44,004 nt of DNA from a virus (taxonomy: Duplodnaviria > Caudoviricetes). Position numbers and translations under genes: made by a program. This document shows positions 1 to 44,004 of the stretch, piece by piece. The stretch spans positions 1 through 44,004 of IMG/VR virus record IMGVR_UViG_3300017648_000002; one strand, written 5' to 3'. Below the pieces are notes generated by a model. It had not been told where the DNA came from. It saw nothing but the letters and a program-made list of their open reading frames with translations, and searched no databases. Within the stretch, counting starts at the first letter, position 1. Every line of letters starts with the position of its first letter.

Positions 1-123
1 GCAGTGCGCATGGACAGTGTGTTCTGGATAGCTGCGAACGGATCATAGCTCTCGATTGCTGAGCGTTGGGTAGAAGCGACGTTCCCCAGATTGCCAGCCA
101 TTGCCTGATACTGCATAAACGCC
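1..123. repeat. Terminal direct repeat, copy 1 (circular contig overlap)
   Basis: 1-123 is identical to 43882-44004. Confidence 0.97.
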
Positions 124-1028
124 ATATTGATGCCGTCCAGAGCTGACGCCATCCTGTTATTGACGGCACCGAGCGCATCGAGCTTGTCCTTCTCGTTGAA
201 GCGTAGATCGTTGCGGATGGCATTGGCAAGCGTCATGTACTTGTTAGTGACTTCTGCTTCCTGAAGCCCCTGCTCCTCCTGGAGCGCCTGAATCTTGGTG
301 TTGGTATCGGTCTGAGCGTTGACGATCGAACTCCCGATCGCATCCAGCTTACTCATCTCCTCCGTATTGAGGCCTGCAATCCGTTCGGTTGCTGAGCGTC
401 CAGCCTGATTCTGGAGGTTGGTGTAGTAGCCAGAGGAAAGCAGATTCTGAGCACGGGCTAGTTGTCGGTTCATGCGTTGCTCATCGCCCAGAAGCCGTGC
501 CGCGTTTGTGCGACCAACATCATACGTTTGCTGGACTTCCCCCTTGCGTCCCTCAAGCAAGCCGAGATTCTTCGTTAGTGTCTGATTGGCGGTATCAACA
601 AGGCCTCGATAGGTAGCACCAATACGATCAAGCATGGTGTCTTTCTCACGGCCGAGACTACCGAGCTGGTTATTGAGTTCTGCTGCGCGCTGATCGTAGA
701 GTGACCTGGCTGAGTTGAGCTGATCTTCATAGACGTTGCGAGTGTTATTGCCGATCTGATCGAGAATCGAGTTGTTCGTACCACTCGACCCTGTCGAGCC
801 AGTAGTCTGGTAACTTGGCGTCCCGCCGATCACTGTCGCGCTTCGCCCTGATGGGTTGGGATCTGTGCTGGAAAATGTTGGTGTGTTTGAGCTTGGGGAT
901 GGTCCCGCAGCCTCAGCTTTCCCAATGAGTAAATCAGAGATCGGCGTGCCTTCCCACAGCTTCCCAGTTGAGAAGATTCCTGATTGATTCAGTTTTGCAA
1001 GAGATCCGAGTAAGCCACCGACTGCCAT
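1..1028 (-). CDS. Putative internal virion/DNA-ejection protein, 5' part (about 386 aa in total; continues across the origin to the stop at 43749)
   Basis: Manual translation from ATG 1028 (MAVGGLLGSLAKLNQSG...) stays open to position 1 and joins the 43749-43997 ORF (...MAFMQYQAMAG...). Q/N/A-rich helical protein, preceded by a GTTAAC motif, in the virion module. Confidence 0.7.
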   Translation of the reverse strand, partial: MAVGGLLGSLAKLNQSGIFSTGKLWEGTPISDLLIGKAEAAGPSPSSNTPTFSSTDPNPSGRSATVIGGTPSYQTTGSTGSSGTNNSILDQIGNNTRNVYEDQLNSARSLYDQRAAELNNQLGSLGREKDTMLDRIGATYRGLVDTANQTLTKNLGLLEGRKGEVQQTYDVGRTNAARLLGDEQRMNRQLARAQNLLSSGYYTNLQNQAGRSATERIAGLNTEEMSKLDAIGSSIVNAQTDTNTKIQALQEEQGLQEAEVTNKYMTLANAIRNDLRFNEKDKLDALGAVNNRMASALDGINMAFMQYQAMAGNLGNVASTQRSAIESYDPFAAIQNTLSMRT

Positions 1029-1038
1029 AGATACTCGT

Positions 1039-1068
1039 ATTGTAGCGAGTGCCTCAAGAGCCGTTAAC
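1039..1068 (-). promoter_or_regulatory. Late promoter motif GTTAAC-N18-TACAAT, ATG 10 nt downstream
   Basis: One of 8 copies with identical spacing. Confidence 0.75.
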
Positions 1069-1211
1069 GCTTTGTGCTACTTGTGTTTATGTCAACTTTA
1101 TGTTATGATGCTTGCGCGATAACCCATCGCCAGGTAACAGAAGTACGCAAGAGCCCTTTCGGGTGTCGCTGTTACGTACTTCGGCACGACGCCACCTGAA
1201 AGGGTTTTTCT

Positions 1212-1391
1212 ATGGCTCAAACATTACGAGAAACATTGAAGTTTGCCATCCTGCTGGGCAGTGCCTTATTGGCGCTGTACTGGGGATGCTCACCTGATCC
1301 GGAAGTCAACTGGATACCACGCTTTGTGGGTATCTTTGCGATCCCCTACTTCACCTTTCGATGGATATCACCTCCACAACACCACCTATGA
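1212..1391 (+). CDS. Small membrane protein (59 aa), moron-like
   Basis: MAQTLRETLKFAILLGSALLALYWG...VGIFAIPYFTFRW; two hydrophobic segments; stop overlaps the next ATG (ATGA). Confidence 0.5.
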   Translation: MAQTLRETLKFAILLGSALLALYWGCSPDPEVNWIPRFVGIFAIPYFTFRWISPPQHHL

Positions 1392-1618
1392 TGAAGCACA
1401 TACCATGGTACGTCTCGTTTGTGCCCGTTATGGCGGGTATGGTGGTTCTTGGAGCGCTTTCGCTTGATGTACTGTGGTTTGTCACCGGGCAGAGCCTGCC
1501 TGAAGATATCCCGTTCAACCTCGTCGAGCTGGTGTTTGCCGTTCTCTACCTGTTGGTATTTACCGTGCGTCAGGCACTGCGTTACTCCACCCGCATCTCG
1601 CTTGGTGGTGGTTGCTGA
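1388..1618 (+). CDS. Small two-TM membrane protein, moron-like
   Basis: MMKHIPWYVSFVPVMAGMVVLGALSLDVLWFV...LVELVFAVLYLLVF; coupled to the upstream ORF. Confidence 0.5.
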   Translation: MMKHIPWYVSFVPVMAGMVVLGALSLDVLWFVTGQSLPEDIPFNLVELVFAVLYLLVFTVRQALRYSTRISLGGGC

Positions 1619-3501
1619 GAGGCTTGCCACTGGACGTAGAGGCCCAGGATCTCAAACGTGTCGGTTGCCGACTTGTTCTCGTAGACGATCTGCAGATTGA
1701 ACAGATCCTGATAGATATCGACAAACCGCATCACACTCCGGTTGTTGGCTGATACCAGCGTGCCACTGGAGTCTCCCCACAACACATCACCCCAGAGATC
1801 AGCGCCCCAGCCTGTCTGTCCTTGCTGACTGGCAACCGAAAACGTCTTGAGCTCCTCCAGCCCGTCCTTGATGAGCTGAACCTTGAGGTTTTGAGCCTGG
1901 ATGTTGCCGAACAGCAGATAGAGACGCTCAAACGTCTTGTAGGCATACGGCGCATCCATATCAAAGAGCTTGGTAGCAACCCGGAAGTAGATCGGATCGC
2001 CCATATCACTCGTGCCGTCAAACAGCTTGAACACATTCCCCTGGCTGTCCCCGCCATAGGTGTGCTCGTTGTTATTGGCATCGACGAACTTGATAAAGGC
2101 TGTTGCTGCTATCCCGCGATACTCGGAAAAGCCCACGTACACCGGATCATAGGCAAGTGACGTGTTGTTCTGTGTTGCTCCTGAGGGTATCGACCAGATA
2201 ATGACGTGGTTGGCTTTGTCATAGACGCCACACACCTTTGACAGTGCCTGCTGGGAGATCGAGTTGACGTAGGTTGGATGAACGCGAACGGTCAGCTCGG
2301 CAATCCTGAGCACGTTGACGAGGTTGGGTTCCATCCTGAGGGTGTAGCCACCGTAGCGACTCCAGAAGCCCAGATCGTTTTCAAACAGGACGATCGAGGC
2401 ATCAGAAGCAGCGCCAACAGCCAGGTTGACATCCTTGACCTGCGGGGCACCGTTGGCAGCAAACCCAAGCTGCCCCACCTTGTGATCCTGAAAGATATAG
2501 ACAAAGTCCTCACCAAGCCCGGCGTAGACCTCCACGCCGTTGACTGCCTCACCAGTCTCGGTGTGATAGTCGTAAAACGTCCCGCCGTCACCCGGTGCAA
2601 AGGAGTCGATTTTGTCGCCTCCAGCACTGATCCAGATGCGATTGCGATTGGCTTTCTCAACAGCCACGATCGACTCGTGGTAGATCGTTCCAGTCGAAAA
2701 GACGATCCCACCCGTACGGTTCTCATCAGGCACGATCACCAGGAACGACTGGCTGGCATCTGCCTGTCCCTGATCGAAAAAGCGCGACTCGGTAACAGAA
2801 GTCAGATACGTCTCATTGCCCGGTGAGCCCCGATAGATGTTGTAGCTGTCTGCACCGTCCACATCATCCCAGTCGAGCTTGGCGTATGTATCGGTATCCC
2901 ACTGGTTTGGGCAGCTCGTGAGCTGGACAGCAGATGACCCGTTCGTCTCCTGACCGTTTGCGGCGGTCACCACATAGGACACGGTCTTTGTGCCGGTTCC
3001 ACTCCCCTCTTTTGTGATGCTCAGATTCTCAGGCGGATCAATCTCAGTCGGTGTGTAAAAGGTCGTACCATCCCATGACACCTGTGCGCTGTGACCATCG
3101 AAGATGTAGAGCTTGTTGCCTCCCTGCACCATCTTGACCCGATTGGTCGTATGAAACGTGTGACCACTCTTGAGTGTCTTGGTCTTGGCTACGGGATCGA
3201 TCACATAGAAGTTGCCCCCAGCTACGGCACAGAGATAACGGGTGAGCGAGTCATCGTCCTCACGGCGGTTGTAGACTCCGTAGCCCTGAATTTCGTGACT
3301 ATCGAGGTTGACCACGAGTGACGTACCCGGTCGTTTGGAGATCACCCCGTACTGGGTGAAGATCGCATTGATCGCCTCAGCAAGCTCATCGACCCGGATC
3401 ATGTTGGGATTAACCAGCGTGTTCAGTCCACGTGGCCATCCCTTGACATCCAGAACCTGCGTCTTGGGTGATTTATATCGTCGTCTTGAATAGCGTCGCA
3501 T
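1582..3501 (-). CDS. Tail tubular/DNA stabilisation protein (P22 gp10/nozzle-like, beta-rich)
   Basis: 639 aa; N-terminal 'GLNT...DELAEAIN...G.ISKRPG' pattern typical of podoviral tail tubular proteins; follows the adaptor gene. Confidence 0.7.
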   Translation of the reverse strand: MRRYSRRRYKSPKTQVLDVKGWPRGLNTLVNPNMIRVDELAEAINAIFTQYGVISKRPGTSLVVNLDSHEIQGYGVYNRREDDDSLTRYLCAVAGGNFYVIDPVAKTKTLKSGHTFHTTNRVKMVQGGNKLYIFDGHSAQVSWDGTTFYTPTEIDPPENLSITKEGSGTGTKTVSYVVTAANGQETNGSSAVQLTSCPNQWDTDTYAKLDWDDVDGADSYNIYRGSPGNETYLTSVTESRFFDQGQADASQSFLVIVPDENRTGGIVFSTGTIYHESIVAVEKANRNRIWISAGGDKIDSFAPGDGGTFYDYHTETGEAVNGVEVYAGLGEDFVYIFQDHKVGQLGFAANGAPQVKDVNLAVGAASDASIVLFENDLGFWSRYGGYTLRMEPNLVNVLRIAELTVRVHPTYVNSISQQALSKVCGVYDKANHVIIWSIPSGATQNNTSLAYDPVYVGFSEYRGIAATAFIKFVDANNNEHTYGGDSQGNVFKLFDGTSDMGDPIYFRVATKLFDMDAPYAYKTFERLYLLFGNIQAQNLKVQLIKDGLEELKTFSVASQQGQTGWGADLWGDVLWGDSSGTLVSANNRSVMRFVDIYQDLFNLQIVYENKSATDTFEILGLYVQWQASQQPPPSEMRVE

Positions 3502-3511
3502 AGTTGGTTAA

Positions 3512-4183
3512 TCAACGGCGTCTTGAATGGCCGTTGTAGAAGGATTTTTCACTGGTCGTGCCGAGTCGTGCGCGCAAGACGTTGTGCATGCCAGGAAGCG
3601 TGCCAGGTGCCGGGATCTCATTGCGCTCAGCAACTTCAGCCACGATGTTCTCGTACTCATCACGACTCTCGGCAAACTTGTCTAGTGGCCCACTGATGAA
3701 GTAGTGCTGTTTGAGGGCAAAGGCCAGTACCGCCTCTCCGTTCACAAGCACTGGGTCGCTGTCTTCCTCCAGTGGTGCAGGCGCTGCAAAGTACCAGTAC
3801 GGTGCCTCGTCATCTGTGGTGGGCGTCGGTGTAAACGTCAACTGGTAGCGTCCAGTTGACAGGTCACGCGCAACAGCAACGGTCACGCGCTTCTCGAACG
3901 GATCGGTGTAGACAATCGAGCCGTCTGCGGATGTCAACACGTAGAGCCCGTTGGGCTTGGCAAAGTCTTCTGGCAGGGTGTAGGTCGCCGTACCGCTCTG
4001 GATCGAAAGCGTGTCGTGCTTGAGTAGCTCCTTGAGAAAGAGGCGGGAAGCGATATCTTGTCGGGCACGATTGAACCAGCGCGTGCGTCTGCGATAGCGA
4101 ATATCGTTGGTTGCAGGTGGTGCGCTCTCATTGGTGAAGTCGGAAAAGGCTTCGTGGAGCGCTTCAAGGGTCGTGAGCGTCAT
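3512..4183 (-). CDS. Head-tail adaptor (connector) protein
   Basis: 223 aa, 'WFNRARQDI...GTATYTLPEDF' pattern; lies between capsid and tail tubular genes. Confidence 0.65.
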   Translation of the reverse strand: MTLTTLEALHEAFSDFTNESAPPATNDIRYRRRTRWFNRARQDIASRLFLKELLKHDTLSIQSGTATYTLPEDFAKPNGLYVLTSADGSIVYTDPFEKRVTVAVARDLSTGRYQLTFTPTPTTDDEAPYWYFAAPAPLEEDSDPVLVNGEAVLAFALKQHYFISGPLDKFAESRDEYENIVAEVAERNEIPAPGTLPGMHNVLRARLGTTSEKSFYNGHSRRR

Positions 4184-4188
4184 ATTCG

Positions 4189-4218
4189 ATGATACAGGCG
4201 AGAGGCTGGGAGGTTAAC
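4189..4218 (-). promoter_or_regulatory. Late promoter motif GTTAAC-N18-TATCAT, leaderless ATG 5 nt downstream
   Basis: Near-identical to the copy at 43708-43737. Confidence 0.8.
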
Positions 4219-4708
4219 GCTGGGGAAAGTTCAGGGCGGCATAGTCGCCAAAAAGATCAATCGCTGCTTTGTCATAGGCACGGGCAGCCTCCTCTTCCGT
4301 TGCGAAATAGCCGAGTTGGCGGAACTTCCCCTGATACTGGATGTATCCACGCCACGGCTTGGATTTCAGCCGTTTAACGAACGAGACACCCTTAAAACGC
4401 TTGCCATTACGCAGTATCCGATTGCGCACATTGTCCAGATGCGTGCAGACCCGCAAATTCTCCTTGCGATTGTCGAGCTTGTCGCCATTCTTGTGGTCGA
4501 CTTCCAGGTAGTTGCCGATAGCCCCGATAATGAAACGGTGCATAGCAACGCTCCGGTAGCGCCTCTCGTTTGGTAGCCACTCCTTGCGGTATGCGTAGAT
4601 GTTGCCGTGCCCCTTGTCATTGGCGTGCCATTTGTAGGCATTGACACGATCAAAATCCTCATCATCGACGATGGTGGACAGGCCTTTGGTGAGTTTTATC
4701 TTTCGCAT
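4214..4708 (-). CDS. HNH-AP2 homing endonuclease
   Basis: MHRFI...VDHKNGDKLDNRKENLR (HNH) plus FKGV...WRGYI...LGYFATEEEAARAYDKAA...ALNFP (AP2). Confidence 0.9.
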   Translation of the reverse strand: MRKIKLTKGLSTIVDDEDFDRVNAYKWHANDKGHGNIYAYRKEWLPNERRYRSVAMHRFIIGAIGNYLEVDHKNGDKLDNRKENLRVCTHLDNVRNRILRNGKRFKGVSFVKRLKSKPWRGYIQYQGKFRQLGYFATEEEAARAYDKAAIDLFGDYAALNFPQR

Positions 4709-4750
4709 GAGTAGTGATATTGTAGCATGGGGGATTATGTCAAGTCAACA

Positions 4751-4784
4751 AACAAAAAAGACCCCTGGAATACCAGAGGTCTTT
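4751..4784 (-). terminator. Intrinsic terminator after the major capsid gene
   Basis: AAAGACCTCTGG-TATT-CCAGGGGTCTTT followed by a U-tract on the minus strand. Confidence 0.75.
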
Positions 4785-4810
4785 AAGTTGGCTCTTTAGC
4801 CTCGTTATGA

Positions 4811-6016
4811 CTAGCTAAGTCCGAGGTTGTAAAGGTAAGCTGCGCCTGCTTTGACGGTCTTCATACCGAAGATGTATTCGCCTAGCACTTGCCATTTGTG
4901 GCTATCGCCGTTTTCAGCGAGCTTTTTCGTGAACCATGCACGGTTCTTGAACGCTTTGTGACCGATTTTGTCTTCATCAACGATGAAAATCATATCGTTG
5001 AACTCAACGCCCGGAATCATCACCACATCAAGCTCCCCTACCTGTGAGGTATAGGTCTTGACGGCGGTAATACCGCGGTTGGTGTCTTTGCGTTCGCTTC
5101 GAACTGAGTTTAAGCCGAACAGACCCATGTATCGAAGAGCTTTGTAGCCCACGTACATAGCGGTCGGTTTTCCTCGGTTGTTAGCAATCGTCTCGATCGC
5201 ATCATCGATCTTTTCCTGCGCCTTGGTGTATTCCAAGATACCTGAGGTCACGATGGTTGATGAGGTCTTCCATGCACTTGCCCCACCCATATCGATCGCA
5301 TTGCTTGAAGCGTAGGTGTCAACGAAGAATTTCATTCCTCCGGTTGTTCTGCGATCAGAAAGCGTGTCGTTATGGCGTCTTCCGAAGAAGTAGGCGAGCT
5401 GTTGCATTTGCAAGAGCTCTTTTTGCTTGGTAACGATCTGGTTTTGAGAGTTTGATCCACCCTCTTTGGTGCGGTAGATGAACGCGTTTTCCTCAGTATC
5501 TGTCATCTCCACCACGTCCTCAAAGATTTGAGTGTAGTTGTAGAAGTCAGATAACGGTTGGCGAACGGCTCCATCTGCATCAGCGCCTTCAGGAGCTGCG
5601 ATACCGATACGTCGGATCACGGCTTCATCAAGAGCGGTTGCAGGGGTTGTGCTTGCCCATCCACGAGAGACGGTAAGGGTCACGCCATCAGAAGCGACGG
5701 CGGTTACGACCATATGCTCTGAGCCGACTTGCACCACATCGTCTTTGTTAAAGACGCCCGCTGTCTCAACGACAACCTCGGTTCCGTCAGTGGATTCGAG
5801 TGCTGAGCCAAGCTTATCCTGGGTTGGTCTGAGGTTTTCCTCTTTCCATTCCGTCTTGGTGTTATCGACGGTCTTTTCGAAGATGTCCCCACCAATGCGG
5901 TTTAAGAGCGGTAGCTCCAGCTTTGGGTATTTCCCGACGAAATCTTCGATCGAAACCCGTAGCGTACCGAGTGAACTCTGGTCATAGGTTGATTGTTTTC
6001 CATAGACTGCTGCCAT
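4811..6016 (-). CDS. Major capsid protein (SU10/DUF5309-like HK97 fold with an inserted beta domain)
   Basis: 401 aa after the scaffold gene; 'KTEWKEENL', 'YNYTQIFEDVVEMT', 'RTTGG', 'LAENGDSHKWQVLGEY' motifs; followed by a terminator. Confidence 0.85.
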   Translation of the reverse strand: MAAVYGKQSTYDQSSLGTLRVSIEDFVGKYPKLELPLLNRIGGDIFEKTVDNTKTEWKEENLRPTQDKLGSALESTDGTEVVVETAGVFNKDDVVQVGSEHMVVTAVASDGVTLTVSRGWASTTPATALDEAVIRRIGIAAPEGADADGAVRQPLSDFYNYTQIFEDVVEMTDTEENAFIYRTKEGGSNSQNQIVTKQKELLQMQQLAYFFGRRHNDTLSDRRTTGGMKFFVDTYASSNAIDMGGASAWKTSSTIVTSGILEYTKAQEKIDDAIETIANNRGKPTAMYVGYKALRYMGLFGLNSVRSERKDTNRGITAVKTYTSQVGELDVVMIPGVEFNDMIFIVDEDKIGHKAFKNRAWFTKKLAENGDSHKWQVLGEYIFGMKTVKAGAAYLYNLGLS

Positions 6017-6055
6017 AGTGTGTTTTCAACTCCTTTCTACATGCCTGGGATAGAG

Positions 6056-6895
6056 TTAGCGCCTGGAGAGAGCGGCTTGGACCCGCTTGGCGAGAAGTTC
6101 ATCGGGGCTCATCCTGGATTCATCATCCTTTGGTTGGCCTGAGACGCCCGGCGTGGGGATTGCTCCAGCACGCTTTCGCACAATTTCGGTTTCAGCCTGG
6201 GTAGAGGCAGCCTTGCGTTGCTTGCTCAGGTACGTAAAGGTCGTATCGACCACCTCTTTGAGTGAGGCCTTGCCTTCGAGTCCGCCTTGCGCGATATAGC
6301 GCTCAGCGATGAACTGCTCAAGCTCAGGGTCGAACTGCTCTTTGTTCCTGGGATCAAGCTCCGGATGCTCTGAGCGGACAACTGCCTTCTCCTCGTCATA
6401 GCGCCGGTGCATTTGCTGCGCCTGGCTCATGTTCTTGGAGAGATAGGTCATCCCCTGCTCGATCTTCTTGGCAGTACGCTCATCCAACATCTGGGTCAGC
6501 TTCAATGCATCGACTGATCCGTTGGGGAGAGTGGCTGCTTCAACGATCTTGGCAAGCTCATCCTCTTGTCCCTCTTTCGGTGCCTGCGTCCCTTCAACCT
6601 CTCGCATGTATTCCTTGAGAAGCTTGGGATCGCCCAAGAGACGCCGCATGTCAGCGTTCTCGTTTTTGATCTGTTGGTAGTACCGGGATTCGGGTTCTTT
6701 GGCGACTTTCGTGCCGCGATCCGTTACCTCAGTGCCTTCCTGATCCTGGTCTTTGCCAGTATCACCTTCGACAGATTGCGAGGTTTCGGATGCATCGGGA
6801 GTCTCCTCCTGATGTTCGGAAGTGGCGTAGTCTTCCTGGGGTGCATCTCCACCCTCTGGGGTGACGCCTGGTATTGGTTGATTATCTTCGTCCAT
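6056..6895 (-). CDS. Capsid scaffolding protein
   Basis: Acidic, disordered N-terminus, helical, directly upstream of the capsid gene. Confidence 0.7.
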   Translation of the reverse strand: MDEDNQPIPGVTPEGGDAPQEDYATSEHQEETPDASETSQSVEGDTGKDQDQEGTEVTDRGTKVAKEPESRYYQQIKNENADMRRLLGDPKLLKEYMREVEGTQAPKEGQEDELAKIVEAATLPNGSVDALKLTQMLDERTAKKIEQGMTYLSKNMSQAQQMHRRYDEEKAVVRSEHPELDPRNKEQFDPELEQFIAERYIAQGGLEGKASLKEVVDTTFTYLSKQRKAASTQAETEIVRKRAGAIPTPGVSGQPKDDESRMSPDELLAKRVQAALSRR

Positions 6896-6956
6896 TGATC
6901 GATTGGTTTTACGTCATGTACGGCGACGAACCCGGTCTCTGATCGGAGACACTTGT

Positions 6957-6986
6957 AGTATAGCGACGCTGCTATGTCTCGTTAAC
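6957..6986 (-). promoter_or_regulatory. Late promoter motif GTTAAC-N18-TATACT for the scaffold-capsid operon
   Basis: Same spacing as the other copies. Confidence 0.7.
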
Positions 6987-7529
6987 TGCTTCGGGATTTT
7001 GGAGTGAATCAGGTTGATTTGACGAGCCAAAGTTGAGGAACGCGAACTCTCCGTGTAGCCTACGTGCCGCTCGGTCATATGATCTTGCGGCCGCTTCGAG
7101 TGATTGGAACCGTCCGAGGATGCGCACTTTTCCGTTCACGCGGATCTCGGCTCTCCATTTCTTCCAGGCTTTCCCGCAGCGCGGACACCACGGTCCTTTG
7201 CGACTCTCACGGTAGACCCCTTTGTAGGGGAGGCCTGACGCTTTCCGTGGACGGCTGTTCAGAGAGTTTTGGCGATAGGTGCACACGCGAAGATTGGCTC
7301 GTCGATTGTCAAGCCCGTCGTGATTTACGTGATCGACCAGCATCTCGGTCGGAGGGTTCAGAATAAAGCGATGGAGTGGCGTCTTGGTTGCCTGCCGGGG
7401 AAGTATGGTCGCTGCATAGAAGTACCCAGGTCTGGGTTGAACTGCATGCCATCGATGTTTGAGAACACGAGCGGCGTCCTCATCATCGATGATCGCCTCT
7501 TTGCCTTGGGTTAGAGGAATACGCGTCAC
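6972..7529 (-). CDS. HNH-AP2 homing endonuclease
   Basis: LHRFIL...VDHVNHDGLDNRRANLR plus AP2 (YKGV...WRAEI...LGRF..LEAAARSYD...FLNF); GTG start 6 nt after TTGACA-N17-TATCGT. Confidence 0.9.
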   Translation of the reverse strand: MTRIPLTQGKEAIIDDEDAARVLKHRWHAVQPRPGYFYAATILPRQATKTPLHRFILNPPTEMLVDHVNHDGLDNRRANLRVCTYRQNSLNSRPRKASGLPYKGVYRESRKGPWCPRCGKAWKKWRAEIRVNGKVRILGRFQSLEAAARSYDRAARRLHGEFAFLNFGSSNQPDSLQNPEAVNET

Positions 7530-7640
7530 TCTTCCACGATAGCACAACTATTGCCTTATGTCAATCGAATCAGGCTGGAGGTACTCGGTTTAGCTTGCGA
7601 TGACGGGCTGTTTAGCGCGAACACTATTTTGTAGGCTCAA

Positions 7641-7680
7641 AAACACAAAGAACCCCGAGAAGGGATCATCGGGGTTCTTG
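7641..7680 (-). terminator. Intrinsic terminator
   Basis: AAGAACCCCGA-loop-TCGGGGTTCTT followed by TGTGTTTT. Confidence 0.7.
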
Positions 7681-7702
7681 CATAGTGATGCGTGCGAGAG
7701 AG

Positions 7703-8152
7703 CTATTCGCGATCCCAGACGCCACGTACGTCCTGGACAAACCAGCCGTTTACGCCATCACCAACGAGCTTGATGTAATCGCCTTTTTTGGCGGTTGCCT
7801 TGGTGTTGATCACATCCTTGTTATCAGCTGAGGTGTAGCCATTCCCCATGATCTTGTCAGATGCATTTGGGGAAACACTGAACCCAACGGTGCCGTTGTC
7901 ACCAACGTTCACGAAGGTCAAGGTCATGCCTGCTGCGGTTGCTGGAAGGGTGATCACCACTGCGTCAGTGTCGATCAATTTGACTGTTCCAGAATCGCCT
8001 TCAGCCATGGTGTCGTTTGCTGAGATAGTCTCACTGGTGCGATCGGCAACAGCGCCATCTGCACTGAGGTCGTGAGTCACAACCAGGTTGCGGATGGTGA
8101 GCGTGCCTGACGCATCATCGTATTTCATGTGTTCGGTATCAATTGCTGCCAT
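7703..8152 (-). CDS. Putative virion structural (decoration/fibre-like) protein
   Basis: Beta-rich 'VITLPATAAGMTLTFVN...GDYIKLVGDGVNGWFV' module; has its own GTTAAC motif and terminator. Confidence 0.55.
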   Translation of the reverse strand: MAAIDTEHMKYDDASGTLTIRNLVVTHDLSADGAVADRTSETISANDTMAEGDSGTVKLIDTDAVVITLPATAAGMTLTFVNVGDNGTVGFSVSPNASDKIMGNGYTSADNKDVINTKATAKKGDYIKLVGDGVNGWFVQDVRGVWDRE

Positions 8153-8223
8153 GTGAATCACCAACGTTCTCAACCATAGATTCAGCGTCGAGCACGATCT
8201 CTGCGCTGGTGGTTGTCTGTCTG

Positions 8224-8253
8224 ATTATGGCGGGTCGGGTGGCGTGGGTTAAC
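8224..8253 (-). promoter_or_regulatory. Late promoter motif GTTAAC-N18-CATAAT
   Basis: Conserved spacing; its TAA is the stop codon of the 8249-8557 ORF. Confidence 0.7.
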
Positions 8254-8557
8254 GAAACGGGAGCAACTTGCCGTCTTGGAGGCGATGAACACCGGGGACG
8301 AATTGCTTGCCCACGCTACAGTTCCGGCACTTGACCAGCACCATGCCGTTCTGGCGTTTGCCACCATCAACGAACTGATACTGGTGATTGTCTGGCGCGC
8401 AAACGCGGTGCGGAATGAGTGGGACGTGGATGAAGCGCCGTTTGACCTGACGCTCCCCCATCTCGACCTTACCCTGCTCGTTCATGACGAGTGCGGGTTG
8501 CGTGATCGTCTCGATCTGCCACTCATTGAGTGGGATCTCCTGGGTGTGCTCGTCCAT
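8249..8557 (-). CDS. Small hypothetical protein with C..H / CxxC (possible Zn ribbon)
   Basis: 102 aa ORF with a leaderless GTTAAC motif. Confidence 0.6.
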   Translation of the reverse strand: MDEHTQEIPLNEWQIETITQPALVMNEQGKVEMGERQVKRRFIHVPLIPHRVCAPDNHQYQFVDGGKRQNGMVLVKCRNCSVGKQFVPGVHRLQDGKLLPFR

Positions 8558-8562
8558 ACTCG

Positions 8563-8592
8563 ATTATGGCAGGTGGAGCTGGCGTGGTTAAC
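8563..8592 (-). promoter_or_regulatory. Late promoter motif GTTAAC-N18-CATAAT, leaderless ATG 5 nt downstream
   Basis: Conserved spacing; its TAA is the stop codon of the restriction endonuclease gene. Confidence 0.8.
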
Positions 8593-9439
8593 GGTCGCGC
8601 CAGACCCATCCGTCAGGGGCTAGGGTTGCGATCCACTCGTCTTTACCGAGAAGTGGTAATCCAAGCACCTCTGCTTCTCGACGCTGGTCAAGATACGTCT
8701 CACAGATGACGATGATGCCCTCGCTACGCAGGTTGATCCGCGACTGACGCGCCCGGCGCAATGAGTCTCTCTGTTGAGCGACGGATTCGACGACCCCGCG
8801 GGGGATGGGTCGGTTATGCACCTGTCGGAACAGCTCATCGAGTCGTCGCTGTCCAGAGGTGTGCCCCATGATCGTTGTTCGCGTCTCCTCATCGATGTGG
8901 AGCAGAATGTTCTCGGGCAGTCTCCCCTCAAGCACCAGCCAGCGCAGAGCCCGTCTGCCCTCCTCGTTGAGACCTGCTTTGGTATCGCGGTTCCTGCCCG
9001 TATTGCGATTGGTGTCGGTCACTCGAACAAGACCGATTGAGAAGCGCGACTTATCGTCGTCTGCTGAGACAACCAGGATGATGTGATTGACGGCTTCATC
9101 CGGGATTGACCAGTTTCTGCGGATGGTGAACTTCGAATCGACTTCGACTCCATCGATCAAATAGTCCATGCGATGACCTGTGCCCAGATCAAACTCAGCA
9201 CGCAGTAAGATCTCCACTTTGGTGCCGATATAGGTCTTTTCTGGCCTGGAGAGCTGATCGACATCCCAACGCCCCGTTCGTGGACCATCAATGACCTCAT
9301 CGAGGGCACGGCGAAGCGCAGTACCTGCTCGCTGTTCGAAATCCGGCACGGTACGGAAGAACCGCTCTACACGATCAAGCTCGTCGTCACGATCCCCACC
9401 TCCCGCCAGAGACAAGGATCCTGGTGGCATTGTGTTCAT
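8588..9439 (-). CDS. NaeI-family type II restriction endonuclease
   Basis: 'LDEVIDGPRTGRW...EKTYIGTKVEI...MDYLIDGVEVDSKF...WSIPDEA...NRDTK...LPENILL...SGQRRLDELFR' matches the NaeI family pattern; next to a C5 MTase. Confidence 0.85.
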   Translation of the reverse strand: MNTMPPGSLSLAGGGDRDDELDRVERFFRTVPDFEQRAGTALRRALDEVIDGPRTGRWDVDQLSRPEKTYIGTKVEILLRAEFDLGTGHRMDYLIDGVEVDSKFTIRRNWSIPDEAVNHIILVVSADDDKSRFSIGLVRVTDTNRNTGRNRDTKAGLNEEGRRALRWLVLEGRLPENILLHIDEETRTTIMGHTSGQRRLDELFRQVHNRPIPRGVVESVAQQRDSLRRARQSRINLRSEGIIVICETYLDQRREAEVLGLPLLGKDEWIATLAPDGWVWRDR

Positions 9440-9546
9440 TGACCGCTAGTATCGGTCAACTCCCAGCTCGTGCAACTGGAACATCTGTGCGAAGGCTGCC
9501 AGGAGCCCTACAATCGTTGTGTTGTGATAGTGAGAGGAATGCTACC

Positions 9547-9837
9547 GTGGTTCAGGTACACGATCAGATCGACGAGTATCTCACCCGTCTCCAGGAGCTG
9601 GCTCACGCTCGGAGCCATGTCGATCGCTTCTATCTGTTCATGGGAGATGATCGTCTCGCGGATCTTGAGTACGAGCTGGCGAATTCCGACCGGGCAGACG
9701 CCTTCTACAACCGACTGCTTGACCTGTATCGAGCATGGAAGGCTGAGATGAGTCCCGCTCAATGGGCTGAGGTCGTTGCCCACAATGATGCGCTCAACGG
9801 AGCGAACCAGAACGCGCTTATTGACGAGCTTGCGTGA
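9547..9837 (+). CDS. Hypothetical acidic helical protein between the R and M genes
   Basis: GTG start with a GAGAGGA SD; 96 aa. Confidence 0.55.
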   Translation: MVQVHDQIDEYLTRLQELAHARSHVDRFYLFMGDDRLADLEYELANSDRADAFYNRLLDLYRAWKAEMSPAQWAEVVAHNDALNGANQNALIDELA

Positions 9838-9845
9838 ACCGGGTC

Positions 9846-10868
9846 TCAGTCTGCGACAGCAAGTTCGCGTGCCTCGGCTCTGATGAACGCATCCTTGATC
9901 GCTCGACCGACCGCCTCTGCAACTGGTGGAGGGAAGGCGTTGCCGACCTGACGGTACGCGGGAGTCTTCTTGCCAAAGAATTGCCAGTCTGGTGGGAAGC
10001 CTTGAATGATCGCAGCCATTCGAACAGTTAGCTGTGGCATGCCCTCGTGATCTGCTCCAGGGGGTACATCAGCGATCCGGTTGCCATCGACTCCCAGTCG
10101 CATCCATGCCTGCCTCGCTCTGGTTGGGCCGAGATCAGGTCCGCCGTGCTTTTTCGATCCACCAACAATCGTCGGGGCGATATCACATGCCCCACGTGCC
10201 CACTCCGACGCACCCTGCCAACCGTCCTGCGCCATTTCGTCATGGAGCGCCTCGCCAACAGTCGGCGGTCGCAGAAGCCGATCAGGGTTTTCATCAGGCC
10301 ACTGGAAATGCTCAAGGTCGGTGTCGCGCATGGCGATCAAAATCGTTCGAGGTCGCAGTTGTGGAACACCGAACATCGAGGCATTCAGTAGTCTCCAGCG
10401 TGGCTCGTATCCGTACTCACGCAACTGCGCATCAATGCGCTCACGGTAATGGTCAAACCGCGGGCTCAGCAATCCACGCACGTTTTCAAGCATGACCGCA
10501 CGAGGCTGGCATTCTGCAACAAGGCGAAGAGCCTGGGGAAACAGATCCCGTTCATCAAGGTCACCGAGTTGTTTGCCTGCAACGGAAAAGGGCGGACAGG
10601 GAACGCCACCAGCCAGTAAGTCAACGTCGCGGAAGTACGGACGAGCTGAGAAGTGGTGGATATCACCGGCGTAGGGGTTGTCAAGTGTCGGGGGACCGAT
10701 GACATTCCACTCAGGTCGATTGTTGCGTAATGTCTGGCAGGCGTGAGGGTCAATCTCTACCAAAGCCAGATGCTGGAAGCCTGCTCGCTCCAGTCCAAGT
10801 GCCTGCCCACCGGCGCCAGCACAGATCTCGATCGAGGTGTACTCCGGCTCGTGGCTACCAAGCGCCAT
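9846..10868 (-). CDS. DNA cytosine-5 methyltransferase (M.NaeI/NgoMIV-like, probably GCCGGC)
   Basis: Motif I (ICAGAGG), IV (GGVPCPPFS), VI (ENVRG), VIII (QLRPR), X (QVGNA); TRD 'APTIVGGSKKHGGPDLGPTRAR'. Confidence 0.92.
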   Translation of the reverse strand: MALGSHEPEYTSIEICAGAGGQALGLERAGFQHLALVEIDPHACQTLRNNRPEWNVIGPPTLDNPYAGDIHHFSARPYFRDVDLLAGGVPCPPFSVAGKQLGDLDERDLFPQALRLVAECQPRAVMLENVRGLLSPRFDHYRERIDAQLREYGYEPRWRLLNASMFGVPQLRPRTILIAMRDTDLEHFQWPDENPDRLLRPPTVGEALHDEMAQDGWQGASEWARGACDIAPTIVGGSKKHGGPDLGPTRARQAWMRLGVDGNRIADVPPGADHEGMPQLTVRMAAIIQGFPPDWQFFGKKTPAYRQVGNAFPPPVAEAVGRAIKDAFIRAEARELAVAD

Positions 10869-11064
10869 TGCATGCCTCGCTTCAATAGAACGTCATGCGT
10901 GTCCGTAACCCGCGTACGTACGATAGAACAAAATTCTACACGTAGTATAGCACGAACGGATGTGCTAATTGCTAAGGTAGTCCACTAGACGCACGACTTT
11001 CCTTTCACGTATACTGAGGCTGAACGTACAGAACAGATGATCTCATTGTGATCGGAGGCGACTC

Positions 11065-11559
11065 ATGGCGCGCAAGGTCTTCTACAGCTTTCACTACAAG
11101 GCTGACAGTTGGCGGGTCGCTAAAGTGAAAAACATAGGCGCGATCGAGGGTCAGCCCGTGCTGACAGCAAATAAGTGGGAAGAGGTGGCTAGCAAGGGAG
11201 ACGCGGCAATCAAGAAGTGGATCGACGACAACATGCGAGGCAAGAGCTGCAATATCGTCCTCATCGGGAGCGAGACAGCCAGCCGTCCGTGGGTGGACTA
11301 TGAGATCAGATCAGCCTGGGACAACCGCAAAGGCGTGGTTGGTATCTACATTCATAACCTAACGGATCAGAACGGCGACACAGCCAGAATGGGAGCCAAT
11401 CCGTTCTCGAGCATCTCCTTAAAGGATGGTCGTAACCTGAGCTCAATCGTCAAGACATACAATCCTGCGGGTATGACGAGCGACGCGGTATATCGAACCA
11501 TCGCGGAAAACATCGAGGTTTGGGTGGAGGAAGCGATCTTCATTCGCAACAGCGCGTGA
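11065..11559 (+). CDS. ThsB-like (MTH538/DUF1863) TIR domain protein
   Basis: 'RKVFYSFHY..DSWR...WEEV...IKKWIDDNM.GKSC.IVLIG.ETA.RPWVDYEI' with the catalytic Glu. Confidence 0.88.
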   Translation: MARKVFYSFHYKADSWRVAKVKNIGAIEGQPVLTANKWEEVASKGDAAIKKWIDDNMRGKSCNIVLIGSETASRPWVDYEIRSAWDNRKGVVGIYIHNLTDQNGDTARMGANPFSSISLKDGRNLSSIVKTYNPAGMTSDAVYRTIAENIEVWVEEAIFIRNSA

Positions 11560-11561
11560 GC

Positions 11562-11969
11562 ATGCCGGTGGAGCGCATCAAGCATCTGGAGTTCATCCAG
11601 GCTGTTATTGCACGCCAAGCCGCCAACTCATTCACTGTACGAGGATGGTCGCTGACCGTCTCGGCAGCCATTTACGCCTACGTGGCAGCCAACCTGAGCT
11701 TTTGGCTAGCGCTCATCGCACTGTTACCTGGCGTCGCTTTCGGCTGGATCGACGCATATTACCTTCGCCAAGAACGTCTTTTCCGAGAGCTTTACCAAGA
11801 CGCCATCAAGCCAGACACCTCGGTCTCGATGTTCTCCATGGACACGTCACAGTATTGCAACTCTTCTCGCTGCACCTACTGGTCAGCGATCAAATCAAAC
11901 CCTTTGATGGTGATGCATGGCGTCATCGTTATTATCGGGGTTGTTCTACTCGGGGTTGCGATCTTCTAG
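11562..11969 (+). CDS. Multi-TM membrane protein, candidate effector of the TIR
   Basis: 'RIKHLEFIQAVIARQAANSFTVRGW', about 3 hydrophobic segments and 'DAYYLRQERLFRELY'; starts 2 nt after the TIR stop. Confidence 0.75.
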   Translation: MPVERIKHLEFIQAVIARQAANSFTVRGWSLTVSAAIYAYVAANLSFWLALIALLPGVAFGWIDAYYLRQERLFRELYQDAIKPDTSVSMFSMDTSQYCNSSRCTYWSAIKSNPLMVMHGVIVIIGVVLLGVAIF

Positions 11970-12398
11970 AGCTTCGGTTCGGCAGTAGCCACGGATAGCA
12001 TCTGCAACATCTTCTAGGATTTGCTCGGGAGTTGGCGTTTTTGGTGGCCAGATATCACCGACAGCGTCATCTCCCCAACGAGGCACAAGATGGATATGTA
12101 AATGCATCACTGTTTGGGTGGCGACCTCCCCCACCGAGGAAATCAGATTCATCCCTTCCGGCTTCAGCACTGCACGAAGCGCCCGTCCCACTCGTAGGAC
12201 GCTCGTACCGAGCTCAGGAATATCAGCAGGGTTAAGTTCCAGGAAATTCTCGATGTGGCGCTTCGGGATCACCATCGTGTGTCCACGTGTCGCCGGTTCG
12301 AGTGGAAAGAAGGCGAGCGTGTGCTCAGTCTCATAAACAACCTCAGCAGGAATCTCTCGATTCACGATTCGACAGAAGTCACAATCATGGATGCTCAC
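11946..12398 (-). CDS. HIT family nucleotide hydrolase
   Basis: 'CDFCRIV', 'GHTMVIPKRH', 'QTVMHLHIHLVPR' histidine triad. Confidence 0.92.
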   Translation of the reverse strand: MSIHDCDFCRIVNREIPAEVVYETEHTLAFFPLEPATRGHTMVIPKRHIENFLELNPADIPELGTSVLRVGRALRAVLKPEGMNLISSVGEVATQTVMHLHIHLVPRWGDDAVGDIWPPKTPTPEQILEDVADAIRGYCRTEALEDRNPE

Positions 12399-12461
12399 CA
12401 GTTGCCCTCGATTCCGCCTCTCATCTAACGTGCCGGTGGGGTGTTTAACTCGATCGTCGTG

Positions 12462-12758
12462 CTACTTTGAGTCTTGCTCGCCGGAGTCTGACTCCACAGA
12501 AGAAACCTTATCTTCTTCAGCAAGTGTAACTACGTGCTTTCGTGCGTGGCTCTTGAGACCGTTTGCGGTTTTTGCCACGAAATCGCACTGATCACAACTG
12601 AGTGCTTGTGAGGTAGCGTCTTCAGGCGTCACATCTGGTGTGGTGACTTCCTGCCCTACTGGTTGTGTGACGTCTTCGACAGCGCTAGCCGGTCTGACCG
12701 GTTCAGACATTCTGCGGTTGGTTTCCTCAACTGTTGGTATGTTGGTTTGTTCACTCAT
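12462..12758 (-). CDS. Acidic protein with a C2H2 zinc finger
   Basis: CDQCDFVAKTANGLKSHARKH. Confidence 0.65.
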   Translation of the reverse strand: MSEQTNIPTVEETNRRMSEPVRPASAVEDVTQPVGQEVTTPDVTPEDATSQALSCDQCDFVAKTANGLKSHARKHVVTLAEEDKVSSVESDSGEQDSK

Positions 12759-13147
12759 TTATCCTCACCTCCCCCACTTGCTTGCTTTGGTTCTGGTTTC
12801 TCGATCTGAACGACACCCTTACGCTGGAGCTTGAGTACCTCACTGGGTGCGCCCACGATCTTGTCGACGAGCTCGAACAGGTACTGACCCATCTTGTACA
12901 TGCCAGCGTTCTCGGCAATCTGCGTCTCGGCCGTCGTGACCTTTGTTACCGTGCTGGTATCGCTCGTAGTCGTCTCCTCAAAGGTACGGATACGGTTTTC
13001 AACGAGCACCGTCTTAATCTGCTCCATCTGATCGCGGATCTCGGTCTCGATCAGCTTCCAGCCTGGCATGGTAAGTACCGCCTCGACCTCACGCGCCTCC
13101 CGAGTGAGCTGGTCAAACTGACTGGCTGGCATAGTCGTCTTGGCCAT
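12755..13147 (-). CDS. Hypothetical head-module protein downstream of the portal
   Basis: 130 aa, coupled to the portal stop; 'PGWKLIE' pattern. Confidence 0.6.
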   Translation of the reverse strand: MAKTTMPASQFDQLTREAREVEAVLTMPGWKLIETEIRDQMEQIKTVLVENRIRTFEETTTSDTSTVTKVTTAETQIAENAGMYKMGQYLFELVDKIVGAPSEVLKLQRKGVVQIEKPEPKQASGGGEDK

Positions 13148-15222
13148 CAGAGCATCCCTCCTTGAGCAAGCAGTGGATCAATGACTGGTGGCATTCCTGG
13201 TGGTGTTGGCGGTGCGCCTTGCGGTAGCTGCTGGATCATGCCCAACTCATCAACTGGCGCATTGCCCGGCAATCCTCCAGGCAGAGGCGGTTGTGCGCCA
13301 ACTGGCAAGCCAGTCAGTGGGTCGATCTGCGGTTGTGGTTGTGGCTGTCTGGGATCAGGGATGCCATCTACATTGTTGCTCGGCGTTGGCATCTTGCTTT
13401 CTGCCAAGCGCTCCAGGAGTTCTGGGTCGGCGGCAAGCTTCCAGCGCTTGTGGGCCTTGATGTGTTCCATGTAGCGGGCTAGTGCCTCCTGATCGAGTTG
13501 CCCCGCCAGGATCTCGTACTGGTGAATCTTGATGTGCTGATCGTGGTTATCAGAAGGCTGGCACTCGACTGGTGTGCCCTTCTTGAGCAGGTCGTTTTCC
13601 TCCTGTGCCTCGCCAACATCATCAGGCACGATCTCATCCAGATCAGTCATACCCATCGTGTCGATCGTTTCCTTCCAGATCGGCACAGCGTTGATCTTGA
13701 CTCGTTGCTCCCTATCCGCAAGCTCTTTGAGCTGCATGAGGTTTTGCGCACGGATCAATGGGTTTTTCGGTAAGGATGACTGCGGGATGATGATCGGATC
13801 AAAGGCCGCTGACACCTCATCCGGCTTGATCTCCAAGTGGTTGTAGCCATGCCTGCCTGAGATTGTCACGATCTGCTCTGAGGTGATGTACTGCTTATTG
13901 AGCGCCAGGAAGTGACGGGCTATCCGCTTGATACCAACCTGTTCGAGCAGATTGACGAACAGCTTGAGATTCTCGTCGATGTTCTGTTGCTCCAGCTGGA
14001 GGAATGCAGCGCCACGTGTGCCCCGTGCAGCTTCACCCATCGTCAGCTGATCGGTCACTCCTGTCGTGCGCTGGATCATCTTCTCAAAGCGCCCCATCAT
14101 GACTTCTGAGGTGCCGGTGACATCCCCGTGCTTGACCGGGGTAACCTCGCCGTGGATCAGTCCGTTAGGGCGTGAGATCAGATCCCACTCGGGTATTGGC
14201 TTACCACCCGTCTGAATCCACATGTTGTTGATCTGCTGACTGGCATTGGTGAAGTACTGGTTCATCGTGCTGTTGAGACCGATCTGGAGATCCTCGATCG
14301 GCTGAACGACACCTGGAGTCCAGAACTCATCATCTTCAGGGAAGAACTGGAGGTCAGCAAACGGATACTCGCCGTGATAGTCGGGGTTGTCCTCGTCGCG
14401 GATTAAGAAATCATCGTGCCCTGCGATCTTCTCGCGGAACTTGCCCGTTTCCTTGTCCATGAGCAGCAGCACCTCAAGGACGCCGGTTTTCCAGCGTTCA
14501 TTCTTGCCAACGCTGTCATCAGCCTTCTGATGATCGGCACCGTACTCAGCGTAGGTGACGAACCAGTCGCGTTTCTTGAGCTCTGCAAGGTAGCGGTATG
14601 GGCCGTCTTTTTCCGTCCCACCACGAGCGATGTTCTCGGCAATCAGCTTGGGGATCGTGGTGTAGTAACGGTGAACCACCCAGGGTTGCTGTTGAAACTC
14701 GGGGATGTTGCGGTTGGCAACGAACATATCAAAGACTCGAACGTTAGCCAGGTCTGCGCGATTGATGCGCGGTGCGATCAAGATCTCGCGTTTGGTATTG
14801 CCCTTCTCGTCTTCCTCAAGAATGCGACGCTCTTTCTGGTACTTCCAGCCGGTGCGGACAAAGCCCCGACCGTACATCGCTGTCTGGTAGACCCAGCGCG
14901 CCACTTTGAGAAACAGATCAACTTCCTGAAACTCCCACTCAAGCAGTGCCTTATTGACGCGGGTTTTGGGCCGCTCTGATTCATTCCAGGCCTGCAGATT
15001 CACTCCGACGTTACCTGAGGTGATCCGACTCACAAACGAGCGCACGGTGGCAAACACCATCGGGTTAAAGAACTTGTAATCCCATGGATAGTCGGCGTTC
15101 TCTGGGATCTTGGAGTTCCACAGCGTCTTGTAGCGCAGGAAGTCTTCAAACAGCGCTGTTTGCTGGTCACGGGCGAAGGTAAAACGTTGCTCGATCGAGG
15201 ATGCTAGTCGGTCTTTGGCCAT
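13147..15222 (-). CDS. Portal protein (P22-like)
   Basis: About 691 aa after the terminase genes; 'YGRGFVRTGW', 'IEDLQ..LN', 'TGVTD..MG', DNHDQHI motif and P/Q-rich tail; start MAKDRL placed 7 nt after the promoter motif. Confidence 0.85.
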   Translation of the reverse strand: MAKDRLASSIEQRFTFARDQQTALFEDFLRYKTLWNSKIPENADYPWDYKFFNPMVFATVRSFVSRITSGNVGVNLQAWNESERPKTRVNKALLEWEFQEVDLFLKVARWVYQTAMYGRGFVRTGWKYQKERRILEEDEKGNTKREILIAPRINRADLANVRVFDMFVANRNIPEFQQQPWVVHRYYTTIPKLIAENIARGGTEKDGPYRYLAELKKRDWFVTYAEYGADHQKADDSVGKNERWKTGVLEVLLLMDKETGKFREKIAGHDDFLIRDEDNPDYHGEYPFADLQFFPEDDEFWTPGVVQPIEDLQIGLNSTMNQYFTNASQQINNMWIQTGGKPIPEWDLISRPNGLIHGEVTPVKHGDVTGTSEVMMGRFEKMIQRTTGVTDQLTMGEAARGTRGAAFLQLEQQNIDENLKLFVNLLEQVGIKRIARHFLALNKQYITSEQIVTISGRHGYNHLEIKPDEVSAAFDPIIIPQSSLPKNPLIRAQNLMQLKELADREQRVKINAVPIWKETIDTMGMTDLDEIVPDDVGEAQEENDLLKKGTPVECQPSDNHDQHIKIHQYEILAGQLDQEALARYMEHIKAHKRWKLAADPELLERLAESKMPTPSNNVDGIPDPRQPQPQPQIDPLTGLPVGAQPPLPGGLPGNAPVDELGMIQQLPQGAPPTPPGMPPVIDPLLAQGGML

Positions 15223-15229
15223 ATGTTTG

Positions 15230-15259
15230 ATTGTAGAGGGGTACAAGCCCATCGTTAAC
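15230..15259 (-). promoter_or_regulatory. Late promoter motif GTTAAC-N18-TACAAT, leaderless portal ATG 7 nt downstream
   Basis: Conserved spacing; its TAA is the stop codon of the sigma4-like gene. Confidence 0.8.
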
Positions 15260-15791
15260 GCTTGAAGATCCCCTCCTCACTGATGCCAGCCTTCTTGAGC
15301 ACCGCCTGCATGCGCTTCATCGTCATGCGTACCATCGCCTTGTTAAAGCCCCAGATCGAGGCGATGTCCTCATAGCGAAAGGCAAAGCCTTGCTCGCGCA
15401 GATAGAGCATCAGCGTGATGACACGATAGCGATCCTTGGGTAGTGTCTTGAGGACAAACAGGAGTGTGTCTTCCTTGCCTGCATCAGCCATGACCCCATC
15501 TTCAGTGCCAAACTCGATCTGATCCTCAGCATCAACGCCACCTGCCTCCATCTGGGAGAACGTCACCGTGCTGGGCAGGTCCTCAAAGCGCAGTACTCGA
15601 CTTGAGGCAGGGACTCCCAGCATCTGTTTGTAATCGAAAAAGCAGTAGGAGTGAACGGTGCCATCAGCACTCTCGGTGTCAAGACGCAGGTGCGCCGGAA
15701 ACGAGTGTCCGCATACATCACAGACCCTGTTATCAGGATGATTGATAGCTGTCGTGAAGACACCTGTACCGAGTCGGTAACGGGCTTTCAC
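15255..15791 (-). CDS. Putative late transcription activator: N-terminal CxxC/H/C Zn-binding region plus C-terminal sigma70 region-4-like HTH
   Basis: 'LKTLPKDRYRVITLMLYL..QGF.FRYEDIASIWGFNKAMVRMTMKRMQAVLK' follows the sigma4 pattern (LP.R.R.VI.L.Y....Y.EIA..LG.....V....R....L). Confidence 0.6.
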   Translation of the reverse strand: MKARYRLGTGVFTTAINHPDNRVCDVCGHSFPAHLRLDTESADGTVHSYCFFDYKQMLGVPASSRVLRFEDLPSTVTFSQMEAGGVDAEDQIEFGTEDGVMADAGKEDTLLFVLKTLPKDRYRVITLMLYLREQGFAFRYEDIASIWGFNKAMVRMTMKRMQAVLKKAGISEEGIFKR

Positions 15792-16450
15792 GCTCCCCTC
15801 CTTCCCGCAACAAAGCTCTTCTCTGGCTTGTACCAGGCTGGTGGCGTGAGTGAGGCTGGTAGCTGTGGTCTCTCTGCGAGCTGATACAACTGCCAGGCGA
15901 TTGCCAGTGCCATCACGAGGTCATCATGGGCACCAGACTCAGCCTGTGCCTTCCATGAGGATGAGGTCTTGACCACAACAAATGCGAAGAGTTCCTCGAT
16001 CGTGCGTCGGTCATACAGTCCAGTGATCAACTGCTTGTCGATCGCCTCCTTGAGATCTGCGAGCATCTTGGGGCGAGTTGCCGTGTTGGTATCCCAGCCC
16101 AGACGCTTGGTCTCCTCAGTCTGCACATTCCCATAGGTCGGCATCTGGAAGACATCAAACTTCCCCAATCGGTTAAGAGCAGCCAAGCGCTCCATCTCAA
16201 ATAAACCTCCGTTTGAACGTTCATACGCGACCATCGGAGGAAGACCTGTCGTGTCGTAGAGTGTCTCAAGCACCGGATAGAGCTCGTTGGTCATCGTGGT
16301 GGCAAGAGTCTTTGAGTGGTAGACGAGTGGCACGTCGAGCTTGTCGACGGAGAGGAACTGAGCGGTGCAGTAGTCTGCTCCACCAGCTGCGGTGTCCCCG
16401 CCTACGACGAGGAACTCATTCGATTCAATTTTTCGATACTGCCTAAACAC
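15788..16450 (-). CDS. Terminase large subunit, nuclease (RNase H-like) domain as a separate gene
   Basis: 'VVGGDTAAG.ADY', 'YERSNGG', 'LGWDTN..TRP', 'HDDLVMALAIA'; GTG start with an AAGGAGG SD. Confidence 0.85.
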   Translation of the reverse strand: MFRQYRKIESNEFLVVGGDTAAGGADYCTAQFLSVDKLDVPLVYHSKTLATTMTNELYPVLETLYDTTGLPPMVAYERSNGGLFEMERLAALNRLGKFDVFQMPTYGNVQTEETKRLGWDTNTATRPKMLADLKEAIDKQLITGLYDRRTIEELFAFVVVKTSSSWKAQAESGAHDDLVMALAIAWQLYQLAERPQLPASLTPPAWYKPEKSFVAGRRGA

Positions 16451-16637
16451 GGCCCTCCTTCCGAAGTTCTTCAAGCAACTCTTTGATGCTGTATCTCTTG
16501 GTCACGTACGTCATCGGCTTACTCCAGTCGTATTTCACGATCTGGCCGTTCGGAAGTACACCAACGTTCCTGCACCCCTTGCCCCTGTAGCGCTTCACCC
16601 CAAGCACCCAGTTGTGGAGGCGATTACGCAAGGTCAT
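16443..16637 (-). CDS. Small basic hypothetical protein between the terminase halves
   Basis: 64 aa; ATGA overlap with the ATPase stop; GGAGG SD. Confidence 0.55.
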   Translation of the reverse strand: MTLRNRLHNWVLGVKRYRGKGCRNVGVLPNGQIVKYDWSKPMTYVTKRYSIKELLEELRKEGRV

Positions 16638-17437
16638 GCGTAGACCACCCCCTCCCCTATCGGCTCACGAGCAGCGCCCAGATAAGCACTGAGACTCTCG
16701 GTATCAAAGAATGTGTCGCCCGATGTGAGAAAGGCCTCTTCTGCCGTCATTGGGTACTCCTGCTTGAACAGACGTCCCAGCTCGCCTTTCTTCTGCTCGA
16801 GAAACTCCGTGCTGTACTCCCAGGTCGGGTTGTAGAAGTGGTCCTTGAATGGTCGCTCTCCACGCCTGGTCTCATCCCAGAACGTCTTGAAGAAGTTGAA
16901 GCCGTTGGCGGTGGTCTCGATGAACACCTTGCCATCAGGGATCACTGCTTGCAGGACACCCGACAGGATGGCCTCTGGATTGGGGTAGAACGCAAACTCG
17001 GAGAGATGGAGGTTGGTGATCGTATCGCCTCGACCGAACGACTTACTCTCAGCTGTTCCGATGTAGAAGGTGGAGTTGGTCAGCTCATTGACGATCTCAG
17101 AGCGGGAGTTGTACTTCATCGGGATCTTGATCTTGTTGCGTGCCTCAAAGCTGGCCAGGTAGAACTTGACCCGGTCCATCAGACGCTGGGTAGCATCGGT
17201 CTCGTGGGAGACCACCACACAGCGCTGGTTTTCTTTGAAGATGAAGTCGGTGGTGAGGATGGCAAGGATCAGACTAGAGAATCCCAGTTGGCGGGCTTTG
17301 AGAATGATGTCTCGACCCGTGCCGTGCTTGAGGAAGTCAGCTTGTGCCCGGTTCAGCATAAACGAACGTTTATTCCCTGATTTGTCGATCAGGTCATACT
17401 CGTTCTCGATCGGTCGTTGATAGTTACTCCAGCTCAT
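16634..17437 (-). CDS. Terminase large subunit, ATPase domain
   Basis: Q-motif 'LNRAQ', Walker A 'ILKARQLGFS', Walker B 'LHLSEFAF', motif III 'ETTANG', 'FKQEYP...EAF'. Confidence 0.9.
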   Translation of the reverse strand: MSWSNYQRPIENEYDLIDKSGNKRSFMLNRAQADFLKHGTGRDIILKARQLGFSSLILAILTTDFIFKENQRCVVVSHETDATQRLMDRVKFYLASFEARNKIKIPMKYNSRSEIVNELTNSTFYIGTAESKSFGRGDTITNLHLSEFAFYPNPEAILSGVLQAVIPDGKVFIETTANGFNFFKTFWDETRRGERPFKDHFYNPTWEYSTEFLEQKKGELGRLFKQEYPMTAEEAFLTSGDTFFDTESLSAYLGAAREPIGEGVVYA

Positions 17438-17798
17438 ACTCCTTGCGTTTGTCGGTGATCACCGTGTTGTTCTGAATGAGTGTCGTGGGCTGGGGCTTGA
17501 AGTCTGGATGGCGATTCTTGAGGTAGAAGATGACGGCTGTCATGTCCCCACTTGAGGCCTTATTGATCAGCACGTCGCGGATATCATCGTTGAGTTCTGA
17601 CTCAGCCTGGACCACCTCGTCGAGGAAGCTGGGGTCATCCTCAAGCCATTTGTAGTAGGTGGTGCGGGAAATGCCAGCTATCTGACATGATTGGGTGATG
17701 TGCCCGAAGAGCTGACGATAGGCCTCGACAAACTTCTGCTTTTTAACTGCGTTCAGTTTGTCTACTGCAGACTGATGCTGAGTGACCGTGTTGGGCAT
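17424..17798 (-). CDS. Terminase small subunit (HTH)
   Basis: 'KFVEAY...ITQSCQIAGISRTTYYKW..DP.F...GDMTAVIFYLKNR'; directly upstream of the TerL ATPase gene. Confidence 0.8.
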   Translation of the reverse strand: MPNTVTQHQSAVDKLNAVKKQKFVEAYRQLFGHITQSCQIAGISRTTYYKWLEDDPSFLDEVVQAESELNDDIRDVLINKASSGDMTAVIFYLKNRHPDFKPQPTTLIQNNTVITDKRKEYELE

Positions 17799-17809
17799 AG
17801 GGTAACTAC

Positions 17810-17838
17810 ATTGTAGCGAGTGTTATGTCATGTTGCAA
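17810..17838 (-). promoter_or_regulatory. sigma70-type promoter TTGCAA-N17-TACAAT for the terminase operon
   Basis: Consensus-like boxes with 17 bp spacing. Confidence 0.6.
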
Positions 17839-18045
17839 CTACCACCACGTCTCAAGCACGCGATGCTCACGCTTATAGGCAATCTCACAGGACTTGTTGC
17901 AGTAGTAGTGGGTCTGTCCCATCCGCTTGCGGTGCAGGGGCTTTGCCTGAGTGGTTCCACAGTGTGCGCAGGTGATCGTAAACGTTTGTTGGTTGCCTCT
18001 AATCTTCATCTGTTGGTAGGTTGCGTTCCCAATGCCTGGCGTCAA
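17839..18045 (-). CDS. Small Zn-finger protein (CxxC...YCxxxC)
   Basis: CAHCG...YYCNKSC; start codon uncertain. Confidence 0.5.
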   Translation of the reverse strand: MTPGIGNATYQQMKIRGNQQTFTITCAHCGTTQAKPLHRKRMGQTHYYCNKSCEIAYKREHRVLETWW

Positions 18046-18212
18046 CTTGCTCGTACCGCTCTGCTACGGTAAACGTCTTGCCACAACACATGAGCGTGTC
18101 CCAGTCCTCCATCATGCGCTTCTCCTGCGGGACGATCTCAGGCGCTGGTAATGCACGCGGAAGCAGTCTGACGCCACGACGCTTTGCGCGCTCTGACGTG
18201 ATGTCGATCGGT

Positions 18213-18509
18213 TCACGCTGCTCTTTCAGAGTCCTCCTCTCCGACTGGCTCGTACGTCAACTCAAAAATATCTGGCTTACAGGGGTAGTACTCGTTGTCG
18301 ACTCCCCGAATGATCATGTCGCCTATCGTGGCCGTGTGCATGCCATGACCACTCTCAAGCGTCTTGATGAGCAGAGTCCCGTCTTCTGCGTAACCGTGTC
18401 GTTCCCTTTCAGGGGGATCGGTTTCCCAGATAAAGTCGTTGATCTCCTGGTGGTTGAGACCAGTCCACTTGACCGCCTCGATAACCACGGGTTTCTTCCT
18501 AAACTTCAT
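18213..18509 (-). CDS. Conserved small phage protein (KKPVVIEA...YPCKPDIF family), function unknown
   Basis: Recognisable motif set: 'KFRKKPVVIEAV', 'IKTLE', 'GDMIIRGV..EYYPCKPDIFELTYE'. Confidence 0.75.
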   Translation of the reverse strand: MKFRKKPVVIEAVKWTGLNHQEINDFIWETDPPERERHGYAEDGTLLIKTLESGHGMHTATIGDMIIRGVDNEYYPCKPDIFELTYEPVGEEDSERAA

Positions 18510-18699
18510 CGCCCTCCATTACCAGGTACTCCATATAGACCTCGTTTTCCGCCCACGACGCATGCATCTTGATCTTGTTACCGGTCTGGGGATTGACCCC
18601 CTCGTAGTGGTCACCACGGCGTTCCAGGATCGTGCCAGCAGGCAGGATCACCTCGTCAAATTCGTTGGTAATGTCGGCTGTTGCCGTGAGTCTGTTCAT
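18499..18699 (-). CDS. Hypothetical protein
   Basis: 66 aa, overlaps the next gene. Confidence 0.5.
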   Translation of the reverse strand: MNRLTATADITNEFDEVILPAGTILERRGDHYEGVNPQTGNKIKMHASWAENEVYMEYLVMEGDEV

Positions 18700-18748
18700 A
18701 GTTCAGGTACAGGAAGCTCTCGTAGCCTGAGAGCCTCCCAGATCTGGC

Positions 18749-18964
18749 CTAGAAGTTTGGTATTCCAAAAATCAGCAAGGCGATAACACCGATCAAAACA
18801 AGCAGTCCCACGCCGTAGGGCAAGGACACCAGGATCAACAGTGGTAGCCCGAGAAACACCAGCACGTAGAGTGCGAGTTTGACCGGCATTGCTGAGAGAT
18901 AGCTTCCTTGCGGAATGAGTGTCTCAGCAACCCTGTCGATGGCGCGCTTGATCTGTTTGAGCAC
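18749..18964 (-). CDS. Small membrane protein
   Basis: Two strongly hydrophobic segments; GGGGGTGAG SD-like sequence upstream. Confidence 0.55.
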   Translation of the reverse strand: MLKQIKRAIDRVAETLIPQGSYLSAMPVKLALYVLVFLGLPLLILVSLPYGVGLLVLIGVIALLIFGIPNF

Positions 18965-18975
18965 GTTGGTTGTGT

Positions 18976-19344
18976 TTATACGTTCTCACCCCCTTCCCTG
19001 TTTTCGTTTATTTGTTTGTTGTCCAGAAAGAGGATGTCGTGCGCCACAATCTCGGTTGAGCTGTGCTTGACGCCAGCTTCATCCGTCCACTCACGGGTCT
19101 GGAGTCTGCCCTCGACAAACACCCGGCGCCCTTTGCTTACAAACTTGCTACAAAGCTCTGCAAGCTTGCTCCAGGCGACGACGCGATGAAACTCAGCGTC
19201 TTCTTTTTGCTCCCCGCTCTCGGTTTTCCACGAACGGTTGGTTGCCACGCTAAACGATGCGATTGCTGTTCCCTGAGGCGTGTAGCGTAACTCCGCATCC
19301 CGCGTCACATTGCCGATGATCTCGGCTCGATTCAAACTTCTCAT
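18976..19344 (-). CDS. ssb: Single-stranded DNA-binding protein
   Basis: 'SLNRAEIIGNVTRDAELRYTPQG...FSVATNR.W...EFHRVVAW..LAE...KGRRVFVEGRLQTREW'; AGGAGGTG SD. Confidence 0.95.
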   Translation of the reverse strand: MRSLNRAEIIGNVTRDAELRYTPQGTAIASFSVATNRSWKTESGEQKEDAEFHRVVAWSKLAELCSKFVSKGRRVFVEGRLQTREWTDEAGVKHSSTEIVAHDILFLDNKQINENREGGENV

Positions 19345-19399
19345 AATGCCTCACCTCCTGTTCTTTGCTTCATATGTTTATTTATTGACTGTTTGTGTC

Positions 19400-19756
19400 T
19401 CATAGCTCAAAGACCTCCACCTCCAGGCGTTCTTCTTTCATGGTTGCCACCTTGTAGCGCTGGATATTGATCCCAGCCACCTGACGGTCATCAACGATCA
19501 CGCCAGCCTTAGTCAGCGAATCGCAACAGCACTTGAGGCAGTTATCCAGATCGATTGGTCGGCAGTAGTACAGGTCTGCCTGAATCTCTATATCTCCAGT
19601 AATCGTCTTGCGCCTGCCTTGAGCTTGCTTCCAGAGCCAGCCAGCCTCCTCAAACCACTGTCTGCCTCGCGCCGTCATATACATACGTGGAAATGGCTTT
19701 CCCGTCATACGCCACAGCGTGCCGACTGATGGAGGCTTTGGAAGCACGGCTTTCAT
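19400..19756 (-). CDS. rusA: RusA-like Holliday junction resolvase
   Basis: 'PKPPSV..LWR', 'DLDNCLK...DSL..AGVIVDDRQV'. Confidence 0.85.
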   Translation of the reverse strand: MKAVLPKPPSVGTLWRMTGKPFPRMYMTARGRQWFEEAGWLWKQAQGRRKTITGDIEIQADLYYCRPIDLDNCLKCCCDSLTKAGVIVDDRQVAGINIQRYKVATMKEERLEVEVFEL

Positions 19757-19974
19757 GCGCGCTCCTTTCGATTAACGATGCGCTCCTGACAGTCCACGCA
19801 CCGGATGTTGGACTTCATTACGGGGAAAAACTCATCACCGCAGCCGGAACAGACCCGCTTCCAGCTGGCAATCGTTTGCTCGATCCTGCGTCGCTTGCGA
19901 ATCTCCCTGGCACCCTCCAGCACCCGTTCGAGGGTGTAGGCTAGCTTTTCCAGTTGTTTTATTGTTCTATTCAT
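19753..19974 (-). CDS. Small Zn-ribbon protein
   Basis: CSGC...CVDC. Confidence 0.5.
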   Translation of the reverse strand: MNRTIKQLEKLAYTLERVLEGAREIRKRRRIEQTIASWKRVCSGCGDEFFPVMKSNIRCVDCQERIVNRKERA

Positions 19975-20095
19975 CGTTTATTGGTTGTTGCCAAACGTCC
20001 AGGTATCGAATCCAGTCAATCAGCGTCACGGCCATCGCTGGTAGCCAGTCTCGATCACGCAAGAGCGTGAGTTGCCAGTGGATCCAGTTCATCGT

Positions 20096-20512
20096 CTAAC
20101 CCTCCACCTCCGGCTTCTTCCACGACTCCACAACATCCTGCGCCACGGCATGGGCAAGCTCTGAGTGGTCACGCAGATCACGATACCGATCCGTAGCCAC
20201 GATCTTGAGCGTCTGGAGCGTGTCGCGGGTAACAGTGAAGCGGTACTTCTCGGTCTGCGCAGTATCATCGCCTGGTGTTGGCGGGTAGAAGGTGAAGTGA
20301 TCGTACTGGGGGTTGGCCTCAAACCAGGCCTGTGTGCCGTGAATCAGCTGAAGCATGCGATCAAGCTGAAGCGACATCGTATCCAGGTACGTTTCGTCAT
20401 CAGTCTCGTGCTGGAGCAGTTCACGTGGGACACTGGCTACCTCAGTAGCCTGTGCCTCGATCAGTATGCGTTCGTTGTTCTCCATATTGGTTGACGTAAT
20501 ACCATTATACAC
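20096..20512 (-). CDS. Hypothetical protein
   Basis: Open 138 aa frame; the true start is probably the internal ATG (MENNER). Confidence 0.55.
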   Translation of the reverse strand: MYNGITSTNMENNERILIEAQATEVASVPRELLQHETDDETYLDTMSLQLDRMLQLIHGTQAWFEANPQYDHFTFYPPTPGDDTAQTEKYRFTVTRDTLQTLKIVATDRYRDLRDHSELAHAVAQDVVESWKKPEVEG

Positions 20513-20728
20513 TGTTTTGTGTATTTGTTTGTTGGTTCTCCTGAGGAACGGTCGAGTCAGGCAGGAATGTCTGATATGAACAACCCTGATAGCCTTAACT
20601 CAACCGCACCCCACGAGAACCAAGCTCTTCACTGATGGCGATAGATACGCGCGTTAGGCGATCACAAGCACTGCCAAGCGGTAGGGAGGGCTTGCACCTC
20701 CCTTGCCTGCTCGTACCGCTTGCGGCTT

Positions 20729-21061
20729 CTACTTGAAGCCTTTACCTGAGCAGTTCATCCAGCTACCGTCAGGCTGTTTCTCCCCGTGGCTGTAGAATGT
20801 TCCGTGTTTGCCTTTCTTCTCCCACATCTTGACGTGGTGGATCGGACATAGAACCTCATCGCCGCTCACCATCTGCTTGTCAACGTAGGCACGGTCACTG
20901 GTTGCCATGGTTGACCCTTCGACCTTTGTCAAGCTGTTGATGTGATTGATCACAAGTTCTTTAGCTTCGAGAAACTCCTCCCAGGCGTCTGCGCGAACGA
21001 CGAACTGCTCATCCCGTCCACCATTCACAAACCGACTCCATTGATACTTTGGATCTGTCAT
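20729..21061 (-). CDS. Recombination-module protein with a C-terminal CPxH...FYSH...C motif
   Basis: Coupled to the exonuclease gene (ATGA overlap); GGAGGTG SD. Confidence 0.6.
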   Translation of the reverse strand: MTDPKYQWSRFVNGGRDEQFVVRADAWEEFLEAKELVINHINSLTKVEGSTMATSDRAYVDKQMVSGDEVLCPIHHVKMWEKKGKHGTFYSHGEKQPDGSWMNCSGKGFK

Positions 21062-21843
21062 TGCGCTTCACCTCCTCCCTGCGTGAAATCGAAATAACCT
21101 AGTTTTGAAAGTTTGTTGTAGTTGCGATCGACATAAAGGTCTTTGGCTGACAGGAACAACTGGAAGTCGTGCTCTGCCTCCTGTGCTGTGGCACGGAGAG
21201 TGTCGCTGTAGCGTCCGTTATCCTTGAGCTGGATGATGCGTGTACCTCCCACTGGTATCCCTTCTTCAACCAGCATCCCGCGATAGGCTCCAGTCTGATA
21301 CAGATGCTCTGGCCATGCTCCACCGCTTTTGAAATCCAGAACCTCTGGAAGTCTTGAGCCTTCAACGATTCCGACAAAATCCCCTGTGCCAGCAACGCCG
21401 TTTGTCTCAGAGTAGAGCGTCATCTCCACGTCGATTGGGCGGGGCTTGCGTTCCTTAACAAACTGTTCAAAGGCGTTCCAGTAGGGAAGGTCTTGCTCAA
21501 CGATGCGCGGTGTCCCACCACGAAAGTAGGTATTGATGTACTCATGGACACGTGAACCACGATCCTTCGCCTGGTTGCCCATGTCCTTGATATAGGTCTG
21601 CGTGAGCTTCTTAGCCTCGTCAAATCCAAGACTGGACCATTCAGGATGCTCTGTCATCGCTCTTGTAGCCATGTTTGCGTACCAGATCAGAAGCGGGTAT
21701 TTCATGAGCGTGCCATCAAGTACGGTCGTAACGGATACGAATGGTCTCCCAGTTTCAGGATGGAAGTAGATACCGTTGACCCGCTGATCACGGTGATCTT
21801 CTCTGCGTGTTGAATGTTCGTATGTTGGTTTGTTCTTTTCCAT
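21058..21843 (-). CDS. PD-(D/E)XK phage exonuclease
   Basis: 'SVTTVL', 'RGSRVH', 'E..LYS....VAGTGD', 'LDFKS', 'Q..AY'. Confidence 0.85.
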   Translation of the reverse strand: MEKNKPTYEHSTRREDHRDQRVNGIYFHPETGRPFVSVTTVLDGTLMKYPLLIWYANMATRAMTEHPEWSSLGFDEAKKLTQTYIKDMGNQAKDRGSRVHEYINTYFRGGTPRIVEQDLPYWNAFEQFVKERKPRPIDVEMTLYSETNGVAGTGDFVGIVEGSRLPEVLDFKSGGAWPEHLYQTGAYRGMLVEEGIPVGGTRIIQLKDNGRYSDTLRATAQEAEHDFQLFLSAKDLYVDRNYNKLSKLGYFDFTQGGGEAQ

Positions 21844-21848
21844 AGGTC

Positions 21849-22565
21849 TTAAATGCCCAGACGTTTCCCACAGCTCCACATTTTGAAGCTGTAGCCTGAG
21901 TCACGGTATATCTGCCAGGCAAGCTGAACGTTGGTCTGTGGGTCAAAGAGAAACTTCTCATGCACACCCTGCCAATAGGAATTTATCTGGAAAACACCGA
22001 TGTCTCGACTGCCTGCGGGGACGTTGCCAGCCGTGTTGACCGCGCGAGGGTTCAGCGTGGCGTTCTCACATGCAAGGAGTGCAAAGGCTTTGTCAGCGTG
22101 TATCCCAAACGTCTTGCGGATCATGTCTGCAACATCTCCAGACGGCTCGACTGTTACGGTAGGCGTGGGAGTAGCTGAAGCTGTGGCAACTGGTGAGATA
22201 TAGGAAGCGTTTGCCTCAGTGACTGCTGGCTTGGTGTTAAGCAGACCTGAGATTGCCGCGTACACCAGCACACCAAGCAGGATGATGAGAATGACCAGCA
22301 TGACAGGCTGTTCGTATTTGTAGTGGGTTTTCGTGCGGTACTGGTTGCTTCCCCTGCGATTGCGTGACTTGGTTGAAGTCTTTGAACGTTTGTTCCTCAT
22401 GTGGGCATCGTGGAAAGCCTTCTCTTCACGGACAATCGGCTCACAGCTATCACAGATTCGCATTCCAGGCAGGACGCTGGACTTGAAGAGAGTAGGTGCT
22501 CCACAGCTTTTACATGGCTTCTTGATGGCGACGAGTTGGTTGGATCCGGTCTGTTTGAGTTTCAT
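21849..22565 (-). CDS. Membrane-anchored lysozyme-like/lytic transglycosylase with an N-terminal Zn finger
   Basis: CKSC...CDSC, one TM segment, S/T/P linker, then 'ACENATLNPRAVN...DIGVFQIN...NVQLAWQIY...W'. Confidence 0.75.
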   Translation of the reverse strand: MKLKQTGSNQLVAIKKPCKSCGAPTLFKSSVLPGMRICDSCEPIVREEKAFHDAHMRNKRSKTSTKSRNRRGSNQYRTKTHYKYEQPVMLVILIILLGVLVYAAISGLLNTKPAVTEANASYISPVATASATPTPTVTVEPSGDVADMIRKTFGIHADKAFALLACENATLNPRAVNTAGNVPAGSRDIGVFQINSYWQGVHEKFLFDPQTNVQLAWQIYRDSGYSFKMWSCGKRLGI

Positions 22566-22570
22566 AGGCT

Positions 22571-23011
22571 TTACAGGATCACGACCTCCTCATCTTCATA
22601 GTAGATCGGCATATTGAGCGTCTTGGTGGTGGTGATGACAACGCCCTCGTCAAGGTCTTTGGCATCGTCTAGTTGGTCTGCTTCAACATCGGCTCTGATG
22701 GAATCAAGAAGCAGGTCTCTAGCGTCAAGAGACTCTTCTTCCTCTTCTTCTTCGCCGATGAGCCAGGCACAAGCACAGCCGTCCTCGTCACTGAGATGGC
22801 AGTCATGGTTGTCGAGTAGGGTTGTGATGTCGTGGATTTGAGCGGTCAAGGCTTCAGCGTCTGCAATCAGGATCGTCTCGATCTCTCGGATTGCGTCCAG
22901 TTGATCAGCTCTGAGCTTGCCGTGAAAGGACTGGGATTCGAGCCATTCGTACTCAGCGATGAGTTGCATGACTCGTCTGTGATCGGTGGTAAGTTGGGTT
23001 AGGTTGTTCAT
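22571..23011 (-). CDS. Acidic hypothetical early protein
   Basis: 146 aa; follows the TTGCAA-N17-TATTAT promoter. Confidence 0.6.
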   Translation of the reverse strand: MNNLTQLTTDHRRVMQLIAEYEWLESQSFHGKLRADQLDAIREIETILIADAEALTAQIHDITTLLDNHDCHLSDEDGCACAWLIGEEEEEEESLDARDLLLDSIRADVEADQLDDAKDLDEGVVITTTKTLNMPIYYEDEEVVIL

Positions 23012-23023
23012 ATCAGTGTTTAC

Positions 23024-23077
23024 ATAATAACAAACTGTTATGAGGATTGCAAGAGGGAATTAGGGGTCGGACCCCTA
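23024..23077 (-). promoter_or_regulatory. Promoter TTGCAA-N17-TATTAT with upstream inverted repeat TAGGGG-N5-CCCCTA
   Basis: The inverted repeat sits 8 bp upstream of the -35; same geometry at 25223-25276. Confidence 0.65.
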
Positions 23078-23248
23078 GCGGGATTTGCGTTTAGCGAGTT
23101 TGTGGATCATGACTTGGGAGACACCGAAAGCGTTTGCAAGGGATTCCTGGGTAACAGTCTCACCCTTGAGCTTACGGTACACCTCACCCAGCATTTCGTT
23201 GCGGATACGGGTCTTGAGTTCCTTGTAAATAGCGTCTGTGGTGTTCAT
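23075..23248 (-). CDS. Small Cro-like HTH protein (57 aa)
   Basis: Manual translation MNTTDAIYKELKTRIRNEMLGEVYRKLKGETVTQESLANAFGVSQVMIHKLAKRKSR. Confidence 0.7.
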   Translation of the reverse strand: MNTTDAIYKELKTRIRNEMLGEVYRKLKGETVTQESLANAFGVSQVMIHKLAKRKSR

Positions 23249-23436
23249 GATGTGATGTAGTCGAGGAGTTTACGGATTACCTCAACGACTGACAGTGATT
23301 TGTATTTGAGTTCCTCTAAAAGCTCTGGCTCTTCGTCCCCTTTAGGCATTGGCATATACGGGTCGTTCTTGTATCCGTAACGTCGAACGGTTAGATCAAA
23401 TTCATATCCTCCAGGAACTCTCATGTGTACGTACAA
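23245..23436 (-). CDS. Hypothetical protein
   Basis: 63 aa ORF with ATGA overlap into the HTH gene. Confidence 0.45.
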   Translation of the reverse strand: MYVHMRVPGGYEFDLTVRRYGYKNDPYMPMPKGDEEPELLEELKYKSLSVVEVIRKLLDYITS

Positions 23437-23515
23437 TATAACACGAGGTTGTCATAATCGCAATACTCTCTTAACTGGTGAGTTCTTTGCAGGGAGGCTC
23501 GAACAGCCCTCTGAC

Positions 23516-23941
23516 TTATAGGTCAAAGGACTGCCCGTCGGTTTTCTGGCGCCTCTCAAGGTCGCGTTGTCTGCTCAGTAGCGTGCGATAGATCACGTAC
23601 AGCGATGCGTGATCAAAGGCTACGGGATCGACAGGGAAGCGTGGAGGTGTCACCGTCTCAGGACTTCCGAGACGCTGACGTGCTTCTTGCGTTAATTGAC
23701 GTACTGTGGGCATGTCATCCTGTCTGAAAGCATCCAGTTGCGTTCGATATGCCCTCTCTGATGGGGACTTTCGGCATGCTTCGTAGTAGGCGTCCCACTC
23801 TCGTCGAACACGCGCACGATCAGCAGGACTCAGACGGAAGTATTTGTCATAGCAGGCCAGGTCATACCCATTCTCAGAGTAAAGTACCTGGAGGTTCTGT
23901 TTGACTTGCTCGAGCTGTTTCTTAATGTCGCTTGGTTTCAT
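23516..23941 (-). CDS. Hypothetical protein downstream of the initiator
   Basis: 141 aa, overlaps the initiator 3' end. Confidence 0.55.
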   Translation of the reverse strand: MKPSDIKKQLEQVKQNLQVLYSENGYDLACYDKYFRLSPADRARVRREWDAYYEACRKSPSERAYRTQLDAFRQDDMPTVRQLTQEARQRLGSPETVTPPRFPVDPVAFDHASLYVIYRTLLSRQRDLERRQKTDGQSFDL

Positions 23942-24665
23942 AGGCTTTGTTCAAGGCTTGGGATGCTCCGTCCAGATAGACACGGGTCTTGAGCTTGAAG
24001 GTCTCAAGCTTCTCAATCTGATTCCCGTAGTCCTTGGACAGCAGATGCTCCCATGCCTTGTCGAGTAAGTACTCGAATGTCAGTTCACCTCCTCTCACCG
24101 CTTGGTAGGCTACCCGGTGGTCACGAATAAAGCGGTTGATGATCTGACGGATGTTGTGGGCTACGAATCTGGGTCGTCTATCAGCAGGGATCACACCGAT
24201 ATGCTGTTTGAACCGACTAAGGATGAGGTTGATTTCTTCATGACCGTAGGTCTCCTCTGATCCCCTGGCTTTTGCCTTACTAACTTTAGTTAGTAACTTC
24301 TCTTGTTGAATGTTCTTATTATGGTGACCATTTGGTCGTGGGGGTACGACCATTTGGTCGTGGGGGGTACGACTGTCTGGTCGTAGGTCAAAGGCGACGA
24401 GTGGGATGATCTCTGTTCGGTGGCCTTTCTCGTCGAGCGCTACCTGTATGTAACCCTTGTCCTTAAGTTGCTGAAGCGCTCTCTGAATGCTACGCGGTTG
24501 GGTGTTCAGCATCTTGGCAAGCGAAGCGTTGCTGGCGATACATTTCTGAAGCTTGAGCTTGGTATACCAGTAGATGACACCGTAGGTGTAGCCAGCTAGC
24601 GGAGGTATCTCCTCATCGGAGACGATCACGCTAGGGATGAGCAGGAAGTCTGGTAATTCAGTCAT
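23922..24665 (-). CDS. Phage replication initiator (winged HTH, lambda O/replisome organiser-like)
   Basis: 'YGVI......CIASNASLAKMLNTQPRSIQRALQQLKDKGYI' HTH; internal iteron repeats. Confidence 0.75.
   Translation of the reverse strand: MTELPDFLLIPSVIVSDEEIPPLAGYTYGVIYWYTKLKLQKCIASNASLAKMLNTQPRSIQRALQQLKDKGYIQVALDEKGHRTEIIPLVAFDLRPDSRTPHDQMVVPPRPNGHHNKNIQQEKLLTKVSKAKARGSEETYGHEEINLILSRFKQHIGVIPADRRPRFVAHNIRQIINRFIRDHRVAYQAVRGGELTFEYLLDKAWEHLLSKDYGNQIEKLETFKLKTRVYLDGASQALNKAYETKRH
24276..24384. repeat. Probable phage origin: iterons plus AT-rich tract inside the initiator gene
   Basis: GACCATTTGGTCGTGGGGG(G)TAC x2 plus GACTGTCTGGTCGT (24326-24384); adjacent AT-rich inverted repeat TTACTAAC-TTTA-GTTAGTAA. 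Confidence 0.7.
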
Positions 24666-24842
24666 AGATTAGAAGAGACTTGAGGGAGATGGAAACACCC
24701 AGCCCTTCGAAAAGAGCTAGATCTGTCTTATTCTCTGTATTCGACAGATCCCCTCAAGTTCTCAGCGCTGATGATGACTTGATCGACGACTCTACAGTCA
24801 TCGGGCTGAAAAGCGCACCATCAGCGATCAGAACTCAAGATC

Positions 24843-24991
24843 TCGATAGAGGCGGCGAGGTTTGACTCGCAACGATAGGTCATGCCCGTTCTACTTCCAC
24901 CCATTTCACCGTAACCGTAGGTTGAGCAAGGAAGTAAGCCTTGAGACACATCTCGCGATAGAGTGTCTCTCTTCAGCCACGCCTCAATCGA
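24843..24991 (-). ncRNA. Large tRNA-like cloverleaf RNA with expanded arms
   Basis: Closing stem TCGATTGAGGCG/CGCCTCTATCGA; D-like TGGCTGAA...AAGGC with inserted GAGACAC/GTGTCTC hairpin; TACTTCC/GGAAGTA arm; AACG/CGTT arm; T-like arm GCGAG-TCAAAC-CTCGC. Confidence 0.55.
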
Positions 24992-25008
24992 AAACTCAAA
25001 GTGCTTAG

Positions 25009-25104
25009 CCAGGAGGAAAGGATTCGAACCTTCGACTACCGCGGGGTTTGACTGGGCGTCCCCAGCCTCCATAACGCGGTCTTCTACCACTGAATTACCT
25101 CCTG
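25009..25104 (-). tRNA. tRNA-like gene with a 31-nt anticodon loop (24-nt hairpin insertion); isotype not assignable
   Basis: Acceptor CAGGAGG/CCTCCTG, D-loop AGTGGTA, anticodon stem CCGCG/CGCGG, T-arm GAAGG-TTCGAAT-CCTTT. Confidence 0.7.
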
Positions 25105-25222
25105 GTATCAAAGTGCAGGGCATGAAAAAAGCCCTCTGATCCGGGTAGCTATGACTAAGTGAAGTCTGCGGAGCTACCCGCATCAAAAGGCTTTTCACTT
25201 AGTCACTGGTTACCGCATTCCC

Positions 25223-25276
25223 ATCATCTCAAACTACTTGCCATAATGCAAGTACCGATTAGGGGTTGAACCCCTA
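25223..25276 (-). promoter_or_regulatory. Promoter TTGCAT-N17-GATGAT with upstream inverted repeat TAGGGG-N5-CCCCTA
   Basis: Same 8 bp spacing from inverted repeat to -35 as at 23024-23077. Confidence 0.55.
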
Positions 25277-25320
25277 ACGGGGGGGAGACTTGCCCGTGAT
25301 AGGGAAGCCTCCCCAGGGGC

Positions 25321-25488
25321 TCACACCTCATCAACAGTCACGTTGTGCAGATCGCTGTCGCAGACACCTATCATGCCGTGATCCATCTCTGTCAGATACT
25401 TCTCCCGAGCCTCATCTACGCTCTCTGCTTCGATCTCAACACCGCAGTAGTAGAGCGTTTCCGTTGCAGTAACCAAGTACGTCTTCAT
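25321..25488 (-). CDS. Small acidic protein (MKTYLVTATE...EIEAES.DEA)
   Basis: AAAAGGAGG SD, 55 aa. Confidence 0.55.
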   Translation of the reverse strand: MKTYLVTATETLYYCGVEIEAESVDEAREKYLTEMDHGMIGVCDSDLHNVTVDEV

Positions 25489-25708
25489 GCTTAACCTCCT
25501 TTCTTTAGATAGCTTCAGGCTACCTGCCTGAAGTAACTGGCTCACTTCAGGGCGGGGTGAGGAAGTCAATGGCGGTCGCAGACCGTTCATCTTGACCGTT
25601 GACGAACGAGGGGGAAGACCCCTTCCAGTCGCGCCACAAAGTGCGGACTGCCGTGAGCGCAGCCGAACGTGAGTCCGAGCGACTTCCTGCGAGCATGGTG
25701 TGAGGACA

Positions 25709-26062
25709 TTACCGCACCGCAACACGATGCGAGAAGGTTCGTTTTTCGACCTGTCTTACTGGTACGCTGTTGGCAAGCCCGACTGCGTACTCGATGCCTG
25801 GCTCCATGAGCTGGTCATAGCGCGTGCCATGCTCAAAGGTTAGGTGGTCAATCAGATCGTGGCACTCGTTTGTGCCTTCACCTCGACAAAGACCTACCAG
25901 ATTATCTGGGTTGTCTCGTCCGCCTCGAGCACGAGGCAGAACGTGATGAACAGAGATACAGCCAGATCCGCCTGGCGGGTGTTGTTGTCCGCAGAGTGCA
26001 CAACGGTAGTGCTGGCGCTCACGGACGTTCTTCCTCAGCTGATGGGAGAGTCTCTCGGACAT
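25709..26062 (-). CDS. HNH endonuclease
   Basis: CALCG...VHHVLPRARGGRDNPDNLVGLC......CH. Confidence 0.85.
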   Translation of the reverse strand: MSERLSHQLRKNVRERQHYRCALCGQQHPPGGSGCISVHHVLPRARGGRDNPDNLVGLCRGEGTNECHDLIDHLTFEHGTRYDQLMEPGIEYAVGLANSVPVRQVEKRTFSHRVAVR

Positions 26063-26300
26063 TCAGGCTGGAGAAGAAGTCTGATTGCTGGGGTTGGGTC
26101 TGGTAGGGCGCAAGCTGCCTGGTGTAATAGGCGATGTGATTTCGTGCCAGCTGGATATTGAACGAGGCGTCGTAGCCCATTCTCAGGTCGTAGGCGCTAC
26201 AGGCGTCGTTGCCTCGCGCTTCTAGGTCAGCCAGGCGGGCCCTGCTCTCTGCAAGCCCAGCTTCCAGTTCTTCCCGTGATGGTGGTTTGTAGCGTTCCAT
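26019..26300 (-). CDS. Hypothetical protein
   Basis: 93 aa, in an apparent operon. Confidence 0.5.
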   Translation of the reverse strand: MERYKPPSREELEAGLAESRARLADLEARGNDACSAYDLRMGYDASFNIQLARNHIAYYTRQLAPYQTQPQQSDFFSSLNVRETLPSAEEERP

Positions 26301-26304
26301 AGGT

Positions 26305-26760
26305 TCAGGTCAGGAGAGTGCCGATCATCTGCTCCACGTCATGACGTTCAATATGCTTCCAGGCAGGTTGTCCGATTGCGACACGTTCAACACCACCAAG
26401 CCACTGACGCCTGAGCTTGTAATCAGCAAACTCAACGAGTGAGTAGCGGTCTTTCTTCAGCTCCTCAGCCCTGCCCTCAGGATTGCCCTGATAGTGCTCG
26501 ATCACCCGAAACGGATCCTCATAATCAAATCGATGGGGCAAAAGCTTTGTTCCGGCTTCTGCAACCAGCACCTCGATCATGTTGGTCACACTGGTGTTGG
26601 TGTTATCGGGCAGTTCTGAGAACAGCAGGACTGGGGAGTCAGTCGGTCTGTCATAGATCCGCAGGCGACAACGACCACCGTCGTCGTAAAACCCACGATA
26701 CTCGTAGATCTCGTCGATCAGCAGTTTGGTTTGTTGTTCACTCGGCTTGTGTCGTTCCAT
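26305..26760 (-). CDS. Hypothetical protein
   Basis: 151 aa, 'CRLRIY...SELPDN..TSVTN..E...IEHY'. Confidence 0.6.
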   Translation of the reverse strand: MERHKPSEQQTKLLIDEIYEYRGFYDDGGRCRLRIYDRPTDSPVLLFSELPDNTNTSVTNMIEVLVAEAGTKLLPHRFDYEDPFRVIEHYQGNPEGRAEELKKDRYSLVEFADYKLRRQWLGGVERVAIGQPAWKHIERHDVEQMIGTLLT

Positions 26761-26767
26761 AGCTCTA

Positions 26768-26953
26768 TTATCGTTTCAGCTCGTCTTTGGATGGCAAACG
26801 AACGTAGATTCGTTCGACGGTCTTGGTCTTCACATCGACGTCGCTGGCGGAAATCTTTCCTTCACGAATCCAGCGGTAGACCGTCTGCCTGGGCACCCCA
26901 AGGCGTTTGGCGTAGGTGTGAACCGGGACGAAGTCCTCAGTTGTTTGATTCAT
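26768..26953 (-). CDS. Excisionase/MerR-like HTH protein
   Basis: 'YAKRLGVPRQTVYRWIREGKI'. Confidence 0.75.
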   Translation of the reverse strand: MNQTTEDFVPVHTYAKRLGVPRQTVYRWIREGKISASDVDVKTKTVERIYVRLPSKDELKR

Positions 26954-27377
26954 CAAGTTCGAGTTTGTAGTTTTCATATTCTTGTCGGCGCTGTGTGACC
27001 ACCTCCTTAATCAGCGCCTTGTAAAAGGACGGGTTCTTGTCATATTTCCACTCAGGTATCCGGATTGTGACCCAGCCCTTGTGACGGAGCACAAAATCGC
27101 GGCGGTCATCCTGCTTTCGGCTCTTTGCAGGCCGATGTCCTATACCATCAACTTCGAGTGCGACCTGCTCCTTGAGAAAGGCGAAGTCGATTACGTATAG
27201 ACTTGAGATCGGATGCTGACGCACGTAGTCGATTCCCAGCTCGTACCCTAGGTCAGCCAGGATCTCGATGATCTTCTCCTCGTTCTGGCCGGCCATGCTG
27301 TCTTTCCAGACCTGCATGTGAACTTGCTTGTCGAAGAAGCGATTTCGCTGATCTAACCTAGTACTACGTTTTGCCAT
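26937..27377 (-). CDS. DUF559/Vsr-like endonuclease
   Basis: 'RQHPI..YVIDFA......LEVDG..H......D..RD..L...GW..IRI'. Confidence 0.8.
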   Translation of the reverse strand: MAKRSTRLDQRNRFFDKQVHMQVWKDSMAGQNEEKIIEILADLGYELGIDYVRQHPISSLYVIDFAFLKEQVALEVDGIGHRPAKSRKQDDRRDFVLRHKGWVTIRIPEWKYDKNPSFYKALIKEVVTQRRQEYENYKLELDESNN

Positions 27378-27464
27378 GGTATGTGTCTTAAAGTGGCACT
27401 CGTTACTTTAGTGCGTTACTTAATTAACATAATACCACATTGGCAAGTCAGATTCAATGAGCAA

Positions 27465-28370
27465 TTAGTTCTGCAGTTCGTCGAGTGGTGCTTTGTAGAA
27501 CCGATCAATACCGTTGATCAGCGTCTTTGAAACCTGGGCGATCTGCCCGAGCTTTTCCTTGAACAGCTCACGGTCTTGTGACCAGTTGGTGATATAGCCA
27601 AACGAGTAGTCACTGGTATCAAGCCCGTAGTGCTGTGCCACTACAAACGCCGAACTCTCAGCCACCAGCTCAGCCTCTTCACGCGGGGTGGAAAAGCGAT
27701 GATCTGCCTGGTAATGAGCGGATTCGTGCGCCAGTGTCTTGGCCTGCATGTCAATCGCAAGGTCTGGTCTGACGTGGATCACGGGTGATCTGCCTTCCCG
27801 TCCTGGACGATATGACCCTTTGGCTTCTGGTGTATCAGGTACCGGTGCACGAAATAGCACCACGCCTTCCCCTGCAAGCCAGTCCCAGTTAGCCATCAAC
27901 AGCCGGTGGCCGGTCTCAGTCGAGCTCTCAAGATCTCCGTCTGGTCGCGGTGCTTGCGGAAGCTCGTCCCCATCAGTCTGGCTCACATCAAAGACGCTCA
28001 CAATTTTGTAGCCACGCAGTCTCTCGATGACCTCTCCAGTCTCACGATCAACCTCCCTTTTCAGCAGTGGGGCAAAGATCTTGATCGACTTCTCCCCAGC
28101 CCTGACCTGACGACCAACGGATTTCCAGCCGGTGCGCCCGTCTTTGGAGCCATAGCCCATGACGCGGGTAGCATCAGGATTCTGCATCCAGATCAGCATC
28201 TGATTGTTTGCGCTATAGGTATGAAATTTTGAGGCAAATTGCAGGTAGCGTTTGAACTCTTCTGAGTCGTGGATGCGGTCGATGCCAGCCTCAAGCAGCT
28301 GCATGGCTGCATCGATACGAGGATCACCCTGAGGCTTTGCTTCCTCGGGTGTTGGTCTTGGGATCTCCAT
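27465..28370 (-). CDS. ArdC-like antirestriction ssDNA-binding protein with a metallopeptidase-like domain
   Basis: 'FHTYSANNQMLI..Q.PDAT.V.GY...W...GRQV..GEK.I.I.AP', 'VFDVSQTDG', 'TLAHESAH', 'E..AES.AF.V'. Confidence 0.85.
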   Translation of the reverse strand: MEIPRPTPEEAKPQGDPRIDAAMQLLEAGIDRIHDSEEFKRYLQFASKFHTYSANNQMLIWMQNPDATRVMGYGSKDGRTGWKSVGRQVRAGEKSIKIFAPLLKREVDRETGEVIERLRGYKIVSVFDVSQTDGDELPQAPRPDGDLESSTETGHRLLMANWDWLAGEGVVLFRAPVPDTPEAKGSYRPGREGRSPVIHVRPDLAIDMQAKTLAHESAHYQADHRFSTPREEAELVAESSAFVVAQHYGLDTSDYSFGYITNWSQDRELFKEKLGQIAQVSKTLINGIDRFYKAPLDELQN

Positions 28371-28476
28371 CTCTTTCAAACGTCGAGCTGGTGGGTAGGT
28401 AAGCGAGGCCAAAGCCGTAGCTCACAATCGTCCACCGCTCAACATAATCCAATTATAAAGGTTTGTTTATTATTTC

Positions 28477-29850
28477 TCAATCACGGGTAACACGGCTGAG
28501 TCTGGGAAGCCTCGTCGGTTGGGGCAGTTCAATCGTCGCGGGCTTAAACCAGCGTTCGATCTGCTCACGCTCGATCTGGCTGACATCAATATCTGGATCA
28601 AGCACGTCTTCAGTCACGATGTGGTGGACAGACAGATCCGGGAGCTTGACCAGCGCATGGCGTGGGGGCAGGTTCTGGAGGGTTTGGGTGATTGCCTCCA
28701 CCTGATCAGACGCTGACACCGATACGACGACTGACTCCTCACGTGTGGCAATCGTCCGTGCATCAACCTTAGTGAAGTTCAGCGCCGTCAACTGGGCATC
28801 GGGTCTGTCCAGCTGGAACGCTACCTTGAGCCTGGCATTGCCCATCGCGCCTCTGAGACGATCGGATGCTTGTGTCCAGTTCTGGTGCGCCATCACCAGA
28901 AACAGCCCGTACTTGCGGGTCTGGGAGAGCATCGTCTGCATCGCTTCCTCACTTTGGGCACTGAAGCGGGCAAACTCGTCGATCATCGCGACGTGCGTCC
29001 GCCTCACGTCACTATCGTGTCGGGAAAGCGCTCCCTGCTCATACATGACGGTAAAGAGTGAGCCGATGAGTCGGGCTGTCTGACTGCTCAGCCCAGCCAG
29101 ATTGACCAGCACATGCTGACCACGATCCATAACCTCTCTGAAATTCAATGCCAGCTCTTCATGACCCAGTGAGTAGCGCAACACCTCATCAAAGGAGAGC
29201 AGATCAACACGCGAGAGCGTCGAGTCTGCGTACTCGCTTTGCAATCGGTCGGGAAGTTTGTCGTACCAGTTACGCCAGTGGCGAAGCACCCGATTATCAG
29301 TCTCATGCTCAAGCACCTGAGCGCGAAACCCTTTATCAGTCAGAAACCAGGACAGATCTGGAAGTGTGCCGTTGCCTGCCGTCAGTGCCTTGACCCCGTT
29401 TAGCACCAGCTTGTCAAAGCGCGGTGCCACCCCACCTGAGAGGCTCGGCCAGGCACGATGAAACGACTCCAGGATGTTGAGCGCGACCTGCGTCCTGGCT
29501 CCGTCCTGCTTGAGTACGTTGAAGGGCAGAAACCTCGATCTGTCCGCAGCGCGTTTGAAATCCAGATAGATGGTGTTTCCCAGATGCTCCGGCTTGTCCT
29601 GTGCGATTTTACCCAGAATCAGCTTGGCAAGATCCCCATGCGGATCGATTAAGGTAACCCCGATACCCGCTTCAACAAGCCCCAGATAGTAGGAAGCCAG
29701 CCAGCGACTCTTGCCTGAAGATGAGGTGCCAAGCACGTGAACGTGTGTGCCAGCATCCTGCGCGGATAACATCACCCGCTTGGGAAACAGCTTCTCCCAG
29801 AGCGATCCTTCAGGCACTCGTCCGATCGGCAGGGCAGGACGGGTACTCAT
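28477..29850 (-). CDS. VirD4/TraG-like (T4CP-type) ATPase without a TM anchor
   Basis: Walker A GTSSSGKS, IDPHGDL, Walker B IDEFARF, 'RKYGL.L.MAHQ'. Confidence 0.8.
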   Translation of the reverse strand: MSTRPALPIGRVPEGSLWEKLFPKRVMLSAQDAGTHVHVLGTSSSGKSRWLASYYLGLVEAGIGVTLIDPHGDLAKLILGKIAQDKPEHLGNTIYLDFKRAADRSRFLPFNVLKQDGARTQVALNILESFHRAWPSLSGGVAPRFDKLVLNGVKALTAGNGTLPDLSWFLTDKGFRAQVLEHETDNRVLRHWRNWYDKLPDRLQSEYADSTLSRVDLLSFDEVLRYSLGHEELALNFREVMDRGQHVLVNLAGLSSQTARLIGSLFTVMYEQGALSRHDSDVRRTHVAMIDEFARFSAQSEEAMQTMLSQTRKYGLFLVMAHQNWTQASDRLRGAMGNARLKVAFQLDRPDAQLTALNFTKVDARTIATREESVVVSVSASDQVEAITQTLQNLPPRHALVKLPDLSVHHIVTEDVLDPDIDVSQIEREQIERWFKPATIELPQPTRLPRLSRVTRD

Positions 29851-30578
29851 AGGATGTGCGTAAACGCCTCCGGGTCCTTTGCCTGCGCGAGCGTCAGGTA
29901 GTGGAACATGCCCTCACCGTCAATGTTCAGGCGGGTAAGCGTGCTCGTAGTCCAGGCGTGCAGGCGGGTTGTTCTGGCTTCACCTAACCCCACGATCAGA
30001 ACACCATCAAAATGTGGAAAGAAGTTGTCATAAGCATCACTGTTGACGAACTCCACCAGCGACTCGATCTTGTTCTGCCAGAAGGACACGTCCTCAGTAT
30101 CACGATCGACTTCCACAAGCATCCCGTAGGGCTTGCCCGGACGATCAAACTGGATGTAGGCATCTGGCTTGTAGGGGATCACAAAGCGCTGGATCGTGCG
30201 CTCGTGGATGAAGGAAGCAAAGGAGGGCGTAAGCTCTGCTGTCACCAGTACCTCGTTGACATCCAGCGTGTGGGCAGGGTACTGCTTGGTTGCCTTGTCT
30301 TCACTGGGGCGGTAGCGCGCCTTTGGCAACACCCCACTGGCAACCAGACGGCTCCTGGTTCTGGGCGCAAGCGAATAGACGTAGGGGCGAGAGCCACCGC
30401 CAAGACCAGGTGACCAGCCACGCCTCACGAGCACGTTGCTTGTGACGAGCTCTTTCAGGCGCGCCTGAACATAGGTCATCGTGCGCTTGCTGTAAAAGCG
30501 TCTGCAGACCAGCTCAGGTGTCACATAGGTCATCCGACCGACAAGGCGGATGATCCGTTCATCAGATTCACTCATCAT
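29847..30578 (-). CDS. Replication-relaxation (Replic_Relax) family relaxase-like protein
   Basis: N-terminal wHTH 'D..IIRLV.RM.YVT...ARL.EL', 'YVYSL', 'HTLDVNEV', 'PDAY', 'LVEVDRDTE'. Confidence 0.75.
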   Translation of the reverse strand: MMSESDERIIRLVGRMTYVTPELVCRRFYSKRTMTYVQARLKELVTSNVLVRRGWSPGLGGGSRPYVYSLAPRTRSRLVASGVLPKARYRPSEDKATKQYPAHTLDVNEVLVTAELTPSFASFIHERTIQRFVIPYKPDAYIQFDRPGKPYGMLVEVDRDTEDVSFWQNKIESLVEFVNSDAYDNFFPHFDGVLIVGLGEARTTRLHAWTTSTLTRLNIDGEGMFHYLTLAQAKDPEAFTHIL

Positions 30579-30614
30579 AGGGCATAACCATTATAGCAAC
30601 GGTTGGCTGTTGCG

Positions 30615-32492
30615 TTACCGGGTGCGCAGTTTTCTGGGTGCCTCAGTGATGACGGGTTCCGGCTCGTTGGGCTCAGTTTCGAGTGCATCCCGGCGCCTGC
30701 GGATCTGCTCCTCAACCTCGACACGGGGTTGACCGTAATGCTGCCTGCTCAAGGACCGGATTCGCTCGTGCTTCTCCGGGTTGTGATAGCCAGGCTGTAT
30801 CGTGTCCATCTTCAGCACCGATTGCTGATAGCTTGCACCATCCCAGAATCTGACGGCCATCGTTTGCGGAGCGAGTGTTGCCAGACGGTTGGCAAACTCC
30901 GCTCTGGTATCTGCCACCGTCCGTCTTGAACCACTCCGGATCGGCTCGTCTTTGATCATAAAATAAACGGTGGCAAGCGCTGGCAACAAGCCGTTCTTAA
31001 GCATCCAGAGCCTGCCCTCTTTCTGCGCAGTAAGGCTTTCCAGTGCTTCTGGAAGCGGTTCAGGTCTCTGCGTGTTGACCCGGTAAAGACCCTCCAGGCG
31101 ATAAACGAGGTCGATATACAGTTGCTCCCGGAGCATCATCGCCTCGTCAATGTCGGACAGGTGCAGGCTTTGAGCAAAGAACTGTGTGATCCGGTCGTCG
31201 AGCCAGCTCATCAGCTCTGCAACTGCATGGTAGTCAATATCGTCTCGATAGTAGGAAACATAGCTTCTATCGTACGCCTTACGATCAAAACGCACTCCTG
31301 AATACCACTCAGCAGTGTTACGAACCCCCTCCAGCCCTTTGCTCACCTGCATCAGATTCTCAGCCATCTGGGGATTTGGATGCATACCCCGCTTAACCTG
31401 TTGCCACTGATTTTGATCTGGCTCAGCTTCGGGGACAACCACATCAAACTGCGTTGCAAACTCGGAGGCATCATCACCGGTCAGCTGAAACAGCGCGAAG
31501 TTGACCGAACCCATCGCAACCGAGCGGTAGTCATCATCGAGCTGATCGAGTCGTTGGTGAGCGATCGTCGTTGATACTCGGTACTTGCGCGTCTCATCAA
31601 TCAGCGTGGCAAACGCAGGGGTAGCAAAGCGCTGGAACTCATCACAGTAGAGCGCAAAGTGCGGGGCGTTCCCGTCTGGTGTTCTGCTCATCACCGCTGT
31701 CAGGATCTGCCCGACGATGAGCGAGCCAAGTAAGGACACTGCTGTCTCACTGACTGCCGGACCAAGTGGGAGCTTCACAAGCAGGATCTTGCGCTCGTTC
31801 ATGATCGAGGCAAAGTCCACCGTAGTCGTTGTCTGCCCCAGAATATGAAGCAACACCGGATCGCGCAGGAACGCTCTAACCTTGTTCGTTGTTGAGCGCC
31901 TGTCGCGGATCTGCTGTTCGTTGCGTAGTGGGTCCCAATCGTAGCGCCAGAAGTCCTGCACAACCCAGTTTTCCAGCTGGTCGACCAGCCGTTTGCGAAA
32001 GACCGGCTTGTAAAGCAGAGCAGGAATCTCAGCAAGCGTCATGCCGTCTTCTGCCATCAGTGTGTGAGTGATGTTGGCGAGCAGATCTTCAAGCAGTGGG
32101 CCCCAAGAAGCATCTTCACCAACACCCCAGACCTTCTTGAATGTCTGAACAACACCATCAACAGCACGACTGCGGATCGTCTCTGACGTAATCCCTCTGG
32201 TGTCAAACAGGTTCAGCCCAAATGCATACTCAGGATCTGAGGCATCCAGATAGACGACATCGTTCACTCGACCCTCTGGAATGCGGTTCATCAGAGCATC
32301 AATCAGACTCCCGTGCGGGTCGATCACGCCTACACCAGACATCGAGTAGATGTCCTCACAGATCAGGCTCTCCAGGAACGTAGACTTACCCATCCCACGC
32401 CTGCCAACAACGTAGAAGCCCTGCCGACGTGTCAGATCAGGGATACTAATGTCGCAAAATCGGTTGTCCAGATCTGTGCCGAGAAACATCAC
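30615..32492 (-). CDS. VirD4/TraG-like (T4CP-type) ATPase without a TM anchor, with a C-terminal insertion
   Basis: Walker A GRRGMGKS, IDPHG, 'SWGPLLE', Walker B YCDEFQRF, 'RKYRV...AHQ'. Confidence 0.8.
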   Translation of the reverse strand: MMFLGTDLDNRFCDISIPDLTRRQGFYVVGRRGMGKSTFLESLICEDIYSMSGVGVIDPHGSLIDALMNRIPEGRVNDVVYLDASDPEYAFGLNLFDTRGITSETIRSRAVDGVVQTFKKVWGVGEDASWGPLLEDLLANITHTLMAEDGMTLAEIPALLYKPVFRKRLVDQLENWVVQDFWRYDWDPLRNEQQIRDRRSTTNKVRAFLRDPVLLHILGQTTTTVDFASIMNERKILLVKLPLGPAVSETAVSLLGSLIVGQILTAVMSRTPDGNAPHFALYCDEFQRFATPAFATLIDETRKYRVSTTIAHQRLDQLDDDYRSVAMGSVNFALFQLTGDDASEFATQFDVVVPEAEPDQNQWQQVKRGMHPNPQMAENLMQVSKGLEGVRNTAEWYSGVRFDRKAYDRSYVSYYRDDIDYHAVAELMSWLDDRITQFFAQSLHLSDIDEAMMLREQLYIDLVYRLEGLYRVNTQRPEPLPEALESLTAQKEGRLWMLKNGLLPALATVYFMIKDEPIRSGSRRTVADTRAEFANRLATLAPQTMAVRFWDGASYQQSVLKMDTIQPGYHNPEKHERIRSLSRQHYGQPRVEVEEQIRRRRDALETEPNEPEPVITEAPRKLRTR

Positions 32493-32965
32493 TACTCCCA
32501 GCTAGGTGTGCCGGTGACCTCCACGGGAACTTCCCACACCTGACCGCTCTTCAGATCCATCCGCCAGCCCTGGAGTTGTGGCTCTTTCTTGTGAAAGAGA
32601 AACATATGGATAAAGTGGAAGTCGGGACGGCGCTTTGCCAGTGCCTCCTGAACCCCATCCTGAAGGGTTGAGCGCATCAGAACACCGGGACTACTGCGCA
32701 ACATGGCAAGCACCTCTGGATCGGTGATCTCATCTGGATGAGGCAGTTTCCAGGGCGCGAGCTGTCCCAAATAGTTAATCCTCAGCCCACCAGGAAGGGC
32801 GTCAATTCGTCTGAGTGCCTGTTCGCCGCCTTGGGAGTTCACCGCCATATCAATGACGTGCCCCCGACCACCAAGGTGAAAGATAAGATTCCCATCAATG
32901 TCTCGCAGACTCTCAAGGGCCACCGCTACAAGCACGGTTGCCGGTAGTTTGATGGGATCGTCCAT
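32492..32965 (-). CDS. Hypothetical protein
   Basis: ATG with AAAGGAGG SD, 157 aa, stop overlaps the ATPase start. Confidence 0.55.
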   Translation of the reverse strand: MDDPIKLPATVLVAVALESLRDIDGNLIFHLGGRGHVIDMAVNSQGGEQALRRIDALPGGLRINYLGQLAPWKLPHPDEITDPEVLAMLRSSPGVLMRSTLQDGVQEALAKRRPDFHFIHMFLFHKKEPQLQGWRMDLKSGQVWEVPVEVTGTPSWE

Positions 32966-33102
32966 CCCTGCCTCCTTTCGATTCGATTCGACACCCATCC
33001 ACGTAGCGCGAGTAGGGTAGAGAGATGTGGGAGGCTTTGCCTTCCGCGCTCCCTGCGAAGCGCCGAGCGAATCGAGGGGCGCCACTCCCTCGATGTCACT
33101 GA

Positions 33103-33285
33103 CTAGCCAGTAATCTGCTTTATCACCTGTCCAAGAAGGCTCGTGTCCTCTTTCTCCTTGACGAACTCAGAACAGAGGAACGCGGTGAGGTTGCCTTGCT
33201 CTTCAGCTGATCGAAACAGCTTCCAGGCCTCAGCTTTATCCTCAGCCACAGCTTCATAGATGCGGATCATCTTGTACGTTTTCAT
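33103..33285 (-). CDS. Hypothetical protein
   Basis: 60 aa. Confidence 0.45.
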   Translation of the reverse strand: MKTYKMIRIYEAVAEDKAEAWKLFRSAEEQGNLTAFLCSEFVKEKEDTSLLGQVIKQITG

Positions 33286-33320
33286 CGGTCACTTCCGTTT
33301 GAAGTAGGGCAGATGCCCAC

Positions 33321-33485
33321 CTATTCGGCGGGCTCTCCCTGATCGCTTAAAAACGCTGACAGGTACTTCAGCTCACTGAGTACGTTCTCAAGGCTCACCG
33401 CTCCCGGTAGCTCGTTCTTCACGAGCATGTCCACCATCGTGGTGATTGCGTCAACGCGGATAATCGCTTCTTCAACGACGGTCAT
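33321..33485 (-). CDS. Hypothetical protein (54 aa)
   Basis: AGGAGGTGA SD; MTVVEEAIIRVDAITTMVDMLVK... Confidence 0.5.
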   Translation of the reverse strand: MTVVEEAIIRVDAITTMVDMLVKNELPGAVSLENVLSELKYLSAFLSDQGEPAE

Positions 33486-33840
33486 GTGATTTCACCTCCT
33501 ATCATAATGGTTTTGGGCAAAGCAATGCTTGCTTGCTTTGCTTACCTGACGAAAGTCCTAAAGCGGAGCATTATCACCCGCAGGGCCAAAACGACAGTGC
33601 AGGAGTCGCAAGCCAAACGGGCGGCTTTGCAGACCGTGCTGGACGCGACTTGAGAATGCGCAGCGAGTACTCCCGCTACTCGATCACAGGCTGTACTCAA
33701 TAGGGGAGATACGGGGAGTATGTTTCCGACACATCAGCTCGCGCTGAAGTTGCAGTTTCAGGTGTCTGGACAGGCAAACCCACTAGGATGTCGTTTGGAG
33801 TGTCGGGTTTCAGGCGATCCACCTGCCTGTTTAGGGGTGG

Positions 33841-34569
33841 TTAGGGGCGTTCGTCCTCGACCAGCTTCTCAAGAACAGTGAAGAAATAGCTCATTCTGTT
33901 CTTGACGTTCGTCGCTTTTTTGGTTCTGGCTCGAGCCTCATAGAGCAGACCACGGAAGTCCTCAAACTCCAGGTCGCTCTCTTTGAACAACCGCTCTGCA
34001 CGAGTGATTGAAGCCCTGCCAGGCGCTCGGTCTCGGAACTCTCTTGAGAAATCTGAGAGAAAAACTTCGATTCGAATATCAGTCTCTTCTGTATCTTGTT
34101 GTCCTGTCTTATTGTGGGTATCCACCTGTACAGGGGTAGGGTGTACGCCTGTATCAGGGGAGGGTGTACGGCTGTAAACCCCCTCTTGTGACGACTGTGT
34201 TCCTTCGTCTTTGAAGCGCAGGGCATAGGTCGTTGGGAGGGACGCTCCCGTCTCATCGGTGTTTTGAATGGCAACGATCACGCCTCGTTCAAGCAGTCCA
34301 CGCAAGCCTTTGCGAACACCAGCAGTAGAAAGCCCAGTGCCTCGATCAAGGCGTCTGCCATCGCGCGTGACAATGCCTGACTCCATCTGAGCAACGGAGA
34401 TCGTGTCAGAGTCTTTCTTGAAGCCGAACGTGCGTCGGATGATATAGAGAAGAACCCGTAGCTCAACAAGCGACAGGTCGGGTAGAAGGACGTCAAATAG
34501 TTGATCGGGACAGGGCGTATATTGTGGCCTGGTGAAGCCCTCGAACCGCTCCTCATTTTGCCCATTCAC
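33841..34569 (-). CDS. Second replication initiator (plasmid/phage Rep with wHTH)
   Basis: 'YTPCPDQLFD.LLP.LS..ELRVLLYI.RRTFGFKK..D.IS..Q...G.......D.GTGLS...V...L..L...G.I'; internal iterons. Confidence 0.75.
   Translation of the reverse strand: MNGQNEERFEGFTRPQYTPCPDQLFDVLLPDLSLVELRVLLYIIRRTFGFKKDSDTISVAQMESGIVTRDGRRLDRGTGLSTAGVRKGLRGLLERGVIVAIQNTDETGASLPTTYALRFKDEGTQSSQEGVYSRTPSPDTGVHPTPVQVDTHNKTGQQDTEETDIRIEVFLSDFSREFRDRAPGRASITRAERLFKESDLEFEDFRGLLYEARARTKKATNVKNRMSYFFTVLEKLVEDERP
34116..34180. repeat. Iteron-like repeats inside the second rep gene (probable second origin)
   Basis: GGGTATCCACCTGTA / GGGTGTACGCCTGTA / GGGTGTACGGCTGTA, about 23 bp apart. Confidence 0.6.
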
Positions 34570-34600
34570 TTTACATAACTCCTATGCTATAGTTAGAGTT

Positions 34601-35236
34601 ATGCACCAGACGAATGTGTTGATTGACGAGCGGGAGGCCGAACGCTTCTGGAAGAAAGTTGACGTCCAGGTAAACGGATGCTGGGTTTGGACTGGCAGTC
34701 GGCACCAGTTTGGTTACGGATGGTTCAGAGCCCAAGGGAAGACCATGACAGCTCATCGCCTGTCGTACTGGATGGCCACTGGTAAGAACCCGATCGGCAA
34801 GGACATCCATCATGTCTGCGAGAACCCGCCCTGTGTCAAGCCCGAGCATCTCAGGCCTATGACTCACGCTGAGCACATGCGTGTAAAACCGAACTACAAC
34901 AAGTTTAAGACGCACTGCAAACGAGGACACCTGTTCGACGAGCCCAATACCCACCTGCACAAGGACGGCCGTCGTGAGTGTCGTGCCTGTATGAAGATTC
35001 ACGCTCGAACAAAGTCGAAGCGACGATGGGCGAAGATCAAAGCGGTGAAGATCGCCAACGGCACGTATAAAAAATGGTCTGTGCCTGCTCCGAACGCCCG
35101 AAAGACTCACTGTAAGCAGGGTCACCCATTTGATGAAGCAAACACCCGCATTTACCGAGAACGATTCCGCGTCTGTCGAGCGTGTGAAACCCTCAAGAGC
35201 AAGAGACGCCGAGCAGAGGCTCGATTGAGCCCTTAG
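34601..35236 (+). CDS. HNH homing endonuclease with two KTHC..GH...CRAC Zn-finger repeats
   Basis: 'RFWKKV...CWVWTG....GYG.F......AHRLSY...IHHVCENPPCVKPEHL'; ATG 7 nt after TATAGT. Confidence 0.88.
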   Translation: MHQTNVLIDEREAERFWKKVDVQVNGCWVWTGSRHQFGYGWFRAQGKTMTAHRLSYWMATGKNPIGKDIHHVCENPPCVKPEHLRPMTHAEHMRVKPNYNKFKTHCKRGHLFDEPNTHLHKDGRRECRACMKIHARTKSKRRWAKIKAVKIANGTYKKWSVPAPNARKTHCKQGHPFDEANTRIYRERFRVCRACETLKSKRRRAEARLSP

Positions 35237-35299
35237 AGCGTCGGGAGTTGGCGTGTATCGAGGGCGATCAAATCCCTCGAACCTTTGACTGTTTGTCAC
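35234..35299 (-). pseudogene. Remnant 5' end of a rep allele (MTNSQRFEGFDRPRYTPTPDAL)
   Basis: Matches the rep N-terminus MNGQNEERFEGFTRPQYTPCPDQL; GGGAAG SD-like sequence upstream. Confidence 0.65.
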
Positions 35300-35342
35300 A
35301 GCTTCCCTAAACGCAAGAGTATTCTGCGTCTAGTGTAACTGC

Positions 35343-35597
35343 TTACCCGTACTTTCTCAACAGATCGTCAATGGCCTCTTGAGCAAGCTCGGAAATCTTC
35401 TTGCCAGTCGAGTACTTGAGCATCCCCAGCGCCTTGATCTGATCCTCACGCAGGTCAAAGCTCGCGCGTTTGACTCGCACCTCATCCTCTGCACCAGGGG
35501 ACATATCCCCAGAGGTTGGGACAGGATCTTGCTGGATGTGTTCTGGGGTTCGAAACAGCGACGTATCCAGTTCCTTTGCCTTACGTCTGCCTGACAT
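35343..35597 (-). CDS. Ribbon-helix-helix partition protein (type Ib ParB/ParG-like)
   Basis: 'VKRASFDLREDQIKAL..LK...GKKISELAQEAIDDLL'; overlaps the parA 3' end. Confidence 0.7.
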   Translation of the reverse strand: MSGRRKAKELDTSLFRTPEHIQQDPVPTSGDMSPGAEDEVRVKRASFDLREDQIKALGMLKYSTGKKISELAQEAIDDLLRKYG

Positions 35598-36330
35598 GCT
35601 CTGCAACCTCTCTAAAGGCACTGCTGGCCTCATCGTCGGGGTAGAGCAGGACGAACGGCGTGTGCTCATTGACCGACTCATCAAACCGCACGGTAGCTCG
35701 TACCGGACTGAACAGACGGATGCCTTGCTGGGTAGTGAAGGTATCCAGGTACTCAAGCACCTGACGAGCGTGGATCAGACGACGGTCATACTTGGTTGGC
35801 AGGATGCCCAGCACCGTAAGCTCCGGGTTGATTGAGTAACGCCTGATCTTCTCGATCGTCTCCATCAGGGTGGCAAGGCCACGCAGGCTCAGGAGTTGAG
35901 TTGAGACGGGAATCAACACACTGTCTGCTACGGCAAACGCGTTCATCGTGAGTAGTCCCAGTGTTGGCGGTGTATCGATCACGATCTGGTCATAGCTATC
36001 CAGTACCGGGGAGAGTGCCCGTCTGAGTGCAAACTCCCGTCCTGGTGTCGCAGCCAGCGCAAGTTCAGCCTCGGCAAGATCAATGTTTGACGGTGCCAGG
36101 TCAAAGCCGTAGGATGTCGGGAGAATCACATCACGGATATTCGCGCGCTCGGTGAGTGCGTCATAGATCGTCGTTGAGAGGCTGTCTGGATCGATCCCCA
36201 GTGAGATCGAGCAGGCACCTTGTGGGTCGAGGTCAACGAGCAGTGTTCGCTGTCCCAGGCAGGAAGCCAGGTTGACAGACGTTGCTGTTTTGCCGACCCC
36301 ACCTTTCTGACTGGCTGTTGCAATGATCAT
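35581..36330 (-). CDS. parA: ParA/Soj partition ATPase
   Basis: 'SQKGGVGKT', 'LLVDLDPQG', 'IDTPPTLG', 'ADSVLIPV'; ATG 7 nt after TACAAT. Confidence 0.93.
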   Translation of the reverse strand: MIIATASQKGGVGKTATSVNLASCLGQRTLLVDLDPQGACSISLGIDPDSLSTTIYDALTERANIRDVILPTSYGFDLAPSNIDLAEAELALAATPGREFALRRALSPVLDSYDQIVIDTPPTLGLLTMNAFAVADSVLIPVSTQLLSLRGLATLMETIEKIRRYSINPELTVLGILPTKYDRRLIHARQVLEYLDTFTTQQGIRLFSPVRATVRFDESVNEHTPFVLLYPDDEASSAFREVAEHVRQT

Positions 36331-36381
36331 GATGATGATTGTAACGAACAAACGTTTGAGATCCTAGTTGGGATATGACGC

Positions 36382-37170
36382 ATGGGCTTCACCTCTGAGC
36401 TAGTCACTCAAGGACGTTGGACGAAACGAAGAGATGGTGTGAGTCGCGAACTTACCTGTCACCCTGACGGCACATTGACAGAATGGGACCCCGCACGTCC
36501 TCACGAGAAGTGGAGTGGCACCTGGGACATCACGCGTAACGGCGAGATGCTGAATCTGCGGATTGGGAACTACCACACGCAGATCGAGGTGACTGATTCT
36601 GGCCTGATCGGTTACGAGGCGGTTCCACGTGAGCATGTCCGAGTCGGAGAAAAGACTCCGGTCATCTCGTTTACGATCAAGCATATCCTTGAGCAACATC
36701 CAGTCACTGACACACCACGTCGGCAGTACCTTCCATTTCTTGTCGCGCCACCGAGATTCCCTAGCCGTGCGGATCTTCCGATCAGTGGTCCTCGGGGATT
36801 TGTAAAAGCTGTAACGGCGATTTTGGACGAACTCGAATCCAAGAGACCCAATCGATACAAGGAAGTCGTCGAGTATCTCCCAAAGGCCACGTACGATCCT
36901 GAGGCATTGAAGCAGGCAAGCGGCGAGGGTTGGGCTGGTAACTCTAGTGGTTTATTCGGCGTTGACGGCTCACGCCTAGATTCGTTCTTTTATATCTTCC
37001 TGCATGAGGTTGGACACAACGTGGCTGGGCATCACGCGAGCCCCGGCAAGGATCTCGACAGGCCCGTCAAGGAGGCACAGGCTCATGCATATGCTGAAGC
37101 CGTCCTGCGGGAACTTGGACGAAAGACCATTTACCCGGAGGGCTACAACTATACCCGCTACGAAACATAA
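36382..37170 (+). CDS. Putative HExxH zinc metallopeptidase (ImmA/IrrE-like C-terminal domain)
   Basis: 'FLHEVGHN...EAQAHAYA'. Confidence 0.6.
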   Translation: MGFTSELVTQGRWTKRRDGVSRELTCHPDGTLTEWDPARPHEKWSGTWDITRNGEMLNLRIGNYHTQIEVTDSGLIGYEAVPREHVRVGEKTPVISFTIKHILEQHPVTDTPRRQYLPFLVAPPRFPSRADLPISGPRGFVKAVTAILDELESKRPNRYKEVVEYLPKATYDPEALKQASGEGWAGNSSGLFGVDGSRLDSFFYIFLHEVGHNVAGHHASPGKDLDRPVKEAQAHAYAEAVLRELGRKTIYPEGYNYTRYET

Positions 37171-37287
37171 CGAGGCAAAAGTGCCGATTTCGTTAGTTGA
37201 CAGGCTACAGCTTATGTCAACGGATTATGGGATATGTACCGTGAGTGTGATTTGAGGCTTGTAGAAGCCAAAACGGGGCGTTGTGGG

Positions 37288-37315
37288 AATTCTTATAAGA
37301 TACATTATGCGAATT
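37288..37315 (-). other. dif-like Xer recombination site
   Basis: AATTCGCATAA-TGTATC-TTATAAGAATT versus E. coli dif GGTGCGCATAA-TGTATA-TTATGTTAAAT. Confidence 0.65.
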
Positions 37316-37462
37316 TCACGGTCGTTCGGAGGTTGAGCGGGATGTCCTCATAATGACTGTTGCCACTGTCAAACGCCAGTGGTCTGCGCTTGACTCTCTT
37401 TTGCTCGTAGTAGGACGCGTGGTAGTACCCACGGCTGTCGGTCGTGTAGTCGTCCATAGGTC

Positions 37463-37732
37463 TTAGATCGGGAGCTTCTCGATTGGCGCTCCCTTGTCAC
37501 CACCATTGAAGTAGTTACGAATTGCCTTTCCAGACGCTCCGACGAACCCAGCCACAAACGCAGAGGTCAGTGCCAGGACAAACGGCTTGTAGTTGGACAG
37601 GTCAGGTTGAAGCACGACAGTCACCGTCAGTGCGGTAGCAACCCCTCCAGCGATGCCAGAGCGGACGAACTGCCAGACCAACCGCTTGTAATACGGGTAG
37701 TTGATCGTTGGTTGTTTAGCCACGTTGCTCAC
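37463..37732 (-). CDS. Holin-like two-TM protein
   Basis: Two hydrophobic helices; directly after the endolysin gene. Confidence 0.6.
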   Translation of the reverse strand: MSNVAKQPTINYPYYKRLVWQFVRSGIAGGVATALTVTVVLQPDLSNYKPFVLALTSAFVAGFVGASGKAIRNYFNGGDKGAPIEKLPI

Positions 37733-38576
37733 CTCCTCTAATCACACGCATGATTTTGCGGATCAGAAGTGCGAGTGCGTCATCTTCCAGTCGCTTTAGC
37801 TCGGCGTCACGTTCTTCAATTGCCTTGGAAAGCATCACGTTCTCGTCGATGTAGCCCTGCCTGGACTCTTTGGTGTCTGAGAGCTCCTGCATGACAGCGG
37901 GAAGCTTCAACGCATCAGTCTTATAGGTCTTAACCTGCCGTTTGGCTTCATCACGCTCAGCCTCAACGGTTTTCTTCTGCGCTTGCAGTTCGGTGATCTC
38001 GCGGTCTTTACTAGCGATAGATTCGTTCAGGTTGCGGACGGTTTCTTCGTGCAGAGGTTTGTCAACAAACTCACCAGCTTGCACCCGTACCAGTACATCA
38101 ACGGCGACCTTCATGCTCTCAGCGTTTGAGAGGTCATAGCCTTTGTAGGTCATTGATCCGTCACCTCCCCCTGCTTTAGCTCGAAGCCAGCCAGTGACTC
38201 CGGTGTAGGTGTGAGTGACGAGTTTGCAGGGGGAACCGGTGGGGAAATTCTGGTCAAATGAGGTGAAACGGTTTATGTCACCAGACACCGCAACAGCGAT
38301 ATGACCAGCAGAGCCAGTAATTCCTGCCACGTTGCCTCTCCAGACGGGGATATCGCCTTTCTGGATGATTGCTTCGGGGGTATTGGGTATCCAGCTGTAT
38401 GCACTTCCAGCCTTACTGGGGAAGTCTTTGGCGTTGGTCCATTCGATGATCGGCAATCTCAGCACGTCACGGATGTAGCCATTGGCAAGGTCTACGCACT
38501 GGTTCTCTGCCCCTGGTGAACCTGCCACCTCAAGGTATTTGCCACTGTGCTGTTTGATGAACTCGTCTAAGGTCAT
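37716..38576 (-). CDS. Endolysin: CHAP amidase plus C-terminal coiled coil
   Basis: 'QCVDL', 'NAKD', 'GDIPVW', 'GHIAVA', 'FDQNFP', 'GWLR'. Confidence 0.85.
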   Translation of the reverse strand: MTLDEFIKQHSGKYLEVAGSPGAENQCVDLANGYIRDVLRLPIIEWTNAKDFPSKAGSAYSWIPNTPEAIIQKGDIPVWRGNVAGITGSAGHIAVAVSGDINRFTSFDQNFPTGSPCKLVTHTYTGVTGWLRAKAGGGDGSMTYKGYDLSNAESMKVAVDVLVRVQAGEFVDKPLHEETVRNLNESIASKDREITELQAQKKTVEAERDEAKRQVKTYKTDALKLPAVMQELSDTKESRQGYIDENVMLSKAIEERDAELKRLEDDALALLIRKIMRVIRGGEQRG

Positions 38577-38836
38577 GATGTTTTACGAGGTCTCCCCCGT
38601 CGCTTTTGCTTGCTCTCGACTTCGTTCAGGCGTCTTTCAAGGCTTCCGATCGCATGAGCCAGTTGCTCCAGCTTGTCAGCCATCTTGGATGTTGACTCAT
38701 CAAAGCGGGTGGTGAAGCGATCCATGAAGCGTTCCATGCTCTGGTCACGGCTCTTGAGATACAAAATGAAAAGGGCAACGATTGCCCCCGTTCCGCCGAG
38801 ATTGGTGATCGTGTCAATTGATGTTGGGTCTGTCAT
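38573..38836 (-). CDS. Holin-like single-TM coiled-coil protein
   Basis: 'LGGTGAIVALFILYL' followed by a coiled coil; upstream of the endolysin gene. Confidence 0.55.
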   Translation of the reverse strand: MTDPTSIDTITNLGGTGAIVALFILYLKSRDQSMERFMDRFTTRFDESTSKMADKLEQLAHAIGSLERRLNEVESKQKRRGRPRKTS

Positions 38837-38908
38837 AATTCGGTTGATAATGTCCGCCCCCCCTATTCTCCCTTGTCGTCTAAGACGAGTGTGAGAAATG
38901 GGTAAGGA

Positions 38909-40030
38909 TTAGAACTTGTATGTCAGCCTTAACCCGTTAGGGAACAGCCGACATCCTCCAGAGTTCGTAAACGTTCCTGAGGGAGCTAGATACGAATTTA
39001 CGACGGTTTCGGTCGGATCTACGATGTGGTTGGCCATCGCCTGTGAGCCGTTGTTGATTGCGACGTTGATAGACCCAGCATATCCAGCGCTTGTAATAGG
39101 CAACGACCACGTTTTCCCTGTCGAATTACTGGTCCCGTTGCCTGAGTCGTCAACAACAACTGAACATTCATTACCGATCACGGAGAAATGCCCGATAACG
39201 TCAGTAGGGTTAGATGAGAATCCCGTGAGCGTAGGCGTGTAGTTGAAGGTGCCTGGATACCCTTGGGGGTTTGCCTGGTAGCTGTAGAACGGGTTCGTGA
39301 TTGCTGCGTTGGCCAGGGTGTAGTCCGTGCCTGCGGTGATGTTGACGGTCGTGTTGGTGGAGAAGCTAGAGCTTGTCACAACGAAGTACTTGGTACTCGT
39401 CTGAGTCAGCTTGATGCGAGTTCCTTTGGTGTAGACGGCCGTGCGGTCGACTCCTGCGATCGTGAAGCTGGTTGCTGAAGCATAGGTCAGGGTATCGGTG
39501 ATCTCGGTCCAGCCATCAGTGTTCCCAGCGTTGGCATCCACATACGCCTTGACACTCTGCTGGGTCGGAACCTTGGTAGCCGAATCTGACGCCATGTCGT
39601 CCTCGTCGAGAATCGCGTCTCCTGTGAGATCGCCGTTGAGCATCGGACTGGTCAGCGTCTTGTTGGTGAGCGTCTGTGTTCCTGTCAGCGTTACCAGTAC
39701 ACCGTCATCTTTTGGCGTACCGTCATCATTGAAAACAGCCTCGTACGCATCAGCCAGGTCGTCAAAGTACTCAGGAACGTTGAAGTCTACGAGTGCGGCA
39801 CCGATGCCGTGATCAGTTGCTGATGTTCCGCCTTGCGCACGTATGACCGTGATCGAATTTGTCGATTTGGCTGTGACCTTGACCAGCTCTTCCTTGTCCG
39901 TCTTGGGTTCAAGAAGCAGATAGCACGGCACATTGACCGGCACGGCATTGGGATAGAGCGTTGTCTGTGTATCGTCTGCTGCCTGATAGAGAGTCGTGGA
40001 AAAGCGCTTGTTTGGTCTGGCAAGGGACAT
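38909..40030 (-). CDS. Tail fibre/spike-like structural protein
   Basis: T/S/G-rich; 'TQTLTNKTLTSP', 'DEDDMASDSATKVPTQQSVKAYVD' repeats typical of phage fibres. Confidence 0.75.
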   Translation of the reverse strand: MSLARPNKRFSTTLYQAADDTQTTLYPNAVPVNVPCYLLLEPKTDKEELVKVTAKSTNSITVIRAQGGTSATDHGIGAALVDFNVPEYFDDLADAYEAVFNDDGTPKDDGVLVTLTGTQTLTNKTLTSPMLNGDLTGDAILDEDDMASDSATKVPTQQSVKAYVDANAGNTDGWTEITDTLTYASATSFTIAGVDRTAVYTKGTRIKLTQTSTKYFVVTSSSFSTNTTVNITAGTDYTLANAAITNPFYSYQANPQGYPGTFNYTPTLTGFSSNPTDVIGHFSVIGNECSVVVDDSGNGTSNSTGKTWSLPITSAGYAGSINVAINNGSQAMANHIVDPTETVVNSYLAPSGTFTNSGGCRLFPNGLRLTYKF

Positions 40031-40037
40031 ATACTCG

Positions 40038-40067
40038 ATTGTAGGGGATGAACCCGAAGCGGTTAAC
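40038..40067 (-). promoter_or_regulatory. Late promoter motif GTTAAC-N18-TACAAT, leaderless ATG 7 nt downstream
   Basis: Conserved spacing. Confidence 0.8.
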
Positions 40068-40069
40068 GC

Positions 40070-43000
40070 CTAGCGACTTGCATAGCGCCTGATGAGCTCG
40101 TCGACATCGGTCGTTGAGCCGATACGGGCACTGTTGACCAGTGAGCTTCCCGCCTTGCTGGATATGGATGGCAGTGAGCCAAGTGAGCGCTGGGTAACCC
40201 GCGTACTCCCCTGCTTTACCTGCTCAGGCTGTGCATTACTCGCTGCGGTGCGGATCTTGCCAATGGCTGAAGCAATCTGCGCTTTGGTTGCTCCCTTTCG
40301 TCCACCGCTCCCCGATCCACCACGGCTCTGCTCCAGGCTGGTAATCAGCGCTTCAGCTTCTTCTGCGGTCAACTGCCCCTGCTTATACAAGGTAACGACA
40401 TCGTTGATCCTGGATGTGATCTCGGACTTGAACTTGGAGGTCAATTTCTTATCCAGTTCGCTGTTGCCGGTCAGCTCTGGAGGTTTGACCGCAAAATCCA
40501 GATCGATCACTTTCACCTGATCGTTTTCCGCGTCATAGAAGACGTATGGTGTCTTCTTGCCGTTCGTTGCCAACCCCGAAGCATCAGCTTGCCCTGGTTG
40601 ATCCTCGGTAATCGTGTCCAGTCCCTGTGCTTTCAGCTCCTCGCGGGCAAAATCTTTAGCGCGATTGACGACCCGCTCGACAATCGAACGCTGGGTGTCG
40701 GTGTCTGATGCCTGATAGGACGCAGAACTGACAACACCCGGGAGAAGTGCCTGGGTGTAAGAACCTGCCCTGCGCTGGTATTCCCGCTGTTGTGGTCGCG
40801 TCAGTTCCTCTCCTGCGATCTCATCGCCAACGTAATTGAGGTTGTAGCCAACCCGTTTGAGTTCCTGGACAAGCGCGTCAGGGTTTGGTGTGCGGGAGTT
40901 GAACGGATCGGTGAGTGCGCTGACGAGTCCACCTTCCTGCTTGATCGGATTGCCGAACTGATCGAGCTTGGCAGGCAGACGCTCACGAAGCCCGGGAAGA
41001 CGCTCCATGATGTTCTCGACGATCCCCTCTGGGTCACGACGATAATCATCTGTGCCACGAGCAATATCAGCTGAGAGGGTCGGGATCAGCCCTGAGACTG
41101 TATTCTCGGCAAAAGCCGGAGCAAACCGGTCGGGTTCTGACACTGCCTTGAGCCCAGAGGACAGCCCCTTGAGAAACGTCTGCTCGGTAATCGCCTTTGT
41201 CGCACCAAACCCGGTCTTCACTGGATCGAGGTCGTTGTTGTAGGCCTCAGCCCCCAGGATCAACAGATTCCCGACTGGGGAGACTCGATTGAGTGATCGC
41301 CATTTCCCACCCACCATGATGCTGTTGGCGCTCTCTCCTTCAAGATCCTGCTGGGCACGCTCAGACGAGGATGCAGACGATGGCCCGGTAATCAGACCAT
41401 TCTTAGCCAGCTCATAGCCTGCCCAGACGAGCCCAGTTCCGGTGACTGAGCGACCAAAGGACTCAGAAAGCATCTTCTGATCGACCGAGCCTCTCTTCAG
41501 CGCTGCCTGCACGAGTGTCTTCACAAACCCTGCTGGTGAGTAATCAAGGAGAGCCGTTGCCACATTGGTCGGCGTACGCGTGAAGGGCGCCAGGATATCC
41601 AGTCCGGCACGAACCGCACCGCCTCCAGAGCGCTTCGCACCTTTAATCGCATCAGAGAGTGCGTTCTCCTTGGTAAAGGTTGCGTAGCGTGCATCCAGAT
41701 CAGCACGGGCAAGCATCGACTCGGTTGGTGCAGTGCGAAGACTGGAGAGTTCCTCTGCAGAGGCACCATTGAGCTTGGCAAGCTTGAGCTGTTCTTCAAG
41801 TGACCTGGTGAATGCACTGCGGTAGAAGACCTTGTCAGCTGCGCCAAGACCACGAAAGATCGTGTCAACGTAGCGTTGGGCAGCGCGGCCAGCAACCGAA
41901 TCACCGAAGCGAATCGGTTTGTGGACTTCAGCCTTGCCAATATCCTGAGGATCTATCCCTGTTCGTAAGTAATCGTAGGCTTCTCCTGCGCCTTTCTTTG
42001 CGCCCGTGACAATCCCTGTTAACTGACGACCCGAGACAGTCTTGGATCGCTTGCCCGTCAGGACAGATGCCCCCAGATCAAACAGCGTTGCCGGGAGATC
42101 TTTGACTGCCTCCAGCCCACTAAACGCGGTATTGGAAATAACGTTAGCCTCGTGCGTCCGCAGACCAGTGAGCAGGCCTGCTTTCCACAGTGCGACTGCT
42201 TTCTCTGCGCCACTGGATTCCCCCAGACGGGAAACGAACGTAGCCAGACCCAAACGATCATTGTTCTTGATGTAGTCGTTGATTGCGGTCACCACATCGG
42301 TTGGGATCTCCTTGCCCTCTGGCAGATCGATCTGCTGGCGCGCCTTGGACAGCCAGTAGCCAGGATCCATCGTCTTGTTGGCAATGATCCGGAAGGACGC
42401 AACAGCACGTCCAGCCTCCGTGCCACCCTTGATGCGTTTGGAAAGTGCCTGGTGCAGAAGCTGTTCTTCAGCGCGGAGCTGGTTCTGGATCGTGGTGTTC
42501 ATTGGGTCAGCCTTGAGCTTGCGACTCAAGCCTGCAATCCGCTTGCTGGAGGTAGAGATCACGTTGCCGAGTGCAACCACTTCCTTATCGGTGATGCGTC
42601 CATTTTCAATGTCTTTGAGCAGGCGTTGTGGAGTCGTGCCAAGCTCAGCTGCGGCAGCCTTCATATCCTCAAATGAACGAACGTTTCTTGTATCAAGCCC
42701 CAGTGTCTTCTGGAGATTGACCAGGGTTCGGCGCTGACGGTTGTTGAGTGCAAACTTGTCCGTCTTGAGTGATTGAGGCACCCGTTTAGTGTTTGGTGAT
42801 CCGACAAGCCCTACCGAACCGTCTGGGAGTGCGTCAATCCGTTTGTAGTGACGATCGAGAAGATCTTCGACAACCCGCTTGACCTTTGCATTGGAGGCAT
42901 TCTTGTAGCCCGGCGTATATGCCTCAATAACGTTCTGGATCGTCTTCCAGGCCTCCCCACGTGCGTTACGATCTGCTCCTTTGGTGTTGATGACATCAAG

Positions 43001-43702
43001 TGCTGCCTCGACATCACGCACGTCCATCGGGTGCACGTTGTTGACTCGTGGTGAGTAGCCCTTTGGCACCCCACGACTGAGCCCTTTATAGACAGCTCCC
43101 AGTGCACCCCGTGTGCCCAAGCCAAAGGCAAGATCTGTTACCGGATTGAACTCCCGCCCCGTCGCTTTGGAAGCAGTCAGCATTGTGCCTGTTTGAGCAA
43201 CCTCACCTAAAAGGGCACCAATCGCCTTCGACGCTGTTGGAGCACCAGCTCGAACCGCCAGATTGCTCCCCCACTTCGTGCCCAGTGTGCCGACTCGTCC
43301 CAGTATCTGATTTCCAGCGCCGATCGGGTTGAAGACACCCAGCACATTCCCCGCGATGTTGGCACCGCGCTCGATCCGATTGGTGGGCTCAATGTTCTTC
43401 GTCGGATTCACAAACCCCAGTGAGAGGCCAGAGATCAGGCCACCAGCCATCTGTCCAGCGGGTTTGACGACCGGATTTACCAGTCGATCGATACGCTCAT
43501 TGCCAAATGACTGCCCACGAGCCATGAGTGCCGGGAGATTGTTTTGTAGTGAGCTTTGCCAGGCTTGTGAGAGGGTTGGCTTATCAGGCGCGACACGGAA
43601 GTTGGCGATTGTGTTGCGCAGATTGGCAGTGTTCTGGTTTGCCGAAGCAAGCGTCTTTGGACGGCTCAGATAGGACGTTATGCGATCGAGAAGGGATGCC
43701 AT
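40070..43702 (-). CDS. Large internal virion/DNA-ejection protein (1210 aa)
   Basis: Long A/G/L-rich helical protein in the virion module; 'PFTRTPTN' and 'RLPGL...LP...D.FG' patterns seen in podoviral ejection proteins. Confidence 0.65.
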   Translation of the reverse strand: MASLLDRITSYLSRPKTLASANQNTANLRNTIANFRVAPDKPTLSQAWQSSLQNNLPALMARGQSFGNERIDRLVNPVVKPAGQMAGGLISGLSLGFVNPTKNIEPTNRIERGANIAGNVLGVFNPIGAGNQILGRVGTLGTKWGSNLAVRAGAPTASKAIGALLGEVAQTGTMLTASKATGREFNPVTDLAFGLGTRGALGAVYKGLSRGVPKGYSPRVNNVHPMDVRDVEAALDVINTKGADRNARGEAWKTIQNVIEAYTPGYKNASNAKVKRVVEDLLDRHYKRIDALPDGSVGLVGSPNTKRVPQSLKTDKFALNNRQRRTLVNLQKTLGLDTRNVRSFEDMKAAAAELGTTPQRLLKDIENGRITDKEVVALGNVISTSSKRIAGLSRKLKADPMNTTIQNQLRAEEQLLHQALSKRIKGGTEAGRAVASFRIIANKTMDPGYWLSKARQQIDLPEGKEIPTDVVTAINDYIKNNDRLGLATFVSRLGESSGAEKAVALWKAGLLTGLRTHEANVISNTAFSGLEAVKDLPATLFDLGASVLTGKRSKTVSGRQLTGIVTGAKKGAGEAYDYLRTGIDPQDIGKAEVHKPIRFGDSVAGRAAQRYVDTIFRGLGAADKVFYRSAFTRSLEEQLKLAKLNGASAEELSSLRTAPTESMLARADLDARYATFTKENALSDAIKGAKRSGGGAVRAGLDILAPFTRTPTNVATALLDYSPAGFVKTLVQAALKRGSVDQKMLSESFGRSVTGTGLVWAGYELAKNGLITGPSSASSSERAQQDLEGESANSIMVGGKWRSLNRVSPVGNLLILGAEAYNNDLDPVKTGFGATKAITEQTFLKGLSSGLKAVSEPDRFAPAFAENTVSGLIPTLSADIARGTDDYRRDPEGIVENIMERLPGLRERLPAKLDQFGNPIKQEGGLVSALTDPFNSRTPNPDALVQELKRVGYNLNYVGDEIAGEELTRPQQREYQRRAGSYTQALLPGVVSSASYQASDTDTQRSIVERVVNRAKDFAREELKAQGLDTITEDQPGQADASGLATNGKKTPYVFYDAENDQVKVIDLDFAVKPPELTGNSELDKKLTSKFKSEITSRINDVVTLYKQGQLTAEEAEALITSLEQSRGGSGSGGRKGATKAQIASAIGKIRTAASNAQPEQVKQGSTRVTQRSLGSLPSISSKAGSSLVNSARIGSTTDVDELIRRYASR

Positions 43703-43707
43703 ATTCG

Positions 43708-43737
43708 ATGATACAGGCGCGCAGTGGAGAGGTTAAC
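43708..43737 (-). promoter_or_regulatory. Late promoter motif GTTAAC-N18-TATCAT, leaderless ATG 5 nt downstream
   Basis: Near-identical to the copy at 4189-4218. Confidence 0.8.
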
Positions 43738-43748
43738 GATCTGTGGTG

Positions 43749-43881
43749 TTAGGCGAACAGGTCGTCGAGTCGTGAACGCTGACGATTGTTATCGAAGTTG
43801 TAGTAGCCGATCGGGCTTGAAGCTGTCTGTGCACCGGTTGAAGACAGTGCGCTCGTTACTGGCTGGTAGGCAGCGTCTTGA
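43749..43881 (-). CDS. 3' end of the origin-spanning internal virion protein
   Basis: In frame with the ORF starting at 1028 after circularisation (1161 nt in total). Confidence 0.7.
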
Positions 43882-44004
43882 GCAGTGCGCATGGACAGTG
43901 TGTTCTGGATAGCTGCGAACGGATCATAGCTCTCGATTGCTGAGCGTTGGGTAGAAGCGACGTTCCCCAGATTGCCAGCCATTGCCTGATACTGCATAAA
44001 CGCC
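43882..44004. repeat. Terminal direct repeat, copy 2 (circular contig overlap)
   Basis: Identical to 1-123; an ORF reads through the junction. Confidence 0.97.

Follow-up and report, generated by a model that had tools for sequence, protein, structure and literature searches.

A predicted stand-alone sigma region 4-like protein and a candidate set of GTTAAC late promoters in a complete phage genome

Phages that transcribe their late genes with the host polymerase do so, to our knowledge, by a whole sigma factor, a two-part sigma or an upstream activator. The locus described here raises the question of whether a lone region 4-like protein, encoded directly against the portal promoter, might act by reading the -35 position of a set of dispersed promoters. 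The window, by which we mean the whole stretch of 44,004 nucleotides that was analysed, is the complete virus record IMGVR_UViG_3300017648_000002 and carries a 123-nt direct terminal repeat. Its portal, capsid and adaptor genes give SU10-type family matches, and genes for terminase, endolysin, tail fibre and an internal virion protein are also recognisable.

A first-pass annotation had listed eight minus-strand promoters in which GTTAAC is followed 18 nt later by a -10 hexamer, and these proved to lie where it had placed them. GTTAAC occurs nine times in the window, and eight of the nine copies (plus-strand starts 1063, 4213, 6981, 8248, 8587, 15254, 40062 and 43732) are followed on the minus strand, at a distance of exactly 18 nt, by a -10 hexamer, namely TACAAT three times, TATCAT twice, CATAAT twice and TATACT once. 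The remaining copy, at 42018, is intragenic and has no -10, again as first described; its context is A-GTTAAC-A. The pattern GTTAAC-N18-YAYMMT gave eight minus-strand matches, none on the plus strand and none in the reversed control. YAYMMT fits 0.25% of positions, for which the probability of at least eight in nine is 1.5e-20, or 1.2e-15 by a binomial corrected for 4096 hexamers, two strands and ten spacers; in 300 first-order shuffles the best pair of hexamer and spacer recurred at most four times. GTTAAC itself is in mild excess (9 copies vs 4.4-7.9 expected), and the signal is the fixed spacing between GTTAAC and the -10 rather than the abundance of GTTAAC. The eight sites are likely the late promoters of the phage. 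They are given here together with a near-match and the terS promoter.

1039-1068, minus strand: GTTAAC-N18-TACAAT; after 10 nt comes the ATG (1028) of an ORF of 386 aa, unannotated, that spans the terminal repeat
4189-4218, minus strand: GTTAAC-N18-TATCAT; the SU10 adaptor gene (3512-4183) follows after 5 nt
6957-6986, minus strand: GTTAAC-N18-TATACT, 61 nt before the gene in the scaffold position (6056-6895), which is followed by the major capsid gene (4811-6016)
8224-8253, minus strand: GTTAAC-N18-CATAAT; an unannotated gene of 149 aa (start 8152) follows after 71 nt
8563-8592, minus strand: GTTAAC-N18-CATAAT; an unannotated gene of 102 aa (8249-8557) follows after 5 nt
15230-15259, minus strand: promoter-like GTTAAC-N18-TACAAT, kept in a relative; the portal ATG (15222) follows after 7 nt
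40038-40067, minus strand: GTTAAC-N18-TACAAT; the tail fibre gene (38909-40030) follows after 7 nt, with the endolysin gene further downstream
43708-43737, minus strand: GTTAAC-N18-TATCAT, 5 nt before the gene for a 1210-aa internal virion protein (40070-43702)
30590-30619, minus strand: ninth site with one mismatch, GGTAAC-N18-TATAAT, before the Replic_Relax gene (29847-30578), overlapping the Arg-stop of the upstream gene
17810-17838, minus strand: ordinary promoter TTGCAA-N17-TACAAT, before terS

The claim that a virion gene lies behind each of the eight sites can be kept in part. Four are followed by such a gene on family evidence (adaptor, portal, tail fibre and internal virion protein) and a fifth precedes the major capsid gene; for the other three (gene starts 1028, 8152 and 8557) the assignment is by position only. 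At six of the eight sites the ATG lies 5-10 nt past the -10, which suggests that these promoters give leaderless or very short-leader transcripts. The base before GTTAAC is C in seven of the eight and the base after it is C or G in all eight, so that in the usual register the element reads TTAAC[C/G]-N17-(-10), mismatching TTGACA at -33 and -30; the C at -31 is kept and an A replaces the G at -33. Aligning the eight sites revealed no second conserved block, either in the 12 nt upstream of GTTAAC or in the part of the spacer nearest to it. Four of the sites, and the ninth as well, supply the Arg-stop of the preceding gene; the other four do not, and the motif is therefore no stop-codon artefact. 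An origin as a homing-endonuclease target was likewise rejected, since a close strain (run X5) is without both HNH-AP2 genes yet aligns across the two adjacent sites, and six sites have no HNH gene. GTTAAC is a palindrome, and CGTTAACG is found in two of the eight copies. The site to be read had been described as palindromic; the palindrome may be incidental, given the ordinary 17-bp register and the non-palindromic GTGAAC of a relative (L090, below).

The ninth site was overlooked in the first reading. Its weight-matrix score is 18.6, beside 18.8 for the weakest true site (an in-sample value) and 13.6 for the next candidate, and it may tie a plasmid-like block into the late switch; alternatively it may belong to a class of host promoters. 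Early, HNH and terminase genes do have sites of the ordinary promoter type, as had been stated: besides the one at terS, the HNH-AP2 genes have TTGACA-17-TATCGT and TTGACT-18-TACAAT, and TTG-type sites also precede several early or cargo genes. The terS promoter is likely the source of the sigma4-like gene's own transcript. Each of the two HNH-AP2 genes (window 4214-4708 and 6972-7547), besides having such a promoter to itself, terminates within a GTTAAC site or shortly beyond it. The terS -35 (window 17832-17839) sits within the palindrome GTTGCAAC, the outer triplets of which are common to GTTAAC.

The candidate regulator is encoded at the end of the terminase operon.

15788-17798, minus strand: terS and the terminase large subunit (terL ORFs 16634-17437 and 15788-16474), immediately upstream of the sigma4-like gene
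15255-15791, minus strand: gene for a 178-aa stand-alone sigma4-like protein, the last before the portal promoter, with its Arg-stop (CGT TAA) inside the motif at 15254
15642-15722, minus strand: accessory N-terminal putative Zn site (C24, C27, H47 and C50), invariant in the five closest sequences
15498-15578, minus strand: P-x-S-x-N-F-S motif and acidic linker (residues 72-98), resembling region 3.2, a homology without statistical support
15258-15497, minus strand: predicted sigma region 4-like core (residues 99-178), from AF2, VIA and hhalign

The first-pass annotation had this gene ending inside the portal-site motif, and its TAA does fall within the GTTAAC at 15254. At its other end the ORF overlaps the 3' end of the terminase C-terminal ORF. 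The large subunit is itself split over two ORFs with a short ORF between them (window 15788-17437), and the closest terminase relative (L009, 67-69% identity) also has a two-ORF arrangement.

A sigma4-like helix-turn-helix had been suspected in this protein, and structure prediction agrees. The AF2 model of the core has block pLDDT values of 91-95 across residues 108-167 and four helices (residues 99-116, 120-133, 140-147 and 151-167) in a fold with a C-terminal HTH. Its best VIA match among 48,161 solved chains is Thermus aquaticus SigA, with a Z of 8.1 (rmsd 3.2, 79 residues aligned), a level at which the tool warns that the value can reflect a common helical arrangement. Ranks 1-21 are sigma factors or initiation-complex chains and the first non-sigma HTH comes at rank 22 (Z 6.0); the full-length model gave the same VIA picture. 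The prediction of a region 4-like fold for the core is based on this consistent ranking together with an hhalign E of 8.7e-4 against four E. coli sigmas. A sequence search of the PDB at E<=10 returned sigma factors as nine of 13 matches, one of them spanning regions 3.2 and 4, and a HMMER alignment to a SigA crosses the linker (E 0.41). Pfam and PHROG searches returned no match for the protein, Sigma70_r4 and Sigma70_r4_2 included; ESM Atlas gave 0.89 at best, no more than a lead, and no structural match, and Foldseek against viral models gave no match at E<=0.001.

In one hhalign alignment K151, A152 and R155 fall on R584, E585 and R588 of sigma70. As described in PMC2613000, R584 contacts -31 and E585 contacts -33. 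Since E585 reads -33 and the protein has A152 in the 585 position, the loss of the G at -33 coincides with the loss of the glutamate; coming from a single alignment, the pairing of residues with bases at 584/585 is suggestive. No match to sigma region 2 was detected within the protein, and six-frame searches of the genome with PF04542 (Sigma70_r2), PF12645 (HTH_16) and an HMM of the L009 slot-protein family found none either, which upholds the earlier remark that no region 2 is recognisable.

The protein belongs to a family of 47, assembled from 17 near sequences and 34 representatives (with no length limit) less three duplicates and one repeat artefact (P0033). Members are stand-alone proteins of 97-208 aa. 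The unit common to them is the P-x-S-x-N-F-S motif, the acidic linker and the four helices, with wide variation in the recognition helix. Six of 39 members match Sigma70_r4_2 at E<=0.5, the best at 5.2e-5. The net charge of the linker is -5 to -12 in all 39 of 39 members (median -8), compared with -8 to -11 in the four E. coli sigmas, and its spacing is 32-51 residues as against 43-50 in those sigmas. A profile of the linker by itself scored 5.5 against region 3.2, a value equalled by 75 of 100 shuffles. The Zn finger, put beside sigma4 in the first description of the protein, is not its core: CxxC is present in seven of the 47 members and absent from 40, for which reason we regard the Zn site as an accessory add-on. 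A C-terminal Arg ends 11 of the 17 nearest members (background 8.3%) and only three of the 30 farther ones, as is expected in the nearest if CGT TAA C is kept, these members not being independent of one another. The two longest members, P0009 (by a Pfam AP2 match) and P0025 (by similarity), bear an AP2-like C-terminal domain, possibly the relic of an HNH-AP2 insertion.

No homologue of the window protein was found in IMG/VR, GTDB genomes or GenBank phages, and a metagenome scan returned four loci. One (L089) is the window's own contig and was set aside, and another (L092) is a false match inside a biosynthesis gene. In L090 the order is terL, a homologue (47% identical), GTGAAC-N18-TATAAT, 5 nt and a portal gene (50% identical). 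A further relative (run X6) differs at 20 positions in 184 nt of the gene's 3' end, three of them, near the alignment ends, being counted without itemisation, and the alignment reaches the last base of GTTAAC; hand comparison of the loose end beyond it shows an 18-nt spacer in which 11 of 18 bases differ, then TACAAT, then A. Gene and motif thus occur together in these two relatives. In both, the pairing is seen only at the portal promoter, a place at which the gene's Arg-stop is itself formed by part of the motif. In three phages (the window, L090 and the X6 contig) the sigma4-like gene directly adjoins the portal site. The fourth locus of the scan (L091:2342-2745) is a family member on a non-phage contig of 60% GC, followed by GTTACA-N18-TATAAT, and its helix has Q at the 584 position and E at the 585 position.

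Among 80 terminase-related loci no homologue lies in the flanks, and one has a single motif. For the 36 of these that were searched as whole records the gene is found in none and a single motif in one, and none of six near-complete records has either. Gene and motif are thus absent together in 35 of the 36 terminase relatives and present together in the two others, which supports the first reading on the co-occurrence that it had named as a check. As a negative control this is only modest, because the 36 records are mostly fragments with distant portals (20-23% where detected), and their hosts may differ. Scanning IMG/VR for the motif alone picked out 12 loci with a single extended match apiece; none of them has the gene or shared virion proteins, and we put these matches down to chance. 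In L009 the slot between terL and portal holds an unrelated 146-aa protein (L009:3047-3487) that has five homologues, and the ESM Atlas neighbours of which include a cluster with 54% Sigma70_r2 at a score of 0.96.

A search of GTDB genomes for the host matched neither the sigma4-like regulator nor the portal family, and the portal-family scan of IMG/VR and GTDB gave no match and no further complete relatives by that route. The SSB, replication and TrwB-like proteins of the window carried no informative hint. The host may belong to the Patescibacteria or Chloroflexota, which is no more than an impression gained from ribosome-binding sites and gene types. DNA nearly identical to the window is present in soil and wastewater runs, two of which may be the source sample. 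Contigs from RNA runs (X8 and X18) hold scattered pieces of the window, many at 99% identity, from which strand, starts and levels are not readable; a single identical piece of 151 nt came from run X13, an unrelated 35-nt match from X14 and nothing matching from X17.

From these observations we conclude that the window has a real and unusually clean promoter set and a credible cognate regulator from an unannotated family, and the protein probably does act at, or control, these promoters. As to how, we propose, with a probability of roughly 0.4, that it reads the -35 in place of host sigma4 while the host sigma melts the -10. Host holoenzyme would transcribe the terminase operon from TTGCAA-N17-TACAAT, and the product of the operon's last gene would then dock at the seat of sigma4 on the beta flap, its acidic linker possibly following the path of region 3.2. 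It would read GTTAAC from the -35 position as the host primary sigma melts an ordinary -10, and a single short-leader promoter for each structural gene or operon would be switched on, including the promoter that leads to lysis. Substitution for host region 4 is favoured because the site lies at the place that holoenzyme-bound region 4 would occupy, with no second block just upstream, because the -10 is of the type of the phage's other promoters, and because a lone region 4-like protein is encoded against the portal site in three phages. Against it counts the difficulty of displacing host sigma4 without an AsiA-like partner; no such sigma4 remodeller is annotated among the 57 ORFs scanned, many of the small ORFs being without a family. 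A bolder extension, which we hold to be doubtful, is that a half-sigma family (region 3.2-like linker plus region 4) swaps itself into the host holoenzyme to form a hybrid of host region 2 and phage region 4, the single changed base at -33 making a private late promoter out of a housekeeping one and the variable helix supplying every phage with a -35 code to itself. In related phages the post-terminase slot may be taken by the opposite half, a region-2-only protein, of which the L009 slot protein would be an example.

A conventional DNA-bound late activator of the RinA/LtrA type, which would bind GTTAAC, possibly dimerising on its palindrome, and recruit intact host holoenzyme with its sigma4 kept, is rather unlikely in our estimation. 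LtrA and RinA are described as small phage late activators with similarity to sigma70 region 4 (PMC3753634, PMC3152322), GTTAAC is palindromic, and dispersed late promoters are under a single activator in P2 (Ogr), P1 (Lpa) and Mu (C) according to PMC3152322. However, the site comprises exactly the bases that sigma4 would cover, with no second conserved block, the L090 site is not a palindrome, and terS, at whose single promoter the Ltr proteins bind direct repeats, has no motif here. The promoters might also need host sigma alone, be it an alternative sigma of the host or the primary one with TTAACS serving as a weak -35, and the phage protein would then have some other role. TTAAC[C/G] agrees with TTGACA at four of six positions, a plain sigma70 scan lists six of the eight sites, the ninth site lies in a plasmid-like module and, like the GTTACA-N18-TATAAT of L091, would also fit a host promoter class, and the GTDB scans with regulator and portal point to no host. 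We nevertheless judge this account unlikely in view of six invariant bases in all eight copies, as against the varied TTG-type -35s elsewhere in the genome, of the joint absence of gene and motif from 35 of 36 relatives, and of the sigma4-like gene abutting the portal site in three phages.

A region-2 partner too diverged for recognition would make the protein the region-4 half of a two-subunit phage sigma, like Tn916 Sig7-Sig8 or SigO-RsoA. Such split factors are documented, and in the account of bioRxiv 10.64898/2026.10.01.756105 one of them, Sig8, was not predicted as a sigma beforehand; the Atlas neighbours of the L009 slot protein, with their 54% Sigma70_r2 cluster, lean the same way. The complete genome, however, gives no match to Sigma70_r2, HTH_16 or the L009 family, the -10 hexamers are of the TAYAAT type also seen at terS and the early promoters, and neither hhalign nor Pfam supports the region-2 likeness of the L009 protein, so that we think such a partner improbable. 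We give very little credence to the protein repressing or timing the promoters by occlusion of the -35, or acting as a Q-like antiterminator. A protein at -35 can block polymerase, and lambda Q has a Zn site and an HTH; but repression of structural genes from the terminase operon would be backwards, a promoter per gene makes read-through unnecessary, and no TANNNT pause element follows the predicted starts in the eight-site alignment inspected by eye.

Substitution for host region 4, our preferred reading, can be set beside several known systems. The Ltr superfamily as described comprises RinA, ArpU and LtrA (Sigma70_r4 family II), and RinA and LtrA, their sigma4-like C-termini notwithstanding, are upstream-binding activators (PMC3753634, PMC3152322). 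The window protein resembles them as a small phage protein with a sigma4-like C-terminal domain, linked to the terminase region and proposed as a switch for morphogenesis and lysis genes. It differs in that Ltr genes close the early cluster upstream of terS, whereas here, as in L090, the gene lies downstream of terL, and in that Ltr proteins recognise direct repeats at a single terS promoter, in contrast to eight promoters in the -35 register and a terS without the motif. With two defining features (gene place and the single terS target) failing, it stands outside the Ltr family as described. Two-subunit sigmas include Tn916 Sig7-Sig8, Bacillus subtilis SigO-RsoA, T4 gp55/gp33 and SPO1 gp33/gp34 (bioRxiv 10.64898/2026.10.01.756105). 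These share with our case a region-4-only protein, a mobile element and a redirected host core polymerase (here proposed). Both subunits are element-encoded there, whereas we detected no region-2 partner and the -10 is host-type; a complete sigma70-family factor likewise differs, since it has region 2 in the same chain. T4 sigma appropriation needs two proteins and targets middle genes, and its MotA is not known to be sigma4-like. The pair is AsiA and MotA (PMC6755090), and the common point is a host sigma on the -10 with a phage protein on an element near -35 (here proposed); unlike it, the window would use a single protein of predicted sigma4 fold at a site in the register of sigma4 itself. 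The proposed use of one small factor and host polymerase at several dispersed late promoters has a parallel in P2 Ogr, P1 Lpa and Mu C, with site centres given as about -55, -22 and -30 to -55, none of which is described in PMC3152322 as a stand-alone sigma4. The protein would act like a late activator or a split sigma while belonging, as tested here, to neither described family. No description of the motif or the arrangement was found in open-licence PMC and bioRxiv texts.

If the substitution is true, a lone region-4 module would work in trans with host region 2, which would mean that the promoter-reading halves of sigma are exchangeable in living cells, and small orthogonal -35 readers would become available for engineering. 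Small as it is, the system lends itself to direct test: it offers a 110-residue core, eight natural promoters, controls in the form of the genome's ordinary promoters, and 47 homologues whose recognition helices differ.

The podovirus-like genome, complete as it is, also accommodates a plasmid- or ICE-like block (window 26000-36400) with ParA, a replication-O-like gene, two TrwB/TraD-like genes, Replic_Relax and ArdC. Within the head module (window 8588-12398) lies a defence cargo of a NaeI-type endonuclease, a C5 methylase, a ThsB-like TIR gene and a HIT gene. GCCGGC, which we take to be the NaeI recognition site, occurs once in the window compared with 8.3 expected.
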